The notes under the pieces were generated by a model. That model did no database searches, was not told the DNA's origin, and was given only the letters and a program-made list of their open reading frames with translations. This document shows, in pieces, positions 1 to 64,000 of a stretch of 64,000 nt of DNA. Numbering within the stretch: the first letter of the stretch is position 1; every line of letters begins with the position of its first letter. The stretch covers positions 504 to 64,503 of the forward strand of contig JALXEF010000048.1 in the NCBI GenBank assembly GCA_027069855.1. The letters are read 5' to 3'. This DNA is from a candidate division WOR-3 bacterium (GTDB lineage: Bacteria; Hydrothermota; Hydrothermia; WGAB01). The position numbers were made by a program, and so were the translations under genes.

Positions 1-280
1 CGCCCGCCTCCACGGTTTCCGGCCCGATCCACCGCCGGGCCTCCAGGTGCAGGTCTCCGATCCGGGCTTCTCCAGCCTCATGGATCAGCGCCATTATCAG
101 GGCGCGCTCCAGGTTCAGGGACACCCCCCGCGCCCGAAGGGCCCGGCCCAGGAGCAGGGTCAGAACGGCCACGCCGAAACTGTGGGCCGCCACGGTTTCC
201 GGCGGGCCGTAGCCGTAGTAGTCCCAGCCGGTGCGCAGGGTGCGCTTCAGGCGCAGCAGGTCCTCAGCCGTTTTCTTCAT
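1..280 (-). CDS. HD-domain phosphohydrolase (YfbR-like 5'-deoxynucleotidase family), N-terminal part; gene continues beyond window start
   Basis: Reverse-strand translation from ATG at 280-278 gives MKKTAEDLLRLKRTLRTGWDYYG...AAHSFGVAVL...HEAGEARIGDLH. The H..H..HD metal-binding pattern is typical of HD hydrolases. It overlaps the stop of the downstream gene by a few nt. Confidence 0.6.
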   Translation of the reverse strand, partial: MKKTAEDLLRLKRTLRTGWDYYGYGPPETVAAHSFGVAVLTLLLGRALRARGVSLNLERALIMALIHEAGEARIGDLHLEARRWIGPETVEAG

Positions 281-1175
281 CCGGGAGTCTTCCGTCAAGG
301 TACTCCTCCAGGGTTTTGGGGCGGATTCCCAGCCAGGCGAAGTAGGTCCCGGCCTCCGGCGCCACATTGCGGCCCCGCAGCATCCGAATCTGATCCGGGG
401 TAATGGGCCAGAAGGGCAGATGCTGCAGCACGGCCGAAACCTTCAGCATCAGGCCTTCGGGCACCGGCACCAGCAGCACCGGCCCGGGCACCCGCTGCGC
501 CAGGGTGGCCAGGAACTCTTTGTAGGTGTACCTGCGGGGTCCGCCGATCTTCCAGATGCGCCCCACGGCCCCGTCGTCCTGGAGCGCCTTCCAGAACCCC
601 TCCACCACATCACCCACATACACGGGCTGGAGCTCGTAGGGGGCGTCGGCCACGAAGTACGGCAGAACCCGGAGCCAGGTCATGTACTTCATCAGCAGGC
701 CCACGGCGTCCCGGCCGGTGGGGCTTTTGCCGAAGATCACCGAAGGCCGAAAGATGGTCCATTGCAGGCCGCTTTCCTGCACCAGGGCCTCGGCCTGGAG
801 TTTGGTGCGCTGGTAAGGGGTTTGGGCCTCCTCAATGCCCAGGGCACTCATCTGGAGGAACCGGGGGATGCCGGCCTCCCGGGCCCAGTTCAAAAGGTTC
901 CGGGTCACCGCCACATGGGCCCGTTCAAAGGTCATGCCTCGCCGGGGGAAGGCCCGCAGGATGCCCACCAGGTTGACCACCGCGTCGATGGGGCCCTGGG
1001 GTGTCGGGCGCCAGGTTTCCGGGGGTTCGGCGGCGTCCCCCTGTAGCCATACCACCCCCTCTTCCGGAGCCTGAGGTCGGCGGGAAAGGCACAGGAGCCG
1101 GATGCCGGCCCGCTGGAACCGGCGCCGGAGGGCCGTTCCCACGAAGCCGCTGCATCCTGCGACCAGCACCTGCAT
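264..1175 (-). CDS. NAD(P)-binding epimerase/dehydratase family protein (NmrA / complex-I NDUFA9-like)
   Basis: 303 aa. The N-terminal VLVAGCSGFVGTALRRR Rossmann GxxGxxG and overall length fit atypical SDR / NAD-dependent epimerase proteins. Confidence 0.8.
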   Translation of the reverse strand: MQVLVAGCSGFVGTALRRRFQRAGIRLLCLSRRPQAPEEGVVWLQGDAAEPPETWRPTPQGPIDAVVNLVGILRAFPRRGMTFERAHVAVTRNLLNWAREAGIPRFLQMSALGIEEAQTPYQRTKLQAEALVQESGLQWTIFRPSVIFGKSPTGRDAVGLLMKYMTWLRVLPYFVADAPYELQPVYVGDVVEGFWKALQDDGAVGRIWKIGGPRRYTYKEFLATLAQRVPGPVLLVPVPEGLMLKVSAVLQHLPFWPITPDQIRMLRGRNVAPEAGTYFAWLGIRPKTLEEYLDGRLPDEENG

Positions 1176-1179
1176 GGGT

Positions 1180-2160
1180 TTACCAGCGGATCACCGTGGC
1201 TCCCCAGGTGAACCCGGCGCCGAAGGCCACGAGCAGCACGATCTGCCCCTCGCGGAGCAGCCCCCGTTCCACCATTTCGTCCAGGGCCAGGGGGATGGAG
1301 GCGGCAGAGGTGTTGCCATAGCGGTCGATGTTCACATACACCTTCTCGGGCGGCAGATTCAGCCGTTTGGCTGTGGCGTCGATGATGCGCCAGTTGGCCT
1401 GATGGGGCACCAGCCAGTCCACCTCCTCGGGCCGGAGCCCGGCCTTCTCCAAGGCCGCCAGCGAGGCCTCCTGCATCCGCAGCACGGCGTGGCGGAACAC
1501 CTCGCGCCCCTCCATTCTGAGGTAGTGCTCGCGGTTGGCCACGGTTTCCGGCGAAGCCGGCTTCCGCGAGCCGCCCGCGGGCAGGTACAGGAGGTCGCCC
1601 AGAGTGCCGTCGCCCCCCAGCACGGTGGCCAGGATTCCCCGGTCGCCGTCGTGGCGTTCCACCACCACGGCGCCGGCACCGTCTCCAAAGAGCACACAGG
1701 TATTGCGGTCGGTCCAGTCGGTGATCCGGCTCAGGGTATCGGCACCCACCACCAGGATCCGGCGATAGCCGTTGTTCAGGCTGAGCATGGCCCGGGCCAC
1801 CTCCAGGGTAAACACGAACCCCGGGCACCCGGCCTCCACATCAAAACAGGGCCGGCCCTGGATGCCCAGGCGCGCCTGCACCAGGCAGGCCGTGGCTGGA
1901 AACAGCATATCGGGGGTGGCCGTGCCCACCACCACCATGTCCAGGTCCTCGGGCTGGAGACCCGCGCGCGCCAGAGCCCGCACGCTCGCGTGATACGCCA
2001 GGTCGGAGGTCGCCTCGTGGTCGGCCGCGATCCGCCGCTCGCGGATGCCGGTCCGTTCCACGATCCACTGGTCCGAGGTGTCCACCATCTGTTCCAGGTC
2101 CTGGTTGGTCAGGACCCGTTCCGGCACATAGGCACCCACACTTACGATCCGAACACCCAT
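1180..2160 (-). CDS. fabH: 3-oxoacyl-[ACP] synthase III
   Basis: 326 aa. Catalytic Cys context (EAGCPGF), HQAN and the GNTSAASIP motif are characteristic of FabH. Confidence 0.95.
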   Translation of the reverse strand: MGVRIVSVGAYVPERVLTNQDLEQMVDTSDQWIVERTGIRERRIAADHEATSDLAYHASVRALARAGLQPEDLDMVVVGTATPDMLFPATACLVQARLGIQGRPCFDVEAGCPGFVFTLEVARAMLSLNNGYRRILVVGADTLSRITDWTDRNTCVLFGDGAGAVVVERHDGDRGILATVLGGDGTLGDLLYLPAGGSRKPASPETVANREHYLRMEGREVFRHAVLRMQEASLAALEKAGLRPEEVDWLVPHQANWRIIDATAKRLNLPPEKVYVNIDRYGNTSAASIPLALDEMVERGLLREGQIVLLVAFGAGFTWGATVIRW

Positions 2161-2769
2161 TTACATCGCTCCTCCCAGGGTAAGTTGTAAGCCGATCCGG
2201 AGCAGGGGCTGCAGCACCCAGGCAATGGGATTGATGCCCACGAAAGCCGGCAGCACCAGCAACAGGAGGAGCAGAATCGGGCCGGACCGCTGCAGGGTCC
2301 ACACCCAGGGCTCCTGGGGCAAAAAGAACTTCAGCACGGTCCAGCCGTCCAGGGGAAACAGGGGGATCAGGTTAAAAAAGGCCAGCACCAGGTTGATGTA
2401 CACGAAGTACACGAGGAGCAGGTGGCCCGGCCCCGACAGGGGCAACACGCGGGCCAGGAATCCGAACACAAAGGCCGAGAGCACATTGGACACCGGGCCG
2501 GCCACCGCCACCAGCGCCATGTCCCGCCGGGGCCGGCGGAAGTACAGGGGGTTCACCGGCACGGGTTTGGCCCAGCCGATGCGCACGATGAAAAAGAGCA
2601 GGGTGCCGATGGGATCCAGATGCCGCAGCGGGTTCAGGGTCAGGCGGCCGGCCGACCGGGGTGTGGGGTCGCCCAGGCGATCCGCGGTCCAGGCGTGGGC
2701 GAACTCGTGGATCGTAATCGCCCAGAGGATGGGCAATGCCAGGAGAATCAGGTCCTGCAGACCGCTCAT
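2161..2769 (-). CDS. Site-2 protease family zinc metalloprotease (peptidase M50)
   Basis: 202 aa polytopic membrane protein with the HEFAHAW (HExxH) motif. It abuts fabH and is ATGA-coupled to the upstream gene. Confidence 0.8.
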   Translation of the reverse strand: MSGLQDLILLALPILWAITIHEFAHAWTADRLGDPTPRSAGRLTLNPLRHLDPIGTLLFFIVRIGWAKPVPVNPLYFRRPRRDMALVAVAGPVSNVLSAFVFGFLARVLPLSGPGHLLLVYFVYINLVLAFFNLIPLFPLDGWTVLKFFLPQEPWVWTLQRSGPILLLLLLVLPAFVGINPIAWVLQPLLRIGLQLTLGGAM

Positions 2770-3221
2770 GCGTGGACCCCCTCAAAAATCACAGCCACCA
2801 GCACCCCCAGCACCGCCCCCACGAGCACCTCGGTGGGGCTGTGGCCCAGGAGTTCCCTGAGGTGGGCATCCTCTACCCGGTGAAACTGGGAAAACTCCCG
2901 CAGCATCCGGTTGATCACGGCTGCCTGTTTGCCGGCGGCGCGGCGCAGGCCCGCCGCGTCGTACATCACGATGAGGCTGAAGTAGAGGGTGACGCCGAAC
3001 AGCACCGAATCAAAGCCCTGGCGCAGGCCCACCAGGGTGGACAGGGCCATCACCGAGGCCGAATGGGCGCTGGGCATGCCGCCGGTGGCCACGAGCCACT
3101 CAAAGTTGGGTGTCCGCTCGCGAGCCCAGTGGTATAGAAACTTGAACACCTGCACCCCCACACCGGTGAGCAGGGGCAACCAGAGGTAGGCGTTGGTGAA
3201 AATCTGCTTGAGCACGAACAT
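2766..3221 (-). CDS. Divergent PAP2 / DUF212 (YuiD-like) membrane protein
   Basis: Start taken at the internal ATG (3221-3219), which is ATGA-coupled to the ispA-like stop. The GGMPSAHSA and MYDAAGLRR motifs match the acid-phosphatase/vanadium-haloperoxidase-related DUF212 family. The 50-aa GC-rich N-terminal extension in the ORF track overlaps the upstream gene and was discarded. Confidence 0.75.
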   Translation of the reverse strand: MFVLKQIFTNAYLWLPLLTGVGVQVFKFLYHWARERTPNFEWLVATGGMPSAHSASVMALSTLVGLRQGFDSVLFGVTLYFSLIVMYDAAGLRRAAGKQAAVINRMLREFSQFHRVEDAHLRELLGHSPTEVLVGAVLGVLVAVIFEGVHA

Positions 3222-4105
3222 CAGTACGATCGTTCCACGATGAAATCGGCGATTTCCATGAGCCGTTGGGCCCGGGGGCCGAAGCCCCGATACAGGATCT
3301 CCCGGGCCTGGCGAGCGTAGGCCCGGGCATCCTCGCGGGAGCGCTCCAGGCCGAACACCCGGGGATAGGTGCACTTGCCCCGGGCACGATCCTTATGGGC
3401 CCGCTTTCCGAGTTCCTTTTCCGAGGCGATCTCATCCAGGAGATCGTCCACGATCTGGAAGGCCAGCCCCATGGCCAGGCCGGCCTCCTTGAGCACCTGC
3501 ACATCGGTCTCCGGGGCCCGGGCGGCGATCCCGCCGATGGCCAGGGAAGAGGCGATCAGCGCCGCGGTTTTCTTGCGGTGGATCCGCAGGACCCGCTCGG
3601 GGGTGGGCGGCTGCCCCTCGGCCTCTAGGTCTTCCACCTGACCGCCGATCATCCCCTCCGGCCCCGAGGCCCAGGTCAACTCCCGCAGGGCGCGCACCAG
3701 GACCTCCGGCGGCAACGGGGCTTGCAGGGCCACATCAAAGGCCGCCGCAAACAGGGCGTCGCCGGCCAGGATGGCCATTCCCTCGCCGAACACCTTGTGG
3801 CTGGAAGGCTTGCCCCGGCGGAAATCGTCGTCGTCCATCGCCGGCAGGTCGTCGTGGATCAGCGAAAAGGTGTGGATCAGTTCCAGGCTGCAGGCCAGGG
3901 GGAGCACCTGCTGGAGATCGGTGCCCCCGGCGGCTTCAAAGGCCGCCAGCGCCAGGATGGGCCGCAGCCGCTTGCCCCCGGCGAACAGGGTGTACCGCAT
4001 GGCCCGGTGCAACACCTGCGGTTCCCGGTCTTCCGGAGGCAACAGGCGATCCAGCGCCTGATCCACCCGAGCCTTCTGCTCCTGAAGGTACGCCTGGAGA
4101 TCCAT
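3221..4105 (-). CDS. Polyprenyl diphosphate synthase (farnesyl/geranylgeranyl diphosphate synthase, IspA/CrtE family)
   Basis: 294 aa. First Asp-rich motif LIHDDLPAMDDDDFRRGKP and second Asp-rich motif FQIVDDLLD. Phe at -5 of the first motif suggests a short-chain (C15/C20) product. Confidence 0.9.
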   Translation of the reverse strand: MDLQAYLQEQKARVDQALDRLLPPEDREPQVLHRAMRYTLFAGGKRLRPILALAAFEAAGGTDLQQVLPLACSLELIHTFSLIHDDLPAMDDDDFRRGKPSSHKVFGEGMAILAGDALFAAAFDVALQAPLPPEVLVRALRELTWASGPEGMIGGQVEDLEAEGQPPTPERVLRIHRKKTAALIASSLAIGGIAARAPETDVQVLKEAGLAMGLAFQIVDDLLDEIASEKELGKRAHKDRARGKCTYPRVFGLERSREDARAYARQAREILYRGFGPRAQRLMEIADFIVERSY

Positions 4106-4236
4106 GAACGCTTAGTTTACTCGGCCGCCTTTGCCTTTGCAAACCCCCTCCTCCATTCCCCTTGACATCCCCGCCCCTATGGTTTACACTGCAAACCGGT
4201 ATGGGTAAAAAACAGGTTCGCAAAAAGGAGGCAACC

Positions 4237-4854
4237 ATGGCTGCAGAAGCATCCCGTACCCCGCAGGTTCAGGAAATGATGCGGCGCGCCCGCAGCGCCT
4301 GGTGGGAAGACGGTATTACCGAGATCGTTTCGGGGCTCGGCCTGCTAATCCTCGGCTTTCTCGGGTTCCAGAAAGAGATGCTGCCGGCACCCCGGAACAT
4401 GGGATGGCAACTGGCCTGGACAGTGTGGCTCGGGGTCTTCATCGTGGGCGGAAACCTCCTGATCCGCCGGCTCAAGGCCCGGTATGTGTGGCCCGTGGCC
4501 GGCTACGCCACACCCCGGCAGGACCGCGACTGGCGGTGGGCCGGCGCGTTCTTCCTCACCCTGATCCTCCTCGTCGTGGTGGCGGCCTGGAATCCGCCCC
4601 ACTTCGGAGCGGCGATCGCCGGGCTTCCCCTCTTTATTTTTCTCCTGGCCCTGTACCGGTATACCCGGCTCCGGCGGTTCCTGGTGATCGGCACCCTGGC
4701 CCTGGTGGAAGGGCTGGTGCTCGCGCTTTTCCCCCTCAACGCCACGGCCGCCCTGCACCTGATCCTGGGCACCATCGGCCTCTTTTTCTGCTTCAGCGGC
4801 CTCTGGAACTGGCTGCGGTTCCGCCGGCGCCTTCAGGAGGCACCCCATGGCTGA
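4237..4854 (+). CDS. Hypothetical polytopic membrane protein
   Basis: Start chosen at MAAEAS, preceded by AAAGGAGG with 5-6 nt spacing. About 5 hydrophobic helices. Its stop overlaps the next gene by 8 nt. Confidence 0.6.
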   Translation: MAAEASRTPQVQEMMRRARSAWWEDGITEIVSGLGLLILGFLGFQKEMLPAPRNMGWQLAWTVWLGVFIVGGNLLIRRLKARYVWPVAGYATPRQDRDWRWAGAFFLTLILLVVVAAWNPPHFGAAIAGLPLFIFLLALYRYTRLRRFLVIGTLALVEGLVLALFPLNATAALHLILGTIGLFFCFSGLWNWLRFRRRLQEAPHG

Positions 4855-5158
4855 AGAGCTGTTCCAGGAGATTCGCCAGGTGGATCGGCTGGTGCATGAA
4901 CCCGCCCGGCTGGCCATCCTGGCCGTGCTCTACGGCGTGGAGGAGGCCGATTTCCTCTATCTGCTCCGGACCACAGGCCTCACCAAGGGCAACCTCTCGG
5001 CTCATCTGGCCAAACTGGAGGCCGCGGGCTATGTGGAGGTCCGGAAACGGTTCTTGGGCAAGAAGCCGAACACCGTGTGTCGGCTCACACCCGAGGGGCG
5101 ACAGGCCTTTGAGCGGTACCTCACCTGGCTGAAGCGCCTGGCCCGGAACCTGGGATAG
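4847..5158 (+). CDS. Winged-helix transcriptional regulator (HTH_34 / ArsR-PadR-like)
   Basis: 103 aa. The HEPARLAILAVL...GLTKGNLSAHLAKLEAAGYV helix-turn-helix-wing pattern. Translationally coupled to the upstream membrane protein. Confidence 0.7.
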   Translation: MAEELFQEIRQVDRLVHEPARLAILAVLYGVEEADFLYLLRTTGLTKGNLSAHLAKLEAAGYVEVRKRFLGKKPNTVCRLTPEGRQAFERYLTWLKRLARNLG

Positions 5159-5220
5159 GCCCGGCATTGCCCCCGCCTGCTTCGGGGCGTAAACTTCGCC
5201 CGTCAAAAAGGAGGCCTGTG

Positions 5221-6939
5221 GTGGATTCCCGGGAGTTCACCCTGCGGGCACTGGTGCTGGGCGTGCTGCTGGCCGTTGTCTTTGGTGCCGCCAACGCCTA
5301 TCTGGGTCTGAAGGCGGGCATGACCGTTTCGGCGTCCATCCCCGCCGCTGTGGTCAGCATGGCGATCCTGCGGGGGCTGCTGCGTTCCGGCACCATCCTG
5401 GAGAACAACATCGTGCAAACCATCGCCTCGGCCGGCGAATCCCTGGCGGCCGGGGTCATCTTCACGGTGCCGGCGCTGATCCTGCTGGGGCTCAATCCTT
5501 CGCTGTTCCTCATCTTCCTGGTGGCTGCCACCGGAGGGCTTCTGGGGGTGCTGCTGATGGTGCCCATCCGCAAGCACCTCATTGAGGACGAACACGAAAC
5601 CCTGCCGTATCCCGAGGGCACGGCCTGCGCCGAGGTGCTGGAGGCCGGAGAAGAGGGCGGCCGGAAGGCCGGCGAGGTGTTCCTGGGCACGGGACTGGGC
5701 GCCCTGCTGAAACTCCTGCCCGCCGGATTCCGGCTCTATCCCGGCGCCCCCTCGGTGTTCCTCCGACCCCTGAAAACCGTGCTGGGCGTGGACCTTTCAC
5801 CGGCCCTGGTGGGGGTGGGCTACATCCTGGGGCTCCGGATCTCGGCTCTGGTTCTCGCCGGCGGCGTGCTGGGCTGGTTCGTGTTCATCCCCCTGATCGC
5901 CCATCTTCAGGCGATCCCGCTCCACGGTGCCGACCAGGTGTTTGAGATCTGGCACACCCGGATCCGCTATATCGGTGCCGGCGCCGTGCTGGCCGGCGGC
6001 ATCGTAAGCCTGCTGCGCAGTTTCCCGGCCATCCTCGCCACCCTCCGGAACCTCCGCCTGGGCCAGAGCCGCCGCGACCTGCCTCTGGCCTGGGTTCTGC
6101 TGGGGGTGACGCTCGGGTTCCTGCTCCTCTGGCTCGGCCCCTGGTTCGGCCTGGGCTTCTATGGGGCCCTGTTCTCGGTTCTCTTCGCCTTCCTCTTTGT
6201 GCTGGTGTCGGCCCGCATCGTGGGGATCGTGGGCAGTTCCTCCAACCCGGTTTCCGGCATGACCATCGCCACCCTGCTGGTCACCGCCCTGATCTTCGTG
6301 AAACTGGGGGCCAGCGGCGCAGCCGGTATGCTGAAGGTGCTCACCCTGGGGGCGGTGGTGTGTATCGCGGCCGCCATCGCCGGCGACACAGCCCAGGACC
6401 TGAAAACCGGCTTTCTGGTGGGGGCCACGCCCTGGAAACAGCAGATCGGCGAACTCGTGGGCGTGCTCACCTCCGCGGTCTTCATCGGCTGGACCCTGTA
6501 TCTCCTGCACCACGCCTACACCATCGGCTCCCGGGAACTCTCGGCGCCCCAGGCCACCCTGATGTCCTTAGTGGTCAAGGGCGTGTTTGAGGGCAACCTG
6601 CCCTGGTTCCTGGTGGGCACCGGGGTGTTCACCGCCCTCACCGTAGAACTGCTGGGAATCCCCTCGCTGCCCTTTGCCGTGGGCCTGTACCTGCCCCTGG
6701 AACTCTCCACCTCCCTGGCGGTGGGAGGATTGGTGGCGTACGCCACCCGCCACACCCAGCAGGGGGTTCTCTTTGCCTCCGGGCTCGTGGCAGGCGACGC
6801 GCTGACCGGCATCCTGATCGCCCTGGCCCTCACCCTGGGCCTTCGCCTTCCGGCGGGCGTGGGCTTTCCTCCGCTGGCCTGGGTGGCCCTCGTCACCCTG
6901 GCCGCGCTTTTGTACTGGCGCGGACGCAACCGGGCATGA
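5221..6939 (+). CDS. OPT-family oligopeptide transporter
   Basis: About 570 aa with 14-16 predicted TM helices. N-terminal REFTLRALVLGVLLAVVFGAANAYLGLKAGMTVSASIPAAV is the OPT signature region. GTG start after AAAGGAGG; the ORF-track start at 5167 is probably upstream read-through. Confidence 0.85.
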   Translation: MDSREFTLRALVLGVLLAVVFGAANAYLGLKAGMTVSASIPAAVVSMAILRGLLRSGTILENNIVQTIASAGESLAAGVIFTVPALILLGLNPSLFLIFLVAATGGLLGVLLMVPIRKHLIEDEHETLPYPEGTACAEVLEAGEEGGRKAGEVFLGTGLGALLKLLPAGFRLYPGAPSVFLRPLKTVLGVDLSPALVGVGYILGLRISALVLAGGVLGWFVFIPLIAHLQAIPLHGADQVFEIWHTRIRYIGAGAVLAGGIVSLLRSFPAILATLRNLRLGQSRRDLPLAWVLLGVTLGFLLLWLGPWFGLGFYGALFSVLFAFLFVLVSARIVGIVGSSSNPVSGMTIATLLVTALIFVKLGASGAAGMLKVLTLGAVVCIAAAIAGDTAQDLKTGFLVGATPWKQQIGELVGVLTSAVFIGWTLYLLHHAYTIGSRELSAPQATLMSLVVKGVFEGNLPWFLVGTGVFTALTVELLGIPSLPFAVGLYLPLELSTSLAVGGLVAYATRHTQQGVLFASGLVAGDALTGILIALALTLGLRLPAGVGFPPLAWVALVTLAALLYWRGRNRA

Positions 6940-7676
6940 GCCGATACCCCGTGGCCTACCGGCTGGACCTGGAGTATGACGGCACCGACTTCTTCGGCTG
7001 GCAGATCCAGCCGCAGCACCGCACGGTGCAGGGCGAACTGCTGGAAGCCGCCCGCCGCCTGTTTCCCGATCAGGAGATCCGGATCATCGGCACCTCCCGC
7101 ACGGATCGGGGGGTGCATGCCCGGCACCAGGTGGCCGCCCTCTGGACCCATCAGGCCCGGGATCCGGCCGAGGTGCAGGCCGCTCTGAACGCCCTCACCG
7201 GCGACGACCTCTGGATCCACCGCGTTGTGCGGGCCCCTGAGGGGTTCAATCCGCGATACGCGGCGCGGGCCAAGCGGTACCGGTACCGCCTGGTGCGGGG
7301 GCGGTCGCCCCTGCGCCGGCGCTACGCCTGGGAGTTTCCCCTGCCCCTTGATCCGGAAGTGCTGCATTCCCTGGCGCCGCTGCTCCTCGGGGAACACGAC
7401 TTCGGCCCCCTGAGCGTGGACCGCCGGGAGGACACCCGGATCCAGGTGCTGGAATCTCGCTGGCACCTGGAGGGCGATGAGGCCAGGTACACCATCGTGG
7501 CGCCCCGGTTTCTTTACAAAATGGTGCGCATCCTGGTGGGCACCATGGTGCTGACCGCGGCCGGGCGGCTGCCGCCCGACACCCTGCACCGTGCGCTCCA
7601 GGGCGAGCGGGTGCGCTTCGTGGTGGCGCCGCCCCACGGGCTCTGCCTGGACCGGGTTTTCTTTGAAATGCCGTAA
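6936..7676 (+). CDS. truA: tRNA pseudouridine(38-40) synthase
   Basis: 246 aa. YDGTDFFGWQIQP and TSRTDRGVHA (catalytic Asp) motifs. 4-nt overlap with the OPT stop. Confidence 0.9.
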   Translation: MSRYPVAYRLDLEYDGTDFFGWQIQPQHRTVQGELLEAARRLFPDQEIRIIGTSRTDRGVHARHQVAALWTHQARDPAEVQAALNALTGDDLWIHRVVRAPEGFNPRYAARAKRYRYRLVRGRSPLRRRYAWEFPLPLDPEVLHSLAPLLLGEHDFGPLSVDRREDTRIQVLESRWHLEGDEARYTIVAPRFLYKMVRILVGTMVLTAAGRLPPDTLHRALQGERVRFVVAPPHGLCLDRVFFEMP

Positions 7677-7710
7677 AATTTTGCGAAACCGAACCTCGGA
7701 GGTCTCAATC

Positions 7711-8985
7711 ATGGGGTTTTTCCTGCCTTTGCTCCTCCTTACCGCCACGGTGCAGGAGCGGGTCCTCCCCAACGGCATGCGGGTGATCCTCAAGGAGGAC
7801 CACTCCGCCCCTCTGGTGGATGTCACGGTCGTGGTCAAATCCGGTGCGGTGTACGAAGCCGATTCCACCCTGGGCATGACCCACTTCCTGGAGCACCTGC
7901 TCTTTGACGGCACCGAAACCCAAACCCGCGAACAGATCCGCGATCGCTTCGACGAACGGGGCATCTACTTCAACGCCTTCACCCGCCACGACTTCACCGC
8001 CTACCTCATCAACGGCCCCTCGGAGTTCATTGACGACGGCATCCGAAACCAGGCCGACATGTTGATGCACTCCATCCTGCCCGAGCACGAACTGGAAAAA
8101 GAACGCCAGGTGGTGATTGAAGAGATGCACAAGGACCGGGCCCGCCCCTCGGAGGTGGCCGACGAACTCTTCCGAAGCATCGCCTACGCCGGCACCCCCT
8201 ACGCCAAGCCCGTGCTGGGATACGAAGAGCAAATCCTCCGGGTGAAACGCGGCACGGTGTACCGCTACTACAAAGCCTTTTACCGGCCCGACAACATGAT
8301 CGCCATCGTGATCGGCGACTTTGACCCGGACCACATCGTGAAGGTGCTGGAAGACGCCTACGGCCCCTCCCCCGACACACCTCTGCCGCCTGCCCCCGAG
8401 ATTCCTCCCTTCCAGCCGGAAGGCACGCGGGTGGTTCAGAAAACCTGGCAATTCCCCAGCACCTACCTGATGGTGGCCCTGCCGGCGCTCCCTCCCGACG
8501 ATCCCCGGGCCCCGGCCCTGGAGGTGCTTGTAGAACTCCTGAACAGCGAGGGCGACTCCCCGTTCCTGCAGCAGGTGGTGGCAGGCGACCATCCCCTGGC
8601 CGTGGAAGCCTACTTCTCCTACGAAAAGCACCTGGGGCTCAACACCCTGCAGTTGACCGCAAAGCCCAATTCCCCGGCGGACGCCCGGCGGATCCTCCAG
8701 ATCCTCCAGAACACCCTGTCCGACCTTTCCTGGATCACGGATGACATGGTGCGCCGGACCCGAACGGCCCTCGTGGCCGACCACTACTTTACCACGGAGA
8801 GTTTCACCTACGAGGGCATGTACCTGGCCTACTGGGTGGCCCTCGGAGGCAGCTACGACCTGTACCAGCGTTTTTACGACGGCATCCGGCAGGTATCGCG
8901 GGACCAGGTGCTGGCAGCGGGGCAGGCCGTGTTCCAGCCCCTGCGGTATGTGGCCGTCATCGTAGGACCGGGAGGTGCCCGATGA
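7711..8985 (+). CDS. M16-family zinc peptidase (insulinase-like), catalytic subunit
   Basis: Start at MGFFLPLLLL after GGAGG; the ORF-track start at 7591 overlaps truA and was rejected. HFLEH (HxxEH) zinc motif present. Confidence 0.85.
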   Translation: MGFFLPLLLLTATVQERVLPNGMRVILKEDHSAPLVDVTVVVKSGAVYEADSTLGMTHFLEHLLFDGTETQTREQIRDRFDERGIYFNAFTRHDFTAYLINGPSEFIDDGIRNQADMLMHSILPEHELEKERQVVIEEMHKDRARPSEVADELFRSIAYAGTPYAKPVLGYEEQILRVKRGTVYRYYKAFYRPDNMIAIVIGDFDPDHIVKVLEDAYGPSPDTPLPPAPEIPPFQPEGTRVVQKTWQFPSTYLMVALPALPPDDPRAPALEVLVELLNSEGDSPFLQQVVAGDHPLAVEAYFSYEKHLGLNTLQLTAKPNSPADARRILQILQNTLSDLSWITDDMVRRTRTALVADHYFTTESFTYEGMYLAYWVALGGSYDLYQRFYDGIRQVSRDQVLAAGQAVFQPLRYVAVIVGPGGAR

Positions 8986-10307
8986 ACACCCTGAGAGCCG
9001 CCGGCCTGGGGCTTATGGCTGCCGCGGTGCTGGCCCTGGGCTGCGTTCAAAAAACCGAAAAACCCATTGTCAAAACCGTCCTGCCCAACGGGCTTACGGT
9101 GATCGTGAAAACCGTGCCCGGAAGCCCGGTCAGTGCGATCCACCTCCTGGTGGGCCACCGGATGGCCTTTGAGAAGAAACCCGGCGAAAGCAACCTGGTG
9201 CAGATGATGCTGGACCAGGGGGCGGGCGACCTGGACCGCCAGGCCATCGCCCGGCGCATTGAGGAACTGGGCGCCCAGTTGAAAACCCACGACAACCCCT
9301 ACTTCCCCTTTGACGACTACTACAACTCCCGCGACTTCGCCTATGTCCGCTTCAAGGTGCTCTCCGAAAACCTGGAGCCGGCCCTGGACTTCTTTGCCCT
9401 GCTGGTTCGCCGGCCGACCTTTCCGGAAAAGGAACTGGCCCGGATCAAGGCCCGGGTGCTGGCCACCCTCCGCGAGAGCCAGGTCATCCCCGACAAGGTG
9501 GCCCGCAACCGCTTTTACAGCCTGCTGTTCCAGGGTTCTCCCCTGGCCCACCCCATCCTGGGCACGCCGGAATCGGTGGCCGAGATCACACGCGATGATC
9601 TGGTGCGGTACTACCAGGCCGCCTATGTGCCGGCGAACTGCATCCTGACCATCGTGTCGGATCGGCCGGCGTCCTGGGTTCTGGAACGGGTGCGGAAACT
9701 GTTCGGCGACTGGTCGGGCTCGGCGAACCTGGCCCCGGACACAGCCGCCCTGAAGCCGGTGGAGCCCCAGACGGTGGAAATCCCGGTGCCCGGCAAACGG
9801 GCCTACATCTACATGGGCACCAAGATTCCGGGGCTCCGCGACCTGGATGCGCCGGCGCTGCGGGTGGCCGCCATGGTCCTCTCCGACCGCATGGCCGGTG
9901 AACTGCGGGAGAAACGCGGCCTGGCCTATCGGCTGGGCGCCTTCACCCGGTTCTACAGCCCGGGCGTGGGCGTGTTCGCCCTGGTGATGGGCACCAGTTC
10001 CCACAAGTACGCCGAAGCCCGGAAGGGCATGCAGGAAATGCTGGAGTCGCTGGTACAGAACCCGCCCACCGAGCAGGAGATCCGCCGGGTGGTCAACGCC
10101 TCCTGGGGCAGCCACCTGCGGTACCACCAGAAGAAGATCAACCAGGCCTACTTCCTGTCGCTCTATGAGTACCTGGATCCGGGCTACGAGTACGACCTGG
10201 CCCAGATCCGGCTTTTGCGGCAGGTGCGGCCTGAGGATGTGGTGCGGGTAGCCCGCAAGTATCTGCAGCCCAAACAGATGGTGCTGGTGGCTGCCGGAGG
10301 CTTTTAA
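8982..10307 (+). CDS. M16-family peptidase partner subunit (no HxxEH motif), lipoprotein
   Basis: 441 aa. Lipobox LALGC. M16 N- and C-domains but no inverted zinc motif. ATGA-coupled to the upstream M16 gene. Confidence 0.8.
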   Translation: MNTLRAAGLGLMAAAVLALGCVQKTEKPIVKTVLPNGLTVIVKTVPGSPVSAIHLLVGHRMAFEKKPGESNLVQMMLDQGAGDLDRQAIARRIEELGAQLKTHDNPYFPFDDYYNSRDFAYVRFKVLSENLEPALDFFALLVRRPTFPEKELARIKARVLATLRESQVIPDKVARNRFYSLLFQGSPLAHPILGTPESVAEITRDDLVRYYQAAYVPANCILTIVSDRPASWVLERVRKLFGDWSGSANLAPDTAALKPVEPQTVEIPVPGKRAYIYMGTKIPGLRDLDAPALRVAAMVLSDRMAGELREKRGLAYRLGAFTRFYSPGVGVFALVMGTSSHKYAEARKGMQEMLESLVQNPPTEQEIRRVVNASWGSHLRYHQKKINQAYFLSLYEYLDPGYEYDLAQIRLLRQVRPEDVVRVARKYLQPKQMVLVAAGGF

Positions 10308-10315
10308 AGGGAGCC

Positions 10316-11269
10316 ATGGCCAGGGTGAGCCTGCTGATCCCGGCCTACAACGAGCGGGAGGTGGTGCCGTACCTGCTGGAAGAACTGGAGGCCTTTATCC
10401 GGGCCCGGCGGCTCACCCCGCAAGATCTGGAGGCCGTGATCGTGGACGACGGCTCCCGGGACGGCACGTACCAGGCCCTGCAACAGGAACTCCAGCGCCG
10501 GCCCGGGCTCCAGCCCTTCGTCAAACTCGGCCGCCACTCCAAAAACCTGGGCAAAACCGCCGCGCTGGTCACCGCAGCCAGCCTGGCCACCGGCGAGGTC
10601 TTTGTGGTGTTTGACGCCGATCTCCAGTACACCCTGGACGACGCCCTGAAACTCGCCGAAAAGGTCCTGAAGGAAGGGTACGATCTGGCCGTGGGCTGGA
10701 AACAGGGCGACTACCCCAAGCGTGTGGTCTCGGGCATCTACAACTGGCTCTCGCGCAAACTCTTCCAGTTGCCGGTTCACGATATGAACGCCATGAAGGC
10801 CATCCGCGCCGAGGTCTTTTACCTGCTGGCCCTGCGCAAAGACTGGCACCGGTACATCGTGCCCCTGGCCGTGGAACGGGGGTTTACGATCACCGAGGAA
10901 AAGGTTCTCCTGCGGCCGCGCCGCGCGGGCCGCAGCAAGTACACCGGCTTCTGGCGCATCGTGGTCGGCATCGCCGATCTCCTGGCCGTGAAGTTCCAGT
11001 TGACGGTGATGCGCAAACCCCTGCTCTACCTGGGAACCCTGAGTGCGGTGTTCTTCATCGCCGGCCTGGCCGTGGGGCTTTTCGCCCTCTGGCTGCGGTA
11101 CGGCCTGCACCACGGCTACCGGCCGCTTCTGTATCTCGTCATTCTGCTGCTGCTCTTGGGTGCCATTTCCCTGACCCTGGGCCTGCTGGGCGAGGTGGTG
11201 TCGGGCGTGGAAGACCGTTTTGACGCCTTTGAACGCCGCCTGTTCCGCCTGGTTCGGCCCAAAGACTGA
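10316..11269 (+). CDS. Family-2 glycosyltransferase (polyprenyl-phosphate sugar transferase, GtrB/DPM1-like) with C-terminal TM helices
   Basis: LLIPAYNERE...VIVDDGSRDGT and VVFDADLQY (DxD) motifs, plus two C-terminal hydrophobic helices. Confidence 0.85.
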   Translation: MARVSLLIPAYNEREVVPYLLEELEAFIRARRLTPQDLEAVIVDDGSRDGTYQALQQELQRRPGLQPFVKLGRHSKNLGKTAALVTAASLATGEVFVVFDADLQYTLDDALKLAEKVLKEGYDLAVGWKQGDYPKRVVSGIYNWLSRKLFQLPVHDMNAMKAIRAEVFYLLALRKDWHRYIVPLAVERGFTITEEKVLLRPRRAGRSKYTGFWRIVVGIADLLAVKFQLTVMRKPLLYLGTLSAVFFIAGLAVGLFALWLRYGLHHGYRPLLYLVILLLLLGAISLTLGLLGEVVSGVEDRFDAFERRLFRLVRPKD

Positions 11270-11287
11270 AAACCTCAGGAGGTTGGT

Positions 11288-13006
11288 ATGGACATTCAGG
11301 GCAAAACCATCCTGCTCCTCGGCGGAGCGGGAGAGGTGGGCATGGCCATTGCCCGCAAGTTGCTGGAAGACCGGGAACACCCCAGAAAACTCATCATCGC
11401 CTCCCTGAAACAGGAAGAGGCTGAGGAGGCGGTCCGCGAACTCCAGGAGGAATTCCAGGAGGTGGAGGTGGAATTCGCCACCGAGTACGGCAACATCTTC
11501 GTGCGGGAGGAGTTCAAGGACCGGGCCTGGTGGGAACTGCAGGCCGACCCGGCCTGCCAGGAAGCCCTGATGGACGACATCCTGAACGAACTGTCTCCGG
11601 AGATCCTGGAAAACTCCACGGTGTACCGCATGATCCTGCGCCATAAGCCCCACCTGATCGTGGACACCATCAACACCGCCACGGCCCTGGCGTATCAGGA
11701 TGTGTACACCACGGCCCGGCAGGCCCGCGAACTCCTGGGGGACGGCGACGAAGCGGCCCTGAAGAACATGGTGCGGCGATTGCTTTCCACCCTGTACATC
11801 CCGCAACTCGTGCGCCATGTGCAGATCATGCACCGGGCCATGGTGGACGCAGGGGTGCAACTCTACCTGAAGGTGGGTACCACCGGCACCGGCGGCATGG
11901 GCCTGAATATTCCTTACACCCACGGCGAGGAACGGCCGTCGCGGGTACTGCTTTCCAAGTCCGCCGTGGCCGGGGCCCATTCCCTGCTCCTGTTCCTGGC
12001 CGATCGCACACCCGGAGGCCCGGTGGTCAAGGAGATCAAACCCGCCGCCCTCATCGCCTGGAAGGCCATCCGATCGGGGCGAATCCGCAAGCGGGGCCGG
12101 GAGTTTCCCCTGTACCGGGTCACCCTGGACCAGGCAATGCCCCTGGAGCCGGGCCAGACCTTTGACCTCAAACGCCTGCCCGAAAGCCCGGCCGGCGACG
12201 AATACCTGAAGGCCGTGTTTGTGGATACCGGCGAAAACGGCGTATTTTCGCTGGAGGAATTCAAGGCCATCACGACCCTGCGGCAGATGGAGGCCGTAAC
12301 CCCCGAGGAGATCGCCGAGGTGGTGCTGGACGAGATCAAGGGCGACAACACCTCCTTTGATGTGGTGTCGGCCCTGGATGCCTCGGTGATGGGGCCCACC
12401 TACCGTGCCGCCTTCCTCCGGCCCCTGGTGATCCACAGGATGCACCGGGAAATGGAACGCACGGGCCTGGACTCGGTGGCCTTTGAGATCCTTGGGCCTC
12501 CAAGGCTTTCCAAGCTGCTCTTTGAGGCGGAACTCCTGAAACGGGTGTTTGGCACGATCCCCCGGGTGCTGGCTCGCTCGCCGGAGTCGTTGAGCCAGCA
12601 ACTCATCGCTTACCTGGAGGAGCACCCCCGGTTCCTGCAGGAGATCCTGGCGGTGGGCCTTGCAGTGCTGCTGCCCGGCCCGAAGCTGGTCTTCGCCCGC
12701 CGGCGGGACACCCTTCTGGACAAACACTGGGAACGCACCACCTGGCAGGCGACCGAGGAACAGATCCAGCGCTGGGCCCACAGCGAGTGGGTGGACCTTC
12801 GGCCGGAAAACATGGAACACTGGCAAAATCGTCTGCGCCGGTTGCTGCGTACCCTGGAAAAGGAGAATCAAACCACCGGCTCGCGCTTTGACCGGCCGCT
12901 GGACGCCTGGCCCCGGGACGAACACGGCGAACCCGTGGTAGATCCCGGCGAAACCGTGGGCTATCTCTTCATCGTGGAGGATGGCGGCGCCCGGAAAAAG
13001 CGGTAA
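11288..13006 (+). CDS. Uncharacterised 572-aa protein with N-terminal NAD(P)-binding Rossmann fold
   Basis: RBS AGGAGG 6 nt upstream. N-terminal TILLLGGAGEVGMAIARKLL (GxGxxG). The remaining ~450 aa have no motif I can assign; coding-like composition throughout. Confidence 0.65.
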   Translation: MDIQGKTILLLGGAGEVGMAIARKLLEDREHPRKLIIASLKQEEAEEAVRELQEEFQEVEVEFATEYGNIFVREEFKDRAWWELQADPACQEALMDDILNELSPEILENSTVYRMILRHKPHLIVDTINTATALAYQDVYTTARQARELLGDGDEAALKNMVRRLLSTLYIPQLVRHVQIMHRAMVDAGVQLYLKVGTTGTGGMGLNIPYTHGEERPSRVLLSKSAVAGAHSLLLFLADRTPGGPVVKEIKPAALIAWKAIRSGRIRKRGREFPLYRVTLDQAMPLEPGQTFDLKRLPESPAGDEYLKAVFVDTGENGVFSLEEFKAITTLRQMEAVTPEEIAEVVLDEIKGDNTSFDVVSALDASVMGPTYRAAFLRPLVIHRMHREMERTGLDSVAFEILGPPRLSKLLFEAELLKRVFGTIPRVLARSPESLSQQLIAYLEEHPRFLQEILAVGLAVLLPGPKLVFARRRDTLLDKHWERTTWQATEEQIQRWAHSEWVDLRPENMEHWQNRLRRLLRTLEKENQTTGSRFDRPLDAWPRDEHGEPVVDPGETVGYLFIVEDGGARKKR

Positions 13007-13649
13007 TCGGCCCCTGCTTCCGCTGTACCGCCACCTCCTCCAGGCCCTGGGGCCCCAGCATTGGTGGCCCGGAGATTCGGCCTTTGAAATCGCCCTGGGG
13101 GCGCTCCTCACCCAGAACACGGCCTGGCGGAATGTAGAGCAGGCCCTCCGGAACCTGCGCAACCGCGGCTGGCTCCAACCCGAAGCCGTGGCAACGGCGC
13201 CCCTGGAGGAACTGGAGCAACTGCTGCGGCCTTCGGGCTATTACCGGCAGAAGGCCCGGCGGGCCCGGGACCTGGCCCGCTGGTGGCTCGCCCACGGGGG
13301 CGAGGAGGGGCTCCGAAGCCTGCCCACCGAAACCCTGCGCAGGGAACTGCTCCGCCTCAAGGGCATCGGGCCGGAAACCGCCGATTCCATCCTGCTGTAC
13401 GCCTTCCATCGGCCGGTGTTCGTAGTGGACGCCTATACCCGCCGCATCCTCAGCCGGCATGGGTTCCCGCTGCCCCCGGATTACGAAGGGCTCCGGAAGT
13501 TCATGGAGGATCAATTGCCTCGCTCGGTGCCCCTGTACCAGGAGTTTCACGCCCTCCTGGTGGCCGTGGGAAAACACTTTTGCCGTCGTTCTCCCCGTTG
13601 CACCGGCTGCCCGGTGGCCGACCTCTGGGGGCCCGGCCAGGGGGTATAA
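12981..13649 (+). CDS. HhH-GPD superfamily DNA glycosylase-like protein (endonuclease III-related) with C-terminal Cys cluster
   Basis: 222 aa. LLTQNTAW and LKGIGPETADSIL (helix-hairpin-helix), then C-x6-C-x2-C near the C-terminus (CRRSPRCTGCP), an FeS-loop-like arrangement. The start is uncertain: no clear RBS and a 26-nt overlap with the upstream gene. Confidence 0.7.
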   Translation: MAAPGKSGNRPLLPLYRHLLQALGPQHWWPGDSAFEIALGALLTQNTAWRNVEQALRNLRNRGWLQPEAVATAPLEELEQLLRPSGYYRQKARRARDLARWWLAHGGEEGLRSLPTETLRRELLRLKGIGPETADSILLYAFHRPVFVVDAYTRRILSRHGFPLPPDYEGLRKFMEDQLPRSVPLYQEFHALLVAVGKHFCRRSPRCTGCPVADLWGPGQGV

Positions 13650-13661
13650 TAGCCCACAGTC

Positions 13662-15029
13662 ATGCAGTCCTGGCCCTTATTGCTCTTCGGCCTCTTCCTG
13701 CTCCTGACCCTGATCAACTATCGGTGGGGGCTGTACATCAGTCTGGCCTCGATCACCGGGTACATGCTGTTCCCCCACTTTGCCGGAGGTCCTCCCCTCC
13801 TCTGGCACGAACCCCTGGTGCCCTTTGTGTTCGTCATGTTCCTGTATGCCAAACGGGAAAAGATGGAGCCCGTCCTGGCTCTGAACCTGAAGGCGAACCC
13901 CATGCTGTATGCCACCGGCCTCTTCATGCTGGTGCTTGTGGGCCAGTACTTCCGGAACCCGGTGCTCACCTCCCGCCTGGGGGGCAGCGGCGGCTTCCTG
14001 CTCTTTTACCGCTTTGTGATTGACTTCCTGCTGATGATCATGGTGGCCGACGAGAGCATGCACCCCGAGGGCCGCCGCCGGATTTTCTGGAGCGTGCTGC
14101 TGGCCGCCTTACTCACCGCTGTCATCGGGGTGCTCGCCTACTACATTCCCTCGGTATACCTCTTCCTGGACCGTCTGGGGTTCACGGGCATCAAGGCCTG
14201 GCGGATCCTGGTGGACCCCCGAAGCGGTGTGGTCCGGTTCTTGATGCTGCAGATTCCGGCCTATTTCGGCCTGATCCTGATGGTTTTCAATCCCCTGGGG
14301 CTTCGGGGGCGATACCGGGTTCCCCTGGGCCTGTTCTTCGCCTTTGCCCTGCTGTTAAGCGGCGGCCGGGCCGTGTTCTGGGGCACCGTGCTTTCGCTGC
14401 TCCTCATCACGCTGTACCGGTACCGACGCCAGATGCTGGTGGTGGTGCTTGTGCTGGTGGGTTTCCTTCTGGTTTTCACCGCGGTTTCCCTTAATCCCGA
14501 GATCGTGCCCCCGGCGTACCGCCGGGTGTTCCGCATCACCGGCACGGAAAAGGAGATCTCCACGGTTCGGTTCTATGTGCACCGGCTGATGCTCAAGCAA
14601 ATCGCCCAGCACCCCATCCTCGGTGTGGGGTTCAAACCCGATGTCTTCATTCCGGAGTTCATCCCCCGGGAGGCCGCTTCGGAGTTCGTGCTCAAAAACC
14701 TGGCCGGAGGCGGCCACGGATCCTACTACTCGCTGCTCTACTTCTTTGGACTGGTGGGGTTTTTGCCCTACCTCTATGCCATCTGGCGGGCCCTCACGTT
14801 GCTGTGGGGCGCCCTCCAGAGCCGCGATCCGCCGGTGGTGCATCTGGCGCTCCTGTACCTGGCCTGGCTGGTGCCCACACTTACCATGTACTACGCCTTT
14901 TACCGCGGAGAGGCGCCGCAGCTCTTCTTCCTGTACGGCTTAATCAGCGGGTTGATCCTGGAGCAGAAGTATCGCGGGGCACCGGCAACCCGGGAGGCTC
15001 CGGCTACAGCCCGGTGGGCAGTTCAATGA
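13662..15029 (+). CDS. O-antigen ligase / Wzy-like polytopic membrane protein
   Basis: 455 aa with about 10-12 TM helices and a large loop region, typical of the Wzy_C/O-antigen polymerase-ligase superfamily. Confidence 0.6.
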   Translation: MQSWPLLLFGLFLLLTLINYRWGLYISLASITGYMLFPHFAGGPPLLWHEPLVPFVFVMFLYAKREKMEPVLALNLKANPMLYATGLFMLVLVGQYFRNPVLTSRLGGSGGFLLFYRFVIDFLLMIMVADESMHPEGRRRIFWSVLLAALLTAVIGVLAYYIPSVYLFLDRLGFTGIKAWRILVDPRSGVVRFLMLQIPAYFGLILMVFNPLGLRGRYRVPLGLFFAFALLLSGGRAVFWGTVLSLLLITLYRYRRQMLVVVLVLVGFLLVFTAVSLNPEIVPPAYRRVFRITGTEKEISTVRFYVHRLMLKQIAQHPILGVGFKPDVFIPEFIPREAASEFVLKNLAGGGHGSYYSLLYFFGLVGFLPYLYAIWRALTLLWGALQSRDPPVVHLALLYLAWLVPTLTMYYAFYRGEAPQLFFLYGLISGLILEQKYRGAPATREAPATARWAVQ

Positions 15030-15756
15030 ACTCGTAGGGCAGGCCGAAGGTCTTTTCCAGATACGCCCCCACAGCCCGCACGCCCAGGCGCTCGGTGTTG
15101 TAGTGGCCGTAGAAGGCCACATCCACCCCGTACTCGTAAGCGGCCCAGTAGCTGGCGTGGTCGGTTTCGCCGGTGACCAGCAGGTCCACATCGGCCTCGG
15201 CCACCTCGGACAGCATGCTGATGGCCTTACCCGAGATCACGGCCACGGTCCGCACCGTATCGGGCCCGAAATTCCAGAGAACGGGCTCGGTGCCGAAGTA
15301 CCGGTTCAAGTCGGCCAGCACGGCGGCCAGGGGGCGCGGCTCTTCGAAGTCCACCAGTCGGCCGATCTTGACGCCGTGATACTCCCCAAACTCACCGGCA
15401 TCCGGCCAGTTCAGGTCGCGCACCAGCACGGCGTTGTTGCCGAGCTCGGGATGCAGGTCCAGGGGCAGATGGGCGGCGTACAGGGCCACATTCCCCTGAA
15501 CCAGCTGGCGGATCCGTTTGTACAGGGGACCGGTGATGGGCAGCACCTTGCCCCAGAAAAGGCCGTGATGCACGATGAGGAACTGGATGTTCCGGCGGAT
15601 GGCCTCGGCCACGGCGCGTTCCGAAATGTCCACGGCCACGCCCACCCGCTCAATTTCACCCTCGTTGTCCACCTGAAGACCGTTCAACGAAAGGTCCGGG
15701 ATCTCCGCAACTCGCAGCACCTCATTCAGGTGCCGGGCCAGTTCCCGAGCGGTCAT
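15004..15756 (-). CDS. Nif3-family dinuclear metal centre protein (YqfO/YbgI-like)
   Basis: 250 aa. HHGLFWG and the C-terminal GHYNTE metal-binding motifs. Convergent 26-nt overlap with the Wzy-like gene. Confidence 0.85.
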
Positions 15757-16771
15757 GGAACAAATCCTCCGGTTTGGGTAGGTTCAGGTGCCGATACGCC
15801 AGGGGCAGGGCCACCCGCCCCCGCGGGGTCCGCTGGATAAACCCCTCCCGAATCAGGAAGGGCTCGTACACCTCTTCCAGGGTTTCGGGATCCTCGCCCA
15901 CGGCCATGGCCAGGGTTTTCAGGCCCACGGGCCCGCCCCGATAGGTCTCAATGAGCCGGATCAGGATCCGCTTGTCCATCTCGTCCAGGCCCCGTTCGTC
16001 CACCTCCAGGCGGTCCAGCGCATAGCGGGCGATCTCCTGGTCGATGGTCCCGTTGCCCTTGACCTCGGCGAAGTCCCGCACGCGGCGCAGCAGCCGGTTG
16101 GCGATGCGAGGCGTGCCCCTGGAGCGGCGGGCGATCTCGCGGAGCCCCTCGTCGGTATAGGCCACCTGCAGAATCCGGGCACTGCGCTGCAGGATCTGAA
16201 AGATCTCGTCGCTTGTGTAGTAGTCCAGCCGGAAGGTGATGCCGAAGCGGGCCATCAGCGGCGAAGTGATCATGCCCGCCCGGGTGGTGGCCCCGATCAG
16301 GGTGAAGGGCGGCAACGGGATCTTGACGGACTGGGCCCCCGGCCCCCGGTCCAGGAGCACATCAATCCGGTACTCCTCCATGGCGGCATACAGGTACTCC
16401 TCCACGGGCCGGGGAATCCGGTGGATCTCGTCAATGAACAGGATGTCGCGGGGCTCCAGCGAGGTGAGCAGGCCGGCGAGGTCGGCCGGGCGCTCCAGCA
16501 CCGGCCCGGAGGTGGCCCGCAGATTGACCCCCAGTTCCCGGGCGATGATATGGGCCAGGGTGGTTTTGCCCAGGCCCGGGGGACCGTGGAGCAGCACATG
16601 ATCCAGCGCCTCCCCCCGGCGCCGGGTGGCCTCCACGAAAACCCGCAGGTTCTCCTTTACCCGATCCTGGCCGATGAACTCGTCAAAGGTGCGGGGGCGG
16701 AGCGTGCGTTCCAGTTCGCGTTCCTCTGCACCCAGCACCTCGGGAGTGGTCAACCGGTCTGCTGCACCCAT
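15722..16771 (-). CDS. ruvB: Holliday junction branch migration helicase
   Basis: Walker [10 protein letters not shown], sensor regions and the RuvB C-terminal winged helix. Start chosen at MGAADRLTT, which has GGAGGA 7 nt upstream. An alternative ATG lies at 16804; the longer ORF-track N-terminus was rejected. Confidence 0.9.
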
Positions 16772-16845
16772 TCGCGTATCCTCCAGCCTTGAGTTATCCG
16801 CCATTCCGGGCCCGGTTTCAACCCCAGCCCCGGCGAAACATCCTG

Positions 16846-16851
16846 GATAAT
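16846..16851 (+). promoter_or_regulatory. Candidate -10 hexamer (GATAAT) for the pst operon in the ruvB/pstS divergent region
   Basis: GATAAT lies 24 nt upstream of the pstS ATG (5 nt before the AAGGAGG RBS) in an otherwise GC-rich intergenic stretch. No convincing -35 or Pho box was recognised by eye. Confidence 0.25.
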
Positions 16852-16874
16852 TTAGGCCCCAACAAGGAGGCTCT

Positions 16875-17942
16875 ATGGGTATCCGTGTGCTGCGTGGGCC
16901 GGTGTTCGGGGTTCTCGTGTCCCTCCTGCTGGCCCTGGCAGGTTCCTGCTCTTCGCAAAAGAAAATCCGGATCCAGGGCGCGGGTGCCACCTTCCCCTAT
17001 CCGCTGTACGCCCAGTGGGCTTATCTCTATGCCCAGAAAACCGGCGTGGAAATCAATTACCAGTCCATCGGGTCCGGCGGCGGCATCGCCCAGATCCGGG
17101 CCAAAACCGTGGACTTCGGCGCCTCCGATGCCCCTCTGCCGCCTGAAGAACTGGAACAGGACGGGCTCGTGCAGTTCCCTATGGTGATCGGCGGCGTGGT
17201 GCCCGTGGTGAACCTGGAGGGCGTCGGGCCCAACCAGCTCCAGCTCTCGCCCCAGGTGCTGGCCCGCATCTTCCTGGGTGAAATCCGGCGCTGGAACCAC
17301 CCGGACCTGCAGGCCCTGAACCCCCATCTTGCCCTGCCCGATGAGGAGATCACCGTGGTGCACCGGGCCGACGGCTCCGGCACCACCTGGATCTTCACCC
17401 ACTACCTGTCCGAGGTGTCGGAAGACTGGAAAAACCGGGTGGGCACCGGCAAGGCCGTGCGCTGGCCCACCGGCATCGGGGGCAAGGGCAACGAAGGGGT
17501 GGCCGCCTTTGTCCAGCAAACCCCCGGCGCCATCGGCTATGTGGAGTACACCTATGCCGTGCAAACAAACCTGGTGCCCGTGAAGCTCCAGAACGCCGCT
17601 GGCGCCTTTGTGGAGGCCCGGCTGGAAACCTTCCAGGCGGCTGCGGCCCACGCCGACTGGGCCCACAGCCCGGGGTTCTATGTGGTGCTCACCAACCAGC
17701 CGGGGCCGGACGCCTGGCCCATCACCGGCGCCTCCTTCATCCTGCTGCACCGCGAGCAGCCCGATTTCCACAAGGCCCAGGAGATGCTCAAGTTCTTTGA
17801 CTGGGCTTACCACGAGGGAGCCGAGGTGGCCCGGAAGCTCCACTATGTGCCGGTGCCGCCGGAGGTGGTGACCCTGGTGGAAGACCTGTGGCAGCGGGAA
17901 ATCCGGGCCCAGGGCCGGCCCGTGTGGCCTCCCCGGGAGTGA
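16875..17942 (+). CDS. pstS: Phosphate ABC transporter substrate-binding protein
   Basis: 355 aa with a signal peptide. [11 protein letters not shown] and SGSGTT phosphate-binding motifs. RBS AAGGAGG. Confidence 0.9.
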
Positions 17943-17994
17943 GCCGTGAGGTTCCGGGCGGCACAGGAATCCTCCCGGCCCCCGTCAACCCGCG

Positions 17995-18921
17995 ATGAGG
18001 CGACGGTTTTTCCTGGGTGATCGTCTGCTTCTGCTGCTGAGCACGACGGCGGCCCTGCTCGTGTTGCTGCTCATTGCCGGCATCTTCGTGGTGCTCGTGG
18101 GCCATTCCCGCCTGGCCTTTCAGCACCTGGGGCTGCGCTTCTTCGTGCAGCACATCTGGAACCCGGTCACCGGCGAGTTCGGAGCCCTGCCCAGCCTGTA
18201 CGGCACCCTGGTCACCACCCTCATCGCCCTGGTGCTGGCCGTGCCCCTGAGCCTGGCGGTGGCCCTGCTGCTGGCCGAACTGGCCCCGCCGTGGCTCGCC
18301 ACCCCCGTGAGCCTGGCCGTGGAACTCCTGGCCGCCATCCCCAGCATCATTTACGGCATGTGGGGCCTGTATGTGTTCGCCCCCTACATGGCCCACCATG
18401 TGGAACCGTGGTTGCAACGGACCCTCGGGTTCCTGCCCCTTTTCCAGGGGCCGACCCACGGCATCGGGTTCCTCACCGCCGGCATCATCCTCGCCCTCAT
18501 GATCCTGCCCTTTATGAGTGCGGTCATGCGGGAGGTGTTCCAGATGGTGCCCGCGGTGGTCAAGGAGGCGGGCTACGGCATCGGCGCCACCACCTGGGAG
18601 GTCACCCGCGGGGTGATCCTGCGGTACGGCATCCGCGGCCTCCTGGGCGCCGTGTTCCTGGGCCTGGGCCGGGCCCTGGGTGAAACCATGGCGGTCACCT
18701 TCGTGATCGGCAACGAACACCGGCTCTCCCTTTCCCTGTTTTCGCCGGGCACCAGCATTACCAGCACCCTGGCCAACGAGTTCACCGAAGCCTCGGAGCC
18801 CGTGTACCTGAGCGCCCTGATTGAACTCGGCCTCTTGCTCTTCCTCGTGTCCCTGGTGATCCAGGTGCTGGCCCTGCTCTGGCTCAAGCGCATGGAACGC
18901 CGCATGGGGGCCGGACCATGA
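17995..18921 (+). CDS. pstC: Phosphate ABC transporter permease
   Basis: 308 aa with 6 TM helices and the EAA-like loop. Confidence 0.9.
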
Positions 18922-19763
18922 GGCTGAAGTCCCATCGCCGACGCCTGTGGATAGACCGGCTGGTGCGCCTGTTTGCCGGCTTCTCCGCCGTGGTGGGCAT
19001 CTTTTTCCTGCTCTGGATCCTCTGGACCGTGGTGAGCCGGGGCGCGGCGGCCCTGAACCTTACCTTTTTCCTGAAGGGTCCGGCGCCGCCGGGGGTGCCC
19101 GGCGGCGGCCTGGGCAACGCTGTGCTGGGCACCCTGATCCTGACCCTGCTGGCCACCCTGTTCGGTGTTCCCCTGGGCCTTCTGGCCGGCATCTTCCTGT
19201 CGGAGTTCGGCCGGCATCACCCCATAGGCGGAGCCCTGCGTTTCGTGGTCAATGTGCTGATGGGCGTGCCCTCCATCATCGTGGGGCTCTTTGTGTGGGC
19301 CTGGCTCGTGGTGCCCCTGGGCGGCTTCTCCGGCCTGGCCGGGGCCGTGGCCTTGGCCGTGCTCATGGTGCCGGTGGTGGTCCGGACCACCGAAGACATG
19401 CTGCGGCTCATGCCCGATACCCTTCGGGAATCCGTGCTGGCCCTGGGGGCTCCCCGCTGGCGCATGGTGGCCATCCTGCTCCGGGGCGCCCGCACGGGCC
19501 TGCTCACCGGCGTGCTGCTGGCCGTGGCCCGGATCAGCGGCGAAACCGCCCCCCTGCTCTTTACCGCCCTGAACAGCCCCTACTGGCCCCGCTCCCTCCT
19601 GAAACCCATGGCCAACCTCACGGTTACCATCTACAACTACGCCTTGTCGCCCTATCCCAACTGGCAACAGCTGGCCTGGGGGGCCTCGCTGCTCATCACC
19701 CTTTCCGTGCTGGCTCTGACCCTGGTATCCCGTATATTCTTGGGCGGCAGGAAAGCGCCATGA
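18918..19763 (+). CDS. pstA: Phosphate ABC transporter permease
   Basis: 281 aa, 6 TM helices. 4-nt overlap with pstC. Confidence 0.9.
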
Positions 19764-20602
19764 ACTGGACCCAGAGCCTCCGGCAACGCTTCAATTCCCG
19801 GAACGCCACCCGCGAGCGGGCGGAGCCGCCCCGCCCCCTGTTCGTCCCGAACCCCAAGATCATGGTGCGTAACCTCAACTTCTACTACGGCGACTTCCAG
19901 GCCCTGTATGACAACAACCTGGACATCGCCGCCCACAAGGTCACGGCCATCATCGGCCCCTCGGGCTGCGGCAAGTCCACCCATATCCGGGTGTACAACC
20001 GCATCTTTGAGCTGTACCGCGACCAGCGGGCCGAGGGCGCCGTGTACCTGGACGGGGTCAACATCCTCTCGCCGGAGGTGGATGTCATTGAGCTGCGGCG
20101 GCGCATCGGCATGATCTTCCAGAAGCCCACGCCCTTCCCCATGAGCATCTTTGACAATGTGGCCTACGGGCTGCGGCTGCATTACCGGCTTTCCAAAAGC
20201 GAACTGGAAGACCGGGTGCGCGCGGCGCTGGAGGCCGCCGCCCTCTGGGATGAGGTCAAGGACAAACTGCACCAGTCCGCCTACGCCCTTTCCGGCGGCC
20301 AGCAGCAACGGCTCGTGATCGCCCGGGCCCTGGCCGTGGAGCCCGAGGTGTTGCTCATGGACGAGCCCACCTCGGCCATTGACCCCGTGGCCACTGCCCG
20401 CATTGAAGACCTGGTGGAATCGCTGAAGGAGCGGTACACCATCGTGATCGTCACCCACAACATGCAGCAGGCGGCCCGAATTTCCGACTACACGGCCTTC
20501 TTTTACAACGGCCGCATCGTGGAATTCGGCCCCACCGAACAGATCTTCACCAACCCCAAAAACAAGCAAACCGAGGCCTACATCACGGGCCGGTTTGGAT
20601 GA
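19760..20602 (+). CDS. pstB: Phosphate ABC transporter ATP-binding protein
   Basis: Start at MNWTQS, ATGA-coupled to pstA. Walker [13 protein letters not shown] signature LSGGQQQRL, Walker [10 protein letters not shown]. The 551-aa ORF-track entry at 18947 is an alternate-frame artefact. Confidence 0.9.
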
Positions 20603-21285
20603 GGTGTCCGATGCCGGTTCACTTTCGCCGAGAACTGCAACGCCTGAGCGACAAGATCCTGGCCCTGAGCCGCCGGGTGGAGGACCAAGTGTGGCAATCG
20701 GTGCGCGCCGTGGAGGAGCGCGATGCCGACCTCGCCCGCCAGGTGATCCAGACCGACCGGGCCATTGACCTGGAAGAGGTGGAGGTGGAAGAGGAGTGCC
20801 TCAAGATCCTGGCCCTGTATCAACCCGTGGCCATTGACCTGCGCTATGTGGTGGCCGTGCTGAAGATCAACAACGATCTCGAACGCATCGGCGATCTGGC
20901 CGCCAACATCGCCGAGCGGGCTCTGTTCCTGGCCCAGCATCCGGAGTTCCAGCTGCCCGTGGACCTCACCCGCATGGCCCACAAAACCCTGGAAATGCTC
21001 CGCAACAGCCTGCAGGCCCTGGTCAACCTGGACGCAGACCTGGCCCGGCAGGTGTGCCGCGCCGACAGCGAGGTGGATGCCCTGCACCTGGAAATCTACC
21101 GGAAGGTGGTGGACCAGCTCTGCAGCCACTGCGACTGCGTGCGCTGCTACATTTCCACCCTCTCCGTGTCCAAGCACCTGGAGCGCATCGCCGATCTCGC
21201 CACCAACATCGCCGAGGACATCATTTACATGATCGAAGGCAGGATCATCCGCCACCACCTCGGTGGTGAGGAACCCCGTGAGTAA
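20599..21285 (+). CDS. phoU: Phosphate signalling complex protein
   Basis: Two PhoU repeats (E..DLERIGD and [15 protein letters not shown]). ATGA-coupled to pstB. Confidence 0.85.
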
Positions 21286-21682
21286 CAGCCGGATCAACCT
21301 GGTTTTGGGGCTCGTGTGGTTTCCGCTGTGGGGCTATCACGCCCTGGCCCGGCTCTGGTCCCGGGGTTGGATCGGCGACGCCCTGGTGGAAATGCTGCTG
21401 CTCTTTCCCCTGGGCATCGTGTGGGTGGCCGACGGCCTCCGGTTCTGGTCCACACCCCGGAACAACTACCTGACCCTTCAGGGCCTTTCGTGGATGGACG
21501 CCCTGACCTATGCCGCTGGCGCGGGCGGCCTCCTCGTGATCCTGCTCGGTGTGCTGGGATGCTGCCTGCAGGACCCGGACATGGGCTGGGTGGGATTCAT
21601 CGTGGCGGCCATGGCGGGCCTGCACCTGTATCGCCGATGGCCCTATTACCGGCTGTATAATTCGGGCTCCCAAGGCCTTTGA
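21263..21682 (+). CDS. Hypothetical small membrane protein
   Basis: About 135 aa with 3-4 hydrophobic helices. It overlaps the phoU stop; the true start may be GTG at 21278. No recognisable motif. Confidence 0.45.
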   Translation: MVRNPVSNSRINLVLGLVWFPLWGYHALARLWSRGWIGDALVEMLLLFPLGIVWVADGLRFWSTPRNNYLTLQGLSWMDALTYAAGAGGLLVILLGVLGCCLQDPDMGWVGFIVAAMAGLHLYRRWPYYRLYNSGSQGL

Positions 21683-21697
21683 GGAGGTGCAGGTACC

Positions 21698-22009
21698 ATG
21701 CCGACCCGTGAACAAATCGTTGAAGTTTTGCGTCAGATTTACGACCCCGAAATCCCGGTCAACATCTACGACCTGGGGTTGATCTACGGCATTGAAATCA
21801 AGGGCGACAAGGTCAAGATCCGCATGACCCTCACCGCCCCGGGCTGTCCCCTGGCCGGATACCTCCAGCAGGAGGTCAAAGAACGCCTGGAGGCCCTGGA
21901 GGATGTGTCCGAGGCCGAGGTGGAACTCGTGTGGGAGCCCCGCTGGACCATTGACATGATGACCGAAGAGGGCAAAGAGGCCCTTCGGGCTCTGGGATTC
22001 AACATCTGA
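21698..22009 (+). CDS. DUF59 / MIP18-family FeS-assembly protein (SufT-like)
   Basis: 103 aa. YDPEIPVNIYDLGLIY and TLTAPGCP motifs. RBS GAGGAGG. Confidence 0.8.
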   Translation: MPTREQIVEVLRQIYDPEIPVNIYDLGLIYGIEIKGDKVKIRMTLTAPGCPLAGYLQQEVKERLEALEDVSEAEVELVWEPRWTIDMMTEEGKEALRALGFNI

Positions 22010-22016
22010 TCCTCCC

Positions 22017-24476
22017 ATGAAGCACCGCATCGCCCGCTGGCTCGGCCTGTTGTTGCTCGGAGGGTTCCTTGCGCTGCAGGCCCAGGAACTCTCGCCGGAT
22101 CTCTTGAAGCAGCTTCAGGGAGGCAAAGCCCAGGCCCTTCTGGACTCCCTGCGGCGCTTGCAGCAAGCACCCCCCACGCCCCAGTACCTGCCGCTGGTTC
22201 CCGAAACCGTGCGGGTTCCCCAAAAGCCGGAATACTCCACCATTGAACAGGCCTTCCGAACCGATACCCTGATCCCGGTGTCCCGCGACCTGCAGCAGTT
22301 CGGCTACGACCTGTTTGAACAGGCCTCCGAAATGCTCCAGGCCCTTTCCCAGAGCGAGGTGCTGCCCCCGGTGAGTGGCACCTATCGGCTCGGCCCCGGC
22401 GACCAGATCACCGTGCATGTGTGGGGCAAGATTGACGAGTCGTTCACCTTCACCGTGGATCCGAGTGGCGTCATCGTGCTGCCCAAGGTGGGGCCGGTGA
22501 ATGTGTGGGGCCTGACCTTTGCGGAGGCCACCCGTCTGATCCGCCAGCGCCTGGGCGAGGCCTTCAGCGGCGTGGATTTTTCCGTGTCGCTGAGCGGTCT
22601 TCGGAAGGTGCGCGTGTATGTTGTGGGTGAGGTGGAACGCCCGGGCACCTACACCCTTTCCCCTGTGAGCAATGTGCTGGATCCCCTGATTCTGGCCGGG
22701 GGTGTAAAGAAAACCGGGAGCCTGCGGCGCATCCGGCTTCTTCGGCAGAACGCCGACAGCGCCCGAACCCTGGACCTCTACCGGCTCCTGATCCACGGCA
22801 AACCTCCAAAGGTGTTGCACCTGGAGGACGGCGACATCCTGTTCGTGCCCACCATCGGCCCGGTGGTGGCCGTGGCCGGCGCCGTGCGTCGCCCGGCCAT
22901 CTACGAACTCCGGGGAGCAAGCACGCTGTGGGAGGTGCTGCAGTATGCCGGAGGCCTCTCCTTTCGGTCGGACGCCCACCGGATCCAGATCCAGCGCACC
23001 GAAGACCACCAGCGCCGGGTTGTCACCGAGATCACCCTGCCGGCGCCCCTATCGTCCCGGGAACTCCGGGCCCGTACCCGTCGCGTGCGGGTCCAGGACG
23101 GCGACCTGGTGATCGTGCAGCCCGTGCCCGCCGAGCCGCGCCGGTTTGTGGCTGTGCTGGGCAATGTGTTCCGGCCCGGTGCCTATCCCTGGCACCCGGG
23201 CATGACCCTGCTGGAGGCTCTGCAGGCGGCCGCGGGCTGGAAACCCGGCTCCTATCTGGACCATGTGGAGATCCTGCGGCAGCAGGAGGACGGCTTCCCC
23301 CAGGTGCTGTTCGCCAGCGTCACCCGCGCCCTTCAGGATTCTTCCCAGGACCTTTTGCTCGCCGAATGGGATACCGTGCGGGTGTACGCCATGCAGGATC
23401 TGCGAGCCCCGGACTCCGTGTGGGTGCAGGGAGCCGTGTATCAACCCGGCGCCTACCCCTATCTGCCCAATCTTCGGGCGGCCGACCTGCTGTTTCAGGC
23501 CGGCGGCGCCAAACCCTATGCGGCGCTGGAACATGTGGAGGTGTACCGGATTGATCCTGGAGAGGGCGCCCGCACGGTGGTGCTGAACCTCACCACCGAG
23601 GCCGACCGCCAGTATCCCCTGCGGCCGGGCGACCGGTTGCTGGTCCCCAGGCACCGGGCGTGGCAGCCGGAACAGGAGGTCATCATCACGGGCGAGGTTC
23701 GGTATCCCGGCCACTACCCCTTCGTACCCGGCCAGACCCTGCGCGACCTGATTGAGCGGGCCGGCGGCCCTACGGAACACGCCTATCTCGCCGGCCTGGA
23801 ACTCTATCGGTTTTCCACCGCCCGCCAGTTCCAGGGATTCAGGAAACAAGCGGAGGGTGCTTTGTACGAGGACCTCCTGTGGCAGCAAATGGGGCTCCAG
23901 CAGTCGGAACTCACCAAGGAGGAAAAGGAATTCCAGGAGGCCTATCTCCGCCAGAAACGCCAGGAAATCGTGGCCATGGCGGCCCAGGCTCTACCCGAAA
24001 CCCTGGACACCTACCTCTTGAAACCCCAGGAGGCAGAAACCCTGAAGGTGCACCTGGTGCTCCCCGCAAAGCGCCGACGCGTGGGCTTTTCCATGGTGGA
24101 CACCGCCGGGCTCTCCCTGCCGCTGGAACCCGGCGACTCGGTGCACATCCCCCTCCGCCCCACCACGGTCCAGGTACTGGGGGCCGTGTACTATCCGGGT
24201 GCCTTTGCCTATGTGCCGGGGTATCACCTGGAGGACTACCTGCGGCTGGCCGGCGGCCCGCGGGTGGGCGCCGACCGGAAACACCTCTATGTGGTGAAGG
24301 CTTCGGGAGCGGTGGCCCGGGATCCCCAGGATGTGGAGCCCGGCGACATCGTGTATGTGCCCTGGCGGCCCTACGCCCGCACCCCCATCCGGGTGATCCT
24401 CCGCGACTTTGCGTCCATCGTGTACCAGGCTGCGCTGGCCATCGTGGCCGTGTATTCCATCATGGCCACCCGTTAA
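22017..24476 (+). CDS. Polysaccharide export protein (Wza-like, multi-SLBB-domain periplasmic/outer-membrane protein)
   Basis: 819 aa with a signal peptide. Poly_export-like N-domain (GPGDQITVHVWG) followed by several repeats of the pattern D.V.V.PxxxxVxV.GxVxxPGxYxxxxGxTLxxxLxxAGG. Confidence 0.8.
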   Translation: MKHRIARWLGLLLLGGFLALQAQELSPDLLKQLQGGKAQALLDSLRRLQQAPPTPQYLPLVPETVRVPQKPEYSTIEQAFRTDTLIPVSRDLQQFGYDLFEQASEMLQALSQSEVLPPVSGTYRLGPGDQITVHVWGKIDESFTFTVDPSGVIVLPKVGPVNVWGLTFAEATRLIRQRLGEAFSGVDFSVSLSGLRKVRVYVVGEVERPGTYTLSPVSNVLDPLILAGGVKKTGSLRRIRLLRQNADSARTLDLYRLLIHGKPPKVLHLEDGDILFVPTIGPVVAVAGAVRRPAIYELRGASTLWEVLQYAGGLSFRSDAHRIQIQRTEDHQRRVVTEITLPAPLSSRELRARTRRVRVQDGDLVIVQPVPAEPRRFVAVLGNVFRPGAYPWHPGMTLLEALQAAAGWKPGSYLDHVEILRQQEDGFPQVLFASVTRALQDSSQDLLLAEWDTVRVYAMQDLRAPDSVWVQGAVYQPGAYPYLPNLRAADLLFQAGGAKPYAALEHVEVYRIDPGEGARTVVLNLTTEADRQYPLRPGDRLLVPRHRAWQPEQEVIITGEVRYPGHYPFVPGQTLRDLIERAGGPTEHAYLAGLELYRFSTARQFQGFRKQAEGALYEDLLWQQMGLQQSELTKEEKEFQEAYLRQKRQEIVAMAAQALPETLDTYLLKPQEAETLKVHLVLPAKRRRVGFSMVDTAGLSLPLEPGDSVHIPLRPTTVQVLGAVYYPGAFAYVPGYHLEDYLRLAGGPRVGADRKHLYVVKASGAVARDPQDVEPGDIVYVPWRPYARTPIRVILRDFASIVYQAALAIVAVYSIMATR

Positions 24477-26149
24477 TCGCCGTACACCCGGAGGATCTGG
24501 GTTTCCGGATAGTACTTCTCCACGATCTGGGCGGCACGGTAGCCTTCCCGGGCCATGCCGGCGGCCCCCACCTGACACAAACCCACGCCGTGGCCCGCGC
24601 CTCCACCCCGCAGCAGGATGGTGGTGGGAAGGCCGCCCAGGGACCGGATCAACTCTACCGTAAACAGGGAACTCTTCAGGGGTGGATTGCGTAAAACCCG
24701 GCGGATGCGGTACTGCCCCTCCAGCACCACCTCTCCCCGGGTCCCCACAATCTGAAGTTTGAGGATGCGGCCCGAAACACCCCGTTCCAGGGGCCGAATT
24801 GCGGTAATCTTCCCTACATCCACGCCGGTAAACCGCAGGATCCGACGCCGCACCTCCGCCGGGTCCAGGCGTACCCGCCAGCGGAAGTTGCGCTGCGCCT
24901 CCGGAGTGCGGGCGTTTTCCGGCCGGCCGTAGCACACCTCCGGCGGATGCTCCAGCCAATCGCGCACGGAAATCCTCAGGGGTTCCGAAGCGAACGGCTG
25001 CTCCGGCCCACAGAACACCCCCCGCAGGTACACCCGATCGTGGCCGAATACCTCCTTTGCCGACTCCGTGTGTCCTCCACAGCAGGAGTGGAACAGGGCC
25101 TCAATGGGTCGCCCCTGGTACACCACGATCTTTCCCCGGGTACTCCACACGGCCATGTCGGTTTGGTAGGTGTGGGTTTCCATATCGCCGTAGGCCTGGG
25201 CCGAGTAATCCCCGGGCAGGTCAAAGGGTTCCCAGAAGTTCCGGCCCCGGTCCCAGGCCCACAGGGCATAGGTGCGGGCCACGATGGCCTGGGCCTTGAG
25301 CGCCTCCATAGGATACGAAGGCGACATTTCCCGGGGCACCACGCCCTTCAGGTACTCCTCCAGGGGCAACTCGTTGATCACCAGAAGATTGGAATCGCTG
25401 GCCACCCGAAACTCCAGGATGCCCAAGAGATGCAGGTTCTGGGGCGTGGAGCTCACGAAACGGATCCCCGGGTGCACATTCAACAGCCGAAAGGTATGGT
25501 CCCCCTGCGGGGTAGGAATAAACCGAACCGGACTGGCACATCGCACCAACAGATTCCCCTGGGCGTCCAGTACCTCCAACCAGCCGGTAGCTTCACCCTT
25601 GGGAATCCAGAACACGGGATAGGGTTGCAGCAGGGTATCGCGTCGGATCACCTCCAGGCTGTCAAAGGGCCCCACAAAGAGGGCGTATTCCCGGGCATCC
25701 ACTTTGCCCCTGGGGAACCGAAAGGCTCGGCCCCAGTGTTCCACCCGCAGGGGGTATCCCCGGAGTTCCCAGGAGATCTTAAGGGCCACCGCCGAATCCA
25801 GCGAAAAGGTGGAACCCACCCACGCATAGGGTTCCCATTCGGGCGACAGCCCTTTCAAAAAGCGGATGTGGTAGTTTCCGGAGGCGCCCCGATACAGCAA
25901 CCCACTTCGGCTGAAGATGAAAAAAGAATCCGGTGCGTAAAGATCAAATGAGGAGGCGTAGGCGATGCCCACCCGAATCATGGGGGATTGATAAAATCGG
26001 GCCCTCCCCTGAGGCTTCAGGGCACCCCCTTCGGACTGCCTCCCTGCTGTTGGTGCTGTAGAACACCCGTACCAGACCAGGAGCGTTACGAAGAGAAGCC
26101 CTATGTTTTTCCAGGCGGGGCGTTTTCCCCACCCTGCTGTCTCCCTCAT
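24473..26149 (-). CDS. SpoIID/LytB-domain protein (peptidoglycan amidase enhancer family), lipoprotein
   Basis: 558 aa with lipobox YGCS. The central ...ALKAQAIVARTYAL...HSCCGGHTE...GHGVGLCQVGA stretch is diagnostic of SpoIID/LytB. Confidence 0.8.
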   Translation of the reverse strand: MRETAGWGKRPAWKNIGLLFVTLLVWYGCSTAPTAGRQSEGGALKPQGRARFYQSPMIRVGIAYASSFDLYAPDSFFIFSRSGLLYRGASGNYHIRFLKGLSPEWEPYAWVGSTFSLDSAVALKISWELRGYPLRVEHWGRAFRFPRGKVDAREYALFVGPFDSLEVIRRDTLLQPYPVFWIPKGEATGWLEVLDAQGNLLVRCASPVRFIPTPQGDHTFRLLNVHPGIRFVSSTPQNLHLLGILEFRVASDSNLLVINELPLEEYLKGVVPREMSPSYPMEALKAQAIVARTYALWAWDRGRNFWEPFDLPGDYSAQAYGDMETHTYQTDMAVWSTRGKIVVYQGRPIEALFHSCCGGHTESAKEVFGHDRVYLRGVFCGPEQPFASEPLRISVRDWLEHPPEVCYGRPENARTPEAQRNFRWRVRLDPAEVRRRILRFTGVDVGKITAIRPLERGVSGRILKLQIVGTRGEVVLEGQYRIRRVLRNPPLKSSLFTVELIRSLGGLPTTILLRGGGAGHGVGLCQVGAAGMAREGYRAAQIVEKYYPETQILRVYGD

Positions 26150-26247
26150 TTACGCCTTCCTGTTGCCCCAATAGCACCGGATACGGAATCGCAATTATAC
26201 AGCGGCCCCTACAGGGTAAGTCATAGGAACCACTTGGCAAAAGGAGA

Positions 26248-27081
26248 TCAGGATGTACCGGAAGACTTGGGACGTGCCAGCACCCACTGCACCCGCTGGG
26301 GTGTGGCTTCCACCACCGTAAACTGGATCCCCTGCACCTCCACGGTTTCCCCGGGTGCGGGGACATGATCCAGCGAGGCCATCAGAAGACCTCCCAGCGT
26401 GGAGATCCGGTTGCCGTTCTCCGGTTCCGGTACCGAAATGCCCAAGAGCTGGGCGGCCTTCTGGATTTCCAGTTTCGTGTTCAGCAGCAGGGTGCCGTCC
26501 GACCGCACCTCGTACAACTTCTCTTCGCGGTCGTATTCCTCCCAGATCTCCCCCACGATCTCTTCCAGAAGGTCCTCCAGGGTGACCAGGCCCACCACGG
26601 TGCCGTGCTCATCCACCACCAGACCCAGGGAAACCCGCAAACGCTTGAACTCCTCCAGGGTCTCCAGCACGGTTTTGTTCTCCGGGAAGAACCGGGGCGG
26701 CAACGCAATGTCCCGCGCGGTTTTGGTGTCCAGCTGGTCCAGGTACCGCAACACCTCTTTAATGTGCACCACCCCCACCACCTGGTCCATGCGCTTTTCA
26801 ATCACCGGCATCTTGGAGTACCCATGTTCCAGGTACACTTCCACCACCTTTTGTAGGGGCCAGGCGGCCTTGACCACCACCATATCCACCCGCGGCACCA
26901 GGATCTCCCCCAGGGTCTTGTCCTGGATCTGCAGAATCCGCTCAAAAAGAGAATAGGCAATGGGCGACAGGATCTGATTCCGAAGAGCCTCCCGAATCTC
27001 TTCGGTGAGGTCCTGGGGGCTCTCGGGCCCGGGTGCAATTTTCCAGAGAAGTTTCTGGATCAACCGTTCCAACACGCTCAT
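26248..27081 (-). CDS. CBS-pair plus CorC/HlyC transporter-associated domain protein (CNNM/CorC family)
   Basis: 277 aa with tandem CBS domains and a C-terminal CorC_HlyC domain. Confidence 0.85.
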   Translation of the reverse strand: MSVLERLIQKLLWKIAPGPESPQDLTEEIREALRNQILSPIAYSLFERILQIQDKTLGEILVPRVDMVVVKAAWPLQKVVEVYLEHGYSKMPVIEKRMDQVVGVVHIKEVLRYLDQLDTKTARDIALPPRFFPENKTVLETLEEFKRLRVSLGLVVDEHGTVVGLVTLEDLLEEIVGEIWEEYDREEKLYEVRSDGTLLLNTKLEIQKAAQLLGISVPEPENGNRISTLGGLLMASLDHVPAPGETVEVQGIQFTVVEATPQRVQWVLARPKSSGTS

Positions 27082-27737
27082 GATGACTTGAAGTCAAATC
27101 GGCGTTTTTCGGGCTCCGGGGACACCATTCCCCCGGAGATGATAACCTTCAAGCCTTCCTCAGGTGTTAAGTTCAGGGGAATCAGTTTCTTGCGGGGTAC
27201 CAACAGGTACCACCCCGAAGTGGGGTTCGGGGTGGTGGGCACGAACACGCTCACATACTCGCCCTCGGGCCCCTGCCAGGTCCGGTGGGAGGTGAGGAAC
27301 CCGATGGCATAGGTGCCCTCCACCGGAAACTCCACCAGCACCACCTCCCGGAAGGCCCGGCGATCGTCCAGAAAGGTTTCGGTGAGCTGCCGCGACGAGA
27401 TATAGATGCCCCGGATCAGGGGCACCCGCCGCAGGAACTGGTCGCTCCACTCCAGAAGCCGCCGGCCCACGGTTACGGAGGTCAGAAGCCCGATGAGATA
27501 GATGCCCACGAGCACCAGCAGAAAGGCCAGGGAGGTGAGCAGGAAATCCGGGAGCCGGCCCAGGCCCGGTATGACACGAAGGATCCCTGCCAGGAATCCC
27601 CCCACCTTGTCCACCACGAAGACCACCACGATCAGGGTGATCACCAGGGGGGTGAGGGCCACGAGCCCGGTAAGGAAGTAGCGGTTGACCTGCCGGAACG
27701 ACTCGGAAGACCACGGCGATCGGTCGGGTGCGTTCAT
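27078..27737 (-). CDS. DUF502-family membrane protein
   Basis: 219 aa. Two N-terminal TM helices and the conserved DUF502 core (PLIRGIYISSRQL...EGTYAIGFLT). ATGA-coupled to the CorC-like gene. Confidence 0.75.
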   Translation of the reverse strand: MNAPDRSPWSSESFRQVNRYFLTGLVALTPLVITLIVVVFVVDKVGGFLAGILRVIPGLGRLPDFLLTSLAFLLVLVGIYLIGLLTSVTVGRRLLEWSDQFLRRVPLIRGIYISSRQLTETFLDDRRAFREVVLVEFPVEGTYAIGFLTSHRTWQGPEGEYVSVFVPTTPNPTSGWYLLVPRKKLIPLNLTPEEGLKVIISGGMVSPEPEKRRFDFKSS

Positions 27738-27882
27738 CGTGGAACTTCCCTCCTACCGTGGGGATGGACTGTGGGGAACGCCGATCCTGGCAAGGGCTGA
27801 TCGCCTTGCCCGCCGGAAACCTCCTCCTGAAGCGCTGTCATGGCTCTTAAAACATAAGGGAAAACCCGGAAAAGGCAAGGGC

Positions 27883-29550
27883 CTACATCTTCTCCGGTGC
27901 CCGCACACCCATGAGGTCCAGGCCGTGGCGGATCACCCGCTGCACCGCCCGGGCCAGTGCCAGCCGCGCCCGGGTGCGCGCCAGATCCTCGCCTACGATC
28001 CGATGCTTCTGGTAAAAGGCGTGGAACCCTTCGGCAAGTTGCATCAGGGCGTAGGGCAGGCGATGTGGCTCGTGACGCTCGTGGACGTCCAGCAGCAGGT
28101 CGCCGAAGCCCGAAAGGAGCCGGAGCAGGTGCCGCTCCTCCGGGGTGGTCAGCAGCGCCAGGTCCGAGGGCTGCGCCGACCCCTGCACCCCCTTCTCGGC
28201 CGCATAGGCCATGAGGCTGTGGATCCGGGCGTGGACATACTGCACATAGTACACGGGGTTCTCGCTGGAGAGTTTCCGGGCCAGGTCCAGATCAAAGTCG
28301 AGGGGCGTGGAAATGCTGCGAAGCAGGAAGAAGAAGCGGGCCGCGTCCACGCCCACCTCCTGCACCAGATCGTGCAGGGTGTAGTACTCGCCCTTGCGCT
28401 TGGACATGCGCACCCGTTTGCCGCCCCGCAACAGGGTTACCTGCTGCACGATGAGCACCAGGAAGTTCTCGCCCGACACTTCGGGCCGGCCCAGACCCTC
28501 CCCCAGGAGGTCCAGCGCGATCTTCATGCGTTTCACATGGCCCAGATGGTCCGGGCCCCACAGGTCCACCAGCAGTTCGTAGCCCCGATCGAACTTGTAC
28601 AGGTGGTACGCCAGGTCATACAGGAAATAGGTGGGCCGACCGTCGGACCGAACGAGCACCCGGGGTTTGTCGTCGCCCCGCACCGTGGTGTCCAGGTACA
28701 GGGCCCCTTCCATCTCGCGGAGCACCTTCAGGCGGCGAAAGGCCTCCAGCACCTGCTGGGTATAGGCGAAGCGGCGGCCGATGTGGGGGTTCAGATCGCG
28801 GGGTTCCTCGGCCGGATCGTGGAACTCGGTTTCGTACACGATGTGGTCGAAGGTCACCCCGAAGGCCTGGAGTTCGGCCATCTGGTCGCGGAGGATGGCC
28901 TCGGCCACCCAGCGCGCCCGCTGGCCGTAGGGCAGATCCCGCACCTTTTCGGCATAGTGTTTGAGGTACGCGCCCAGATAACCGTCCTGGGGCGGCGTTT
29001 CCCGTTCGCCCAGGTGCCAGGCGATGCTCTCCTCCAAGGCCCGAATCTGGCCGCCGCCGTCGTTCACATAGTACTCGGCCTCCACCGGCGCCCCCAGCGA
29101 CCGGCCCACGCGCACCAGCGTGTCGCCCACCGAGGCGGCCCGGGCATTGGCCACATTCAAGGGCCCCGTGGGATTGGCCGACACGAACTCGATGAGCATC
29201 CGGCGCCCCTCGGCCACCCTCGGGAGCCAGGCCTCAAAATCGGCCAGCAACTGGGTCAACTGGTCCTGGAGCGCCTGATCGCTGAGCCGAAGGTTCAGAT
29301 AGCCGCGCTGGATCTCCACGGATTCCACCCAGGGGGCCAGTGCCTCCCGAACCCGGGGAGCCAGTTCCTGCAGAATCTCCTGGGGCGGTCGTTTCAGCGG
29401 CCGGGCGAGTTTGAAGCCGATGGGGGCGGCGAAATCTCCGAGATCGGGGTTGGGCGGTACCTCCAGGGCCACCTCCAGCGGCACCCCGAAGGTCTCCTGC
29501 ACCACCTGCTTCAGCCGATCCTCAAGCGTCCGTCGGATGGTCGGGCTCAT
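27883..29550 (-). CDS. argS: Arginine--tRNA ligase
   Basis: Class I aaRS. HIGH-like region (PTGPLNVANARA), KMSK-like SKRKG, and the C-terminal DALR anticodon-binding domain. Start set at MSPTI; an in-frame ATG at 29574 is possible. It overlaps the rsfS 3' end. Confidence 0.9.
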   Translation of the reverse strand: MSPTIRRTLEDRLKQVVQETFGVPLEVALEVPPNPDLGDFAAPIGFKLARPLKRPPQEILQELAPRVREALAPWVESVEIQRGYLNLRLSDQALQDQLTQLLADFEAWLPRVAEGRRMLIEFVSANPTGPLNVANARAASVGDTLVRVGRSLGAPVEAEYYVNDGGGQIRALEESIAWHLGERETPPQDGYLGAYLKHYAEKVRDLPYGQRARWVAEAILRDQMAELQAFGVTFDHIVYETEFHDPAEEPRDLNPHIGRRFAYTQQVLEAFRRLKVLREMEGALYLDTTVRGDDKPRVLVRSDGRPTYFLYDLAYHLYKFDRGYELLVDLWGPDHLGHVKRMKIALDLLGEGLGRPEVSGENFLVLIVQQVTLLRGGKRVRMSKRKGEYYTLHDLVQEVGVDAARFFFLLRSISTPLDFDLDLARKLSSENPVYYVQYVHARIHSLMAYAAEKGVQGSAQPSDLALLTTPEERHLLRLLSGFGDLLLDVHERHEPHRLPYALMQLAEGFHAFYQKHRIVGEDLARTRARLALARAVQRVIRHGLDLMGVRAPEKM

Positions 29551-29905
29551 CGGGGAGTTTCCAGGAGGGGACATCACCCCAAAGGGTTTCCAGGCTGTAG
29601 TAACTTCGGGTTTCCGGGCGAAATAGGTGTACGATGAGGTACTCAAAGTCCATCAGGATCCAGGTGCCGTGGTCGTAGCCCTCCACATGGTGCAGGGGCA
29701 GGCCGATCTCTTCCAGGGCCTCCTGGAGCCGATCGGCCATGGCCCGCAAATGTTCCGCCGTGTGGCCACTGGCGATCAGGAAAAAGTCAAAGAAGTTGGT
29801 TACCGGGCGGAGATCCAGGACCACCAGATCCCAGCCCTTCTTTTCCTGTACCGCGCGAATGGCCTCGCGCAATCCGGGGTCTTCAGGCAGTTTTTTGGGT
29901 GTCAT
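29522..29905 (-). CDS. rsfS: Ribosomal silencing factor (iojap family)
   Basis: 127 aa. GWDLVVLDL...FDFFLIASGHTAEHLRAMAD is characteristic of RsfS/iojap. Confidence 0.8.
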   Translation of the reverse strand: MTPKKLPEDPGLREAIRAVQEKKGWDLVVLDLRPVTNFFDFFLIASGHTAEHLRAMADRLQEALEEIGLPLHHVEGYDHGTWILMDFEYLIVHLFRPETRSYYSLETLWGDVPSWKLPDEPDHPTDA

Positions 29906-29932
29906 AGAGTTCTGGGATTGTGCCCATGGGGG

Positions 29933-30118
29933 TCACTGGGAAGGCTCTCTGCCCCAGGTCGCCGATTCCCACACCACCCGGTCGGCGGTTTCTTCAGGAG
30001 CCTCCTCCTGTTGCAGTTCCAGGAGCTCCTGGAGAATGGCCAGTACCAGGTCCAGGTTCTCACCCTCCAGGGCCTCCACCAGAAGGTGGATCTTCTCCCG
30101 TTTCTGGGCATCGGTCAT
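29933..30118 (-). CDS. Hypothetical small helical protein (61 aa)
   Basis: ATG at 30118-30116 is ATGA-coupled to the stop of the upstream secreted protein. Acidic, helix-prone sequence (EKIHLLVEALEGENLDLVLAILQELLELQQEE). Confidence 0.4.
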   Translation of the reverse strand: MTDAQKREKIHLLVEALEGENLDLVLAILQELLELQQEEAPEETADRVVWESATWGREPSQ

Positions 30119-31026
30119 CGGACCACCACCTCCAGCATTTCATAACTGGGGCTACCCGTCAGGTAATGCGACTGAAACTTCATGGCGCCGGGCTGGAGGG
30201 GCAGGTACTTTTCAAAGTACCGCCGCAGTTCCTCCAGCCGGGGCTGCATGAGGAAGGTTTCTTTGGCATACAGGTGCACTTCCACCTGCTGGGGGTTGTG
30301 TTCCTTGACATGGTTCAAAAGGGCGGTCAGCACCGGCTCCGCCCCTGAGGAAAGCTCACTCCGACGGGGCTCAAACAAAAGCCCCAGGCTCACCCGCATA
30401 CGGTAATCGGTGCCGGTATCCAGGGCAAAGCCCTGTACCTTGAAGGGGGTGCCCACGAAGGACCGACGGGCTCCGTCCTTGGTTTCCACCACCAGGCGGT
30501 AACTATAGGGCTCCCCGGGCAGGATCCACTGCTGGGTGCCAAACCGACCGTCCCAGGTAACCGCATCCGGGGGCCTGCCGGTGCCCTCCAGGGTGGCCAC
30601 CCGCTCGCCCAGGGAGTTCACGATCTCCACCTTCCAGTGGGCGATGTCCTTGCGACGGATTTTGGGCAGGGGAATCCGAACCTGGCTCTGGATCACATCG
30701 CCTTCCACGGGCATCCGGATGTAGGGGCTATGGGACTTCACCGTCTGGTCAATGGCCCGTTCCACCACCTCCACCGACTGCACGGTGATCAGCCGTTCCT
30801 TGGCCTGGATCACGGAGTCCACCGGAGAAAAGGCGTTGGGGGTGATCTTGAGGGGAGGCTTTTTGGCGTCCTCAATCCGCAGTTCGGCCTTGGCCTTTAC
30901 CTCTTCTACACCGAGCTTCTGGTTGCCACCGGCCTGGCCCGTCGTATCCTGGCCCGCAGTATCCTGGGCCGCCAGAACTCCGAACAAGAACAGCAGCGCG
31001 AAAACTCTGGTCATTTTCATGGTCAA
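30115..31026 (-). CDS. Hypothetical secreted protein in the TonB/ExbBD cluster
   Basis: 303 aa with a signal peptide (MTMKMTRVFALLFLFGVLAAQ). The C-terminal ~90 aa are faintly OmpA/Pal-like, but this is weak. ATGA-coupled to tonB. Confidence 0.6.
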   Translation of the reverse strand: MTMKMTRVFALLFLFGVLAAQDTAGQDTTGQAGGNQKLGVEEVKAKAELRIEDAKKPPLKITPNAFSPVDSVIQAKERLITVQSVEVVERAIDQTVKSHSPYIRMPVEGDVIQSQVRIPLPKIRRKDIAHWKVEIVNSLGERVATLEGTGRPPDAVTWDGRFGTQQWILPGEPYSYRLVVETKDGARRSFVGTPFKVQGFALDTGTDYRMRVSLGLLFEPRRSELSSGAEPVLTALLNHVKEHNPQQVEVHLYAKETFLMQPRLEELRRYFEKYLPLQPGAMKFQSHYLTGSPSYEMLEVVVR

Positions 31027-32045
31027 TACTCCAGCACAAAGCGGAACACGATGGTTCCGGATTGTACCTCCTGCACCACATTGGCCGGCAGGGGGTCAAA
31101 GGACCAGCGAAGGGCGGCCCGCTTGGCCGCATTGTCCAGGTCAGGGTAGCCGCTGGACCGCACGATCACCACACTGGAAGGAATCACATTGCCCTGGGGA
31201 TCTACGGAAAGCCGGATCACCACCTCGCCTTCCCAGCCCATCCGCCGGGCGCGTTCGGGATAAATCGGCAGAACCCGCTTCCGAACCCGCTGGGCAATGT
31301 CACCGTGGATTTCCACCTTCGGAGCCTCTGGCTTGACAGCGGATTGCTCCACCGGCGCCGGAATCCTGGGCTTCTCCTTTTTCACCTGGATCTTGGCGGC
31401 CGCGGCCAGGCCCAGGGTTTCCTGCAGGGTGATGACGCCGCCACCTCCTCCGACGCCTCCACCCCCACCGAGGCCGATGCCACCGCCCTCGCCCAGGCCT
31501 CCGCCGCCGCTCTGCAGGTTGATGGTGGGTACCGGGGCCTCCTCCAGAATTTCCTCGGTGGACTTCTGTTTGCCGCTCACCCCGAGCACCACATCCACGG
31601 CCTCGCCCGGCAAACTGGGCTCCAGGTTCTCCACATCAATGGGGGCCTGGGTTTCCGCCAGTTCGGTTACCTTCTGGATGTCAATCTTCTCCACCGGCAC
31701 CTCCTGCTCCGGGATCAGGGCCTTTTTGTTCAGGGCCACCTTGATCTCCGGCTCTTCCAGGAGTTTGGGCTTTTGCACATTCTCCAGATTGATCCGCTTC
31801 TCCTCCAGGGGCTTGTTCTCCGGCCCCTTGGGCTTGGAGCGCTCCACCAATTTGCGGAGTTTGGGGGGCTTCTTGGGGTTCTTCTTGACCTCTTCCTCCA
31901 GGTACTGAATTTCCCGGAGGTTCGGGCGCGACAGCCGCTCGGGCAGCGGGCTGGTGACGAAAAAGCCAAAACTCAGGTGCACCAGCAGGGAAATCACTAG
32001 GCCGATGAGCAGATGGCGTTTTTCAGGAGGCAGATTGCTCCACAT
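31023..32045 (-). CDS. TonB-family energy transducer (TonB/TolA-like) with Gly-rich linker
   Basis: 340 aa. N-terminal TM anchor, a Lys/Pro/Glu-rich region, a Gly run (GGGGLGEGGGIGLGGGGGVGGGGG), then the TonB C-terminal domain (YPERARRMGWEGEVVIRLSVDPQGNV). Confidence 0.8.
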   Translation of the reverse strand: MWSNLPPEKRHLLIGLVISLLVHLSFGFFVTSPLPERLSRPNLREIQYLEEEVKKNPKKPPKLRKLVERSKPKGPENKPLEEKRINLENVQKPKLLEEPEIKVALNKKALIPEQEVPVEKIDIQKVTELAETQAPIDVENLEPSLPGEAVDVVLGVSGKQKSTEEILEEAPVPTINLQSGGGGLGEGGGIGLGGGGGVGGGGGVITLQETLGLAAAAKIQVKKEKPRIPAPVEQSAVKPEAPKVEIHGDIAQRVRKRVLPIYPERARRMGWEGEVVIRLSVDPQGNVIPSSVVIVRSSGYPDLDNAAKRAALRWSFDPLPANVVQEVQSGTIVFRFVLEY

Positions 32046-32563
32046 CAGGGTTGCTTCTCCTTCTCCCGAATGACCGCAAAGGCCACCCTTTGAGACTTGG
32101 CCTTCTTGGCGGCGTCCAGAGCCTTGAGCACGGTGCCGAAGGGCAAACTCTTGTCCGCACGGATGAGCACCAGCTTGGTGTACCAGAAGCTCGTATCCGG
32201 ATCCTGCCGATGGGCCCGCTCAATCACCCGATCCAGGGTGTCAAAGGTCACCTCCTGGTCGTTCACATACACCCGGGAGTCCTTGGTGATGGTCACGGCG
32301 ATGTTCTCTTCCAGTTCGGTTTCAATGCGGGTGGAACGGGGCACATCCACCTGGATCTTGGACTTGGAAAAGAGGTCCCGGGCCATGGCTACCAGCATCA
32401 ACAGGATCAGGAAGGAAACACCGGCCATGGGGAAGAGTTTGCCGCCGATGTCGATTTCCTCTTCGGAAACCATCCGCTCGATGCGGGGGCGGCGAAACCG
32501 AACCCGCCGGCGCTTCTCCGGCTCCTCAGGGGGCTGTTGCTGGACCTTGGGTTCCTCTGCCAT
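32045..32563 (-). CDS. exbD: Biopolymer transport protein ExbD/TolR (first copy, with a charged N-terminal extension)
   Basis: 172 aa. TM helix and the ExbD periplasmic domain (ITKDSRVYVNDQEVTFDTLDRVI...LIRADKSLPFGTVLKALDAAKKA). Confidence 0.8.
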   Translation of the reverse strand: MAEEPKVQQQPPEEPEKRRRVRFRRPRIERMVSEEEIDIGGKLFPMAGVSFLILLMLVAMARDLFSKSKIQVDVPRSTRIETELEENIAVTITKDSRVYVNDQEVTFDTLDRVIERAHRQDPDTSFWYTKLVLIRADKSLPFGTVLKALDAAKKAKSQRVAFAVIREKEKQP

Positions 32564-32565
32564 GG

Positions 32566-32991
32566 CTACGATTCCTTGCGTTTCAGGATCAGCACATCCT
32601 CGGCACCCAGGCTCTTCACCAGGTCAATCATCTTGATGACATCGTCGTAGATCACCTCGTTATCGGCCGAGAGGAGCACATTGCGGCTGATGCTGCGGGC
32701 CAGCAACTGGGGCAAAAGTTCCTTGAGTTGCTCCACGGTCACGGGTTCCTTGTTCAGGAAGATGGTACCGTCAGACCGCAGATAGAGGTTGACCTTGATG
32801 TCCTGTTTTTTGGCCTGCACCTTTTGGGCTGCCTTCCCCTTGGCCACGGCCGCCTTGGACACGAACAGGCCCGACTCGATGAGGAAGGGAATGGCCAGCA
32901 CGAACATCACCAGGAGCGACAGGGAGATGTCCACCATCGGCCCCAGGTTGATGTACGGCGGCTTGAGTTCAGCCCACCGGCGTCTTCTCAT
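32566..32991 (-). CDS. exbD: Biopolymer transport protein ExbD/TolR (second copy)
   Basis: 141 aa. INLGPMVDISLSLLVMFVLA followed by the ExbD periplasmic domain. Confidence 0.85.
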   Translation of the reverse strand: MRRRRWAELKPPYINLGPMVDISLSLLVMFVLAIPFLIESGLFVSKAAVAKGKAAQKVQAKKQDIKVNLYLRSDGTIFLNKEPVTVEQLKELLPQLLARSISRNVLLSADNEVIYDDVIKMIDLVKSLGAEDVLILKRKES

Positions 32992-33620
32992 TTCTTCCGA
33001 ACACCTGCCTTGTAGGAAATGATGAGGAGATCCCGGATCACCGCATCGGTTTTTGCCGAGATCTCCCCGGCCTTCCGGGCAAAGTAGTTATGGGCAATCA
33101 GCGTGGGGATTGCAATAAACAGCCCCACCATGGTGGTCAACAGGGCGATGGAGATCCCATGGCCCACCACCTCCGGTCCCCCCGAGCCGGTGATGGCGAT
33201 CTGGTGGAACGCGTCAATCAGGCCGGTGACCGTACCGTACAGGCCCAGGAGCGGCGACACGGCGGCCACCGTGGCCAGGCCGTTCAGGTACTTGGTGAGC
33301 TTTTCCCGTTCGCGGAGGATCTGGGCGTCCACCAGGCCCATCAACAGGTCCTCGCTCAGATCAAAGTTGTCCACGAACACCCGGAGCACGCGGTGGAACG
33401 GGGTATCTTTGGAGTAGGCCACCTGCCGAAGTCCGTCCAGGTCGCCCTTTTCCATCAGGTGATGGAGGGAATCCACGAGCTTGTCGATGTTGACCCGGTT
33501 CTTGAGGTAGTACCACAGGCGTTCAATGAAGAGCGCGAACCCGATAATGGAGGTGAGGGCCAGCAGCTGCATCTCGTACGAGCTCTTGGTCTTCAGGATG
33601 ATTTCCCTAAAGATCCACAT
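32988..33620 (-). CDS. exbB: MotA/TolQ/ExbB proton-channel protein
   Basis: 210 aa, 3 TM helices, conserved C-terminal region (GLIDAFHQIA...GISIALLTTMVGLFIAIP). Confidence 0.85.
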   Translation of the reverse strand: MWIFREIILKTKSSYEMQLLALTSIIGFALFIERLWYYLKNRVNIDKLVDSLHHLMEKGDLDGLRQVAYSKDTPFHRVLRVFVDNFDLSEDLLMGLVDAQILREREKLTKYLNGLATVAAVSPLLGLYGTVTGLIDAFHQIAITGSGGPEVVGHGISIALLTTMVGLFIAIPTLIAHNYFARKAGEISAKTDAVIRDLLIISYKAGVRKK

Positions 33621-33626
33621 TGCTCT

Positions 33627-36224
33627 TTATCCTCCTTGTCCTTGTTGGCCTTGAGAGGCTCCCGAAAGGGAGCGGATTTTCTGTTCCAGTTGTTGCTTGA
33701 TGGCGGGGTCCGGGGCCAGCTTGTAGGCGTACTGATAAAACTGGATCGCCTGGTCGGCCTGGCCCTTCCTCGCCATCTCGTCGCCGGCCAGTGTGTAGTA
33801 CTGTACGGCCTTCTTCAACTCGCCCAGCTCCTCATAGGCCGAGGCGATAAAGGTAATGGCCTTGTCGCGGAAGGGGCCTTCCTTTTCCGAAAGTGGCTGG
33901 AGCACCGCAATGGCGTCCCGGTACTGCTGGGCTTTGAAGTACGCCAGACCCAGGAAGTAGGCCGCGGTGTCGGCGCCGGGCCGATCGCCGAAGAAGGAGA
34001 GGTACTTCTTCAGAGGCACGATGGCGTCCGGGTACTTCTTCAGTTTGTAAAGGATCTGGCCTGCCACCAGCAGGGCCACCGGGGCCTTGTCGTTCTTGGG
34101 ATGATTCACCGCAAAGGTCAGGAAGGCGTTGGCCGCCTCCTCCTGCTGCCCGGCCTGGAATAGATCCACGGCCCGGGCGTACTCGGCCTCCGCCGCCAGT
34201 TCCGAGGTGGGAAACTTATTCAGGAACTCCTGCAGGGCCTGCGGATCTTCTTCAGAAAGCCGGTAATAGGCGTACTGCATGAGTTCCTTGGCCTGGGAGG
34301 CCAGGTCGCTTTCGGGATACAGGCTCAGGAATTTCTCAAACTCCTCAATGGCCTTGCGGTACTGGTGCAGGTTGTAGTAGTTCTGGGCCAGCATGTACTG
34401 GGCCTGGGCAGCCAGGTGATGCCCGGGGAAGTGCTCCAGCAACCAGGTTAGGAGGGTGTTGGACTTGTCGTACTTGCCGGCCCGACGGTAAATGTCGGCC
34501 GCCCGATAGGCGGCGTCGGCCGCCCGGGGATGATCCGGGTAGGTGGACACCACCTTTTCCCAGGCCACCAGGGCGTCGCCGTAGCTCCGCAGGGCACTGG
34601 CCGCCAGGCCCTGGAAGTACAGGAGATCCGGCAGCACATCGTGGGCCTCGGGGAAGGTTTTGACCACCGCCGCAAAGTCGGCGTAGGCGTCCCGGTACTT
34701 GCCCTCGTTGAACTTGGCCACGCCCATGCCGTAGTAGGCGGCAATGATGAGGTTCGTGTCGCTGGCAGCGGCCCCGAGGGTGGCCATAGCGTTGAGGAGG
34801 GCGATGGCCTCCTCGTTACGGTTCTCGTGGACATAACACCAGCCCAGGCCCACATTGGCCCGGGTGATCAGCAAACGCTCCTGGGCGTTCTGCGAAACCT
34901 GGGTATACAACCCCTCGGCAATGGAGTAGTTGTCCTGGTAGTAGTTGGCTTCGGCGAGCTCCAGGCGGAACCAGTCGCCCCAGCGGCTGGTGGCCCCTTC
35001 AAACTCCGAGCGCATCAGGTTGCCAAAGGTCAGGGCCCGATCCCACTCGCCGTTGCGGGCCATGGCCACCAGGGCCATGGTGACTGCCGGCAGGGAGAAG
35101 GGCGAGTTGGTGTAGCGCTCCACCAGGTCCTGGAACCGGAAGGCGGCGTCCTGATAGTTGCCGGTCTGGAAGGAAATGGCCCCATACACATAGTCGCCGA
35201 TGCCGTTGAGGTCTTCCAGGATAAAGAGCTTCTGCAGTTGCTGGGCCGTCAGGTAGGCCTGGTCCAGGTTCCCCATGCGCAGGAACACCTCGGCCAGGCG
35301 GATGAAGGTGATGGCCGAGATCAGCACATTGTCGGCGTTGGCCCGGGCCATCTGGTAATAGGTCAACGCCTCCTCCGGCTTGTTGAGTTCCAGTTTGATG
35401 TTGCCGGCAAAATAGGCCGCATAGGGGGCAAACTCAAAGTTCTTTCGGTTCAGCAGATCGGTGAAGTTCTCCAGCGCCTTGGTGTAATCCCTCAAGTAGT
35501 AGTAGGCGAGGCCCAGGTAGAGCTGCACATGGTCGCGGAGGGGATAGTTGGCCGGGTGGGTTTCCAGGAAGCTGGTGGCTTCGTTCACCACCCCCTTGTA
35601 GTCGCCGGAGTTGAAAAGGGTTTCAATGAGCCCGTAGATCACCAGAAAGTCCAGCTGGGTGCCCTGGAACTCCGGATAGAGCTCCTTGTAAAGTGCCAGG
35701 GCATCCAGAGGGTGCCCTGTGAGGTTGTAAATGCGGGCGAGCAGCACCTTGGCCAGGGGGTCCTCAATGCCCTGGAGTTTTTCCAGGGCCTCCTCCAGTT
35801 TGTTCATCCGATAATAGAGCAAGCCCTGGCCCAACCGCACCCGGGGCGTGCCCCGGTAATTGGGGTTCTGCTCCAGGGCGAGGAAGGTGGATTCGGCCCG
35901 CTGGAGATCCCCCTTCAACAGGGTAGCAAACCCCAGGAGCAACTGAACTTCAGGCTCCAGGTAGGTTCCCTGTACCCTGGCGAGGAGCTTCGGGGCCTCG
36001 CGGATGACCCGCTCGTAGTTTCCCTGATTGAGTTCACATTCCAGAACTCGGAAAGCCATCTCGTTCCGGTATTCAGGGAGCTTCTTTTCCAGGTTCCGAT
36101 AGATCTTCTCCGCTTCGCCGTACTTTCCCTGCTGGAAGTACGCCTCAGCCTTTTGGAAGTCCGGGCTCCAGTTTCCTCCAACCAAGAGAAAAACAAGGAT
36201 CGGGATCATCGTGCTCATGATCAC
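33627..36224 (-). CDS. Large tetratricopeptide-repeat (TPR) protein, secreted/periplasmic
   Basis: 865 aa. N-terminal hydrophobic segment, then more than 15 TPR-like units (recurring A..Y..G.Y..A...F). First gene upstream of exbB in the same run. Confidence 0.8.
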
Positions 36225-37126
36225 CTATTATATGGGGCTTTTTTGGTGTCCGGCTCGGCCCAGCCGAGTTTCCTCCGAAGCACATCATAGAAGCCGGGAA
36301 CGCCGGGCAACCGCACCATCTTTACAGTTTCGCTTCCCCGTTTTACCTGCACTTCCTCGTCGGAGGCCAGTTCGGTTTGCTCCTGGCCGTCCGCCGAGAG
36401 CAGAATGCCCACGCCGCGGCCCCGGGCCCGTACCCGCACCTGCCCTGAAGCCGGCAGAATCACAGGGCGCACGGAGAGGGTGTGGGCACAGATCGGGGTG
36501 ACCAGCATCACCTCCAGTTCCGGGTACACGATGGGGCCGCCTGCTGCCAGATTGTAAGCGGTGGAGCCGGTAGGGGTGGAGATGATGACGCCGTCGGCCT
36601 TGTATTCGCCCAAAAACTCCTGGTTGTACCACACCCGGATGTGGACCAGTCGGGCCGCGCCGGTGGCCGTGATCACCATGTCGTTCAGGGCGGTGAACAC
36701 CCGGCCCCGGTGTTCCACCTCCAGGGTCATCCGGGGTTCCAGGGTGTAGTCGCCCTGCCGCAGCGCCTCCACGATCCGGGGGATTTCCTGGGGCGTGTAA
36801 ACGGTCAGGAACCCCAGCCCTCCCAGGTTGATGCCCAGGACCGGTTTCCCCTGGGCCAGGCGGGCCGCCCGCAGGAAGGTGCCGTCGCCGCCGAGGGCCA
36901 GGATCACATCGGCCTCCTGGGCCAGCGCCTCGTCGGGTACCACCCGGTCCACACCGGGGTGCGCGAGTTCCTGGTCCGTGGCGGTCAAAAGAAGCGGTGC
37001 GGGCGCCCGCTTTCGGAGTTCCTCCAGGGTCGCCCGCACCTGCGGACGTTTCACATTCAGCACCACCCCGATGTGCTGCAGCGGGGGGCTCAGGCTTTGG
37101 GTTTGCGTCGTTTCAGGCCCTCCCAT
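36221..37126 (-). CDS. nadK: NAD(+) kinase
   Basis: GGDGTFL and NDMV...[23 protein letters not shown] motifs. The start is uncertain: the ORF-track ATG overlaps secF by 37 nt and the conserved core begins near HIGVVLN. Confidence 0.85.
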
Positions 37127-37989
37127 TCCACCACCAAACTGGCCACCACAAAGATGGACGAATAGGTTCCCACCACCACGCCGATGGTAAGGGCCAGGGC
37201 AAAGTCAAAGATCACCGGGCCGCCGAACACCAGCAGGGCGATCAGCACCAGCAGCGTGGTCAGCGAGGTGATCACCGTCCGCGACAGGGTTTCGTTGATG
37301 CTCCGGTTGAAGATCTCGATCAGCCGTTCTATGGGCGTCTTCGGCGTAATGCGCTTGCTGTTTTCCCGGATCCGGTCCGACACCACAATGGAGTCGTTGA
37401 TAGAGTACCCCACGATGGTCAAAAGGGCCGCCACGATGGCCGAGGTCACCTCCCGGTTCAGCAGAGTGAAGATCCCCAGGGTGATGAGCACATCGTGAAA
37501 CAGGGCCAGCACCGCCCCCACCCCGAACTCAAAGTTGAAGCGGATGGTAATGTAGATCAGCATCAGCAGAAGGCCGATGCTGACGGCCCAGATGGCCTGA
37601 CGCTTGATCTCTTCGCCGATACGCGGCCCCACCTTTTCGGTCCGGTCGATCCGCACCTGAACCTGGTACTTCTCCTCCAGGGCCTTCTGGATCACCGAGG
37701 GGTCCACATCCTCCTTGTACTTGATCAGGTATTCGTTGGCCTCGCCGAAGTTCTGCACCTCGGCCCCGCTGATCCCCAGGCTGGCCACCACACCACGGAT
37801 CTTGGCGATGTCCAGGTGGGGCTCCACATGGATCTGCACCAGGTTGCCGCCCGTGAAGTCAATGCCGTATCGGGGTCCACCGTGAAGGAACAGCACCACG
37901 AGGCTCAGCAGAATCACCACTCCGGAGAGGGCGAAGGCCCAGCGACGCTTCCCCATGAAGTCAATGTTCGGTTGCTTAAAGAATTCCAT
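37090..37989 (-). CDS. secF: Protein translocase subunit SecF
   Basis: 299 aa. GIDFTGG N-terminal motif and 6 TM helices. Confidence 0.9.
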
Positions 37990-38000
37990 GGCTTTTCTCC

Positions 38001-39584
38001 TCAGATCTTGATCCGCTCTGCATGTTTGACGCCGATGAGGTAATCAAAGATCACGCGGGTGACGAAGATAGCCGTGAAGAAGCTCACCACGATGCCCAGG
38101 GACAGCACCACGGCAAAGCCCCGGATCGGGCCGGAACCGTAGCGCAGCAGCACGAGCGCTGCGATCAGGGTGGTGAGGTTGGCATCCAGGATGGTGATGG
38201 TGGCCCGCTTATAGCCGGTATCCACGGCCACCCGTAGAGACTTTCCAGCCCTGAGTTCCTCGCGGATGCGTTCAAAGATCAGCACATTGGCGTCCACGGC
38301 GATCCCCACGGTCAGGATCAGACCGGCCATGCCGGGCAGGGTCAGGGTGGCGTGAAAGCCCACAAGAAGCGCCAGGATGAACAGGAGGTTGAGGAACAGG
38401 GCCAGATCGGCGATCCAGCCCGCCGTGCGGTAGTACAGCGCCATGAAGAACACCACCGCCAGGAACCCGATGACAAGGGCCCGCATGCCCCGGCGGATGC
38501 TGTCGCTTCCGAGGAGTGGCCCCACGGACCGTTCCTCCAGCACCCGCACCGGCGCCGGCAGCGCACCAGCCCGCAGCACCACCGCCAGTTCCTTGGCCTC
38601 CTCCATGCTGGTGATGCCGGTGATCTGGGCGCTGCCGCCGGAAATCCGCTCCTGGATCACCGGGGCCGATTGCACCACATTGTCCAGCACAATGGCCAGC
38701 CGTTTGCCCACATTCTCGCCGGTGATCCGGGCGAACCGGGCGGCGCCCTGGCGGTCAAAGTACAGCAGCACAATGGGCCGGTTCGCAATGTTGGGGTCGG
38801 TGCCGCTGCCGATGGTATGTTTGGCGTCCTTTACATGGGCCCCCGTAAGTTCGGGTTCGGCCTTAAGTAAAAACAGGTGCCGGTACTTCCGGCCCTGGAA
38901 CTCAAAGGTTTTGCCCCAGTAGAACCGATACCCCGAGGGGATCGCCTTCTGCACCTCGGGCAGGGCCAGCAGCGAATCCACCCGGCGCCAGTTGTCCTCC
39001 ACCACCACGATGCTCCCGCTGCGGGGATCAATGTTCAGGAGCGAGGAGAAGGGCCGCACTCGGGCCAGGGAGTCCTCCGGGCTCAACAGGCCGGTATCGG
39101 CCACGGAACCCTTGCGGAGGGCCTCATCAATCCGCTCCAGGGCATCGGCCACGATCCGATCGTCGGCCACCAGATGGAACTCCAGTTGAGCCGTACGGCC
39201 GATGAGGGAGTGGGCCCGTTCCCGGTCCAGCACCCCGGGCAACTGCACGAGGATGCGGCCCTCGCCCACCTTCTGGATGGAGGGTTCAAACACCCCCCAC
39301 TGGTCAATCCGGTTCCGGATCACTTCAATGGCACGGTCTACGGCTCCCTCTACCTCTTCCGGTTTCAGTTTGGAGCGGTCCACCTCCAGCAGGATGTACA
39401 TTCCGCCCTGCAGGTCCAGCCCCAGGTTGATGCTCTTTTTCTTGAGGTTCAGCAATTCAGACCGGGGGAGTTGTGCCCGCTCCTCCGGGGACAGGGTGTA
39501 ATAACGGAAGGTTGGGTAAAGGGACCACAGGGCAAGCAACACCAGGCCGAGGATCAACACAATTTTCCACTTCAGCCCCTTCAA
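38001..39584 (-). CDS. secD: Protein translocase subunit SecD
   Basis: 527 aa. LGLDLQGG motif, large periplasmic domain, C-terminal 6-TM bundle. Confidence 0.9.
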   Translation of the reverse strand: MKGLKWKIVLILGLVLLALWSLYPTFRYYTLSPEERAQLPRSELLNLKKKSINLGLDLQGGMYILLEVDRSKLKPEEVEGAVDRAIEVIRNRIDQWGVFEPSIQKVGEGRILVQLPGVLDRERAHSLIGRTAQLEFHLVADDRIVADALERIDEALRKGSVADTGLLSPEDSLARVRPFSSLLNIDPRSGSIVVVEDNWRRVDSLLALPEVQKAIPSGYRFYWGKTFEFQGRKYRHLFLLKAEPELTGAHVKDAKHTIGSGTDPNIANRPIVLLYFDRQGAARFARITGENVGKRLAIVLDNVVQSAPVIQERISGGSAQITGITSMEEAKELAVVLRAGALPAPVRVLEERSVGPLLGSDSIRRGMRALVIGFLAVVFFMALYYRTAGWIADLALFLNLLFILALLVGFHATLTLPGMAGLILTVGIAVDANVLIFERIREELRAGKSLRVAVDTGYKRATITILDANLTTLIAALVLLRYGSGPIRGFAVVLSLGIVVSFFTAIFVTRVIFDYLIGVKHAERIKI

Positions 39585-39746
39585 GAGTCATGCCTCCTTG
39601 TTCGGCTTGAACCTCCGGTTCGCGAGGATCGTTGAAGGTGCCTATTATACGCCCCAGCCCGCAACCTTCTAAGGCACACATTGCATCGGAGAAGCCCATG
39701 ACGTACCATAAGGGGCAACGCAACAACCATCGGAGGTGAGTTTCGG

Positions 39747-40778
39747 ATGTCCGTAAAGCGCTTGGTTCTATGGGGAAGCCTTCTCTTACTTCCCGGTTCC
39801 CGGATGCTGGCCTCGGCAACTGAAGCTGGAGGGGTGTTCCTCACCATTTTCCCGGGTGCCCGCGCTGCGGGTATGGCGGCCGCCTTTTCCGCAGTCGCCG
39901 ACGACCCCACAGCCAGCTACTACAATCCCGGAGGGATGGCCTTCTTTAAGGAAACCCAGGTTTCCCTGGTACACGCCCCCTGGCTGCCTGCCCTTGCAAA
40001 GGACATGTACTACGAGTTCCTGGGGTTTGTTCATCCGCTGCAGCAGGGGGTGATCGGTGGGCACATCATTTACCTTAACCTGGGCAATGTGGATGCCTAT
40101 GACGAAAACGGCAACTACATCGGCTCCTGGCGGCCCGCCGATTACGCGTTCACCCTTTCCTACGCCTTCCAGGCCAACCCTCGCCTGGGGGTAGGGTTTT
40201 CCGGCAAACTGATCCGCAGTTTCCTGGCGCCCCCAGAGGTCTTAAAGGTGGTGCTGGGCGAACCCGGGGGCGGCAACGCCGTAACCTTCGCCCTGGGGGC
40301 CGGAGTGTACTACAAAACCGCGGTCCCGGGGCTGACCCTGGCGGCGGTGCTGGACAACCTCGGCCCCGGCCTGAAGTACACGGGGTCCGGAAAACGTGAA
40401 GACCTCCCGTATCTCCTGCGCCTCGGCGTGGCGTATCGCCCCATCTGGACCGATGTCCACAAGGTGACGGTCGCCGTGGATGTCAACAAGGTGCTCGTGA
40501 AACTGGACGATGACCTCCGGGAGAGGGGAATGTCCTATGTGCTTCGGGAGGCCTTCAAGCATGTGGGGCTGGAATACACCCTGCTGGACATGATCTCGGT
40601 CCGCGCAGGCTACTTCTACGATGTGGAAGGGGCCCGAACCGGATACACCTTCGGCCTCGGATTCCGCGCGGGCCCCCTGCAACTGGATTACGGCAACGAC
40701 TCCGACATTTACGAGTTCCAGCGGCGCGGCGATCCCCATAACCAGCGGTTCTCCCTCACCTATATCATGCGGCGGTAA
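39747..40778 (+). CDS. Outer-membrane beta-barrel protein with FadL/PorV-like N-terminal motif
   Basis: 343 aa. Signal peptide, then GARAAGMAAAFSAVADDPTASYYNPGGMAF, which resembles the conserved N-terminal strand of FadL/TodX and PorV/PorP-SprF families. Alternating amphipathic strands and a C-terminal aromatic-rich end. RBS GGAGG. Confidence 0.7.
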   Translation: MSVKRLVLWGSLLLLPGSRMLASATEAGGVFLTIFPGARAAGMAAAFSAVADDPTASYYNPGGMAFFKETQVSLVHAPWLPALAKDMYYEFLGFVHPLQQGVIGGHIIYLNLGNVDAYDENGNYIGSWRPADYAFTLSYAFQANPRLGVGFSGKLIRSFLAPPEVLKVVLGEPGGGNAVTFALGAGVYYKTAVPGLTLAAVLDNLGPGLKYTGSGKREDLPYLLRLGVAYRPIWTDVHKVTVAVDVNKVLVKLDDDLRERGMSYVLREAFKHVGLEYTLLDMISVRAGYFYDVEGARTGYTFGLGFRAGPLQLDYGNDSDIYEFQRRGDPHNQRFSLTYIMRR

Positions 40779-40803
40779 AAAATCAGGAAGCGAGCATTGA
40801 TCC

Positions 40804-41349
40804 GTGGCAACCCTGTTCCTGTGGCTGTGGCTTGCAAGCACACCGGTTCCCGATGATTGGGAGGCGGTGAACCGGGCCCTTGCAGCGGCCCTGGAACAGG
40901 TTTCCCTGGATCTTCCCGAAACCCTCCTGCTCCAACCCCAGGTGGCCGGAGAACCCCACCAGTGGGTGTTGGAACCCCTGCTGCACCGACATCTGCAGGA
41001 AACCCGGCACCGGATCCTGGCTCCGGCCCCCCGGGTCCTGGAGTTCCGCCCCCTGCAGGTCCGCATCCAGAAACACCGCATCGGCTGGTGGCACCAGCAG
41101 GTGGAACGCCGGGTGGTGCTGAAACTCTGGCTCGGGCTCCGGGATCCGGCCAGCGGCACCTACCTGTGGCAACAAACCCTCCGGGGCACCTACCGGGATA
41201 CCTTTCCCCTGGCCCTGGAACCTGAAACCCGGGTGGAGGGCCTCTCCCCCACCCTCCAGGACCGCCGGACCCTCTGGCGTGACCTTGCGGCCACCCTGGC
41301 CGTGAGCGGCCTGGTGTTTCTCTTGTACTCAGGAGGACATGGACCATGA
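40804..41349 (+). CDS. Hypothetical protein with N-terminal signal peptide and C-terminal hydrophobic segment
   Basis: About 181 aa, probably GTG-initiated. No recognisable domain. Its stop overlaps the ileS start. Confidence 0.4.
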   Translation: MATLFLWLWLASTPVPDDWEAVNRALAAALEQVSLDLPETLLLQPQVAGEPHQWVLEPLLHRHLQETRHRILAPAPRVLEFRPLQVRIQKHRIGWWHQQVERRVVLKLWLGLRDPASGTYLWQQTLRGTYRDTFPLALEPETRVEGLSPTLQDRRTLWRDLAATLAVSGLVFLLYSGGHGP

Positions 41350-44192
41350 AAGGCAAATGGCGCGATACCCTGAACCTGCCGAAAACCGAGTTTCCCATGC
41401 GGGCCAACCTTCCCAAACGGGAACCCAACCTGCTGCAGTGGTGGCAGGAGCAGAAGATCTACGAAAAAATGCTGGCCAAACACCGCCAGGATCCCCCCTT
41501 CATCCTCCACGACGGCCCGCCGTATTCCAACGGCCACCTGCACCTGGGCCATGCCGTCAACAAGGTGCTCAAGGACCTCCTGGTGAAGTACAAGGCCCTG
41601 CAGGGCCACTACACCCCCTTCGTGCCCGGCTGGGACAACCACGGCATGCCCATTGAACGCGCCGTGGTGCACCAGGACCCGGAGTTCGCCGAGATCCGCC
41701 ACGACCACGAGAAACTCCGGGATCCTCAGGTGCGGATCCGGATTCGGGAAAAATGCCGCGCCTTTGCCCAACACTGGGTGGAGATCCAGCGCAAGGAATT
41801 CGTGCGCCTGGGGGTGTTCGGCGACTGGGAGAAGCCCTACCTCACCATGTCGCCCGAGTTTGAGGGCGGCGAGATTGAGATCTTCGCCGATCTCGTGGAA
41901 CAGGGCTATGTGTACCGCGGCCGGATGCCCATCCACTGGTGCCCCTCCTGCCGCACCGCCCTGGCCATGATCGAGGTGGAATACTACGAAAAGGAATCGC
42001 CCTCCCTCTTTTTCTGGGTGCCGGTGCGCGATACCAAGGGCGTGATAGACCCCGATGTGTGGCTCGTGGTGTGGACCACCACGCCCTGGACCCTGATCGC
42101 CAACCGCGCCTTCGCCTTCCACCCGGACTACGACTATGTGGTGGCCGAGGTGGAAAGCGCCCAGGGCGAGCACCGGAAGGTGCTGCTCGCCGAACGCCTG
42201 CTGCCCGTGGTGGCCGAGATCGTGGGGTGGACCTCCTACCGGAAACTCCGCCGTATTCCGGGCCGCCAATTGGAGGGGCTCACCTTTGCCCACCCGATCT
42301 TTGAAGACCGCACCTCGCCCGCCATCCTGGCCGATTTCGTCACCCTCACCGAGGGCACCGGCGTGGTGCACATCGCGCCGGGCCACGGCAAGGAGGACTT
42401 TGAGATCGGCCGGAAGTACGGCCTGGAGGTGTTTTCACCGGTGGACGAGGCCGGCCGGTTCACCGCCGAGGCCGGTCCCGAGTTCCAGGGCCTCTTCGTG
42501 GGCAAGGAGGGCTCGGAGAAGGCCGTGGAGGTCCTGAAGCGCCACGGCCACTTCCTGCACCGCGAAACCCTCCGCCACACTTATCCCCACTGCTGGCGCT
42601 GCAAAAGCCCGCTCATCTTCCGGGCCACCACCCAGTGGTTCCTGTCGGTGGACCACCAGAACCTGCGGCACCGCGCCCTGAAGGCCATTGAGTCGGTGCG
42701 CTGGCATCCGCCGGAAACCATCAACCGGATTTACAACTCCGTCAAGGAGCGGCCCGATTGGGTGCTCTCCCGCCAGCGGGCCTGGGGCGTGAACATTCCC
42801 GTGTTTTACTGCGAGGACTGCGGCGAACCCCTGGTGGACCCCCGGGTGATGCGGCATGTGGCGCAGATCTTCAAACAGGAAACCGCCGACGCCTGGTACC
42901 GCCGCCCGGTGCAGGACCTGCTGCCCCCGGATACCCGCTGCCCCCACTGCGGCGGCACCCGGTTCCGCCGCGAGGACGACATCCTGGATGTGTGGTTTGA
43001 TTCCGGCGCCACCAACCTGATCGTGCTCCGCGAGGAGAACGGCCTCCGCTGGCCCTCCGATGTGTACCTGGAGGGCTCGGACCAGCACCGCGGCTGGTTC
43101 AATTCCTCCCTGATGCTCGCCATGGCCGAACGGGGCCAGCCGCCGTACCGCGCCGTCATCACCCACGGCTGGACCCTGGACGAGCAGGGCCGGGCCATGC
43201 ATAAGTCGCTGGGCAATGTCATCTCACCCCAGGAGGTCATTGACCGCTACGGCGCCGATGTGCTCCGCCTCTGGGTGACCTCCTCGGATTACACCGAGGA
43301 CATCCGGCTGGGGCCCGAGATCCTGGCCAGGATGGTGGACTCCTACCGCAAGATCCGCAACACCTACCGCTTCATGCTGGGCAACCTGTACGACTTTGAC
43401 CCCGCCCGGCACCGTGTGCCCTACGATCGGATGAAACCCCTGGACCGGTTCCTGCTCCACCAGTACAGCCAGCTTTTGGCCGACCTGGAGCGGTTCTACG
43501 AGAACTTTGAGTTTCACCGGGTGTTCCATCGCTACTTCAACTTCGTGGTGGTGGACCTCTCGGCCTTTTACCTGGATGTGGTCAAGGACCGGCTGTACAC
43601 CTGGGCCCCGGACACCCCCGAGCGCCGCAGCGCCCAAACCGTGATCTACGAACTGCTGCGCGGGCTGCTGGTGGCCTTTGCGCCGGTGCTGTCGTTCACC
43701 ACCGAGGAGGCCTGGCAACTCCTGCCCGGTGACCACCCCGAGAGCGTGTTCCTGGCCGACTGGCCCCGCCCCGAGGCCTCCTGGCACAACGAAACCCTGG
43801 CCCGGGAGTTCCAGCGGCTGCTGGAGGTGCGCGAGGTGGCCCTCCGGGCCCTGGAAACCGCCCGCAAGGACCAAAAACTCATCCAGGATCGCCTGGAGGC
43901 CGAACTGCTCCTCGAAACCCAGGACCCCGATCTTGCGGCCCTGCTGGACCGCTATGCCGCCGACCTGCCCGAGTTCTTCGTGGTGTCCGGCGTCCGGCGG
44001 GTGGCCGACCTGCCCGCCGAGACTCCGGTGGTAGAGGCCGGCGAGAACCTGCGCGTGGGGGTGCAGCGCAAGGCCGGCCAGAAGTGCGCCCGGTGCTGGA
44101 TGTGGCACGAGGCCGTGGGACAGCACCCCGAGTACCCCGACCTCTGCCCCAAGTGCATCCGGGCGGTGGAGAGCCTGCGCCATGAAGATTGA
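41346..44192 (+). CDS. ileS: Isoleucine--tRNA ligase
   Basis: 948 aa. HIGH-type PPYSNGHLHLGH, KMSKS-type KSLGNV, CP1 editing domain, and C-terminal zinc-binding CxxC pairs (CARCW...CPKC). Confidence 0.95.
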   Translation: MKGKWRDTLNLPKTEFPMRANLPKREPNLLQWWQEQKIYEKMLAKHRQDPPFILHDGPPYSNGHLHLGHAVNKVLKDLLVKYKALQGHYTPFVPGWDNHGMPIERAVVHQDPEFAEIRHDHEKLRDPQVRIRIREKCRAFAQHWVEIQRKEFVRLGVFGDWEKPYLTMSPEFEGGEIEIFADLVEQGYVYRGRMPIHWCPSCRTALAMIEVEYYEKESPSLFFWVPVRDTKGVIDPDVWLVVWTTTPWTLIANRAFAFHPDYDYVVAEVESAQGEHRKVLLAERLLPVVAEIVGWTSYRKLRRIPGRQLEGLTFAHPIFEDRTSPAILADFVTLTEGTGVVHIAPGHGKEDFEIGRKYGLEVFSPVDEAGRFTAEAGPEFQGLFVGKEGSEKAVEVLKRHGHFLHRETLRHTYPHCWRCKSPLIFRATTQWFLSVDHQNLRHRALKAIESVRWHPPETINRIYNSVKERPDWVLSRQRAWGVNIPVFYCEDCGEPLVDPRVMRHVAQIFKQETADAWYRRPVQDLLPPDTRCPHCGGTRFRREDDILDVWFDSGATNLIVLREENGLRWPSDVYLEGSDQHRGWFNSSLMLAMAERGQPPYRAVITHGWTLDEQGRAMHKSLGNVISPQEVIDRYGADVLRLWVTSSDYTEDIRLGPEILARMVDSYRKIRNTYRFMLGNLYDFDPARHRVPYDRMKPLDRFLLHQYSQLLADLERFYENFEFHRVFHRYFNFVVVDLSAFYLDVVKDRLYTWAPDTPERRSAQTVIYELLRGLLVAFAPVLSFTTEEAWQLLPGDHPESVFLADWPRPEASWHNETLAREFQRLLEVREVALRALETARKDQKLIQDRLEAELLLETQDPDLAALLDRYAADLPEFFVVSGVRRVADLPAETPVVEAGENLRVGVQRKAGQKCARCWMWHEAVGQHPEYPDLCPKCIRAVESLRHED

Positions 44193-44709
44193 CCTGAAGA
44201 ACCTGAAGCCCGGGGTCACCGAGTTCTGGGAACGGGTGGAGCCCGAGGAACTGGATCTGCCCGAGGACGAGTTCCGCATGGTGGGCGCCCTGGAGGCCAC
44301 CCATCGCCTGCGCAAGGGCGGCAAAACCCTGGAGCTCCGGGTGCGCACCACCTATACCCTGGAACTCACCTGCGCCCGTTGCCTGGAGAAGTTCCGGCAG
44401 CGGTTTGAAGAGGAAAACCTGTACCTGCTGCAGATCGGCAGCCCGCCGCCGGAAGAAGAGGAAAAGCCGCTGACCACCCAGGACATTCTGCTCTTTTTCG
44501 TGCCCGTGGAGGAACTGGACACCCTGCCCATCCTCCGCGAAACCGTTTTGCTTTCCATTCCCATGAAGCCCCTGTGCAAGCCCGACTGCAAGGGCCTGTG
44601 CCCGGTGTGCGGCGCCAACCTGAACCGGGAGCAATGCGGCCACCGCCCCCAGCGGGTGGACCCCCGCTGGCTCAAGCTCCTGGAACTCAAAGACAAACTG
44701 GCAGGATAA
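44182..44709 (+). CDS. DUF177 / YceD-family protein
   Basis: 175 aa. C-terminal CKPDCKGLCPVCGANLN cysteine cluster typical of YceD. Confidence 0.8.
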   Translation: MKIDLKNLKPGVTEFWERVEPEELDLPEDEFRMVGALEATHRLRKGGKTLELRVRTTYTLELTCARCLEKFRQRFEEENLYLLQIGSPPPEEEEKPLTTQDILLFFVPVEELDTLPILRETVLLSIPMKPLCKPDCKGLCPVCGANLNREQCGHRPQRVDPRWLKLLELKDKLAG

Positions 44710-44711
44710 CC

Positions 44712-45275
44712 ATGGCAAACCTGCGCGTGAAACGGGAACTGGCCGGCCCGGAGGCCGTGGACCGGCTCGTGGAGGCCACGGCCCGGTTTGTTCACCAGGT
44801 GCTGCAGAACGGCCCGGAACCCAAGCCCCTGTTCGTGGGGATCCAGCGCCGGGGCGTTCCCTATGCCCGGCGTGTGGCCCAAAGGCTCCAGCACCTGGGC
44901 CACCCCGCCCCCGAACTCCACACCATGGAGATCCGCTTTTACACCGACGACCTTCGGCTCGTGAGCGAACGTCCGGTGGTAACTCTCAACCACACCTTTC
45001 CGGTGGACCAGCGCCGGGTGTTCCTCTTCGACGATGTGCTGTTCACCGGCTGGACCGCCTTCGCCGCCCTCCAGAGCCTGTACCGGCTGGGCACTCCCGA
45101 GCGGGTGTACCTCGTCACCCTGGTGGATCGGGGGCACCGGGTGATGCCCCTGTGCGCCGACTTCGCCGCCCTCACCGTAGAAACCACGCTCCAGGAGGTG
45201 ATCCATGTCCACCTCCAGGAGGTGGACCACGAGGACCGCATCCTGCTCATGGAAAAACAGGAGGCATCGCCATGA
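44712..45275 (+). CDS. pyrR: Bifunctional pyrimidine operon regulator / uracil phosphoribosyltransferase
   Basis: Start at MANLRVK after AGGA. PRTase motif VFLFDDVLFTGWT. The ORF-track N-terminal extension (from 44574) overlaps the yceD-like gene and was rejected. Confidence 0.85.
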   Translation: MANLRVKRELAGPEAVDRLVEATARFVHQVLQNGPEPKPLFVGIQRRGVPYARRVAQRLQHLGHPAPELHTMEIRFYTDDLRLVSERPVVTLNHTFPVDQRRVFLFDDVLFTGWTAFAALQSLYRLGTPERVYLVTLVDRGHRVMPLCADFAALTVETTLQEVIHVHLQEVDHEDRILLMEKQEASP

Positions 45276-45676
45276 TCCAGACCCTGGAACTCTCGGTGCG
45301 CACCCAGCGCCGCAATGAACTCGTGGACATCACGGCCGCCGTTCAGGAGGCCGTGCAAAAAAGCGGCGTGCGCGAGGGCTTCGTGATCCTCTATGTGCCC
45401 CATACCACGGCCGCCGTTACCGTGAACGAAAACGCCGATCCCTCGGTGCGGGTGGACATTGAGGAAACCCTGAGCCGCCTGGTGCCCGCAGGGCCCCATT
45501 ACCACCACCTGGAGGGCAACGCCGACAGCCATGTCAAGGCCACCCTGGTGGGGCCCTCCGAAACCCTCCTGATCCGCAACGGATCCGTGGTCCTGGGCAC
45601 CTGGCAGGGCATCTTCTTTTGCGAGTTTGACGGACCCCGGCACCGCCGGGTGTACCTGCAGATCCACGGAGAGTAG
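45272..45676 (+). CDS. YjbQ / UPF0047-family protein (secondary thiamine-phosphate synthase-like)
   Basis: 134 aa. ATGA-coupled to pyrR with AGGAGG upstream. Conserved HTTAAVTVNENADP and HLEGNADSH motifs. Confidence 0.8.
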   Translation: MIQTLELSVRTQRRNELVDITAAVQEAVQKSGVREGFVILYVPHTTAAVTVNENADPSVRVDIEETLSRLVPAGPHYHHLEGNADSHVKATLVGPSETLLIRNGSVVLGTWQGIFFCEFDGPRHRRVYLQIHGE

Positions 45677-45679
45677 TCC

Positions 45680-46930
45680 ATGGACTTTCACATCCAGAAC
45701 CCGGCCCTCCACGAGGAGGGCAAACGAAGGATTGAGTGGGCCGGAGCCCATATGCCCGTGCTCCGGCAGATTCGGGAAGAGTACGAGAAGAGCCGCCCCC
45801 TGGAGGGCGTGCGCATCGGTGCCTGCCTGCATGTCACCAGCGAAACCGCCAACCTCATGATCACCCTGAAGGCCGCCGGCGCCGAGGTGCGGCTCTCAGC
45901 CTCCAACCCCCTGTCCACCCAGGACGATGTGGCCGCCGCCCTGGTGCAGGACTACGGCATCCCGGTGTTTGCCGTCCACGGCGAGGACCGCGACACCTAT
46001 TACCGCCACATTGAAGAGGTGCTGGCCTTTGACCCCCAGATCACCCTGGACGACGGCGGCGATCTCACGGCCTACGCCCACAAAACCGGCCGCACCCAGG
46101 GCATCGTGGGCGGCACCGAGGAAACCACCACCGGCGTCATCCGGTTCCGCGCCATGGAGCGCGACGGCGCCCTGCGGTACCCCATCATCGCGGTTAACGA
46201 CTCCCGCACCAAGTACCTGTTTGACAACCGCTACGGCACCGGCCAGTCCACGATTGACGGCATCCTGCGGGCCACCAACCTGCTCATCGCGGGTTCCGTG
46301 TTTGTGGTGGCGGGCTACGGCTGGTGCGGCCGCGGCATCGCCCTGCGGGCCCGGGGCATGGGCGCGCGGGTGATCGTGACCGAGGTGGACCCCATTCGGG
46401 CGGTGGAGGCCGTGATGGACGGCTTTGAGGTGATGCCCATGCGCGACGCCGCAACCCGGGGCGATTTCTTCGTGACCGCCACCGGCGACATCCATGTGAT
46501 CGGCCGGGAGGCCCTGGAACGCATGAAGGACGGCGCCGTGCTTGCCAACGCCGGCCACTTTGATGTGGAAATCGACCTGGAGGCGCTGCGCGAACTCAGC
46601 CGGGAGGTGCGGGAAATCCGGCCCAACCTGGAGGAGTACCGCCTGAAGGATGGCCGCCGGCTCTACCTCATCGGCCAGGGCCGCCTGGTAAATCTGGTGG
46701 CGGCCGAGGGCCATCCGCCCACCGTGATGGACCTCTCCTTCGCCAACCAGGCCCGGGCCGCCGTGTACCTGTGGGAACACCGGGGCCGGCTGGAACCCCG
46801 GGTGTATACCCTGCCCGCCGAGATCGACGAGGAGATCGCCCGCCGCAAACTCCAGGCCCTGGGCATCCAGATCGACACCCTTACCGAGGAACAGCGCCGT
46901 TACCTGAGCACCTGGGAAGAGGGCACCTGA
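45680..46930 (+). CDS. ahcY: Adenosylhomocysteinase
   Basis: 416 aa. NAD-binding [15 protein letters not shown], and the substrate-binding N-terminal domain. Confidence 0.95.
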
Positions 46931-46944
46931 GGCCGGCCCGGCAA

Positions 46945-46990
46945 ACCGAACCCCGCTCAACCGCTTCATTGAAGGGCCCTGGGGTTCGGT
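46945..46990. repeat. Perfect 10-bp inverted repeat (ACCGAACCCC ... GGGGTTCGGT) with 26-nt spacer in the ahcY-gcdH intergenic region
   Basis: Read directly from the sequence. It could form a long stem-loop on either strand, and the 3' arm abuts the gcdH RBS region. Confidence 0.3.
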
Positions 46991-47004
46991 GTACATTAAA
47001 CGCC

Positions 47005-48171
47005 ATGAGTATCCGCACGGACTACTACCACCTTTGGGACCTCCTCTCGGAGGAGGAACGGTTGATCCAGCAAATGGTCCACGAGTTCGTGGACCAGCAG
47101 GTACTCCCGATCATCGGCGACTACTTCATGAAGGGCGAATTCCCCACCGAACTCATCCAGCCCATGGCCGAACTGGGCTTCTTCGGCGCCACCCTGCCCC
47201 CGGAATACGGCGGCCAGGGCATTTCCTATACCGCTTACGGCCTCATCATGCAGGAGCTGGAGCGCGGCGACTCGGGCGTGCGCAGCTTCGTGTCGGTGCA
47301 GAGCTCGCTCGCCATGAACTCCATCTTCCGGTTCGGCTCCGAGGAACAGAAGAAAAAGTACCTGCCCAAGATGGCCCGGGGCGAGCTCATCGGCTGCTTC
47401 GGCCTTACGGAGCCCGACGCCGGTTCGGATCCCGGCGCCATGAAAACCCGGGCCATTCCCGACGGCGACTCCTGGATCCTGAAGGGCACCAAACTCTGGA
47501 TTACCAACGGCGATCTGGCCGATCTCGCCATCGTGTGGGCCCGCGACCACGAGGGCAAGGTTCGGGGGTTCATTGTAGAAAAGGGCACGCCCGGCTTCTC
47601 GGCCAACCCGGTGAAGGGCAAACTCTCGCTGAGGGCGTCGGACACGGCCGAACTGGTGCTGGAGGAGGCCCGGGTGCCCAAGGAAAACATGTTGCCGGGC
47701 GCCTACAAACTGGCCCACGCCCTGACGCCGCTCACCCAGGCCCGCTACAGCATCGCCTGGGGCGCCGTGGGCGCCGCCATGGCCTGCTACGAGGAGGCCC
47801 TGGACTACGCCAAGGAACGCATCGCCTTCGGCAAGCCCATCGCCGCCTTTCAATTGACCCAGCAGCGCCTCGTGGACATGCTCACCGGCCTTACCAACGC
47901 CCAGCTCCTGGCCTATCACCTGGGCCGGCTGGCCGACGCGGGCAAGATGCGCCACACCCATGTGTCCTTCGCCAAGCGCTACAATGTGCGCACCGCCTTG
48001 GAAATCGCCCGGGAGGCCCGGAACATCCTGGGCGCCAACGGCATCACCATTGAGTACCAGAGCATGCGCCACGCGGCCAACCTGGAAAGCGTGGATACCT
48101 ACGAGGGTACCTATCAGATCCACACCCTCATCGTGGGCAAGGACATCACCGGGCTTGAGGCCTACGCCTGA
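47005..48171 (+). CDS. gcdH: Glutaryl-CoA dehydrogenase (acyl-CoA dehydrogenase family)
   Basis: Start at MSIRTDYYHLWDLLSEEE. Extended collinear similarity to glutaryl-CoA dehydrogenases (ELERGDSGVRSFVSVQSSLAMNSIFRFGSEEQKKKYLPKMARGELIGCFGLTEPDAGSDP ... YEGTYQIHTLIVG). The ORF-track extension from 46771 was rejected. Confidence 0.85.
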   Translation: MSIRTDYYHLWDLLSEEERLIQQMVHEFVDQQVLPIIGDYFMKGEFPTELIQPMAELGFFGATLPPEYGGQGISYTAYGLIMQELERGDSGVRSFVSVQSSLAMNSIFRFGSEEQKKKYLPKMARGELIGCFGLTEPDAGSDPGAMKTRAIPDGDSWILKGTKLWITNGDLADLAIVWARDHEGKVRGFIVEKGTPGFSANPVKGKLSLRASDTAELVLEEARVPKENMLPGAYKLAHALTPLTQARYSIAWGAVGAAMACYEEALDYAKERIAFGKPIAAFQLTQQRLVDMLTGLTNAQLLAYHLGRLADAGKMRHTHVSFAKRYNVRTALEIAREARNILGANGITIEYQSMRHAANLESVDTYEGTYQIHTLIVGKDITGLEAYA

Positions 48172-49217
48172 TGGAGCACCTGCAACTCCTGGACGCCCTC
48201 CGCACCGGGAAAAAGGTGCCGGAGGGTCCGGTTTTCGTGTTCGTGGGCCCGGAACGATACCTCATGCGTGTGGCCGAGGAACGGCTCGTGGCCTACCTGG
48301 GCCTTTCCGGCCGCCGCGTGCTCTGGGCCGATGAAACCGAGGAGGCGACCCTCCTCCAGGAGTTGACCTCCCCTTCGCTTTTCGGAGGGGCACCGCTGTT
48401 TGTCCTGAAGCGGGCGGAAGCCCTGAAAAGCCTGGACACCCTGCTGGCCTCTCCCCACCTGCCGCCGGTGGTCCTGGAGGTGCACGACGACCTCAAGGCC
48501 TACCGGCAGTGGCTCCGGGGCCGCGGCCTCAAACGGGTGCAGCCCCAAGCCCTGGCGCGCGCCCTGGACAAAAAGTACAAGGGCAAGCTCACCGCCGTGG
48601 CCTTTCCGGAACTCGGCCGCGGATCCCAGCGGGAACGCGAAGCCCGGGCGTTCCACCACTGGATCCAGAGCGAATTGAAACGCCTGGGCGCTCCCGCCCG
48701 CCTTGAGATCCTGCGATTCCTCTCGGCCTATCTTCCCCGCGACCTCACCGCCGCCTCCCAGGAACTCCAGAAGGTGGCCCTGTACCTGGCGGCCCAGCCC
48801 CAGGCCACCACCGCAGAGGTCCAGCGGCTCCTCGGCACCCGCAGCACCTTCAATGTGTTCAACCTCACCGGCGCTCTGATCTCGGGCGACATCAAACGCT
48901 TCATCGCCGAGTTCCGGGAACTCCAGAAAACCGGTGAAAGCCCCCAGGGTATCCTCTCCCTGCTGGAGCACACCCTCCTGGACCTCATCCTGGTAAAGGC
49001 CGGCCTGCCCGTGGACCGGCCGAAGTTCGTGCTGGAACGCTACCGCTCCTTCACCCGAGTTTTAACCCTCGGCGACCTGTTTCGCCTGCTGCAGCGGGTT
49101 CGGGATACCGAAATCCGCCTGCGCTCGCGTTCGGTCAACGCCCCGGTGGCAGTGGAAACCCTGTTCTTTGACCTCCTATGGTGGCGTACAGCCTCCTCCT
49201 CGCCCTCCTCACGGTAG
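48171..49217 (+). CDS. holA: DNA polymerase III delta subunit-like protein
   Basis: 348 aa. Its position and AAA+-lid-like helical architecture fit HolA. The 3' end overlaps the next ORF by about 40 nt, so one of the two boundaries is uncertain. Confidence 0.65.
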   Translation: MEHLQLLDALRTGKKVPEGPVFVFVGPERYLMRVAEERLVAYLGLSGRRVLWADETEEATLLQELTSPSLFGGAPLFVLKRAEALKSLDTLLASPHLPPVVLEVHDDLKAYRQWLRGRGLKRVQPQALARALDKKYKGKLTAVAFPELGRGSQREREARAFHHWIQSELKRLGAPARLEILRFLSAYLPRDLTAASQELQKVALYLAAQPQATTAEVQRLLGTRSTFNVFNLTGALISGDIKRFIAEFRELQKTGESPQGILSLLEHTLLDLILVKAGLPVDRPKFVLERYRSFTRVLTLGDLFRLLQRVRDTEIRLRSRSVNAPVAVETLFFDLLWWRTASSSPSSR

Positions 49218-50896
49218 CCCCGCCGCCGCCCGCCGGCACAGCCGACACCTACGCGGTTCTGGCCACCTACTACCGGGAAGCCGGTTTCCCGGACAGCGCC
49301 CTGCAGGTGCTGCAGGAGGGGTACCGGCAAACCCGGGCGCCCCTTTTGCTCCGGCAGATCGTGGAACTCCGCTACAGCCTGCAGGACTTCCAGGGATGCG
49401 TGCAGGCCGCCCGCCGATACCTGAAAACCGCCGGACCCGACTCTCTGGTGTACGATCTGGCGGTTCGCGCCCTCCTGGGCCTGGACCGGGACCGCGAAGC
49501 CCGACGGCTCCTGGAAGCCTACCTGCGGGCGTTCCCCGACCTGCCGGCGGCCGTTCGGCTGGCCGCCAATGTGCTGGAGGTACAGCAGCGCCCGGATACC
49601 GCCCTGTTCCTCTATCGCCGGGCTTATCTCTTGAATCCCCGGAGTCTTCCGCTCCTCCGGGACTTCCTGGCCTTTCTGGTGCAACAGGACCATCTGCAGG
49701 AGGCCCAACGGCTGCTGGCCCGCTACGGCGATTCCCTGGAGGGCTCCTATAAGGTGGAACTCGCCTGGGCTGTGCTGCTGGAAAAACAGGGCGACCTGAA
49801 CGGCGCCCTGATCCATTACGCCCGGGCCAGCTTCCTGCGACGATCCCCTGAACTCCTCGCCCGTATGGCCCAGCTGGCCCTGCAGATGGACCGCCCCAAG
49901 GAGGCCTGGAAAATCCTGGCCCCTGCCCTGGAAACCTACCCGCTGGACCCCGAAATCCTGAAACTCGGGGGCATCACCCGGTACCACCTGGCGGAATACA
50001 CCGATGCCCTGCACCTGCTGCTGGCGGCCCGGGCCCTGCAGCCTGACGACGCCGAAACCCACTACTTTCTGGCCCGCACCCTCCGCGCCCTGGGACAGGA
50101 AGCCGAAGCCCTGCACGAGGCCCAGCAGGCCTTTGAACTGAACCACGACCCCGACTACGGCCTGTACCTCGCCTACCTGTTCATCCTGAACAACCGGCCC
50201 GAGAAGGCTTTGCAGGTGCTGCGGCAACTGCGCCTCACCGACCGCGCCCACTTTTACACCCTGAAGGGCTTTGCCTTTCAGCTCCTGGGGGAACCCGATT
50301 CCGCCTACCTCGCCCTGCGCCGCGCCGTGGCCCTGGACCCCCGGAATCCCAAACGGCTGCGGGATCTCGCCCGCTTCTGCAGCCAAACGGGCCGCACCGA
50401 CGAAGCCCTGGCGATCCTGAAAACCCTCTGGCACCGCGGCCAGGCTTCGTTCCAGGACCTCATGGCGCTGGCGCTGCTGCTGGCCGACCGGGAGGAGTAC
50501 GCCCGGGCCGACTCCGTGTTCCGGGAACTCTACGCCCGGGATTCCACCAACGCCCTGGTCCTCAACAACTGGGGCTACACCCTGGCCGAATGGGGGCAAC
50601 ACCTGGACCTGGCCCGCCGACTCCTGGAACGGGCCCTGCAACTGGATCCGGACAACCCCATCTACCTGGATTCCATGGGCTGGATCTATTACCGGCTGGG
50701 ACGGTTCCGGCTGGCCCGGCACTATGTGGAGCGGGCGCTGCAACTCGGAGCCCGCGATCCCGACATCCTGGAGCACATGGGCGACATCCTGAAGGCCCTG
50801 GGATATCCGGAACAGGCCCAGCGGTACTGGCAGGAGGCCCTGCAACGCGCACCCGACAATGCCCGGCTCCGCCAGAAACTCCAGCAAAACCTTTAA
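49178..50896 (+). CDS. TPR-repeat protein with N-terminal signal peptide
   Basis: 572 aa containing at least 10 TPR units. Confidence 0.7.
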   Translation: MVAYSLLLALLTVAPPPPAGTADTYAVLATYYREAGFPDSALQVLQEGYRQTRAPLLLRQIVELRYSLQDFQGCVQAARRYLKTAGPDSLVYDLAVRALLGLDRDREARRLLEAYLRAFPDLPAAVRLAANVLEVQQRPDTALFLYRRAYLLNPRSLPLLRDFLAFLVQQDHLQEAQRLLARYGDSLEGSYKVELAWAVLLEKQGDLNGALIHYARASFLRRSPELLARMAQLALQMDRPKEAWKILAPALETYPLDPEILKLGGITRYHLAEYTDALHLLLAARALQPDDAETHYFLARTLRALGQEAEALHEAQQAFELNHDPDYGLYLAYLFILNNRPEKALQVLRQLRLTDRAHFYTLKGFAFQLLGEPDSAYLALRRAVALDPRNPKRLRDLARFCSQTGRTDEALAILKTLWHRGQASFQDLMALALLLADREEYARADSVFRELYARDSTNALVLNNWGYTLAEWGQHLDLARRLLERALQLDPDNPIYLDSMGWIYYRLGRFRLARHYVERALQLGARDPDILEHMGDILKALGYPEQAQRYWQEALQRAPDNARLRQKLQQNL

Positions 50897-50912
50897 GCAC
50901 CCCGGCAAACTG

Positions 50913-51503
50913 GTGATCGGCATCACCGGTGGGGCCGGGGCCGGTAAAACCACCTTTGCCCGGTTCCTGGAACAGTACGGTGCCACCGTGATTGAGGCCG
51001 ACCGCGTGGGCCATGAGGTGCTCGGCCTGCCGGAGGTCCGGGAACAGTTGGTCCAGGCCTTCGGCCCCGAGATTCTGGCGCCCGACGGCACCGTGGACCG
51101 CAAAAAACTGGGGCGGCGCACCTTCGCCGATCCCCGGGCCCTTCAAACCCTCACCCGCATCGTGAAACCCTGGATCGTGGCCCGTATTCAGGAGGCCGTG
51201 CAGCAGGCCCCCACCGAGATCGTGGCGGTGGACGGCGCCCTCATTTACGAGTACGGGGTGGAGGACCTCTTTGACCAGGTGGTCGTGGTCACCGCCCCCG
51301 AGGATCTCCGGCTCCGGCGTTTCATGGCCAAAACCGGCTATCCGGAGGAGGTGGCGCGGCGCCTCCTCCGGCAGCAAATGCCCGAAGAGGAAAAGATCCG
51401 GCGGGCCGATCATGTGGTGTACAACACGGGCTCCCTGAGCCGGCTGGAACAGCAGGCCCGCAGCCTGTATCGCACCTGGCGCACCCTCCTGCAGGACCCG
51501 TAG
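50913..51503 (+). CDS. coaE: Dephospho-CoA kinase
   Basis: Start proposed at GTG (VIGITGGAGAGKTT, P-loop at the extreme N-terminus as in CoaE). An ATG at 50859 would overlap the TPR gene by 38 nt. Confidence 0.8.
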   Translation: MIGITGGAGAGKTTFARFLEQYGATVIEADRVGHEVLGLPEVREQLVQAFGPEILAPDGTVDRKKLGRRTFADPRALQTLTRIVKPWIVARIQEAVQQAPTEIVAVDGALIYEYGVEDLFDQVVVVTAPEDLRLRRFMAKTGYPEEVARRLLRQQMPEEEKIRRADHVVYNTGSLSRLEQQARSLYRTWRTLLQDP

Positions 51504-51695
51504 GCCCCGGTGTTCCGTTCTGCAACAGGGGTTCATGTCCGTCGGCTGCTTCCTCCCGTCCATAGAAACCCTATCCGGTCAACATTGGCCTATAAACCGG
51601 CATGACCCCCAAAGGGCCCGCCGCTTTGGCAGAGGGTTTGCATACCTTCAGGGTGGCTTCCGATGCACTGAACTGCGAAACAAAAGGAGGGCATC

Positions 51696-52766
51696 ATGAA
51701 GCGGCTTGTTGCAGGACTCGCAGTCATCGGGTTGGTCCTGGTGCTCGGGACCAACTGTAAGAAAACCGAGGAGGAAACTCCCGGTCCCGAGCAAACGCTG
51801 CCGACCTCGCTCCACGGCACCACCTACGGCATGAAGTACTGGTACGAAGTCGCCCAACCGCAGGGGTTCATCCAGTACACCAACATCCCCTACGACTCCC
51901 TGGGCTGCTACCACTGCCACATTGATGTGGAGGAATACGGCTGCAGCCAGTGCCACGAGACCCCGGGCGACAAACCCGCTGCGGACAAGTGCTACGCCTG
52001 CCACGGACGCGAAAAGAAGGAGAGCATGTTCTACAGCGATGTGCACCGCGACGCCGGCCTGGTGTGCGCCGACTGCCATAAGGGCGAGGAGGTCCACGGC
52101 GACGGCAACCACTACAACACCATGTATGTGAGCCCCCACGAGCCTAAGTGTGAGGACTGCCACAACCCCAGCGATCTGCCGCAGCACGCGGAGCACGCCA
52201 TGCACCTGAACAACCTCCACTGCACCGCCTGCCACGCCCAGGCCGTGATCTCCTGCTATAGCTGCCACTTCCAGTCCATGACCCAGTACGGCATCAAACT
52301 CGCCTACGGTGTGCTGAAGGACTGGCTCTTCCTGGCCAACAACCCCGACGGCAAGGTGCAGGCAGCCATCCTGATGCCGCTGGAGTACGGCGAGGGCAAA
52401 ACCTTCATGGCCATCGGCCGGTATGTGCCGCACACCATCACCAAGGAGAACGCGCGGCACTGCTCCGACTGCCACGACAACGCGGCGGCCCACGAATACC
52501 TGGAGACCGGCGAGATCGTGTGCACCTGGTGGAACCCGGATTCCGCCCGCCTGGAGCACCTGACGGGCGTGATCCCCATTCCGCCGGACTACCAGACCGC
52601 GCTGAAGTTCACCTACATGCAGTGCGTGAGCGGCTGCGACGATCCGGAAACCGCCCAGTGGGAACCCATCGAACCGCAAGGGGTGACCAACGCCTGGCAG
52701 ATGCTGGACGAGTCCTGTGAGCCCCTCACCCGTGAGCAGATCGAAAAACTGGCGGAACCCCACTGA
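51696..52766 (+). CDS. Octaheme c-type cytochrome, secreted (possible lipoprotein)
   Basis: 356 aa with RBS AAAGGAGG. Signal peptide MKRLVAGLAVIGLVLVLGTNC, with Cys after an atypical lipobox. Eight CXXCH motifs: CYHCH, CSQCH, CYACH, CADCH, CEDCH, CTACH, CYSCH, CSDCH. Five further Cys in the C-terminal 80 aa. Confidence 0.85.
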   Translation: MKRLVAGLAVIGLVLVLGTNCKKTEEETPGPEQTLPTSLHGTTYGMKYWYEVAQPQGFIQYTNIPYDSLGCYHCHIDVEEYGCSQCHETPGDKPAADKCYACHGREKKESMFYSDVHRDAGLVCADCHKGEEVHGDGNHYNTMYVSPHEPKCEDCHNPSDLPQHAEHAMHLNNLHCTACHAQAVISCYSCHFQSMTQYGIKLAYGVLKDWLFLANNPDGKVQAAILMPLEYGEGKTFMAIGRYVPHTITKENARHCSDCHDNAAAHEYLETGEIVCTWWNPDSARLEHLTGVIPIPPDYQTALKFTYMQCVSGCDDPETAQWEPIEPQGVTNAWQMLDESCEPLTREQIEKLAEPH

Positions 52767-52790
52767 TCCGCCTTTCCGGGCCATAGGCTT

Positions 52791-52820
52791 GCTGCGGGGC
52801 CCTGCATTGGGCCCCGCAGC
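52791..52820 (+). promoter_or_regulatory. Perfect 12-bp GC-rich hairpin (GCTGCGGGGCCC-tgcatt-GGGCCCCGCAGC) between the octaheme cytochrome and beta-barrel genes
   Basis: Read directly from the sequence; followed by CGTTTAAACG and then the RBS AAAGGAGG of the next gene. Candidate partial terminator or mRNA-processing/stability element setting operon stoichiometry. Confidence 0.4.
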
Positions 52821-52848
52821 CGTTTAAACGCTCCAAAGGAGGCTTGTT

Positions 52849-54018
52849 ATGGGCGTTTTGTGGACCGTTCTCCTGGCCTGGACCCTGAACGGGGGGCTGG
52901 GGCTCAGCGTGGTCCCCTATGCGGTGACCGATTCCACCCGCGATGTCTCCGTCGCCCCCTATCTCCGGGTCCAGGCCCTGAATCCTCTGCCCGGCCTTTC
53001 CGTGAACCTGGCGCTCCGGGGGTACCGGGCGGACACCGCCCGGCCGAAGGCCCCGGCCCTGCGGCTGCTCGTGGCCAATATCCACTTCCAGCGCCCCGGT
53101 GTGCCGGTAACCCTTTGTGTGGGCCGCCAGTTCCAGTACCTCGGGCTCGGCGGCCTGGTGGACGGCGCCTCCGTGGGCTTCCGGCTGAACCGCGCCGAAC
53201 TCTCGGCCCTGCTGGGATACCGCGCCCCCTCGGTGTTTGACGATACCACGGGCCTGGAGATCCGGAGCCAGAACCCCCTGTTCGCCGTTCAGGCCCGGAT
53301 GGATCCCCTGGCCCGGCTTCAGGTGTATGCGGGCTACGGCCGCGAAGGCCTTGAGGACACCGTGGTACAGGCCCCCCTGTGGCTCGGATTCCGGTCCTAC
53401 GACCACGCCTGGAACCTGGAAGGGGAACTGGCCTACGACCTGGAATACTCGGTGCTCAGTCGCGGCCGCCTCAGCGCTTCGTACCGGATCCCCCGGGCCC
53501 TGCTTCACTTCCACTACCGGTACCAGGACCCCTGGCGCGATTTTCTGAAACTCACCCTGCCCTCCTGGCTCCGCGACGACCCCGTGAAGTACAGCATCCC
53601 CACCCATCGCCTGGAGGCCTCGGTGCGACTCCAGGATCCCCTGCCCGGCGCCTCCTTCGGCCTCTTTTACGCGTACAACACCGAAACCTCCTATCGCCAC
53701 CTGTGGATGGCCTATCGGCTTCAGCGGCTGTACTTCCGGGTGTGGACCGGCCAGGAATGGGAGGGCACGGCATACGGCGGCCTCCTCACCTATAGCCATC
53801 GCCTGAACCCACAACTTTCTGCCCTGCTCCAGCTTCGCCTGGCCAAAAGCCCCCGCTACGACGGCCTGGTGTACAGCCTCCGCCCCCGCCTGGTGTGGCG
53901 CTTCCCCGGCTCGGGCCTCTCGGTACAGGCCGAGTTCCGCTTCTGGAAACTGCCCGGCGTCCAATGGGAAACCCAGGGCTATCTGGGTCTGCACCTGCCC
54001 TTCAGCAGGAGGTTTTGA
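52849..54018 (+). CDS. Predicted outer-membrane beta-barrel (porin-like) protein of the cytochrome cluster
   Basis: 389 aa. Signal peptide, alternating hydrophobic/polar beta-strand pattern rich in Y/R/L/G throughout, and a C-terminal ...LPFSRRF ending in Phe as in OMP sorting signals. No Cys and no heme motifs. Confidence 0.65.
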   Translation: MGVLWTVLLAWTLNGGLGLSVVPYAVTDSTRDVSVAPYLRVQALNPLPGLSVNLALRGYRADTARPKAPALRLLVANIHFQRPGVPVTLCVGRQFQYLGLGGLVDGASVGFRLNRAELSALLGYRAPSVFDDTTGLEIRSQNPLFAVQARMDPLARLQVYAGYGREGLEDTVVQAPLWLGFRSYDHAWNLEGELAYDLEYSVLSRGRLSASYRIPRALLHFHYRYQDPWRDFLKLTLPSWLRDDPVKYSIPTHRLEASVRLQDPLPGASFGLFYAYNTETSYRHLWMAYRLQRLYFRVWTGQEWEGTAYGGLLTYSHRLNPQLSALLQLRLAKSPRYDGLVYSLRPRLVWRFPGSGLSVQAEFRFWKLPGVQWETQGYLGLHLPFSRRF

Positions 54019-54021
54019 GCC

Positions 54022-54825
54022 ATGCAAGCCCTGCTTTTGCTTCTTGTGACCTGGACCTTTCCGCATCAGTTGCATGTGGTGGAAATGGGCCTGGAGTGCG
54101 CCGCCTGCCACGGCGCTGTGGAAACCAGCACCAAAAGCACCGATATGCTGCTGCCCGACCCCTCGGTGTGCCAGGAGTGCCACGAGAACAGCATGGGGTA
54201 CCAGCAGCCCGCCCAGGCCCCGGTCCTGATCGCCCATTTCCCCCACCAAACCCACCTGAGCCAGGGAGTGTCCTGCACCGTATGCCACGGCGACACGGCC
54301 TACCCCACCCTGCCCCGGATGGCCACCTGTATGACCTGCCACAACGGCGACCAGGCCCCCAACACCTGCACCACCTGCCACGAAGAGCACGATTCCCGGT
54401 TTGCCACCTATCACCCGCCGGCCTGGCTCTCCCTGCACGGCGACTTCGCCCGCACCCAGATCCCCTCGTGCCGGATGTGCCACCCCACCACCCAGGCGCT
54501 GGCCGATCCGTCGCCTTCGCCCTCCTGTGAAACCTGCCACGAGCAGGAGAACCTCAAACTCCAGGTGCACCCCAAAACCTTCCTCTACACCCACGCCGAG
54601 GCCTTCGCCACCCGGCAAATGGACTGCGCCGCCTGCCACCGGAACTACCAGGACTGCCTGTCGTGCCACCAGCAGCAGGCCTCCATTCCGCTGGATCACC
54701 TGAACCCCGGATGGGTGGCGGAGGGGCTCCACGGCACCGAAGCCCGGATCAATCCGGACCGGTGCCTCGTGTGCCACGGCGAACAGCAGAATACCTGTCA
54801 GCGCTGCCACTCCGGGAGACCGTAA
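54022..54825 (+). CDS. Undecaheme c-type cytochrome (c7/c3-polymer-like), secreted
   Basis: 267 aa with a signal peptide. Eleven CXXCH motifs: CAACH, CQECH, CTVCH, CMTCH, CTTCH, CRMCH, CETCH, CAACH, CLSCH, CLVCH, CQRCH. About 24 aa per heme. It starts 4 nt after the barrel gene stop. Confidence 0.85.
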   Translation: MQALLLLLVTWTFPHQLHVVEMGLECAACHGAVETSTKSTDMLLPDPSVCQECHENSMGYQQPAQAPVLIAHFPHQTHLSQGVSCTVCHGDTAYPTLPRMATCMTCHNGDQAPNTCTTCHEEHDSRFATYHPPAWLSLHGDFARTQIPSCRMCHPTTQALADPSPSPSCETCHEQENLKLQVHPKTFLYTHAEAFATRQMDCAACHRNYQDCLSCHQQQASIPLDHLNPGWVAEGLHGTEARINPDRCLVCHGEQQNTCQRCHSGRP

Positions 54826-54846
54826 GCCCGGAGCGGGGTTTTCTTC

Positions 54847-54900
54847 GGCGGGCGGGCCTCGCCGCGGCGAGGCCCGCCCGCCGTTTTGCCGTATATTTTT
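54847..54900 (+). terminator. Rho-independent terminator after the cytochrome cluster
   Basis: Perfect 17-bp GC stem GGCGGGCGGGCCTCGCC / GGCGAGGCCCGCCCGCC followed by GTTTTGCCGTATATTTTT. Confidence 0.75.
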
Positions 54901-54905
54901 GAGGC

Positions 54906-55766
54906 ATGCGGGTCATTGAAAGCAACCGGGAAATGCAGCAGGTGGCCGACGAGCTCCGCCGCCAGGGCAAAACCATCGGCTTCGTGCCCACCATGGGCGC
55001 CCTGCACGAAGGCCACCTGTCCCTCGTGCGCTGCAGTACCGACGAAAACGATGTCACCGTTGTCTCCATCTTCGTCAACCCCACCCAGTTCGGGCCCAAC
55101 GAGGACTACGAGCGCTACCCGCGGGACCCCGAGGGCGACCTGGCCAAGTGCGAGCGCGCCGGCGTGGACATCGTGTTCATGCCCACGGTAGAGGAGATGT
55201 ACCCCGAGGGCTATGTCACCTATGTGGAGGTGACCGGCCACCTCACCCAAACCCTGTGCGGGGCCTTCCGGCCGGGGCACTTCCGGGGCGTGACCACCGT
55301 GGTCACCAAGCTCTTTGAAGCGGTGAAACCCCACCGGGCCTACTTCGGCAAAAAGGATTACCAGCAGTGGCGAGTGATCCAGCGGATGGTGCGCGATTTG
55401 AACATGCCGGTGGAAATCATCGGTTGTCCCATCGTCCGCGAGCCCGATGGCCTGGCCATGAGTTCTCGAAACCGCTACCTGTCGGAGGAGGAACGCCGTT
55501 CCGCCCTCGCGCTCTACCGGGGGCTCTTGATGGCCCGCGAACGCATCCTCAACGGCGAACGCGACACCTCCCGCATCATCCGCGAGGTGTTTGAGTTCAT
55601 TGAATCGCACCCCCATGTGCGCAAGATTGACTATGTGGCCGTGGTGGACCCGGAAACCCTCCAGCCCGTGGGACGGCTGGAATCCGGGCAACAGGTGCTC
55701 GTGGCCGTGGCCGTGCATGTGGGCCCGGCCCGGCTGATTGACAACATGGAGATCCAGGTGCCATGA
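54906..55766 (+). CDS. panC: Pantoate--beta-alanine ligase
   Basis: 286 aa. [10 protein letters not shown] and [10 protein letters not shown] motifs. Confidence 0.95.
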
Positions 55767-56104
55767 AGCGGCTGGTGCTGAAGTCCAAGATCCACCGGGT
55801 GCGGGTGACCGGCACCCACCTGGGCTACGAGGGGAGCATCACCCTGGGGCCGGAGTACCTGGAACAGGCCGATCTCGTGCCCTATGAACGGGTGGACATC
55901 TACAACATCACCAACGGTGCCCGGTTTTCCACCTATGTGATCCGGGGCAAGCCCGGAGAGGTCATCCTGAACGGGGCCGCCGCCCGGCTGGCCCAGCCCG
56001 GCGACCTCCTGATCATCGCCGCCTACACCTGGATGGACGACGAGGAACTCAAGGAGTTCCGCCCCAGGGTGGTGATTGTGGAGCCCGGGGACGGGGCAGC
56101 CTGA
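55763..56104 (+). CDS. panD: Aspartate 1-decarboxylase
   Basis: 113 aa. [28 protein letters not shown] with the Gly-Ser self-processing site. ATGA-coupled to panC. Confidence 0.95.
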
Positions 56105-56804
56105 GGTCCATCACCCCTTCCAGAAATTCCAGCAACGGATCCAGCAGGCCGGAAACGGACTCGCTGCCGGCCTGGCTCAGGGGCGTTTTCTGCAGTTTCT
56201 GAAGCCGGGCCAGGCCTTGGGTTCCCACGAACACCACCGGTGCCTGGGCCTGGCGCGCGCAGGAGGAGCACAGGGCGCCCCCCTCGGTTGCCGCAAGATA
56301 GGCCACCCGCCGATCGCCGCAGCGGCGGCAACGGTCCAGCCGGGGCGGATATCCCAGCACCTCCGCCGCCCGCAGCAGAAAGGCCACGAAAAGGGCCTCG
56401 GAGGGGCCGTGGGTGGCCAGTTGATGAAACACGCGTTCCAGCAGGGTGTAGAGCCGCGGGGCCGGGGTGTCTTCTGGTACCAGGTGCCGGATCCAGTCAA
56501 ACAGGAGTGCGGCCGCGCGTTGCCGGTCGTAAGAGGTCCGCAGGGCCGGATAGGCCTGCAGGATCCGGGCCTCCTGGAGGGTCTGGATCTCCCGGGTGTC
56601 CCGCCGGTGCACCACCGTTTCAATCACATGGAAGGGCTCCAGGGTGGACACCCAGCGGCTTTTGGGGCGCCGCGCACCCCGCACCAGCACCTTGATCCGC
56701 CCCAGGCGATAGGTGAAGAGTTCGTAGATGGCCGTGGCCTCCTGATAGGGAATCCGGCGGAACACCACGGCCCGGGTGCGGACCCGCTGGGGCAGCGAAG
56801 GCAT
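56049..56804 (-). CDS. recO: DNA repair protein RecO
   Basis: 251 aa. N-terminal OB fold (AVVFRRIPYQEATAIYELFT) and C-terminal CxxC...CxxC zinc motif (CRRCG...CSSC). The 3' end overlaps panD convergently by 56 nt. Confidence 0.8.
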   Translation of the reverse strand: MPSLPQRVRTRAVVFRRIPYQEATAIYELFTYRLGRIKVLVRGARRPKSRWVSTLEPFHVIETVVHRRDTREIQTLQEARILQAYPALRTSYDRQRAAALLFDWIRHLVPEDTPAPRLYTLLERVFHQLATHGPSEALFVAFLLRAAEVLGYPPRLDRCRRCGDRRVAYLAATEGGALCSSCARQAQAPVVFVGTQGLARLQKLQKTPLSQAGSESVSGLLDPLLEFLEGVMDLRLPRPRAPQSPPWGGTP

Positions 56805-56805
56805 G

Positions 56806-57012
56806 TCAGCCGCGGGACACCACCTCTAAGATGAACAGGCGGTCGCCCTGCCGCACCGGCTCGTCCTCGGTGAGCACCTCCTCGTTGCGGAACACCAGCA
56901 CCTCTTCCGGGTTCAGGTTCAGGTGCCGCAGGAGGTCCAGGACCCGGCGCACCCGTTTGTCCACCGGGATCACCCGGTTCCGGAATTCCACTTCCACATA
57001 GGGCTGGCTCAT
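56806..57012 (-). CDS. Hypothetical 68-aa protein (possible beta-grasp/ThiS-MoaD-like fold), translationally coupled between the M16 pair and recO
   Basis: ATG at 57012-57010 is ATGA-coupled to the stop of the upstream M16 gene, and there is a 1-nt gap to the recO start. Sequence MSQPYVEVEFRNRVIPVDKRVRRVLDLLRHLNLNPEEVLVFRNEEVLTEDEPVRQGDRLFILEVVSRG. The ORF-track N-terminal extension was rejected. Confidence 0.45.
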   Translation of the reverse strand: MSQPYVEVEFRNRVIPVDKRVRRVLDLLRHLNLNPEEVLVFRNEEVLTEDEPVRQGDRLFILEVVSRG

Positions 57013-58307
57013 GGCCGGCCTTGCTCCTGGAGCAGCAGATACCCCACAAAGGGCTCGGGGTACTGCTTCAAAAAGGCCTGGATCTCCTCCGGGCTCACCT
57101 GCTCCAGCCGGCGGACGAGGTCCAGGGCCATCTCGGCCCCCGGTCCCAGGTACTCGTAGGTCAACAGGCTGGAAAGCAGCGACTGTGACGACGATTCCCG
57201 CATGTAGGTGAGGGTTTGCCACAGGTTCAGCACATGCTGCTTTTCCTCAGGGGTGATGGGCCGGGCCTGGAAGGCGTGCAGGGTTTTCTTCAAAAGTTCC
57301 AGGGCCCTGTCCGGCTCGGTGCTGGAAAAGTAGAGGTATCCGTAATTGGCGCGGTTCAGGGAAAGGCCCGCCCACACGGCGTAGGACAGGCCGTAGCCGG
57401 TGCGGATGGTATCCCCCAGGGCCTGCGAAAGGACCTGCATGGCCGCAAAGCCCGTGGGGAACTCGGGGTCCCGGGGCGAGGGCGCAGGGAACTTGGCGGC
57501 GAAGTAGGCCGTGATGATGGGCATGGTTTCGTGGTACACAAGGTCGCTGTCCGGCCGGGAGAAGGCCGGCACCTCGGGGTCCACAAAGTCCCCCTTGGGC
57601 AGGGTGCCGAAGGTTTCGTTGAGCCAGGCCAGCACGCTGTCCCGGTCAAAGGCGCCGGTGACGCCGATCAGGAGTTCGGAGGCCGTGAGATGGGCCGGCA
57701 GGTAGGCCCGGACCTGGTCCAGGGTGAACCGTTCCAGGGTTTCCGGGGTGCCGTCGGGCCGTACCTGGTAAGGATGCCCGGCATAGAACTTCTGGTTGAG
57801 CCGGAGCCACACCCGCTCGTCGGGGTTCTGCTCCTTCATGCGGGCCCGGGCCAGGAGCTGGCGCCGCACCTTTTCAAAGGCCGTGGGGTTCCACTCGGGG
57901 TGCATCAGGCCGTCGGCCAGAAGGCGCACAGCCTTGTGGGCGTAGAGTTCCACGGCGCGTGCGGTGACCAGCAAAAAGTCGTTGCGGGGCGGCTGCACCG
58001 ACAGGTCGATGCCGTACGCGTAAGCCTCTTCGCGGAACCGGGGATAGGGCAGGTTCTCGGAGCCCTGGAGCGCCGCGCTCACGGCGAGGTACTCCAGGCC
58101 GTCTTCGCCCTGCTGCAGTTTGGCGGCACCCCCCTTGAACAGCACCCCCACCGACACCGTGGGCACCTCGGGCAGGTAATAGAGCACCACCGGCAACCCG
58201 TTCTTCAGGTGCACCCGTTCCACCTGGGGCCGGGCCGGTTGCGAGGTGCACCCGGCGGCCAGCACCGCCAGGGTCCATCCGAAGATCCAGATGCTGGTTT
58301 TCCGCAT
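57009..58307 (-). CDS. M16-family peptidase partner subunit (no HxxEH), lipoprotein
   Basis: 432 aa. Lipobox LAAGC. M16 fold features but no zinc motif. Confidence 0.8.
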   Translation of the reverse strand: MRKTSIWIFGWTLAVLAAGCTSQPARPQVERVHLKNGLPVVLYYLPEVPTVSVGVLFKGGAAKLQQGEDGLEYLAVSAALQGSENLPYPRFREEAYAYGIDLSVQPPRNDFLLVTARAVELYAHKAVRLLADGLMHPEWNPTAFEKVRRQLLARARMKEQNPDERVWLRLNQKFYAGHPYQVRPDGTPETLERFTLDQVRAYLPAHLTASELLIGVTGAFDRDSVLAWLNETFGTLPKGDFVDPEVPAFSRPDSDLVYHETMPIITAYFAAKFPAPSPRDPEFPTGFAAMQVLSQALGDTIRTGYGLSYAVWAGLSLNRANYGYLYFSSTEPDRALELLKKTLHAFQARPITPEEKQHVLNLWQTLTYMRESSSQSLLSSLLTYEYLGPGAEMALDLVRRLEQVSPEEIQAFLKQYPEPFVGYLLLQEQGRP

Positions 58308-58309
58308 GG

Positions 58310-59608
58310 CTACTTCTCCTCGGTGGGATAAAGGATCCCCGTGGCATGGGGTTGATCCACCAGGTACCGGCGCACGAAGTCGGGGAACGCATCCAGAGGC
58401 ACCTGGCGGATCTGCTCCACATAGGTCTGGTAGTAGTCGTAGCCGGCCACCGTGATCCAGAAGGCCAGGCCCACGGCGTAGCGGCTGGGAACCTCCTGAT
58501 CCTTCAGGTAGTCGATTTCCACGGCGCGCTTGGCGTTTTCCAGGGCCTCCTCGGTGTAGAACTCCGGTTGGGCCATCTCCTGAACAAAGCGGGCGAGCCG
58601 CCGCCGGAGCCGGGGCACCTTTTCCGGCTCGGTCACGAAGTAAAAGCTGAGTTCGCCGCCGTAGCGTTGGGTGTAGTACCCGAAGGACGCCGAGGTGGCC
58701 AGCCCCGAATCCACGAACACCGTTTGAAACCGGGACCCCGGAGCGTTCAGCAGGGTGCCCAGGAGATCGGCCACATAGGTGTCTTCGGTTTGCTGTCCCA
58801 CATTGGGCCCGGCGTAGAGCACATAGACATAGGCGTGCTCCGCCGGCAACCGGAGTTCCACCGTACGGCTCTCCTGCACATGGGGCACAGGGTCCACCTG
58901 GGGCGGCGGGGCCTGGTTTTCCCAGCCGCCGAAGGCTTCCTCAATGTACCGGCGGGCGGTGGCGAAATCCAGGTCGCCGGCCACGATCAGATTGCAGTTG
59001 TTGGGGTTGTAGTGGTTGCGCTGGATCTGGAGCATCAGGTCGCGGGTGGCATGCTTGATCTGGGCGCTGTCGCCGATCACATTCTTCCGGTAAAACCAGG
59101 GGCCGTAAAAGGCCCGCCGGGTTTCCTGGTACAGCTGGTAGGTGGGCTGGGAGAAGTCGCGGCGGAACTCGTCCATCACCACCTGGATTTCCCGGTGGAG
59201 CTCCTCCTCATCAAACCGGGGCGAGATCATGGCCGCGGCCATGAAGTCCAGGCCCTCCCTGAGCAACCGGCTGGGCAGGGTGTAGTGGTATTCCACCTGC
59301 TCGGTGGAGGTGGACCCGTTGTAGACGATGCCCAGTTCCCGGAGCCGCTTTTTGAAGGCCAGTTGATCCGGATACTTGGCGTTGCCCTTGAAGAGCATGT
59401 GCTCGTACAGGTGAAACAGGCCGTTGGTTATGGAATCCTCGTAGGTACCCCCGGCGTGGAAGGAGGTGACGATGGTCACCAGGGGCACGATGCGGTTCTT
59501 CACCAGGTACACATGCAGGCCGTTGTCCAGGGTGAAGGTCTGGATCTCTGCGGCCTGCAGGCCACTCCACCCCAGCAACAGGGCCAGGGCTAAGGTCCAG
59601 CGGTTCAT
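58310..59608 (-). CDS. M16-family zinc peptidase, catalytic subunit
   Basis: 432 aa with a signal peptide. HLYEHMLF (HxxEH) and downstream Glu residues. Confidence 0.85.
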   Translation of the reverse strand: MNRWTLALALLLGWSGLQAAEIQTFTLDNGLHVYLVKNRIVPLVTIVTSFHAGGTYEDSITNGLFHLYEHMLFKGNAKYPDQLAFKKRLRELGIVYNGSTSTEQVEYHYTLPSRLLREGLDFMAAAMISPRFDEEELHREIQVVMDEFRRDFSQPTYQLYQETRRAFYGPWFYRKNVIGDSAQIKHATRDLMLQIQRNHYNPNNCNLIVAGDLDFATARRYIEEAFGGWENQAPPPQVDPVPHVQESRTVELRLPAEHAYVYVLYAGPNVGQQTEDTYVADLLGTLLNAPGSRFQTVFVDSGLATSASFGYYTQRYGGELSFYFVTEPEKVPRLRRRLARFVQEMAQPEFYTEEALENAKRAVEIDYLKDQEVPSRYAVGLAFWITVAGYDYYQTYVEQIRQVPLDAFPDFVRRYLVDQPHATGILYPTEEK

Positions 59609-59615
59609 CGCACTC

Positions 59616-59874
59616 TCACTCCTTTGGTGGATTCGGCTGAATTTTAAGGGTGAGGGGCTGGGCCTGGCGGACCTTCTCGCGGAGGTCCTGGAGCAGACGT
59701 TCCGGGTCCTTCACGCCGTATTTTTGGGCGTTTTCGCCGATGGTTCCCCAGATGGGGGTGCCGCACGAGATGGCCGGAATGCCGTGCTTGAAAAACACGG
59801 CCACGGTTTCCGGGTACCGCAGCACCAGCTCCTCCACCGTGGTTTCCAGGGTGATCTCAGGCTCCTTGGACATG
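59616..59874 (-). CDS. DUF1858-domain protein (hybrid-cluster-protein-associated redox disulfide domain)
   Basis: Start at MSKEPEITLE, with AGGAGG 9 nt upstream. VEELVLRYPETVAVFFKHGIPAISCG...GTIGENAQKYG matches the DUF1858 pattern with its single conserved Cys-Gly. Confidence 0.65.
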
Positions 59875-60612
59875 CTGGAGTTCCTCCTCAATGAGTTCGG
59901 CCACCCGGGCCGCTTCCTCCAGATGGGGCATGTGGCCCGAGTGTTCCAGCCGGGTCAGCCGCGCCGAGGGCAAAAGGTTCAGGGTTTCCCGCACCAGGGG
60001 TTCGGTCACCGCCTGGTCGTAGCGGCCCACGGCCAGGTGCACGGGCTGCCGGATCCTGGGGGCCAGGGGCCGGAGGTCCACCTGCCGCACCATTTCCAGG
60101 TCGCGGAGCATGATCGGCGGGGTGGAAAGGATCACCTGGCTCCGGTGTTCCACGCACCAGCGGATCCAGCGTTCCTGGTGGTAGATCCGGCGGCAGATGT
60201 CTTCCACCTCCTGGGGATCCACCCGGCGGCGGGGCTGCACCGGGATCCGCAGGGCTGCCGAAAGCACGACAAGTCGCTGGATCCGTGCCTCCTGGGCCGC
60301 GAGCCCCAGGGCCAGCAGCCCGCCCATGGAGTGCCCCACCACCACCTCGGGTGCGCCCCCCAGGGCCTCGTCGAACCACAGCCGCAGGATCCGCAGAAAT
60401 TCGTCAAAGGTGTGTTCCGGCGGCGGTTCGCTCTTGCAATGGCCCGGCAGATCCAGCGCCCACACCCGGGCGCTGCGGCCCAATCGCCTCACAAAGTAGT
60501 GCCACACATGGTGGCACCCCCCGGCTCCGTGGAGGAGCACCACCCGGGGCCCGGCCGTGCCCGAACGGGCGGCGTACAGGCGGGGGACCTCAGATTTCAT
60601 CGGGCTCTTCAC
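59857..60612 (-). CDS. Alpha/beta-fold hydrolase
   Basis: 251 aa. HGAGG oxyanion region, GHSMGG nucleophile elbow, and a C-terminal His (EHSGHMPHLE). Confidence 0.8.
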   Translation of the reverse strand: MKSPMKSEVPRLYAARSGTAGPRVVLLHGAGGCHHVWHYFVRRLGRSARVWALDLPGHCKSEPPPEHTFDEFLRILRLWFDEALGGAPEVVVGHSMGGLLALGLAAQEARIQRLVVLSAALRIPVQPRRRVDPQEVEDICRRIYHQERWIRWCVEHRSQVILSTPPIMLRDLEMVRQVDLRPLAPRIRQPVHLAVGRYDQAVTEPLVRETLNLLPSARLTRLEHSGHMPHLEEAARVAELIEEELQHVQGA

Positions 60613-61066
60613 CCAGGATCAGGCGCTTGTGCTCCTTGTACATGCACTTGTCTTCCACATACTCCAGGCCGGCCTCCTCGGCCAGCCGGCGGCTTTCGGG
60701 GTGCTTGATGCCCTCCTGGAGCCACACCGCTTTGACATCGCCCACCTTCTTTTTGCGTTCCACCACCTGCCGCACGATCTCGGGGGTCTGCTCCGAGGGC
60801 CGGAACACCTCCACAAGGTCAATCTTCACATCGGGCGGAATGTCGGCGATGCTGGGGTACACCTTGCGCCCGAGGGTCTTCTCCATGGTAGGGTTTACCG
60901 GGATGATGTTGTACCCGTGAGCCATCAGGTACTTGGGCACCTTTCGGGCCGGCTTCTGGGGGTTTTTGGACATCCCCACGACGGCGATGTTCTTGTACTT
61001 CAGCAGGATCTGCCGGATCCGTTCCTCTTCCGGGCTCAGGGTTTCCAGGGTTTCTTTGCGCGCCAT
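60590..61066 (-). CDS. CoA-binding domain protein (YccU/YneT family)
   Basis: 158 aa. IAVVGMSKNPQKPARKV...GYNIIPVNP Rossmann-like CoA-binding signature. RBS GGAGG. Confidence 0.8.
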   Translation of the reverse strand: MARKETLETLSPEEERIRQILLKYKNIAVVGMSKNPQKPARKVPKYLMAHGYNIIPVNPTMEKTLGRKVYPSIADIPPDVKIDLVEVFRPSEQTPEIVRQVVERKKKVGDVKAVWLQEGIKHPESRRLAEEAGLEYVEDKCMYKEHKRLILGEEPDEI

Positions 61067-61132
61067 GGTTTGCCTCCGGGAAGTTTGGATTTTCGCCGAA
61101 AATTTTAAAGGTTGAGCGGATTCGTCGGGCTT

Positions 61133-62569
61133 TTACCCGGACACCCGGCGCACCTCGGTGCCGGGATAGTAATGCGCCAGGATGGCCCGGTAGTCGTAGC
61201 CCTTCTGGGCCATCTTCACCATGCCCACCTGGCACATGCCCACGCCATGGCCCCAGCCGGCCCCGCGGAACACCCATTCCTCGCCCTCGCGCTCCACATA
61301 AAAGAGGGAAGAGGGCAGGTGGCTCGGCGATAGCACCCGGCGGATCTCCAGTTCCGTGAACAGGCGCAGGGTTTGGGCCGTGCCCCGCACCTCCAGCAGG
61401 TACAGCCGGCCCGAGGCACCCCGTTTCAGGGGAACGATGGCCTCCAGGTCGCCCGGATCCCGCCCGGTCTTCTGGCGGATGATCTCGCGAAGCTCCCGCG
61501 AGGAATACCGGATTTCCCAGCGATACAGGGGATCCCCGATGTAGGGAATCTCGTTGGGCTTCAGGTTGCAGAAGGCCTCCGGATGGGCATCGATGAAGGC
61601 GCGGGCCCGTTCCTCGGTGTTCAGCGGAGGCTCAAAGGCCGGGGTGCCGTCGGTGTCGGGCTTGGCCACCAGGTAGGGCAACGGCCGCCCGCCCCACACG
61701 AACTCCTTGGCCTCCAGCACGCCGCCGCAGGTTTTGGCGTACCGGGCATCGGCCACCGTGTTCTCGTAGATCAGCACCTCGCCCCGGGTTTCCTCCACGG
61801 CCTGCCGGGAACTCTCCCGCACCTGCTGCAGTCCCCGGTACACCTGGCAGTGGTCGGTGTTGCACAGGTCAAAGGGCTCTCCGAAGTGGTGTTTCCCGCG
61901 GGTGGCCAGCACTGTGGACCGCGCGGCCACGGTTTGCGCCTTGAGCACCTCCAGGGGAGCGTCCGGGTGCATCTCCGAGGAGTTCACCACCATCAGGTAG
62001 TGCTCCAGGTCGGTTTCGTTGACCACCAGCAGGGCCCGGTCGTCGGCGTACACATCGAACAGGCCGCCGTACACCTCGTCCTCGCGCCGCTCCCAGTGGA
62101 ACCCGGCGCCGTAGGGAATCTCGTGGAAGGTCACCACACCTGCGGCCGGCGTGATCCGAAGCGGCCCCGGCACCTCAAAGGGGCGCTGGTTCCCGGGGGC
62201 CACCTCAATCGTGCCCGAGGATTCCAGGTGCCGCCGCACATAGGCGTGGATCTCCTGTTCCAGGAGCCGCTGTCGGGCTTCCCGGGCCTCCGCTTCGGTG
62301 CCGTAGGTGCGGCAGAGCCAGGTTTCCCGCATGTCCAGGTCGCCCAGCCGGGTCCCGGCCGTTACCGGCTCAAACCCCTCGGGAAGCGCGGGGTTGCCGT
62401 AGGCCTCTACGCACACCCGGTAGGTGACCCGACCCGGGGTTTTCCAGGAAAGCACCAGGTGCTGGCCATCGCACCGGTGCTCGCCCCCCTGCCAGGAGAG
62501 CCGCAGGGGGCCGTCGGAGGACAGGGTCACCGAGGAAAGATCCCGCACGATGGAAATCCGGATTTGCAT
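61133..62569 (-). CDS. SpoIID/LytB-domain protein (second paralog)
   Basis: 478 aa. ...LKAQTVAARSTVL...CGGVLE...GHGVGMCQVG core, as in the gene at 24473-26149. Confidence 0.8.
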   Translation of the reverse strand: MQIRISIVRDLSSVTLSSDGPLRLSWQGGEHRCDGQHLVLSWKTPGRVTYRVCVEAYGNPALPEGFEPVTAGTRLGDLDMRETWLCRTYGTEAEAREARQRLLEQEIHAYVRRHLESSGTIEVAPGNQRPFEVPGPLRITPAAGVVTFHEIPYGAGFHWERREDEVYGGLFDVYADDRALLVVNETDLEHYLMVVNSSEMHPDAPLEVLKAQTVAARSTVLATRGKHHFGEPFDLCNTDHCQVYRGLQQVRESSRQAVEETRGEVLIYENTVADARYAKTCGGVLEAKEFVWGGRPLPYLVAKPDTDGTPAFEPPLNTEERARAFIDAHPEAFCNLKPNEIPYIGDPLYRWEIRYSSRELREIIRQKTGRDPGDLEAIVPLKRGASGRLYLLEVRGTAQTLRLFTELEIRRVLSPSHLPSSLFYVEREGEEWVFRGAGWGHGVGMCQVGMVKMAQKGYDYRAILAHYYPGTEVRRVSG

Positions 62570-62578
62570 GAAGACCTC

Positions 62579-63064
62579 CTATGGTTCAGGCGTTTCGGGC
62601 ATTGGCTCCTCCATCCAGAACTCGCCGGTATCCGGCACCACCTCCTCCTGGGGAATTTCCAGGGTTTCGGTCGCCGGGGGCGCATGCCGCAACCGCTGCC
62701 CCCAGGTCCAGGCAGCCGAGGCTGCAAGAAGCGAAAACAGGAGCAGGGGCACCGTAAAAAAGGGCAACCACGAGGCCAGGGGCTCCACCAGCGCAAAGAA
62801 GGCGGTCAGCAGGACCAGCACCACGGTGGCGATCCCCAGGGCCTGATGCTGGCGATAGAGCAACAGTGCCGGCGCTTCGGGCTGGCTCAGGCCGGTTCCA
62901 AGGGCCCACAGGCCCAGCAGCCCCACCACCAGCAAAAGGAGCCGGGCGGCGGTGCGATAGGTTTCGTACCGCCGAAAGGAAAAGAGGTACAAAAAGGCCC
63001 CTGCCCACAAAAAACCCAGGAGCAGGGCCGTCGCCAACGCGTGCCAAGGGAAACCCTGTGCCAT
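62579..63064 (-). CDS. Hypothetical membrane protein with acidic C-terminal tail
   Basis: 161 aa. Four hydrophobic helices, then a Glu/Pro-rich tail (EEVVPDTGEFWMEEPMPETPEP). Confidence 0.5.
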   Translation of the reverse strand: MAQGFPWHALATALLLGFLWAGAFLYLFSFRRYETYRTAARLLLLVVGLLGLWALGTGLSQPEAPALLLYRQHQALGIATVVLVLLTAFFALVEPLASWLPFFTVPLLLFSLLAASAAWTWGQRLRHAPPATETLEIPQEEVVPDTGEFWMEEPMPETPEP

Positions 63065-63097
63065 GGGCTCCCAATTATACGCCGGTTCGGGCCGTTT

Positions 63098-63910
63098 CTA
63101 CTCCAGGTACTCCACCTTCTGGGCGAAGGTCAGGTACCCGGTGTGTGAAACCATGCGCTCGCGGGGGCGGATCCGACCTTGCCGGACCAGCATCTCGCGG
63201 AGCAGCACCTCCACGGTTCGGATCCGGGTAAACCGGCCCCGAAGGAACCGCACCGTGAGGTCCACCTGATTGATGGTGGGGGAAAGGGAAGCCCAGGCCC
63301 CACCGCCCTTCAAGGCCCGCCAGGCCGGCTCCACCAGGGTCCAGGGCTCCGGCACATCAATGATCGCCGCATCGGCCCCTGTGATGCCGAACCCCTTCCG
63401 CGCGGGATCCAGCAGGTGGAACTGCACCCGGTCCAGCAGACCGGCACGGGCCACATTCTTCCGGGCGTTTTCCAGGAGATCCTGGCGCCGTTCAAAGGTG
63501 AACACCCGCCCCTCGGGCCCCACGGCCCGCGCCAGCACGATGGTCAGGGCCCCCGAGCCCGTGCCCACCTCCACCACGCGGCTGCCGGCCTGGATGCCTG
63601 TTTCCAGCAATATCAAGCCGGCGTCCTTGGGGTAAATGATGTTGGTCTTGCGGCGGACCCGCATGGCCAGGTCGGCCGTGCTCGGGGGGAGAAGGTAGAA
63701 CCGGGCCCCGGTGTTGGTCACGAGGGGCATCCCGAACCGGGCGCCCGTCGGCAGCACCACATCCCCCAGATGGGTGGATTTCTTCGCGCCCGGCCGGTAC
63801 TCCAGGAAAAACTGGGCGCCGTCCTCCTCGGCGTACAGGAGCACCACTTCCCCCACCCGGGGGCGCTCCCCAGGCATCGCCGATCCCCGCGCTTCGTGCG
63901 CTCCCGGCAT
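63098..63910 (-). CDS. trmI: tRNA (adenine58-N1)-methyltransferase catalytic subunit (TrmI/GCD14 family)
   Basis: SAM-binding VVEVGTGSGALT and the GCD14 pattern (IIYPKDAGLIL, DAAIIDVPEPW). The true start may be the internal ATG at 63877. Confidence 0.8.
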   Translation of the reverse strand: MPGAHEARGSAMPGERPRVGEVVLLYAEEDGAQFFLEYRPGAKKSTHLGDVVLPTGARFGMPLVTNTGARFYLLPPSTADLAMRVRRKTNIIYPKDAGLILLETGIQAGSRVVEVGTGSGALTIVLARAVGPEGRVFTFERRQDLLENARKNVARAGLLDRVQFHLLDPARKGFGITGADAAIIDVPEPWTLVEPAWRALKGGGAWASLSPTINQVDLTVRFLRGRFTRIRTVEVLLREMLVRQGRIRPRERMVSHTGYLTFAQKVEYLE

Positions 63911-63911
63911 C

Positions 63912-64000
63912 TCAGTAGGCCAAAAAGTCCTTCAGGGTCTTCTCGTCCAGCCGCTGGATCAGCGCCACGGCCAGTTTCACGGCAGCGTCAAAGTCGTCGC
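63912..64000 (-). CDS. 3' end of an unidentified upstream CDS (continues beyond window end)
   Basis: Reverse-strand frame reads ...DDFDAAVKLAVALIQRLDEKTLKDFLAY* with a stop 1 nt before the trmI start. Too short to assign. Confidence 0.35.
   Translation of the reverse strand, partial: DDFDAAVKLAVALIQRLDEKTLKDFLAY

Follow-up and report, generated by a model that had tools for sequence, protein, structure and literature searches.

A recurrent Ton-type operon with an Ig- and OmpA-like partner gene, possibly encoding a trans-envelope module

A cluster of motor genes in the 64-kb stretch of DNA analysed here (the window) raises the question of whether it encodes a Tol-like envelope system, an ordinary Ton system or a module of another kind. 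A sequence-only reading had described six genes, encoding a TPR protein, ExbB, two ExbDs, a TonB-family protein and a secreted protein, as resembling Tol-Pal more than a TonB system, and had offered a gliding or secretion-energising role as an alternative. An ORF check of the window confirms this unit and its boundaries, with all of its ORFs on the minus strand (Table 1) in the transcription order TPR, ExbB, ExbD, ExbD, TonB and secreted OmpA-like protein (OmpAL). The interpretation given to the unit is only partly supported, as described below.

Table 1. Features of the operon and of a nearby barrel gene, in window coordinates
Feature	Coordinates	Strand	Remarks
TPR protein	33627-36224	-	many TPR Pfam families
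ExbB	32988-33620	-	210 aa; PF01618, 98 bits
ExbD-1	32566-32991	-	141 aa; PF02472, 73 bits
ExbD-2	32045-32563	-	172 aa; PF02472, 67 bits
TonB-family transducer	31023-32045	-	340 aa; PF03544, 67 bits; TIGR01352, 72 bits
OmpAL (secreted Ig-like + OmpA-like protein)	30115-31026	-	no match to family models
Small acidic ORF	29933-30118	-	61 aa; ATGA overlap with OmpAL gene
PorV/PorQ-family barrel gene	39747-40778	+	343 aa; NF033709 PorV_fam, 216 bits

The six genes form a genuine, tightly packed and co-directional operon, set among housekeeping genes (secDF, the NAD kinase gene, rsfS and argS). Junctions read from the sequence show that tight coupling spans 7-8 genes. The NAD kinase and TPR genes are separated by 2 nt, or overlap as GTGA with an alternative start, and a 6-nt gap lies between the TPR and ExbB genes. 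The exbB stop overlaps the exbD1 start as ATGA, while the exbB start overlaps nothing. A 2-nt gap separates the two ExbD genes, the ExbD-2 and TonB genes share 1 nt (TGATG), and the TonB and OmpAL genes are 2 nt apart or overlap as TTGA with an alternative start. The 6-nt gap and the 1-nt overlap do not fit the earlier description of every junction as ATGA or 2 nt. The TPR protein has 865 aa when read from GTG; the ATG at 36218, which public gene calls use and which is probably the true start, gives 863 aa. OmpAL has 303 aa when read from TTG, and its ATG at 31020 gives 301 aa.

The transducer carries S19xxxH23 in its transmembrane (TM) helix, and SxxxH is present in 27/35 of its relatives. 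An alignment of 5-7 lineages identifies the conserved motif LREIQYLEE after this helix, followed by a segment rich in Lys, Pro and Glu, and the further conserved motifs IDVENLEPSLPGEAVDVV and KSTEEILEE (before the Gly run). The Gly-rich run that had been singled out in this protein does exist, but it comprises 26 residues including 19 Gly (residues 180-205, DNA 31431-31508) rather than 24, and it is not a family-wide feature, since a strong run occurs in only 6 of the 35 relatives. A TonB_C domain with a YP motif occupies residues ~255-340; a PDB search with this C-terminal domain (CTD) returns only TonB or HasB chains, and the protein scores 29 bits against tolA_full, below the cut-off of 59.45.

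ExbB is equidistant from TolQ (57 bits) and ExbB (56 bits) among PDB matches. Its two pore threonines correspond in the alignment to T145 and T178 of TolQ, Ile takes the place of the conserved Glu (E173 in TolQ), and the protein is presumed to form a pentameric stator ring. The two ExbDs are indeed consecutive, and both score higher against ExbD than against TolR in the PDB. Among NCBIfam models, tolQ and tolR score best for ExbB and the ExbDs, though far under cut-off. The motor and transducer are Ton-type, not Tol-type, contrary to the Tol-Pal resemblance proposed earlier.

ExbD-1 aligns to the Serratia and E. coli ExbD structures (HMMER) and retains the TM proton-binding Asp (D21, motif PMVDISL), which we take to correspond to D25 of E. 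coli ExbD and D23 of TolR. This Asp, or an equivalent, is conserved among relatives, and it is found together with the other motor-coupling motifs, namely SxxxH, the post-TM motif and the ExbB Thr pair. The TM helix of ExbD-2 has no acidic residue, with Gly48 at the Asp position (motif PMAGVSF). The same loss (to G, C, A or N) is seen in four related loci (L010, L011, L013 and L016), and metagenomic ExbD-2 proteins lack the Asp in 6/27 cases and retain it in 21/27. The proton-binding Asp of ExbD-2 has been lost in the subclade of the window. A highly charged N-terminal extension of 30 aa had been assigned to the first ExbD; this cytoplasmic tail (~40 residues) belongs to the second in transcription order, and it is restricted to the window clade. 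Only when the genes are counted along the plus strand does the tailed one precede the other.

OmpAL yields no match to Pfam or NCBIfam, and its family is annotated publicly only as "hypothetical" (in WOR-3, Hydrothermae and Desantisbacteria MAGs). Behind an SPase-I type signal without Cys lies a low-confidence N-region that holds the conserved motif EEVKAKAELRIEDAKKP at residues 39-55 (across the family, I/V41 in 45/45, K54 in 39/45 and P55 in 32/45). A FlgD_ig-like Ig domain (~110-200) and an OmpA-like domain (~205-301) follow. The sequence-only reading had suggested examining this protein for a Pal/OmpA domain, and the OmpA-like fold was found, although the protein is not Pal because it is not a lipoprotein; a lipobox-like sequence occurs in only 2/47 family members. 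The OmpA-like domain is probably peptidoglycan-associated, but binding is uncertain because the canonical loop is missing (the peptidoglycan-binding loop is ~7 residues shorter) and the Asp/Arg pair is only partly conserved. The OmpA-like domains of DotK/LphA and YiaD type differ in that they belong to lipoproteins of other systems, with neither an Ig domain nor TonB linkage. At its N-terminus the TPR protein carries a hydrophobic signal or anchor without a lipobox, and it scores 113 bits against the BamD model. Its match to NCBIfam TIGR02795 (tol_pal_ybgF; 198 bits in 5 stretches, above cut-off) lends support to the Tol-like side of the earlier interpretation.

The six-gene block is kept amid four different flanking-gene sets, one of them in a WOR-3 MAG, with 24-31% identity between the last proteins. 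TPR orthologues (833-870 aa, 30-53% identity) lie directly upstream of exbB in L010, L011, L013 and L016. A metagenomic set of 47 OmpAL loci (14 clusters at at least 50% identity; GC 0.30-0.77) was also assembled. Upstream of OmpAL in these loci are TonB (35/35), ExbD-2 (18/19), ExbD-1 (15/15), ExbB (12/12), the TPR gene (6/6 of those with enough upstream DNA) and a PorV-like-Ig barrel (3/3 to 5/5). ExbD-ExbD-TonB-OmpAL is also found without an adjoining ExbB or TPR gene, and in one locus (L014) the TonB-OmpAL pair stands by itself. Recurrence of this order in distant relatives with different flanks and in the 47 metagenomic loci puts it far beyond what chance would produce. The gene set recurs in many uncultured bacteria and, as far as we found, has no earlier description in the literature.

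In most relatives the operon starts with genes for an Ig-tailed protein of surface type and a barrel of the PorV/PorQ family, and in ~19 loci the barrel gene is followed directly by the TPR gene. The PorV-family barrel directly upstream of the TPR gene in these other lineages carries a C-terminal FlgD_ig domain that is similar to the Ig domain of OmpAL (E ~1e-8). The operon of the window clade contains neither the Ig-tailed barrel nor the Ig-repeat protein. A PorV-family gene without an Ig tail is located 3.5 kb upstream of the window operon and is divergent from it. This gene exceeds the NF033709 cut-off (90) and falls below that of the T9SS PorV equivalog (144 versus 250); it scores only 20-45 bits against the operon barrels of other lineages, to which it is not demonstrably orthologous by sequence. 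A link between this gene and the motor module is possible.

Building on the observed gene set, domains, motifs and synteny, we tentatively favour the view that the operon encodes a dedicated Ton-derived trans-envelope module, rather than stray Ton genes. In the inner membrane, an ExbB pentamer with an ExbD-1/ExbD-2 pair would make up a 5:2 motor driven by protons, and in the window subclade this stator pair would be an asymmetric heterodimer because ExbD-1 alone bears the proton-binding Asp. The motor would engage the transducer at its SxxxH TM helix and at its post-membrane 'motor box', and the TonB_C domain of the transducer would act on the obligate neighbour, periplasmic OmpAL, which is composed of the conserved N-terminal strand/helix motif, the Ig domain and the OmpA-like domain that is probably peptidoglycan-associated. 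The ~860-aa TPR protein may serve as an assembly scaffold. At the outer-membrane end, most lineages would use the PorV/PorQ-type barrel with the Ig domain of OmpAL, which follows an Ig-repeat protein sharing this Ig tail. We infer from this proposed chain of motor, transducer, OmpAL and barrel that the module would work like Tol-Pal or the Agl-Glt core, transmitting the proton motive force via Ton-type parts to a partner linked to the wall and outer membrane.

Units of TPR, TolQ-like, two TolR-like and transducer proteins have precedents (PMC12204202, PMC3169522) that support the dedicated-module reading. The Agl-Glt core of Myxococcus, with relatives in Gammaproteobacteria and Fibrobacter, comprises aglRQS and gltD, E, G and C (PMC3169522). 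It shares with the module a TolQ-like protein, two heterologous TolR-like proteins, a TonB_C transducer, TPR proteins and outer-membrane partners. However, its GltG has a cytoplasmic FHA domain, it has several TPR proteins rather than one, it lacks the Ig-OmpA-like partner and the PorV-type barrel, and sequence similarity is marginal (myxo_SS_tail, 18.6 bits). PVC-group clusters described in 2025 (PMC12204202) follow the same operon logic and order, with a TPR gene, one TolQ-like gene and two different TolR-like genes before a 'force transducer' with an SHLS helix; the transducer head there is vWA rather than TonB_C, and no OmpA-like or PorV-like partner is reported.

An alternative that we consider unlikely is an ordinary Ton system of the housekeeping kind, which would energise conventional TonB-dependent transporters encoded elsewhere, with the TPR and OmpA-like proteins as accessories for wall anchoring or complex stabilisation, like TtpB, TtpC and TtpD of the Vibrio TonB2 system. 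The CTD, as a plain TonB_C domain carrying the YP motif, could simply serve such transporters, and the ExbD-like ExbDs and housekeeping surroundings agree with this explanation. The pairing of two ExbDs with one ExbB is ordinary in Ton operons of Bacteroidota and Xanthomonas, where exbB-exbD-exbD-tonB occurs in the same order with Ton-type affinities (a comparison of composition and order). The Riemerella anatipestifer TonB2 operon of this kind is needed for hemin uptake (PMC4446302), and a TPR protein is described as essential in the Vibrio TonB2 system (PMC6957404). The window module differs in having the ~860-aa TPR gene before and the Ig + OmpA-like gene always after, with a PorV-type barrel gene leading in most lineages, an ExbD-2 without the essential Asp in the window subclade, and no associated iron or hemin genes seen. 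OmpAL is coupled to TonB in every assessable locus, including one where the two genes stand alone, and this points to a dedicated partner more than to a general-purpose accessory. The sharing of the OmpAL Ig domain by the operon barrel of most lineages also counts against this explanation, as does the loss of the essential Asp from ExbD-2. Likewise, no TonB-dependent receptor gene, a check raised by the earlier reading, is present among the large ORFs of the window (all scanned or publicly annotated) or in the annotated flanks of the inspected relatives.

The same searches found no TolB, as had been claimed, and no Pal. Their local absence, the OmpA-like fold, the YbgF/CpoB match and the tolQ and tolR top rows would suit a functional replacement of Tol-Pal in outer-membrane tethering and constriction at division, with the TonB-like protein in the role of TolA, OmpAL standing in for Pal/TolB in soluble form and the TPR protein corresponding to CpoB. 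Non-proteobacterial TolA is reported to be practically indistinguishable from TonB and recognisable tol-pal to be missing in Bacteroidetes, and PorE (TPR + propeller + Ig + OmpA) is proposed as a fused substitute (PMC12204202). The module also resembles Tol-Pal (TolQ-TolR-TolA-TolB-Pal-CpoB) in its proposed 5:2 motor, its membrane-anchored SxxxH-helix transducer, its probably wall-associated OmpA-like partner and its YbgF-like TPR protein in a single operon. We nevertheless consider replacement improbable: there is no TolB-like propeller, the CTD is TonB-type, all Tol equivalog models (tolA_full, tolQ, tolR) are under cut-off, and OmpAL lacks a lipid anchor, has a truncated peptidoglycan-binding loop and adds an Ig domain. 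Tol-Pal likewise does not include an Ig-repeat protein of surface type or a barrel of PorV type, which are present in the operon. PorE of the type IX secretion system (T9SS; PG1058) is a single lipoprotein with a beta-propeller, whereas here the TPR and Ig-OmpA proteins are separate, non-lipidated and encoded with the motor (PorE model, 28 bits versus a cut-off of 600). Some support exists for the gliding or secretion-energising alternative, in which the Ig-tailed surface protein would be exported, anchored or moved by the motor, with the PorV/PorQ-type barrel as conduit or platform, much as adhesins are moved by Agl-Glt or GldLM. A FlgD_ig/CTD-like domain closes the Big_1-repeat proteins that stand first in the operon, small proteins match Por_Secre_tail, CHU_C, PorZ and PorU C-termini, the operon barrels of two lineages score 94-104 bits against NF033709, and the Agl-Glt core is assembled from the same components, namely TolQ, two TolR, TPR proteins and a TonB-like protein (PMC3169522). 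This explanation seems very doubtful, however, as neither the Ig-tailed barrel nor the Ig-repeat protein is encoded in the window clade operon, CTD-model scores are at or under cut-off, the AgmX/PglI tail model reaches only 18.6 bits (cut-off 40), and no T9SS core genes were seen adjoining the module.

The 61-aa ORF that overlaps the end of the OmpAL gene is publicly called as a gene and has no family match. Conserved copies occur in L008, L009 and L010 (E 4e-10 to 5e-25); the ORF is missing from L011, L013 and L016, and it is possibly a seventh operon member in the window clade only.

The module is encoded by seven closely packed minus-strand genes running from position 36224 to 29933. Five of these were assigned and confirmed with Pfam and NCBIfam, and the remaining two, encoding the secreted Ig-like and OmpA-like protein (hereafter OmpAL) and a 61-aa protein, match no family in either database. 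Of the six junctions from the TPR gene to the 61-aa ORF, the first is a gap of 6 nt, the third and fifth are gaps of 2 nt, the second and sixth are ATGA overlaps, and at the fourth the genes overlap by 1 nt. The sequence-only reading of the operon was correct for six genes but erred in three details: not all junctions are ATGA overlaps or 2-nt gaps, the charged N-terminal extension is carried by the ExbD that is second rather than first in transcription order, and the Gly run of the TonB-family protein spans 26 residues (19 of them Gly) instead of 24. The 61-aa ORF, which overlaps the OmpAL stop codon, is an annotated gene in public contigs; it is kept in the relatives' loci L008-L010 and is missing where the operon copy is more distant. 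Upstream lie secDF and then the NAD kinase gene, whose end is separated from the TPR start by 2 nt. The NAD kinase gene shares 37 nt with secF, identically in public gene calls, and is thus tightly enclosed by secDF and the TPR gene, all of them transcribed in the same direction. Scans for promoters and terminators yielded no signal exceeding shuffles, and the window holds no tRNAs and no Rfam family, so that no riboswitch points to regulation. Four plus-strand ORFs antisense to argS or operon genes were rejected as high-GC artefacts, with GC3 below that of the sense genes.

In the closer relatives L009 and L010 the entire locus is syntenic, and in the loci L011/L012, L013 (WOR-3) and L016 the TPR-ExbB-ExbD-ExbD-TonB-OmpAL block recurs amid wholly different flanking genes, with OmpAL identities of 24-31%. 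One further contig retains the TonB-OmpAL pair alone, and another carries barrel-ExbD-ExbD-TonB-OmpAL. To scan metagenomes, the Ig domain was turned into a degenerate DNA pattern, which is unique in the window, and the ORFs of 120 retrieved loci were classified by HMMs built from the module proteins. A full OmpAL-type gene is present in 47 loci (14 clusters at ≥50% identity; locus GC 0.30-0.77). Where the DNA extends far enough, its same-strand upstream neighbours include TonB_C (35/35), ExbD-2 (18/19), ExbD-1 (15/15), ExbB (12/12) and TPR (6/6) genes, and a PorV-like barrel gene lies upstream in three of three metagenomic loci, or five of five under a looser distance limit. The parts and their motifs are read directly from these loci, as is their invariable co-occurrence. 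The synteny counts exclude chance juxtaposition, and the gene set is a unit.

An exhaustive profile search recovered 938 OmpAL relatives, comprising full-length members of ~300 aa and large multi-Ig proteins. Word-indexed searches with the 301-aa protein, a 45-member profile or ExbD-2 returned close relatives only, and a related-locus search with a narrow alignment returned three MAG contigs; it was the exhaustive profile search, not word-indexed searching, that revealed the family. Every named member is annotated as 'hypothetical protein', in MAGs of candidate division WOR-3, Ca. Hydrothermae and Ca. Desantisbacteria. An AF2 model of OmpAL built with seven homologues has pLDDT values of about 90 over residues 110-301, and residues 1-106 are of low confidence. 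When 45 full-length members were compared with Pfam, FlgD_ig was matched in 13 and OmpA weakly in 4. By sequence, the family profile matched OmpA-like chains in the PDB (DotK, 1.6e-5; YiaD, 5.6e-5; Pal, about 0.01). The OmpA-like fold for which the sequence-only reading had proposed a search is thus present. However, the signal peptide has neither a Cys nor a lipobox (a lipobox-like sequence occurs in just 2 of 47 relatives), and in alignments the family is about 7 residues short of the canonical peptidoglycan-binding loop GHTD..G....N..LS..RA. Canonical PF00691 domains have a beta-alpha-beta-alpha-beta-beta fold and, in this loop, a conserved Asp and Arg; of the 45 family members, 30 retain the Arg and roughly half have an acidic residue. 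As judged from its sequence, OmpAL is a soluble Ig plus OmpA-like protein and not Pal, and binding of peptidoglycan by its OmpA-like domain is plausible. A family-wide motif (EEVKAKAELRIEDAKKP in the window, LTVEGEDR-type in high-GC relatives) resides in the poorly modelled N-terminal region. The TonB-box-like segment ERLITVQ, which lies downstream of this motif, was dropped as a candidate TonB contact because its conservation is confined to the close clade.

ExbB (PF01618, 98 bits) keeps both pore threonines, with those of YGTVTG and ALLTT aligning with TolQ T145 and T178. The transmembrane proton-binding Asp of ExbD, otherwise essential, is preserved in ExbD-1 (D21 in PMVDISL, aligned to ExbD D25), and ExbD-2 has Gly48 at this position in a helix with no acidic residue. 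At this position ExbD-2 also has G, C, A or N in L010, L011, L013 and L016; among 27 metagenomic ExbD-2 proteins the Asp is likewise lost in 6 and kept in 21, so that its loss is a subclade trait. This distribution constitutes a natural experiment on whether a 5:2 stator requires both of its Asp residues. The TonB-family protein carries an SxxxH helix (S19-L-L-V-H23; SxxxH in 27 of 35 relatives) and a conserved post-membrane motif, LREIQYLEE, located where the 'motor box' of TonB and TolA has been described (PMC12204202). Its C-terminal TonB_C domain contains a YP motif (PIYP), scores 67 bits with PF03544 and 72 bits with TIGR01352, and matches only TonB or HasB structures in the PDB. The linker combines conserved motifs, a mixed Lys/Glu/Pro composition and the Gly run. 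A Pro-rich rigid spacer is not found in the window protein, and its relatives have at most 6 Pro in any stretch of 14 residues and no Pro-rich runs. A strong Gly run occurs in only 6 of 35 relatives and is best interpreted as a spacer that is flexible and variable. A single-sequence AF2 prediction of the TonB protein alone was uninformative (mean pLDDT 48).

In other lineages, a PorV/PorQ-family barrel gene lies directly upstream of the TPR gene; in three lineages its product scores 44, 94 and 104 bits with NF033709 (cut-off 90). The C-terminal FlgD_ig domain of this barrel resembles the OmpAL Ig domain (E about 1e-8), and about 19 Ig-tailed barrel genes have a TPR gene immediately downstream. 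Seven loci additionally encode, upstream of the barrel, a Big_1-repeat protein of 570-1070 aa with a C-terminal Ig domain of the same kind, which is possibly surface cargo or a partner of the module. In other loci a small protein upstream of the barrel matches Por_Secre_tail, CHU_C and PorZ/PorU C-terminal models. One subclade has a conserved probable lipoprotein gene in this place, without a family match. The operon of the window clade includes neither an Ig-tailed barrel gene nor an Ig-repeat gene. A gene of the PorV/PorQ family whose product lacks an Ig tail is located 3.5 kb upstream of the operon on the other strand (family model 216 bits versus a cut-off of 90), and is followed, just before ileS, by a gene for a 181-aa protein. 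Because the PorV-family protein scores just 20-45 bits against the module barrels, we claim no orthology and rejected it as the module barrel.

Features of the window and of relatives' loci or contigs (L numbers; coordinates are those of the entry named)
Feature	Coordinates	Strand	Description
TPR protein		-	865 aa from GTG; 863 aa from ATG of public gene calls
ExbB		-	210 aa; Pfam/NCBIfam
ExbD-1		-	141 aa; Pfam/NCBIfam
ExbD-2		-	172 aa; Pfam/NCBIfam
ExbD-2 Gly48 codon	32420-32422	-	at Asp position
TonB-family protein		-	340 aa; Pfam/NCBIfam
OmpAL	30115-31026	-	secreted, 301/303 aa by start codon; no Pfam or NCBIfam match
Small ORF	29933-30118	-	61 aa, acidic, looks helical (MTDAQKREKIHLLVEALEGENLDL...); no family match
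secF/NAD kinase overlap	37090-37126		37 nt
PorV/PorQ-family gene	39747-40778	+	no Ig tail
181-aa protein	40804-41349	+	no family match
Rejected ORFs	27685-29637, 31062-32000, 33090-34163, 34530-36290	+	antisense to argS/operon genes
Loci with Asp-less ExbD-2	L010, L011, L013, L016, L022, L034, L036, L044, L108, L122
Big_1-repeat proteins	L022 7915-9633; L034 12549-14309; L054 14-2074; L070 11612-14821; L092 11-2608; L106 2987-6136; L136 1781-4816		FlgD_ig/CTD-like end; directly 5' of barrel
Probable lipoprotein	L011 1350-1862; L047 520-1026; L087 1280-1792; L044 9144-9752		~170 aa; lipobox ...GACS/GCSS...; 5' of barrel gene
Wza-like protein	22017-24476	+	Poly_export/SLBB, 819 aa
Wzy_C protein	13662-15029	+
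Poly_export-Wzz-flippase cluster	L016 10500-15791		next to the operon
SpoIID-domain proteins	24473-26149, 61133-62569	-
Multihaem cytochrome cluster	51696-54825	+	Cytochrom_c3_2, cytochrome c7, MtrC/MtrF-like domain
M16 peptidase pair	7591-10307	+	insulinase-type, tandem
M16 peptidase pair	57009-59608	-	insulinase-type, tandem

To our knowledge, 5:2 proton motors with TonB- or TolA-like transducers provide the sole energy route to the outer membrane, and we know of only three such systems, Ton, Tol-Pal and Agl-Glt, that are understood to any degree. The sequence-only reading had likened the arrangement to Tol-Pal, and the absence of TolB that it noted was borne out, since no TolB beta-propeller gene occurs in the operon, the window or the relatives' copies of the operon. 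Its suggestion of Tol-like motor parts was not. All NCBIfam Tol equivalog models score under their cut-offs (tolQ, 95 versus 221; tolR, 50 and 45 versus 127; tolA_full, 29 versus 59.45), both ExbDs score higher as ExbD than as TolR, and ExbB is equidistant to TolQ and ExbB. Going by these scores, the module parts are Ton-type. The TPR protein exceeds the cut-off of the CpoB/YbgF TPR model TIGR02795 (198 bits versus 90.1), but does so with five repeated stretches across its 865 aa, and it reaches 58 versus 383 with the full-length CpoB model. There is also no Pal gene within the 64-kb window. A strict replacement of Tol-Pal is improbable. An ordinary Ton system in which the other proteins are accessories would account for the plain TonB_C domain. 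Cognate TonB-dependent transporters have a 22-strand barrel, a plug and a TonB box, and no genes for such receptors were found in the window or in the relatives' annotated flanks. Two ExbDs with one ExbB are ordinary in Bacteroidota, where exbB-exbD-exbD-tonB2 serves hemin uptake (PMC4446302). We consider the ordinary Ton explanation somewhat unlikely, although it has this precedent.

The Agl-Glt core consists of AglR, AglQ/AglS, GltG (FHA plus TonB_C) and the TPR proteins GltD, GltE and GltC. Its part list is analogous to that of the module, which lacks an FHA domain, and in a comparison by model scores the AgmX/PglI tail model reaches 18.6 versus a cut-off of 40. The layout, TPR plus TolQ-like plus two different TolR-like proteins plus transducer, is the same in the Agl-Glt core (PMC3169522) and in clusters of PVC bacteria with vWA transducers reported in 2025 (PMC12204202). 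These likenesses are consistent with a Ton-built machine that may work like Tol-Pal or the Agl-Glt core complex, a reading that we favour at slightly less than even chances. The PorV/PorQ-family gene of the window suggests a T9SS-type envelope in this organism, and PorE is a single lipoprotein with TPR, Ig and OmpA domains that has been proposed to tether the outer membrane to peptidoglycan (PMC12204202). The window gene nevertheless scores below the T9SS PorV equivalog NF033710 (144 versus 250), and a T9SS- or gliding-type energiser of an Ig-tailed surface protein is very unlikely.

For the Ton-built machine, we infer that the ExbB5/ExbD-1-ExbD-2 motor would engage the helix and motor box of TonB, whose C-terminal domain or linker might contact the conserved N-terminal motif of OmpAL, on the model of TonB boxes and the N-terminus of TolB. 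The OmpA-like domain would associate with peptidoglycan, Ig domains could connect this adaptor to the PorV-type barrel, and the TPR protein may be the scaffold of the assembly. More doubtfully, the module might represent a new and, among uncultured bacteria, widespread class of trans-envelope machine that depends on TonB. Here TonB would pull on a soluble Ig plus OmpA-like adaptor rather than open a 22-strand plug-barrel transporter. This adaptor would connect peptidoglycan to a PorV/FadL-type barrel of 14 strands that has the same Ig domain, a giant TPR scaffold would be part of the machine, and in the window subclade the 5:2 stator would be obligately asymmetric, pairing an Asp-bearing with an Asp-less ExbD. 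Literature searches found no description of an obligate TonB/Ig-OmpA-like pair, an operon-head PorV-type barrel with the same Ig domain, or an Asp-less ExbD-2. If true, a Ton-type motor with such an adaptor, scaffold and barrel would be a further output device of this motor class. Its hosts are WOR-3, Hydrothermae, Desantisbacteria and soil or sediment bacteria, for which we found no Tol-Pal survey in the literature, and the module gives a name and context to a protein family of hundreds of members annotated as 'hypothetical'.

Other genes of the window were also recorded. Wza-like and Wzy_C genes lie 6-16 kb from the operon, and in L016 the operon adjoins a polysaccharide-export cluster; this proximity may be coincidence. 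Two SpoIID-domain proteins are encoded in this seemingly diderm, non-sporulating lineage. M16 peptidase genes form two separate tandem pairs, and a 389-aa gene without a family match sits amid the multihaem cytochrome genes.

What the first reader, a model, noticed from the sequence alone, without database searches (positions are those of the whole stretch)
51696..52766. Octaheme cytochrome with atypical lipobox and Cys-rich, heme-free C-terminal module
All 8 CXXCH motifs lie within residues ~70-285. The last ~80 aa contain five additional cysteines (CTWW, CVSGC, CEP) with no heme motif, so a disulfide-stabilised or metal-binding domain may be appended to the heme core. The signal peptide ends ...LVLGTNC. 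Cys is at the expected lipobox position but is preceded by Asn, which is unusual for SPase II sites, so the lipoprotein versus soluble fate is ambiguous. That choice determines whether this subunit is the extracellular (OmcB/MtrC-like) or the periplasmic (OmaB/MtrA-like) component.
Basis: seen in the sequence. Interest (0 to 1): 0.6.

Follow-up and report, generated by a model that had tools for sequence, protein, structure and literature searches.

The report
Surface octaheme cytochrome of a porin conduit
This gene encodes a lipid-anchored eight-heme protein, distantly related to the tetrathionate-reducing octaheme enzyme of Shewanella, that most likely sits on the cell surface as the outer end of a three-gene electron conduit through the outer membrane.

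Summary
The ORF (51696-52766, +, 356 aa) is real and has eight CXXCH motifs (aa 71-260). The C-terminal tail has four extra cysteines, not five. They are not conserved: C276 varies between near-identical strains, CVSGC occurs in 8/121 relatives, and C341 in 10/121. A "Cys-rich module" is therefore not supported. The tail is part of a conserved beta-rich domain that starts at about aa 184 and embeds hemes 7 and 8.

The odd LGTN|C site aligns with canonical lipoboxes in the closest relatives, so it is most likely a lipoprotein. Other relatives carry T9SS sorting domains, FN3 domains, or 2-3 tandem copies of the module, which points to the cell surface.

Downstream lie a predicted 22-strand outer-membrane barrel (B) and an 11-heme, 3.1 kDa/heme periplasmic cytochrome (C). 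The B-C pair recurs elsewhere with a different lipoprotein cytochrome in first position.

Verdict: an outer module of a porin-cytochrome conduit, from an uncharacterised OTR-related family.

The parts
51684..51691 (+). Ribosome-binding site AAGGAGGG of gene A, 5 nt before the ATG
   Evidence: Read from the sequence.
51696..52766 (+). Gene A: octaheme c-type cytochrome, 356 aa, probable lipoprotein. It belongs to the M-type subfamily of an uncharacterised OTR-related family.
51696..51758 (+). Signal peptide plus atypical lipobox L-G-T-N-C21, followed by the tether CKKTEEETPGPEQT
   Evidence: C21 aligns with the Cys of the canonical lipoboxes STGC, VIGC, ASGC and LTGC in the closest relatives. 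LGTNC is invariant in 9 strain variants. K followed by acidic residues resembles the Bacteroidetes lipoprotein export signal K-(D/E)2 (PMC5080379). The export-signal reading is inference.
51831..51833 (+). Codon of Met46, the K/M switch column and candidate axial ligand of heme 1
   Evidence: The column reads K 91, M 26, other 4 of 121, and is flanked by G45 (120/121) and near H40 (120/121). It covaries with positions 72-85 around the heme 1 motif. Equivalence to OTR Lys56 was tested by sequence and is inconclusive.
51906..52475 (+). Heme-binding region, aa 71-260, with eight CXXCH motifs. Hemes 1-6 align with OTR hemes 2-7.
52245..52763 (+). Beta-rich domain, aa 184-356, embedding hemes 7 and 8. 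The tail holds the non-conserved cysteines C276, C310, C314 and C341.
   Evidence: DSSP of the model, with pLDDT 90-98 in this region. Conserved motifs GVIPxPPDW...W.FLK...PLT.EQ. Cys statistics.
52791..52820 (+). Intercistronic hairpin between A and B, with a 12-bp GC stem and a 6-nt loop
   Evidence: RNA fold z = -3.65. In the 92% identical relative the stem arms are identical and the loop differs at 5 of 6 bases.
52849..54018 (+). Gene B: 389-aa outer-membrane beta-barrel (about 22 strands), with no Pfam or NCBIfam family
   Evidence: AlphaFold model pLDDT 81.6, 22 long strands. Best Foldseek matches are the 24-strand usher pores FimD and PapC, TM 0.5-0.57, plus porins. 13.6% aromatic residues and a C-terminal Phe. 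Only 8 relatives among 1.8 billion representatives.
54022..54825 (+). Gene C: 267-aa cytochrome with 11 CXXCH motifs, 3.1 kDa per heme, a short signal peptide and no lipobox. Probable periplasmic or in-barrel wire.
   Evidence: Homologs lie immediately downstream of B homologs in L001, L032, L087 and L088.

Best explanation
Gene A encodes the outer, cell-surface module of a three-part porin-cytochrome conduit.

Proposed mechanism (inferred unless marked otherwise):
- A is exported by Sec, lipidated at Cys21 and displayed on the outer face of the outer membrane. It is tethered by an acidic linker of about 16 residues.
- C, an 11-heme peptide-minimal cytochrome, threads or plugs the roughly 22-strand barrel B and carries electrons from the periplasm across the membrane.
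- A's eight-heme chain passes the electrons on to an extracellular acceptor such as a mineral, humic material or a partner cell. Some soluble oxyanions are also possible acceptors. The direction of flow is not determined.

Shown by tools: the heme motifs, the family, the barrel fold, the gene order, and the remote homology of the heme core to octaheme tetrathionate reductase. A belongs to a widespread, uncharacterised family. Most members carry Lys at column 46. This protein carries Met there and has a shortened loop between hemes 1 and 2. I read that as a heme 1 that is fully ligated (for example His/Met) and serves electron transfer rather than catalysis.

Inferred, not shown: lipidation, surface exposure, contact between A and the B/C complex, and the ligand role of residue 46.
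For: Lipoprotein:
- C21 aligns with canonical lipoboxes in P0002-P0008.
- 62/121 relatives have a lipobox-like site.

Surface location:
- 21/121 relatives have an SPI signal plus a T9SS C-terminal domain, PF18962.
- Others have FN3 or Cys-rich N-terminal extensions.
- The complete module is repeated 2-3 times head to tail in single polypeptides with 16 or 24 hemes. That fits a wire better than an enzyme.

Conduit:
- B is a predicted 22-strand barrel resembling large translocation pores.
- C has 11 hemes at 3.1 kDa per heme.
- The A-B-C order is kept in L001 and in an AT-rich Hydrothermales genome, L032, at 45%, 22% and 31% identity.
- In L087 and L089 the B gene (with a C homolog downstream in L087) is preceded by a non-homologous 8-heme cytochrome, which in L087 carries a lipobox and a similar C-TKKE tether. 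The first position therefore looks like an exchangeable outer cytochrome.
- A T9SS-type homolog lies beside a multiheme/cytochrome-b fusion gene, further multiheme cytochromes, a 421-aa protein with no Pfam hit (a possible porin) and heme-biosynthesis genes.

Not an OTR-family enzyme:
- There is no TIGR04315 or PF11783 hit, while OTR controls score 476-543 bits.
- Residue 46 is Met.
Against: - Asn at -1 is outside the canonical lipobox, and no predictor or experiment was available.
- In most genomes the homolog is not next to a barrel or another cytochrome. In Gemmatimonadota it follows NrfC/NrfD-like genes. The conduit context is therefore lineage-specific.
- The fold's only solved relative is an enzyme, OTR.
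- Ligand counting gives six conserved non-motif His plus K/M46 for eight hemes. One heme may therefore be open or unusually ligated, as in catalytic cytochromes.
- Physical interaction of A with B/C is untested.
Confidence: 0.6

Rival explanations
1. A is an OTR-like reductase enzyme, for a substrate such as tetrathionate, nitrite, hydroxylamine, sulfite or another soluble compound. It would be anchored as a lipoprotein, and the catalytic heme would correspond to OTR heme 2. B and C would merely feed it electrons or be unrelated.
For: - hhalign gives 98.6% for the whole family and 99.8% (E 2.6e-30, 213 columns) for K-type members.
- Hemes 1-6 align with OTR hemes 2-7.
- Most family members have Lys at column 46 and an OTR-like long loop after heme 1.
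- OTR ligates its active heme with a remote Lys56 despite a normal CXXCH motif (PMC3769277).
- Gemmatimonadota homologs sit next to NrfC/NrfD-like genes.
- Only 7 conserved candidate distal ligands exist for 8 hemes.
Against: - This protein has Met46 and the short loop.
- K46 = Lys56 equivalence is not supported by sequence alignment of the N-terminal segment.
- The protein fails the OTR family HMMs.
- Tandem 2-3x module fusions and T9SS export are unusual for a soluble-substrate enzyme.
- The operon partners are a large barrel and a wire-like cytochrome.
- At 5.4 kDa per heme it is leaner than OTR's 6.1 (PMC7096707).
Confidence: 0.2
2. The architecture is the same, but electrons flow inward. 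A would take electrons from Fe(II), reduced minerals or a partner cell and pass them through B/C to the periplasm, as an MtoAB/PioAB-like oxidising conduit with an added surface module.
For: - A Met ligand at heme 1, if real, would raise that heme's potential, as is typical of His/Met hemes (established knowledge).
- Nothing in the window fixes the direction. There is no quinol dehydrogenase or terminal reductase next to the cluster.
- Some carriers are aerobes, for example Fervidibacter sacchari (PMC11535203).
Against: There is no positive evidence for an oxidising role. A T9SS-type relative lies beside a multiheme/cytochrome-b fusion gene and further multiheme cytochromes of the kind seen in metal-reducer clusters. 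The ligand assignment is itself unproven.
Confidence: 0.15
3. A is the periplasmic (MtrA/OmaB-like) component, retained on the inner face of a membrane or released by signal peptidase I after VLG. C would then be the extracellular component.
For: Asn at -1 is non-canonical for signal peptidase II. V-L-G|T would be an acceptable signal peptidase I site, as read from the sequence.
Against: - The Cys is conserved at this position, with canonical lipoboxes in relatives.
- Relatives are exported by T9SS.
- C lacks a lipobox or any anchor and has the 3 kDa/heme composition of in-barrel wires.
- The swapped first-position cytochrome in L087 is also a lipoprotein.
Confidence: 0.05

Closest known systems
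Octaheme tetrathionate reductase (OTR, SO_4144, PDB 1sp3; TIGR04315 / PF11783)
   Same: - Eight CXXCH hemes.
- Profile-profile homology covers hemes 1-6 of A and hemes 2-7 of OTR, including the distal-His motifs DVH(R/M), HGDG/H and HxxH.
- Most family members carry a Gly-Lys upstream of the equivalent heme, as OTR does.
   Different: - No hit to the OTR family models.
- It lacks OTR heme 1 and the GGGG-x-VKHGD insertion.
- It has an extra heme (CYxCH, aa 187) plus a beta-hairpin insertion.
- It is shorter, at 336 mature residues against about 440.
- It is lipoprotein- or T9SS-anchored.
- This member has Met instead of Lys. Equivalence of that position to Lys56 is unproven.
MtrCAB of Shewanella and the OmbB-OmaB-OmcB porin-cytochrome complexes of Geobacter
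   Same: The three-gene logic is shared: a lipoprotein multiheme cytochrome, a large outer-membrane barrel and a peptide-minimal periplasmic multiheme cytochrome. The outer cytochrome is exchangeable between related clusters. The profile of A also matches MtrA weakly (E 1.7e-10, motif-driven).
   Different: - There is no family-level sequence match of A to MtrC/OmcA (TIGR03507), and B and C have no above-threshold match to any curated Mtr or porin-cytochrome family.
- A has 8 hemes and an OTR-like fold, not the two-pentaheme staggered cross.
- B has about 22 strands and 389 aa, and only 8 relatives in 1.8 billion representatives.
- The gene order is outer cytochrome, then barrel, then periplasmic cytochrome.
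OcwA, nonaheme surface terminal reductase of Thermincola (PDB 6I5B)
   Same: It sets a precedent: a cell-surface terminal reductase whose heme arrangement follows the NrfA/MccA design rather than the MtrC design, and which contains non-bis-His hemes (PMC7096707). A 2026 preprint reports OcwA-like cytochromes in porin clusters of peat bacteria (10.64898/2026.05.27.727921).
   Different: OcwA did not appear among the structural or sequence matches of A. It has nine hemes, occurs in a monoderm organism and has no barrel partner.

Membership tests
Tetrathionate reductase family octaheme cytochrome (TIGR04315 / PF11783) | Score above the curated cut-off of the family model | tested here: not met
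   There is no TIGR04315 hit even at E<=10 for A or for the K-type relative P0014. Two OTR-family controls score 476 and 543 bits against a cut-off of 375. PF11783 is absent from the Pfam scan.
Tetrathionate reductase family octaheme cytochrome (TIGR04315 / PF11783) | Homologous heme core with eight CXXCH motifs and an OTR-like fold | tested here: met
Tetrathionate reductase family octaheme cytochrome (TIGR04315 / PF11783) | Active-site heme ligated by a remote lysine (Lys56) despite a CXXCH motif | tested here: inconclusive
   The candidate column 46 reads K in 91/121 relatives but Met in this protein. Alignment of the N-terminal segments to OTR does not place K46 on Lys56 with any confidence.
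Tetrathionate reductase family octaheme cytochrome (TIGR04315 / PF11783) | Tetrathionate, nitrite or hydroxylamine reductase activity | not testable with these tools
   This needs purified protein.
Porin-cytochrome conduit (functional class: MtrCAB, Pcc) | Adjacent gene for a large outer-membrane beta-barrel | tested here: met
   Gene B models with 22 strands at pLDDT 81.6. Foldseek matches outer-membrane barrels at E down to 1e-9.
Porin-cytochrome conduit (functional class: MtrCAB, Pcc) | Adjacent periplasmic peptide-minimal multiheme cytochrome | tested here: met
   Gene C has 11 CXXCH motifs in 267 aa (3.1 kDa per heme), a signal peptide and no lipobox. It co-occurs with B in four loci.
Porin-cytochrome conduit (functional class: MtrCAB, Pcc) | Extracellular multiheme lipoprotein docked on the barrel, with electron transfer across the membrane | not testable with these tools
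   This is inferred from the lipobox alignment, the T9SS-bearing relatives and the gene order.
OmcA/MtrC decaheme family (TIGR03507, PF22113) | Family model hit and the two-pentaheme / two-beta-barrel four-domain fold | tested here: not met
Bacterial lipoprotein (Lgt/Lsp substrate) | Lipobox [LVI][ASTVI][GAS]-C after a signal peptide | tested here: inconclusive
   The sequence is L-G-T-N-C, and Asn at -1 is outside the consensus. The Cys column is shared with canonical lipoboxes in the nearest relatives. LGTNC is fixed in 9 strains. No SignalP or LipoP predictor was available.

The most novel reading that the evidence does not exclude
The family is a compact, surface-displayed offshoot of the OTR enzyme superfamily. 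In it, one residue (column 46, Lys or Met) and the loop after heme 1 switch the first heme between two states: an OTR-like, lysine-ligated, substrate-accessible state and a fully ligated electron-transfer state. On this reading the window protein is a de-enzymed OTR relative, recruited as the exchangeable outer cytochrome of an otherwise orphan barrel/undecaheme conduit. Its relatives polymerise the same module into 16- and 24-heme surface wires.
Probability: 0.25. Interest if true: 0.75.

Novelty: new variant of a known kind. Interest (0 to 1): 0.55.

Why it matters
Porin-cytochrome conduits are the known route for electrons across the outer membrane. Their outer cytochromes have been characterised in only a few Proteobacteria and Geobacter. 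Three points make this case useful.

- **A widespread but unstudied outer module.** It occurs in 197 species genomes across WOR-3, Hydrothermae, Armatimonadota, Gemmatimonadota, Acidobacteriota, Kryptonia, Ignavibacteria, Planctomycetota, Bipolaricaulota and other phyla. Its ancestry is an octaheme reductase, not MtrC or OmcB.
- **A concrete model system.** The family could show how catalytic multiheme enzymes are converted into wires, or the reverse. The K/M switch is directly testable.
- **A cultured carrier.** Fervidibacter sacchari PD1 carries a homolog and can be grown.

The result also warns against reading lineage-specific cysteines as domains.

Tried and rejected
- **Curated family scans of A.** Pfam and NCBIfam gave only sub-threshold c3/c7/ExtM-type motif hits.
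- **PDB sequence search with A alone.** Nothing useful; a spurious match to a designed Kelch repeat.
- **Cys-rich or metal-binding C-terminal domain.** Rejected on conservation.
- **HAO, ONR, NrfA or MccA membership.** Only short, motif-level profile matches, E 1e-5 to 1e-3.
- **Aligning column 46 to OTR Lys56.** I tried global, local and segment-only hhalign. No confident placement.
- **Universal synteny of A with B and C.** Rejected: only 2 of 80 genome loci have B and C by tblastn, and most have A alone.
- **Search for B relatives.** Only 4, then 8, proteins were found.
- **Organism identification.** Cluster look-ups and contig look-ups returned no names. Placement near WOR-3/Hydrothermae rests only on best hits.
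- **Literature searches.** I found no description of this family.

Full report
**Observation**

The ORF at 51696-52766 (+) is real. It starts with ATG, has a GGAGG ribosome-binding site 5 nt upstream, encodes 356 aa, and has GC3 of 0.87 in a 64% GC window. It has exactly eight CXXCH motifs, at aa 71, 83, 99, 124, 152, 176, 187 and 256, and no CXXCK or CX3-4CH motif.

There are four (C276, C310, C314, C341), and the fifth non-heme cysteine is C21 of the signal peptide. The N-terminus is MKRLVAGLAVIGLVLVLGTN-C21-KKTEEE. Asn at -1 is indeed unusual: the three other lipoprotein-like N-termini in this window read LALGC, LAGSC and LAAGC.

**The family**

A word-indexed search found 152 homologs. A scan of one genome per GTDB species found relatives in 197 species. 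These include WOR-3 (49% identity, the nearest named), Hydrothermae, Armatimonadota including the cultured Fervidibacter sacchari, Gemmatimonadota, Acidobacteriota, Kryptonia, Ignavibacteria, Planctomycetota, Bipolaricaulota, Nitrospirota and Calditrichota.

No curated Pfam or NCBIfam family covers the protein. Only sub-threshold c3/c7-type matches appear. I found no paper describing the family.

**The cysteines and the C-terminal region**

In a 121-sequence alignment:
- The C276 column has Cys in no other sequence.
- C310/C314 (CVSGC) occur in 8 sequences, the immediate subclade.
- C341 occurs in 10.

Among nine strain variants more than 90% identical, residue 276 is Cys in three and Ala in six. 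With C276 dispensable, three cysteines remain. At most a local C310-C314 bridge is plausible. A disulfide-stabilised or metal-binding module is therefore not supported.

The C-terminal 90 residues are nevertheless strongly conserved, with motifs GVIPxPPDW, W322 and PLT.EQ..KL. The AlphaFold model (39-sequence alignment, pLDDT 88, pTM 0.84) shows beta strands from aa 184 to 336. These enclose the motifs of hemes 7 (187) and 8 (256), with pLDDT of 90-98. The tail is therefore half of a beta-rich heme-bearing domain and not an appended heme-free module.

**Lipoprotein or soluble?**

The seven closest homologous clusters (45-57% identity) have canonical lipoboxes: LSTGC, LVIGC, LASGC, AVWSC, VTVAC, SIVAC and LTGC. 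In each, the Cys aligns exactly with C21 and is followed by K/Q-K and acidic residues. LGTNC is fixed in all nine strain variants.

The post-Cys sequence CKKTEEE resembles the Bacteroidetes surface-lipoprotein export signal K-(D/E)2 (PMC5080379). That resemblance is a lead only. I conclude the protein is most likely lipidated at C21. This remains an inference, because no predictor or experiment was available.

**Inside or outside?**

Of the 121 relatives:
- 62 have a lipobox-like site.
- 21 have instead an ordinary signal peptide plus a C-terminal T9SS sorting domain, PF18962 with the NYPNPF motif.
- Others carry FN3 domains or Cys-rich N-terminal repeats.

In Planctomycetota, Deferribacteres, KSB1 and Melioribacteraceae genomes, among others, the complete module is repeated two or three times head to tail in one polypeptide, giving 16 or 24 hemes. 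Each copy has its own SLH..G(K/M) and PLT..Q boundary motifs. T9SS export and wire-like concatenation both point to a cell-surface, electron-conducting role.

**The neighbours**

Gene B (52849-54018, 389 aa) has no family assignment. It has only eight relatives among 1.8 billion representative proteins. It is 13.6% aromatic and ends in Phe. AlphaFold (pLDDT 81.6) gives 22 long strands. Foldseek matches outer-membrane barrels, best the 24-strand usher pores FimD and PapC (TM 0.5-0.57, E 1e-9).

Gene C (54022-54825, 267 aa) has 11 CXXCH motifs at 3.1 kDa per heme, a short hydrophobic N-terminus and no lipobox.

The A-B-C order is kept in the 92% identical relative and in an AT-rich Hydrothermales genome, where A, B and C are 45%, 22% and 31% identical. 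B homologs from other metagenomes are again followed by a C homolog (44% identity). In two of them, however, B is preceded by a different, non-homologous multiheme cytochrome. Its complete copy (L087) has eight hemes, a lipobox and the tether VGAC-TKKE.

The barrel and undecaheme are thus the conserved core, and the first gene is an exchangeable lipoprotein cytochrome. That is the pattern expected if it is the outer module.

Elsewhere the family occurs in other contexts:
- Alone in most genomes.
- After NrfC/NrfD-like genes in Gemmatimonadota.
- Beside a multiheme/cytochrome-b fusion gene, further multiheme cytochromes, a 421-aa protein with no Pfam hit (a possible porin) and heme-biosynthesis genes, for a T9SS-type member.

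**Relation to octaheme enzymes**

The evidence for homology to OTR is as follows.
- Foldseek against the PDB found nothing significant.
- A family profile matches OTR at E 7.5e-10, comparable with MtrA at 1.7e-10. Weaker matches are MccA at 9e-6, and ONR and NrfA at about 1e-3.
- I rebuilt an OTR-family alignment. Profile-profile comparison gives 98.6% probability, E 1.3e-15, over 129 columns. A's hemes 1-6 lie on OTR hemes 2-7 and share the distal-histidine motifs.
- Split by subfamily, the Lys-type members give 99.8%, E 2.6e-30, over 213 columns reaching into the C-terminal domain. The Met-type members, including this protein, give 97.9%.

Homology of the core to OTR is therefore established. 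Membership is not:
- Neither A nor a K-type relative hits TIGR04315 at E<=10, while two OTR controls score 476-543 bits against a cut-off of 375.
- The family lacks OTR heme 1 and the GGGG..KHGD insertion.
- It has an extra heme plus a beta insertion.

**The K/M column**

OTR's active heme is attached by a normal CXXCH motif but ligated by the remote Lys56 (PMC3769277). Absence of CXXCK therefore does not exclude an OTR-type site.

In this family, column 46 follows G45, which is conserved in 120/121 sequences. It lies six residues after H40 (120/121) and 25 residues before heme 1. It reads Lys in 91 sequences, Met in 26 and something else in 4. This protein has Met. Both residues are classic heme ligands.

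The state of this column covaries with positions 72, 73, 76-81 and 85 around the heme 1 motif. K-type members have a loop of about 19 residues between hemes 1 and 2, as OTR has after its heme 2. M-type members have 7 residues.

Conserved non-motif histidines number six: H40, H117, H134 (replaced by Met in 4 sequences), H167, H170 and H246. With K/M46, that makes seven candidate distal ligands for eight hemes. At least one heme is therefore probably not bis-His.

Whether residue 46 is the structural equivalent of Lys56 could not be decided.

**Conclusion**

The best-supported reading (confidence 0.6) is that A is the lipid-anchored, surface-exposed outer cytochrome of a conduit formed with barrel B and undecaheme C. 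It comes from an uncharacterised family that descends from the same stock as OTR. In this member the Lys-to-Met change and loop loss suggest an electron-transfer heme rather than a catalytic one.

The main rival is an OTR-like reductase acting on a soluble substrate (0.2). It is more plausible for the K-type relatives than for this protein. The direction of electron flow is open (0.15 for an uptake conduit). A periplasmic role for A is unlikely (0.05).

OcwA of Thermincola shows that an NrfA/MccA-like multiheme protein can be a surface terminal reductase with mixed heme ligation (PMC7096707). "Reductase" and "conduit" are therefore not mutually exclusive.

**Side observation**

A 12-bp GC hairpin lies between A and B, at 52791-52820. 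In the 92% identical relative the stem arms are unchanged while five of six loop bases differ. This suggests a selected RNA structure, possibly one that sets the A:B/C expression ratio.

Noticed in passing
window 52791-52820: A perfect 12-bp GC-rich hairpin lies between the stop of gene A and the start of gene B, with no T-run (fold z = -3.65). In the 92% identical relative L081 both stem arms are identical while 5 of 6 loop bases differ. This suggests selection on the structure, possibly a transcript-stabilising or attenuating element.
   Followed up: partly
window 54906-59608 versus L081 13398-20202: Upstream genes (acyl-CoA dehydrogenase, holA-like, TPR, coaE) are the same in the window and in the 92% relative. 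Downstream genes differ. The window has panC, panD, recO and two M16 peptidases. L081 has an ArsR-like gene, DUF1302, a DUF1329-like gene and an RND/MMPL transporter. The A-B-C cassette therefore abuts a rearrangement breakpoint.
   Followed up: no
L030 4912-7917, L042 4741-7866, L047 953-4390, L048, L066, L067: The whole octaheme module is fused head to tail two or three times in one polypeptide (16 or 24 hemes). This occurs both in Met-type lipoproteins (Planctomycetota) and in Lys-type T9SS proteins. Larger 25- and 34-heme proteins (L079, L073) contain one module.
   Followed up: partly
L005 28-7017 (Gemmatimonadota MAG): The homolog is preceded by a sigma-54/PAS regulator, an NrfC-like 4Fe-4S protein, an NrfD-like membrane protein and a 423-aa protein with two glycine-cleavage-H domains. 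This is an unusual partner set, and related ORFs recur in 7-12 other loci.
   Followed up: partly
L087 210-3358 and L089 2-1709: Homologs of barrel B (27-33% identity) are preceded by a different multiheme cytochrome unrelated to A; the complete copy (L087) is a 372-aa, 8-heme lipoprotein. In L087 a C homolog (44% identity) follows B. The outer cytochrome is swapped between related clusters.
   Followed up: yes
window 52849-54018: Barrel protein B is nearly an orphan. Exhaustive HMMER against 1.8 billion representative proteins found only 8 relatives.
   Followed up: yes
window 51648-52784 (- strand): A 378-aa ORF runs antisense to gene A. Equivalent antisense ORFs cluster across 64 loci. This is an artefact of high GC content and conserved sense coding, not a gene.
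   Followed up: partly
L089 2508-3446: A NosD/beta-helix protein with a T9SS sorting tail lies near a B homolog. At least some organisms carrying this barrel therefore have type IX secretion.
   Followed up: no

Follow-up and report, generated by a model that had tools for sequence, protein, structure and literature searches.

Porin-cytochrome conduits give diderm bacteria a route for electrons to and from minerals, electrodes and partner cells. In the stretch of DNA analysed here, 64,000 nucleotides from a candidate division WOR-3 bacterium (the window), a gene for a 389-residue protein lies between the genes of two multihaem c-type cytochromes, and the question is whether its product could be the insulating barrel of such a conduit, as originally predicted from the DNA. 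The features of the locus are the following.

51696..52766, plus strand: octahaem c-type cytochrome, 356 aa, with a lipoprotein-type leader, MKRLVAGLAVIGLVLVLGTNC followed by KKTEEE; 8 CxxCH motifs, 23 His, 21 Cys
52791..52820, plus strand: 12-bp G+C-rich hairpin in the spacer between the octahaem and barrel genes; candidate partial terminator or mRNA-stabilising element
52835..52842, plus strand: ribosome-binding site of the barrel gene, AAAGGAGG, read from the sequence
52849..54018, plus strand: barrel gene, 389 aa; predicted 22-strand outer-membrane β-barrel and proposed sheath of the undecahaem
54022..54825, plus strand: undecahaem c-type cytochrome, 267 aa; 11 CxxCH motifs, 23 His; proposed wire through the barrel
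54846..54883, plus strand: 17-bp perfect hairpin followed by GUUUUG; likely intrinsic terminator closing the three-gene unit

Genes and signals of the locus

The barrel gene encodes 389 residues ending in LPFSRRF, and both peptides quoted in the original prediction are found in the translation. Its ribosome-binding site, graded strong, lies 6 nt from the ATG, and the start is fixed by an in-frame TAA located 24 nt before the ATG. The codon signature is of the coding type, with GC contents of 0.69, 0.47 and 0.84 at the first, second and third codon positions. An antisense ORF of 694 aa (52726-54810) was considered as a real gene and rejected, its codon-position GC not being of the coding type.

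As described in the original prediction, the protein is rich in leucine (64 residues), arginine (38), glycine (33) and tyrosine (24), and the amphipathicity of its alternating dyads exceeds that of shuffled sequences (z = +4.5). The same prediction described the barrel as free of cysteine, which is not the case: a single, non-conserved cysteine, C90, is present, and two homologues have R or A in its place. With one cysteine and no CxxCH motif, the polypeptide is not a fused porin-cytochrome of the Cyc2 type. The terminal phenylalanine that was also pointed out does exist as F389, but it is limited to the closest relatives, two of which run on with GA or GT, and the conserved aromatic is a different one. 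This nearly invariant residue, F385, lies in the last strand within the motif YLGLHLPF, where a BAM-assembled outer-membrane protein would have its β-signal with a C-terminal aromatic; YLGLHLPF-like motifs are followed by a variable tail of 4-6 residues, such that the conserved aromatic is not C-terminal.

The undecahaem gene starts 3 nt past the barrel stop codon, and its 11 CxxCH motifs agree with the haem number first given for this adjacent 267-aa protein. The cytochrome has approximately 24 residues per haem and a net charge of -12 before propionates are counted. Its Pfam matches are to cytochrome c3/c7 and to domain II/IV of MtrC/MtrF (E 6e-11), and it has no match to the NCBIfam model of the DmsE/MtrA-family decahaem cytochromes, TIGR03508. 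Programmed read-through, which would fuse barrel and undecahaem in frame across TGA-GCC-ATG, was considered and rejected: at other loci the two genes overlap out of frame at ATGA or are spaced differently. The leader peptide of the barrel comprises approximately 10-12 residues, none of them charged, and that of the undecahaem is similar; such short, uncharged leaders are unusual and atypical of Sec export, which both proteins need.

The octahaem leader ends in LGTNC, and the residues after the lipidated cysteine include acidic and basic ones. Weak, sub-threshold Pfam matches to cytochrome c3/c7 are observed, and TIGR03508 scores 16.7 bits against a cut-off of 192. The protein is kept at 92-96% identity in close loci, and distant loci carry lipoprotein multihaem equivalents. 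We infer a location at the cell surface, where the octahaem would serve as electron outlet or inlet.

The 82-nt spacer between the octahaem and barrel genes folds at -44.4 kcal/mol (z = -4.1). Its hairpin is retained with loop changes in three related loci (L003, L011 and L006), and the counterpart in three others (L010, L007 and L020) is a hairpin followed by a T-run. A folding energy of -54 kcal/mol (z = -4.7) was obtained for an 80-nt stretch containing the 3′ hairpin, which escaped the consensus terminator scan on account of its short T-run. No promoter was found in a sigma-70 promoter scan. Elsewhere in the window, a Wza-like exporter, ExbB, TonB and a BamD-like TPR protein represent diderm machinery, and housekeeping genes (coaE, panC) surround the conduit cluster. 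Neither an inner-membrane quinol dehydrogenase nor a further cytochrome is encoded within the 64 kb, and a search against Rfam returned no rRNA and no other match.

Predicted fold and size of the barrel

AlphaFold2 (AF2), supplied with 15 family sequences, predicts a closed, plug-less barrel of 22 strands (pLDDT 83.3, all five models above 80). The 389-aa protein is thus predicted with good confidence to be an outer-membrane β-barrel, in line with the original expectation of a barrel rather than an all-α or soluble protein, and its strand number falls at the upper end of the 18-22 first estimated. The long loops of 12, 17 and 25 aa are all on the predicted extracellular side, and the periplasmic turns span 2-6 aa. 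Outward-facing positions, assigned by strand parity, are mostly L, V, A, Y and F; lumen-facing positions, also taken from strand parity and not from coordinates, include 21 arginines versus 10 acidic residues.

Every structural match of the model is a membrane barrel, and the best ones have 22-24 strands. Foldseek ranks the usher barrels FimD and PapC highest (TM 0.55-0.57, identity at most 10%). The best superpositions are with these 24-strand ushers and with the 22-strand TonB-dependent transporters FhuE and SusC, wide barrels of the same size class in which a folded protein domain fills the lumen. In contrast, the window barrel, at 6-12% identity to these proteins, has no plug; its 389 residues are nearly all barrel and too few to hold one. 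It is therefore not a TonB-dependent transporter, which would have a plug and a TonB box, and neither the TonB-dependent-receptor models of Pfam (Plug, TonB_dep_Rec) nor its usher models match it.

Long ORFs can arise spuriously in high-GC DNA, the 694-aa antisense ORF being one example; the barrel leader is very short and uncharged; and an earlier, shallow AF2 run with 5 close sequences was weak (pLDDT 68, some models as low as 33). These points could suggest an artefact or a soluble, periplasmic β-rich protein. This reading is largely refuted, and its remaining probability is slight: the GC3 is coding-type, a ribosome-binding site is present, and the sequence retains 66-98% identity between assemblies, with identities as low as 20-35% in other lineages. 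The deeper AF2 run gives a closed barrel in five models, and both the structural matches and the outward-facing residues are those of a membrane barrel.

By geometry, the Cα diameter is approximately 40 Å for 22 strands and 47 Å for 26, the number in MtrB, such that the barrel is smaller than MtrB, as had been supposed. In MtrAB, the first four of the 26 strands of MtrB make no contact with MtrA (PMC7198977), which renders a 22-strand sheath plausible. A lumen of this size could alternatively be free of cytochrome and act as a diffusion channel, through which a dissolved or colloidal substrate, such as chelated metal, selenite/tellurite or polysulfide, would reach the periplasm and be reduced there by the cytochromes. 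The absence of a plug and the mostly short loops would suit such a channel, as would the presence of chitoporin, Occ porins and AlgE among the structural neighbours. The octahaem, moreover, has far sub-threshold matches to ExtM, ExtN and ExtO of the selenite/tellurite-reduction operon in NCBIfam, but these score 25-31 bits versus cut-offs of 200-800 and cover the haem motifs alone. If empty, a lumen of approximately 40 Å would be an unregulated hole, and to our knowledge, the known barrels of 22-24 strands are all filled by a plug or passenger protein. Together with the universal translational coupling of the barrel gene specifically to that of an 11-12-haem wire protein, described below, these considerations make the diffusion channel improbable.

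Conserved pairing of barrel and cytochrome

The barrel family is rare. An exhaustive HMMER search of 1.84 billion cluster representatives gave 10 matches, a word-index homology search gave 4 close relatives, to which a wider alignment added 2, and a scan of a genome collection with the close alignment gave 2 loci. A metagenome scan with the subfamily alignment gave no match, and the sole match to the degenerate pattern GRQFxY...GG..DG was a JGI contig already known. At E ≤ 1, no Pfam or NCBIfam model matches the window barrel, the 11 family members or the more distant barrels considered below; the MtrB/PioB-type families, which these databases presumably hold as PF11854 and TIGR03509, are thus without a match to any of the 11 members. 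The family profile has no match among PDB sequences at E ≤ 10, the MtrB chain 6R2Q_B included. By these searches, the barrel is unrelated in sequence to MtrB.

Family barrels are encoded in the window and at 12 further loci (L001-L011 and L020), with GC contents of 31-67% and WOR-3/Hydrothermales among their lineages. At every one of them, the next gene encodes an alignable cytochrome of 264-290 aa with 11-12 haems (the haems of the 272-aa L020 partner are left out of this count), separated by a gap of 1-4 nt or joined by an ATGA overlap. The barrel, whose absence from orthologous cytochrome clusters would have counted against the original prediction, is present in every cluster examined. Across 21 pairs, barrel identity and cytochrome identity are correlated with r = 0.99; at the level of sequence, this correlation shows co-inheritance, which by itself does not amount to contact. 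The family barrels carry net charges of +7 to +18, and their cytochromes -21 to -41 with haem propionates included. This complementarity fails at the L007 cytochrome, whose charge is +3 before propionates are counted, and the distant barrels have almost no net charge.

Upstream of the barrel, wherever the contig reaches far enough, a multihaem cytochrome is encoded that is usually a lipoprotein. The barrel could be imagined as a translocon or assembly factor that moves this cytochrome to the surface in the manner of Slam or an usher, with no permanent sheath function, given that FimD and PapC, the top structural matches, pass folded proteins and that the octahaem has a lipoprotein leader with acidic and basic residues after the lipidated cysteine. 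The usher match is generic, however, with identity ≤10% and TM ≤0.57, and the partner that is conserved and translationally coupled is the downstream rather than the upstream cytochrome. A terminator-like hairpin parts the upstream gene from the barrel, and in L008 a gene for a different protein, with 18 haems and no lipobox, takes the place of the upstream gene. A translocon is on this evidence very improbable. Some relatives have quinol-linked modules next to the conduit. In L008, these are fusions of cytochrome b and multihaem domains that may resemble CbcL, a Geobacter quinol oxidase of metal reduction. In L018 and L019, genes for a Rieske protein and cytochrome b lie directly downstream of the conduit.

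The cytochrome profile (A5) retrieves 1077 relatives, and its matches to P0041, P0028, P0054 and P0130 have E-values of 1e-27 to 1e-49; the cytochromes of the two groups are clear homologues (E 1e-27 to 1e-51). In all four relatives whose gene context was read (Calditrichae, Ignavibacteriaceae and unclassified), the cytochrome directly follows a Pfam-less protein of 396-423 aa. Comparison of the barrels by hhalign (A2 against A6) gives a probability of 98.7% and E 2.3e-16 over 351 collinear columns at full length, with a score of 124 versus approximately 15 for reversed and at most 42 for block-shuffled controls. Against single sequences, the probability is 96.7% for L014 and 72%, over 172 columns, for L016. 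Profile-profile comparison thus joins two barrel groups that lack a HMMER link and shows the window barrel to be a remote homologue of the Calditrichia/Ignavibacteriaceae cytochrome-cluster barrels. The suggestion of a new porin family thus goes too far: neither group has a curated Pfam or NCBIfam model, but the two are remotely homologous.

Similar to the window, the Calditrichia, Ignavibacteriaceae and unclassified-bacterium clusters L014, L016, L018 and L019 encode a barrel and, close behind it, a multihaem cytochrome; other multihaem cytochromes, lipoproteins among them, flank this core pair, and a GRQ(F/W)...DG motif is common to the barrels of both groups. The window barrel has 389 aa and is net basic, compared with 396-423 aa in these clusters, and the leaders in the window have approximately 10-12 aa, compared with ordinary leaders of 21-31 aa. 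The Ignavibacteriaceae cluster L016 probably corresponds to the Ignavibacterium album pcc cluster IALB_1837-1840, to whose published description it was matched (PMC4245776). The partner cytochrome of this type has 14 haems in 400-404 aa (PMC4245776), the one in L016 having 14 haems in 404 aa, in contrast to 11 haems in 267 aa in the window; the window undecahaem is therefore not an I. album-type partner (14 haems, approximately 400 aa), and the window pair is in a different, more compact branch.

Relation to known conduits and proposed function

Porin-cytochrome conduits of the Pcc class have barrels of 18-22 strands and periplasmic partners with 5-14 haems (PMC4245776; PMC4282303). Barrels smaller than MtrB are usual in this class (PMC4245776). 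The window cluster has the architectural features by which the class is recognised (PMC4245776), namely a barrel with a predicted strand number in this range, a coupled cytochrome with a haem number in this range and, as in most Pcc clusters, a gene for a putative lipoprotein multihaem cytochrome. By this architecture, the barrel is a divergent new member of this known class, not a categorically new porin. In OmbB-OmaB-OmcB of Geobacter sulfurreducens, the same three types of component are encoded together, a likeness that rests on architecture. The lipoprotein cytochrome comes first in the window, whereas the Geobacter order is ombB-omaB-omcB, and the haems of the periplasmic and surface cytochromes number 11 and 8 in the window versus 8 and 12 in Geobacter. 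In Shewanella MtrCAB, a multihaem wire is insulated in a barrel and docked to a surface cytochrome (PMC7198977), and the same principle is proposed here. MtrB, with 26 strands, takes up a decahaem partner (PMC7198977), compared with 22 predicted strands and an 11-haem partner in the window. PCC3 and PCC4 of Fe(II)-oxidising Proteobacteria are likewise porin and multihaem clusters proposed from architecture, with no Mtr/Omb homology (PMC5566968). In PCC3, the cytochromes are much larger, with median haem numbers of 34 and 21, and an inner-membrane protein of five helices is conserved; these features are absent here, and PCC4 has no extracellular cytochrome (PMC5566968), in contrast to the putative one of the window cluster.

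Together, the predicted fold and the gene architecture indicate that the barrel is probably the plug-less, 22-strand insulating sheath of a three-component porin-cytochrome conduit of the Pcc type. The insertion of the undecahaem into the barrel, and with it the sheath function, is proposed by analogy with MtrAB, and any assignment of electron-flow direction, substrate and inner-membrane partner to the conduit is likewise putative. Barrel and undecahaem would be made together from their translationally coupled genes, and the acidic, haem-dense undecahaem would enter the Arg-rich lumen from the periplasm. With a linear arrangement like that in MtrA, the haems of the undecahaem would span approximately 90 Å, sufficient for the outer membrane of approximately 40 Å and for an extension into the periplasm. 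The octahaem lipoprotein would meet the undecahaem at the outer opening of the barrel and exchange electrons with an extracellular acceptor or donor.

The same architecture might instead carry electrons inward, from extracellular Fe(II), minerals or a partner cell, as in MtoAB and PioAB, which we consider possible although rather unlikely. Porin-cytochrome modules serve both directions (PMC4245776; PMC5566968), and nothing in the window fixes a direction; the Rieske and cytochrome b genes of L018 and L019 would be compatible with electrons from an external donor being routed uphill or downhill. The oxidising systems MtoAB, PioAB and PCC4, on the other hand, often have no extracellular cytochrome (PMC4245776; PMC5566968), whereas a putative one is encoded here, and the WOR-3-type locus L008 carries its cytochrome b/multihaem fusions next to the module.

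A further and distinctly doubtful proposal is that a minimal and self-contained wire of a 22-strand barrel and an 11-haem cytochrome of approximately 250 residues, both with leaders of approximately 10-12 residues, defines a distinct compact branch of the Pcc class, perhaps with non-standard export. If so, this branch would occur in lineages (WOR-3/Hydrothermales and a 64%-GC lineage) that the literature searched has not yet tied to extracellular electron transfer, and the truncated leaders could mean non-standard export or assembly, for example a coupled insertion of cytochrome and barrel.

The conduit concept is unchanged by the sheath reading, which extends a known kind of system. Surveys for conduits rely mostly on models derived from Shewanella and Geobacter, and because no Pfam or NCBIfam model matches this barrel group, standard annotation and HMM surveys are expected to miss it. 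At 389 and 267 residues with 11 haems, barrel and undecahaem together are among the more compact candidate trans-membrane wires, and this small size makes them convenient to study by structural methods or after heterologous expression. With a profile derived from the family alignments, surveys could recognise a candidate capacity for electron transfer in WOR-3/Hydrothermales and in uncultured lineages related to them.

Gene order and coding evidence

The barrel, a predicted outer-membrane protein, is encoded between two multihaem cytochrome genes, those of the octahaem and the undecahaem, in a unit flanked by coaE and panC.

Features of the three-gene locus
51696-52766, same strand as the barrel: octahaem, 356 aa, 8 CxxCH; lipoprotein-type leader MKRLVAGLAVIGLVLVLGTNC, then KKTEEE after cleavage
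52791-52820: 12-bp G+C hairpin in the 82-nt octahaem-barrel spacer, z = -4.1
52849-54018, +: barrel, 389 aa, middle gene of three
54022-54825, same strand as the barrel: undecahaem, 267 aa, 11 CxxCH, 23 His
54846-54883: 17-bp perfect hairpin, then GUUUUG, 3' of the undecahaem gene, z = -4.7

The 64-kb window encodes no other multihaem proteins. Translation bears out the 389-aa ORF of the original prediction, with both quoted peptides present and the C terminus LPFSRRF, and the count of 11 CxxCH motifs agrees with the adjacent 267-aa undecahaem that it named; because 23 His residues are present, bis-His ligation is possible at every haem of this cytochrome. A ribosome-binding site, AAAGGAGG, lies six bases 5' of the barrel ATG, and an in-frame TAA 24 nt upstream of the start excludes a longer N terminus. 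The codon-position GC content (0.69/0.47/0.84 for GC1/2/3) fits a genuine gene in the surrounding 64%-GC DNA. An antisense ORF (52726-54810 (-), 694 aa) over the barrel gene and the greater part of the undecahaem gene was rejected as a high-GC artefact without the GC3 > GC1 > GC2 coding signature.

The barrel-to-undecahaem gap is 3 nt, and the stop and start share a frame (TGA GCC ATG, 54016-54024), as in the related loci L001 and L003. A read-through barrel-cytochrome fusion is nevertheless unlikely, given the out-of-frame ATGA overlap or different spacings at other loci. The spacer hairpin is kept with loop changes in close loci (L003 9918-10000, L011 5919-6000), and a hairpin with a T-run is found at the equivalent spacer in three low-GC loci (L010 1329-1397, L007 1016-1064, L020 1234-1313). 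This element suggests partial termination or mRNA processing, decoupling expression of the surface cytochrome from that of the barrel-undecahaem pair.

The leader peptides are the unusual point of the system. The barrel begins with MGVLWTVLLA, then WTLNGG after the proposed cleavage (52849-52881), and the undecahaem with MQALLLLLVTWT, then FPHQLH (54022-54057). Both leaders comprise ~10-12 hydrophobic residues, none charged, a longer start is impossible, and short uncharged leaders recur throughout the close barrel family. Calditrichae homologues carry ordinary signal peptides of 21-31 residues, whose cleavage region aligns to approximately residue 10-11 of the window barrel; this alignment supports the reality of strand 1 (residues 12-26).

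Diderm functions encoded in the window are a Wza-like exporter, ExbB, TonB, and a BamD-like TPR protein, and the presence of the TPR/BamD-like, ExbB, and TonB genes is evidence of an outer membrane in this organism. The 865-aa TPR protein with a BamD/YfiO-like stretch, ExbB, and a TonB C-terminal-domain protein are encoded at 31023-36224 (-), on the same strand and interspersed with other ORFs. A 558-aa protein with a SpoIID Pfam domain (24473-26149 (-)) is also present in this otherwise diderm-looking organism, and a second SpoIID-related gene, judged from reading the translation only, encodes 478 aa (61133-62569 (-)). A 572-aa ORF (11288-13006 (+)) has a coding-type GC signature and returned nothing from Pfam at E <= 1e-5.

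Predicted fold of the barrel

The alternating dyads noted in the original prediction are reflected in a hydrophobic/polar alternation above that of shuffled sequences (z = +4.5). The protein is not Cys-free, as had been claimed, but contains one unconserved Cys (C90). Its sequence does end in Phe; the conserved aromatic, however, is not this residue but F385, almost invariant in the motif YLGLHLPF, beyond which the tail varies (SRRF, SRRFGA, KWEAGE, EWRL, and others).

AF2 gave only a moderate pLDDT of 68 from five close sequences and 83.3 (pTM 0.73) from 15 family sequences, with all five models >80. The resulting confident model has 22 strands, within the anticipated ~18-22, and one helical loop (residues 228-248); the alternative that the protein is soluble, or its ORF spurious, is essentially excluded. 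Inward/outward alternation is clear in 18 of the 22 strands, with an outward face of mostly L, V, A, Y, and F and an inward face bearing 21 Arg versus 10 acidic residues. Assuming a periplasmic N terminus and 22 strands, the long loops (12, 17, and 25 aa) are all extracellular and the periplasmic turns span 2-6 aa, the pattern usual for outer-membrane proteins. In the window barrel, the longest predicted extracellular loop (53527-53601, residues 227-251) is helical; in several homologues (P0007, P0008, and P0012) a poly-Glu stretch such as EEEEEENEEHEEEEG takes its place and may bind cations or minerals.

Foldseek ranks the 24-strand ushers FimD and PapC highest (TM 0.55-0.57). With identity at <= 13% throughout, the structural matches speak to size class and architecture without implying kinship. 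From simple barrel geometry, the C-alpha diameter would be ~40 A with 22 strands and ~47 A with 26. That the barrel is a plain substrate channel is unlikely, since it has a very wide lumen without a plug and its coupling is specific to a wire-like cytochrome.

Barrel-cytochrome pairing and distant relatives

Searches of Pfam, NCBIfam, and PDB sequences returned no matches for the barrel or its relatives. HMMER, run exhaustively against 1.84 billion cluster representatives, yielded a small family of 10 matches, five at E <= 1e-30; the low-GC clade members are labelled "candidate division WOR-3" and "Candidatus Hydrothermales" at NCBI. Presence in orthologous cytochrome clusters, set in advance as a test, was observed at every recovered locus (W, L001-L011, and L020; 31-67% GC): an alignable cytochrome of 264-290 aa lies directly 3' of the barrel, across a gap of 1-4 nt or an ATGA overlap. 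These partners have 11-12 haems where counted, with invariant haem motifs. The upstream gene encodes a lipoprotein cytochrome with 6-8 haems, except in L008, where its product is an 18-haem protein. Since the downstream partner is constant, the upstream cytochrome varies, and a hairpin intervenes, the barrel-undecahaem pair constitutes the conserved core. A role as translocon for the upstream lipoprotein cytochrome is unlikely, as conservation and translational coupling both tie the barrel to the downstream gene. Barrel identity tracks cytochrome identity (r = 0.99, 21 pairs), which shows co-inheritance and by itself is no proof of contact.

In L020 (1314-2477), the barrel is broken into ORFs of 159 and 217 aa before an intact 272-aa cytochrome, apparently through frameshift, pseudogene formation, or assembly error; P0010 and P0011, also fragments, appear to be similar cases. 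In L008, the gene after that of the 12-haem cytochrome encodes an 83-aa dihaem lipoprotein; a similar one of 86 aa is encoded at this position in L010.

A cytochrome profile search recovered 1077 relatives, and genomic context was read for four: Calditrichae L014, Ignavibacteriaceae L016, and L018 and L019, each labelled as an unclassified "bacterium". In all four, a 396-423 aa protein without Pfam match lies directly 5' of the cytochrome, with more multihaem cytochromes around it, and shares a GRQ(F/W)...DG motif with the window barrel family. Profile-profile comparison of the window barrels with these proteins gave a probability of 98.7% (E 2.3e-16, 351 collinear columns), with a score of 124 against ~15 when either alignment was reversed and <= 42 in 20 block shuffles. 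The suggestion of a new porin family goes too far: no curated model covers the family, but the barrel is remote kin of the Calditrichae/Ignavibacteriaceae cluster barrels. The L016 cluster (tetrahaem, 423-aa barrel, 404-aa 14-haem cytochrome, and lipoprotein cytochrome with an atypical haem motif) fits I. album IALB_1837-1840, which includes a periplasmic cytochrome of 400 residues and 14 haems (PMC4245776), a match by published description rather than by sequence. A sigma-54 activator lies upstream in the L018 and L019 clusters.

Comparison with porin-cytochrome conduits

Porin-cytochrome (Pcc) conduits are defined by architecture: an 18-22-strand porin, a 5-14-haem periplasmic cytochrome, and usually an outer-membrane cytochrome (PMC4245776). 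Every sequence-testable element of this definition is found at the barrel locus, and the barrel falls outside the MtrB/PioB family; it is therefore a divergent Pcc member by architecture. The open-access papers searched contained no account of this barrel family or of WOR-3 extracellular electron transfer, which is weak negative evidence.

By analogy with MtrB, which encloses MtrA, the most likely role of the barrel is to sheathe the undecahaem. In MtrAB, the ten haems extend over 80 A, against a membrane thickness of ~40 A, and strands 1-4 of the 26 in MtrB make no contact with MtrA (PMC7198977). The undecahaem packs eleven haems into ~255 mature residues (~24 residues per haem if the whole 267-aa precursor is counted); arranged linearly, they would form a wire ~90 A long, leaner than MtrA, which a 22-strand barrel could plausibly accommodate. 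Net charge is +7 to +18 for family barrels and -21 to -41, including haem propionates, for partner cytochromes. At the cell surface, the partner would be the octahaem lipoprotein. We infer the undecahaem insertion, the octahaem location, the direction of electron flow, and the substrate; the same conduit taking electrons in, from Fe(II) or an electrode, is a less likely alternative.

Quinol-linked modules adjoin the conduit in relatives, as cytochrome b/multihaem fusions (L008) or Rieske protein plus cytochrome b (L018, L019), whereas none is encoded in the 64-kb window. The latter genes lie directly downstream (L018 7414-10300, with an additional multihaem cytochrome; L019 7693-9260). In L008, a WOR-3-type locus, two cytochrome b genes and 9- and 18-haem cytochromes adjoin the barrel module (217-5535 and 7971-10142), next to a 723-aa fusion of 16 CxxCH and a Ni_hydr_CYTB domain; this gene set would provide a complete candidate inner-membrane-to-surface pathway. 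Judged by sequence, the window system is a compact branch within a superfamily of FCB-group barrels that has no curated model.
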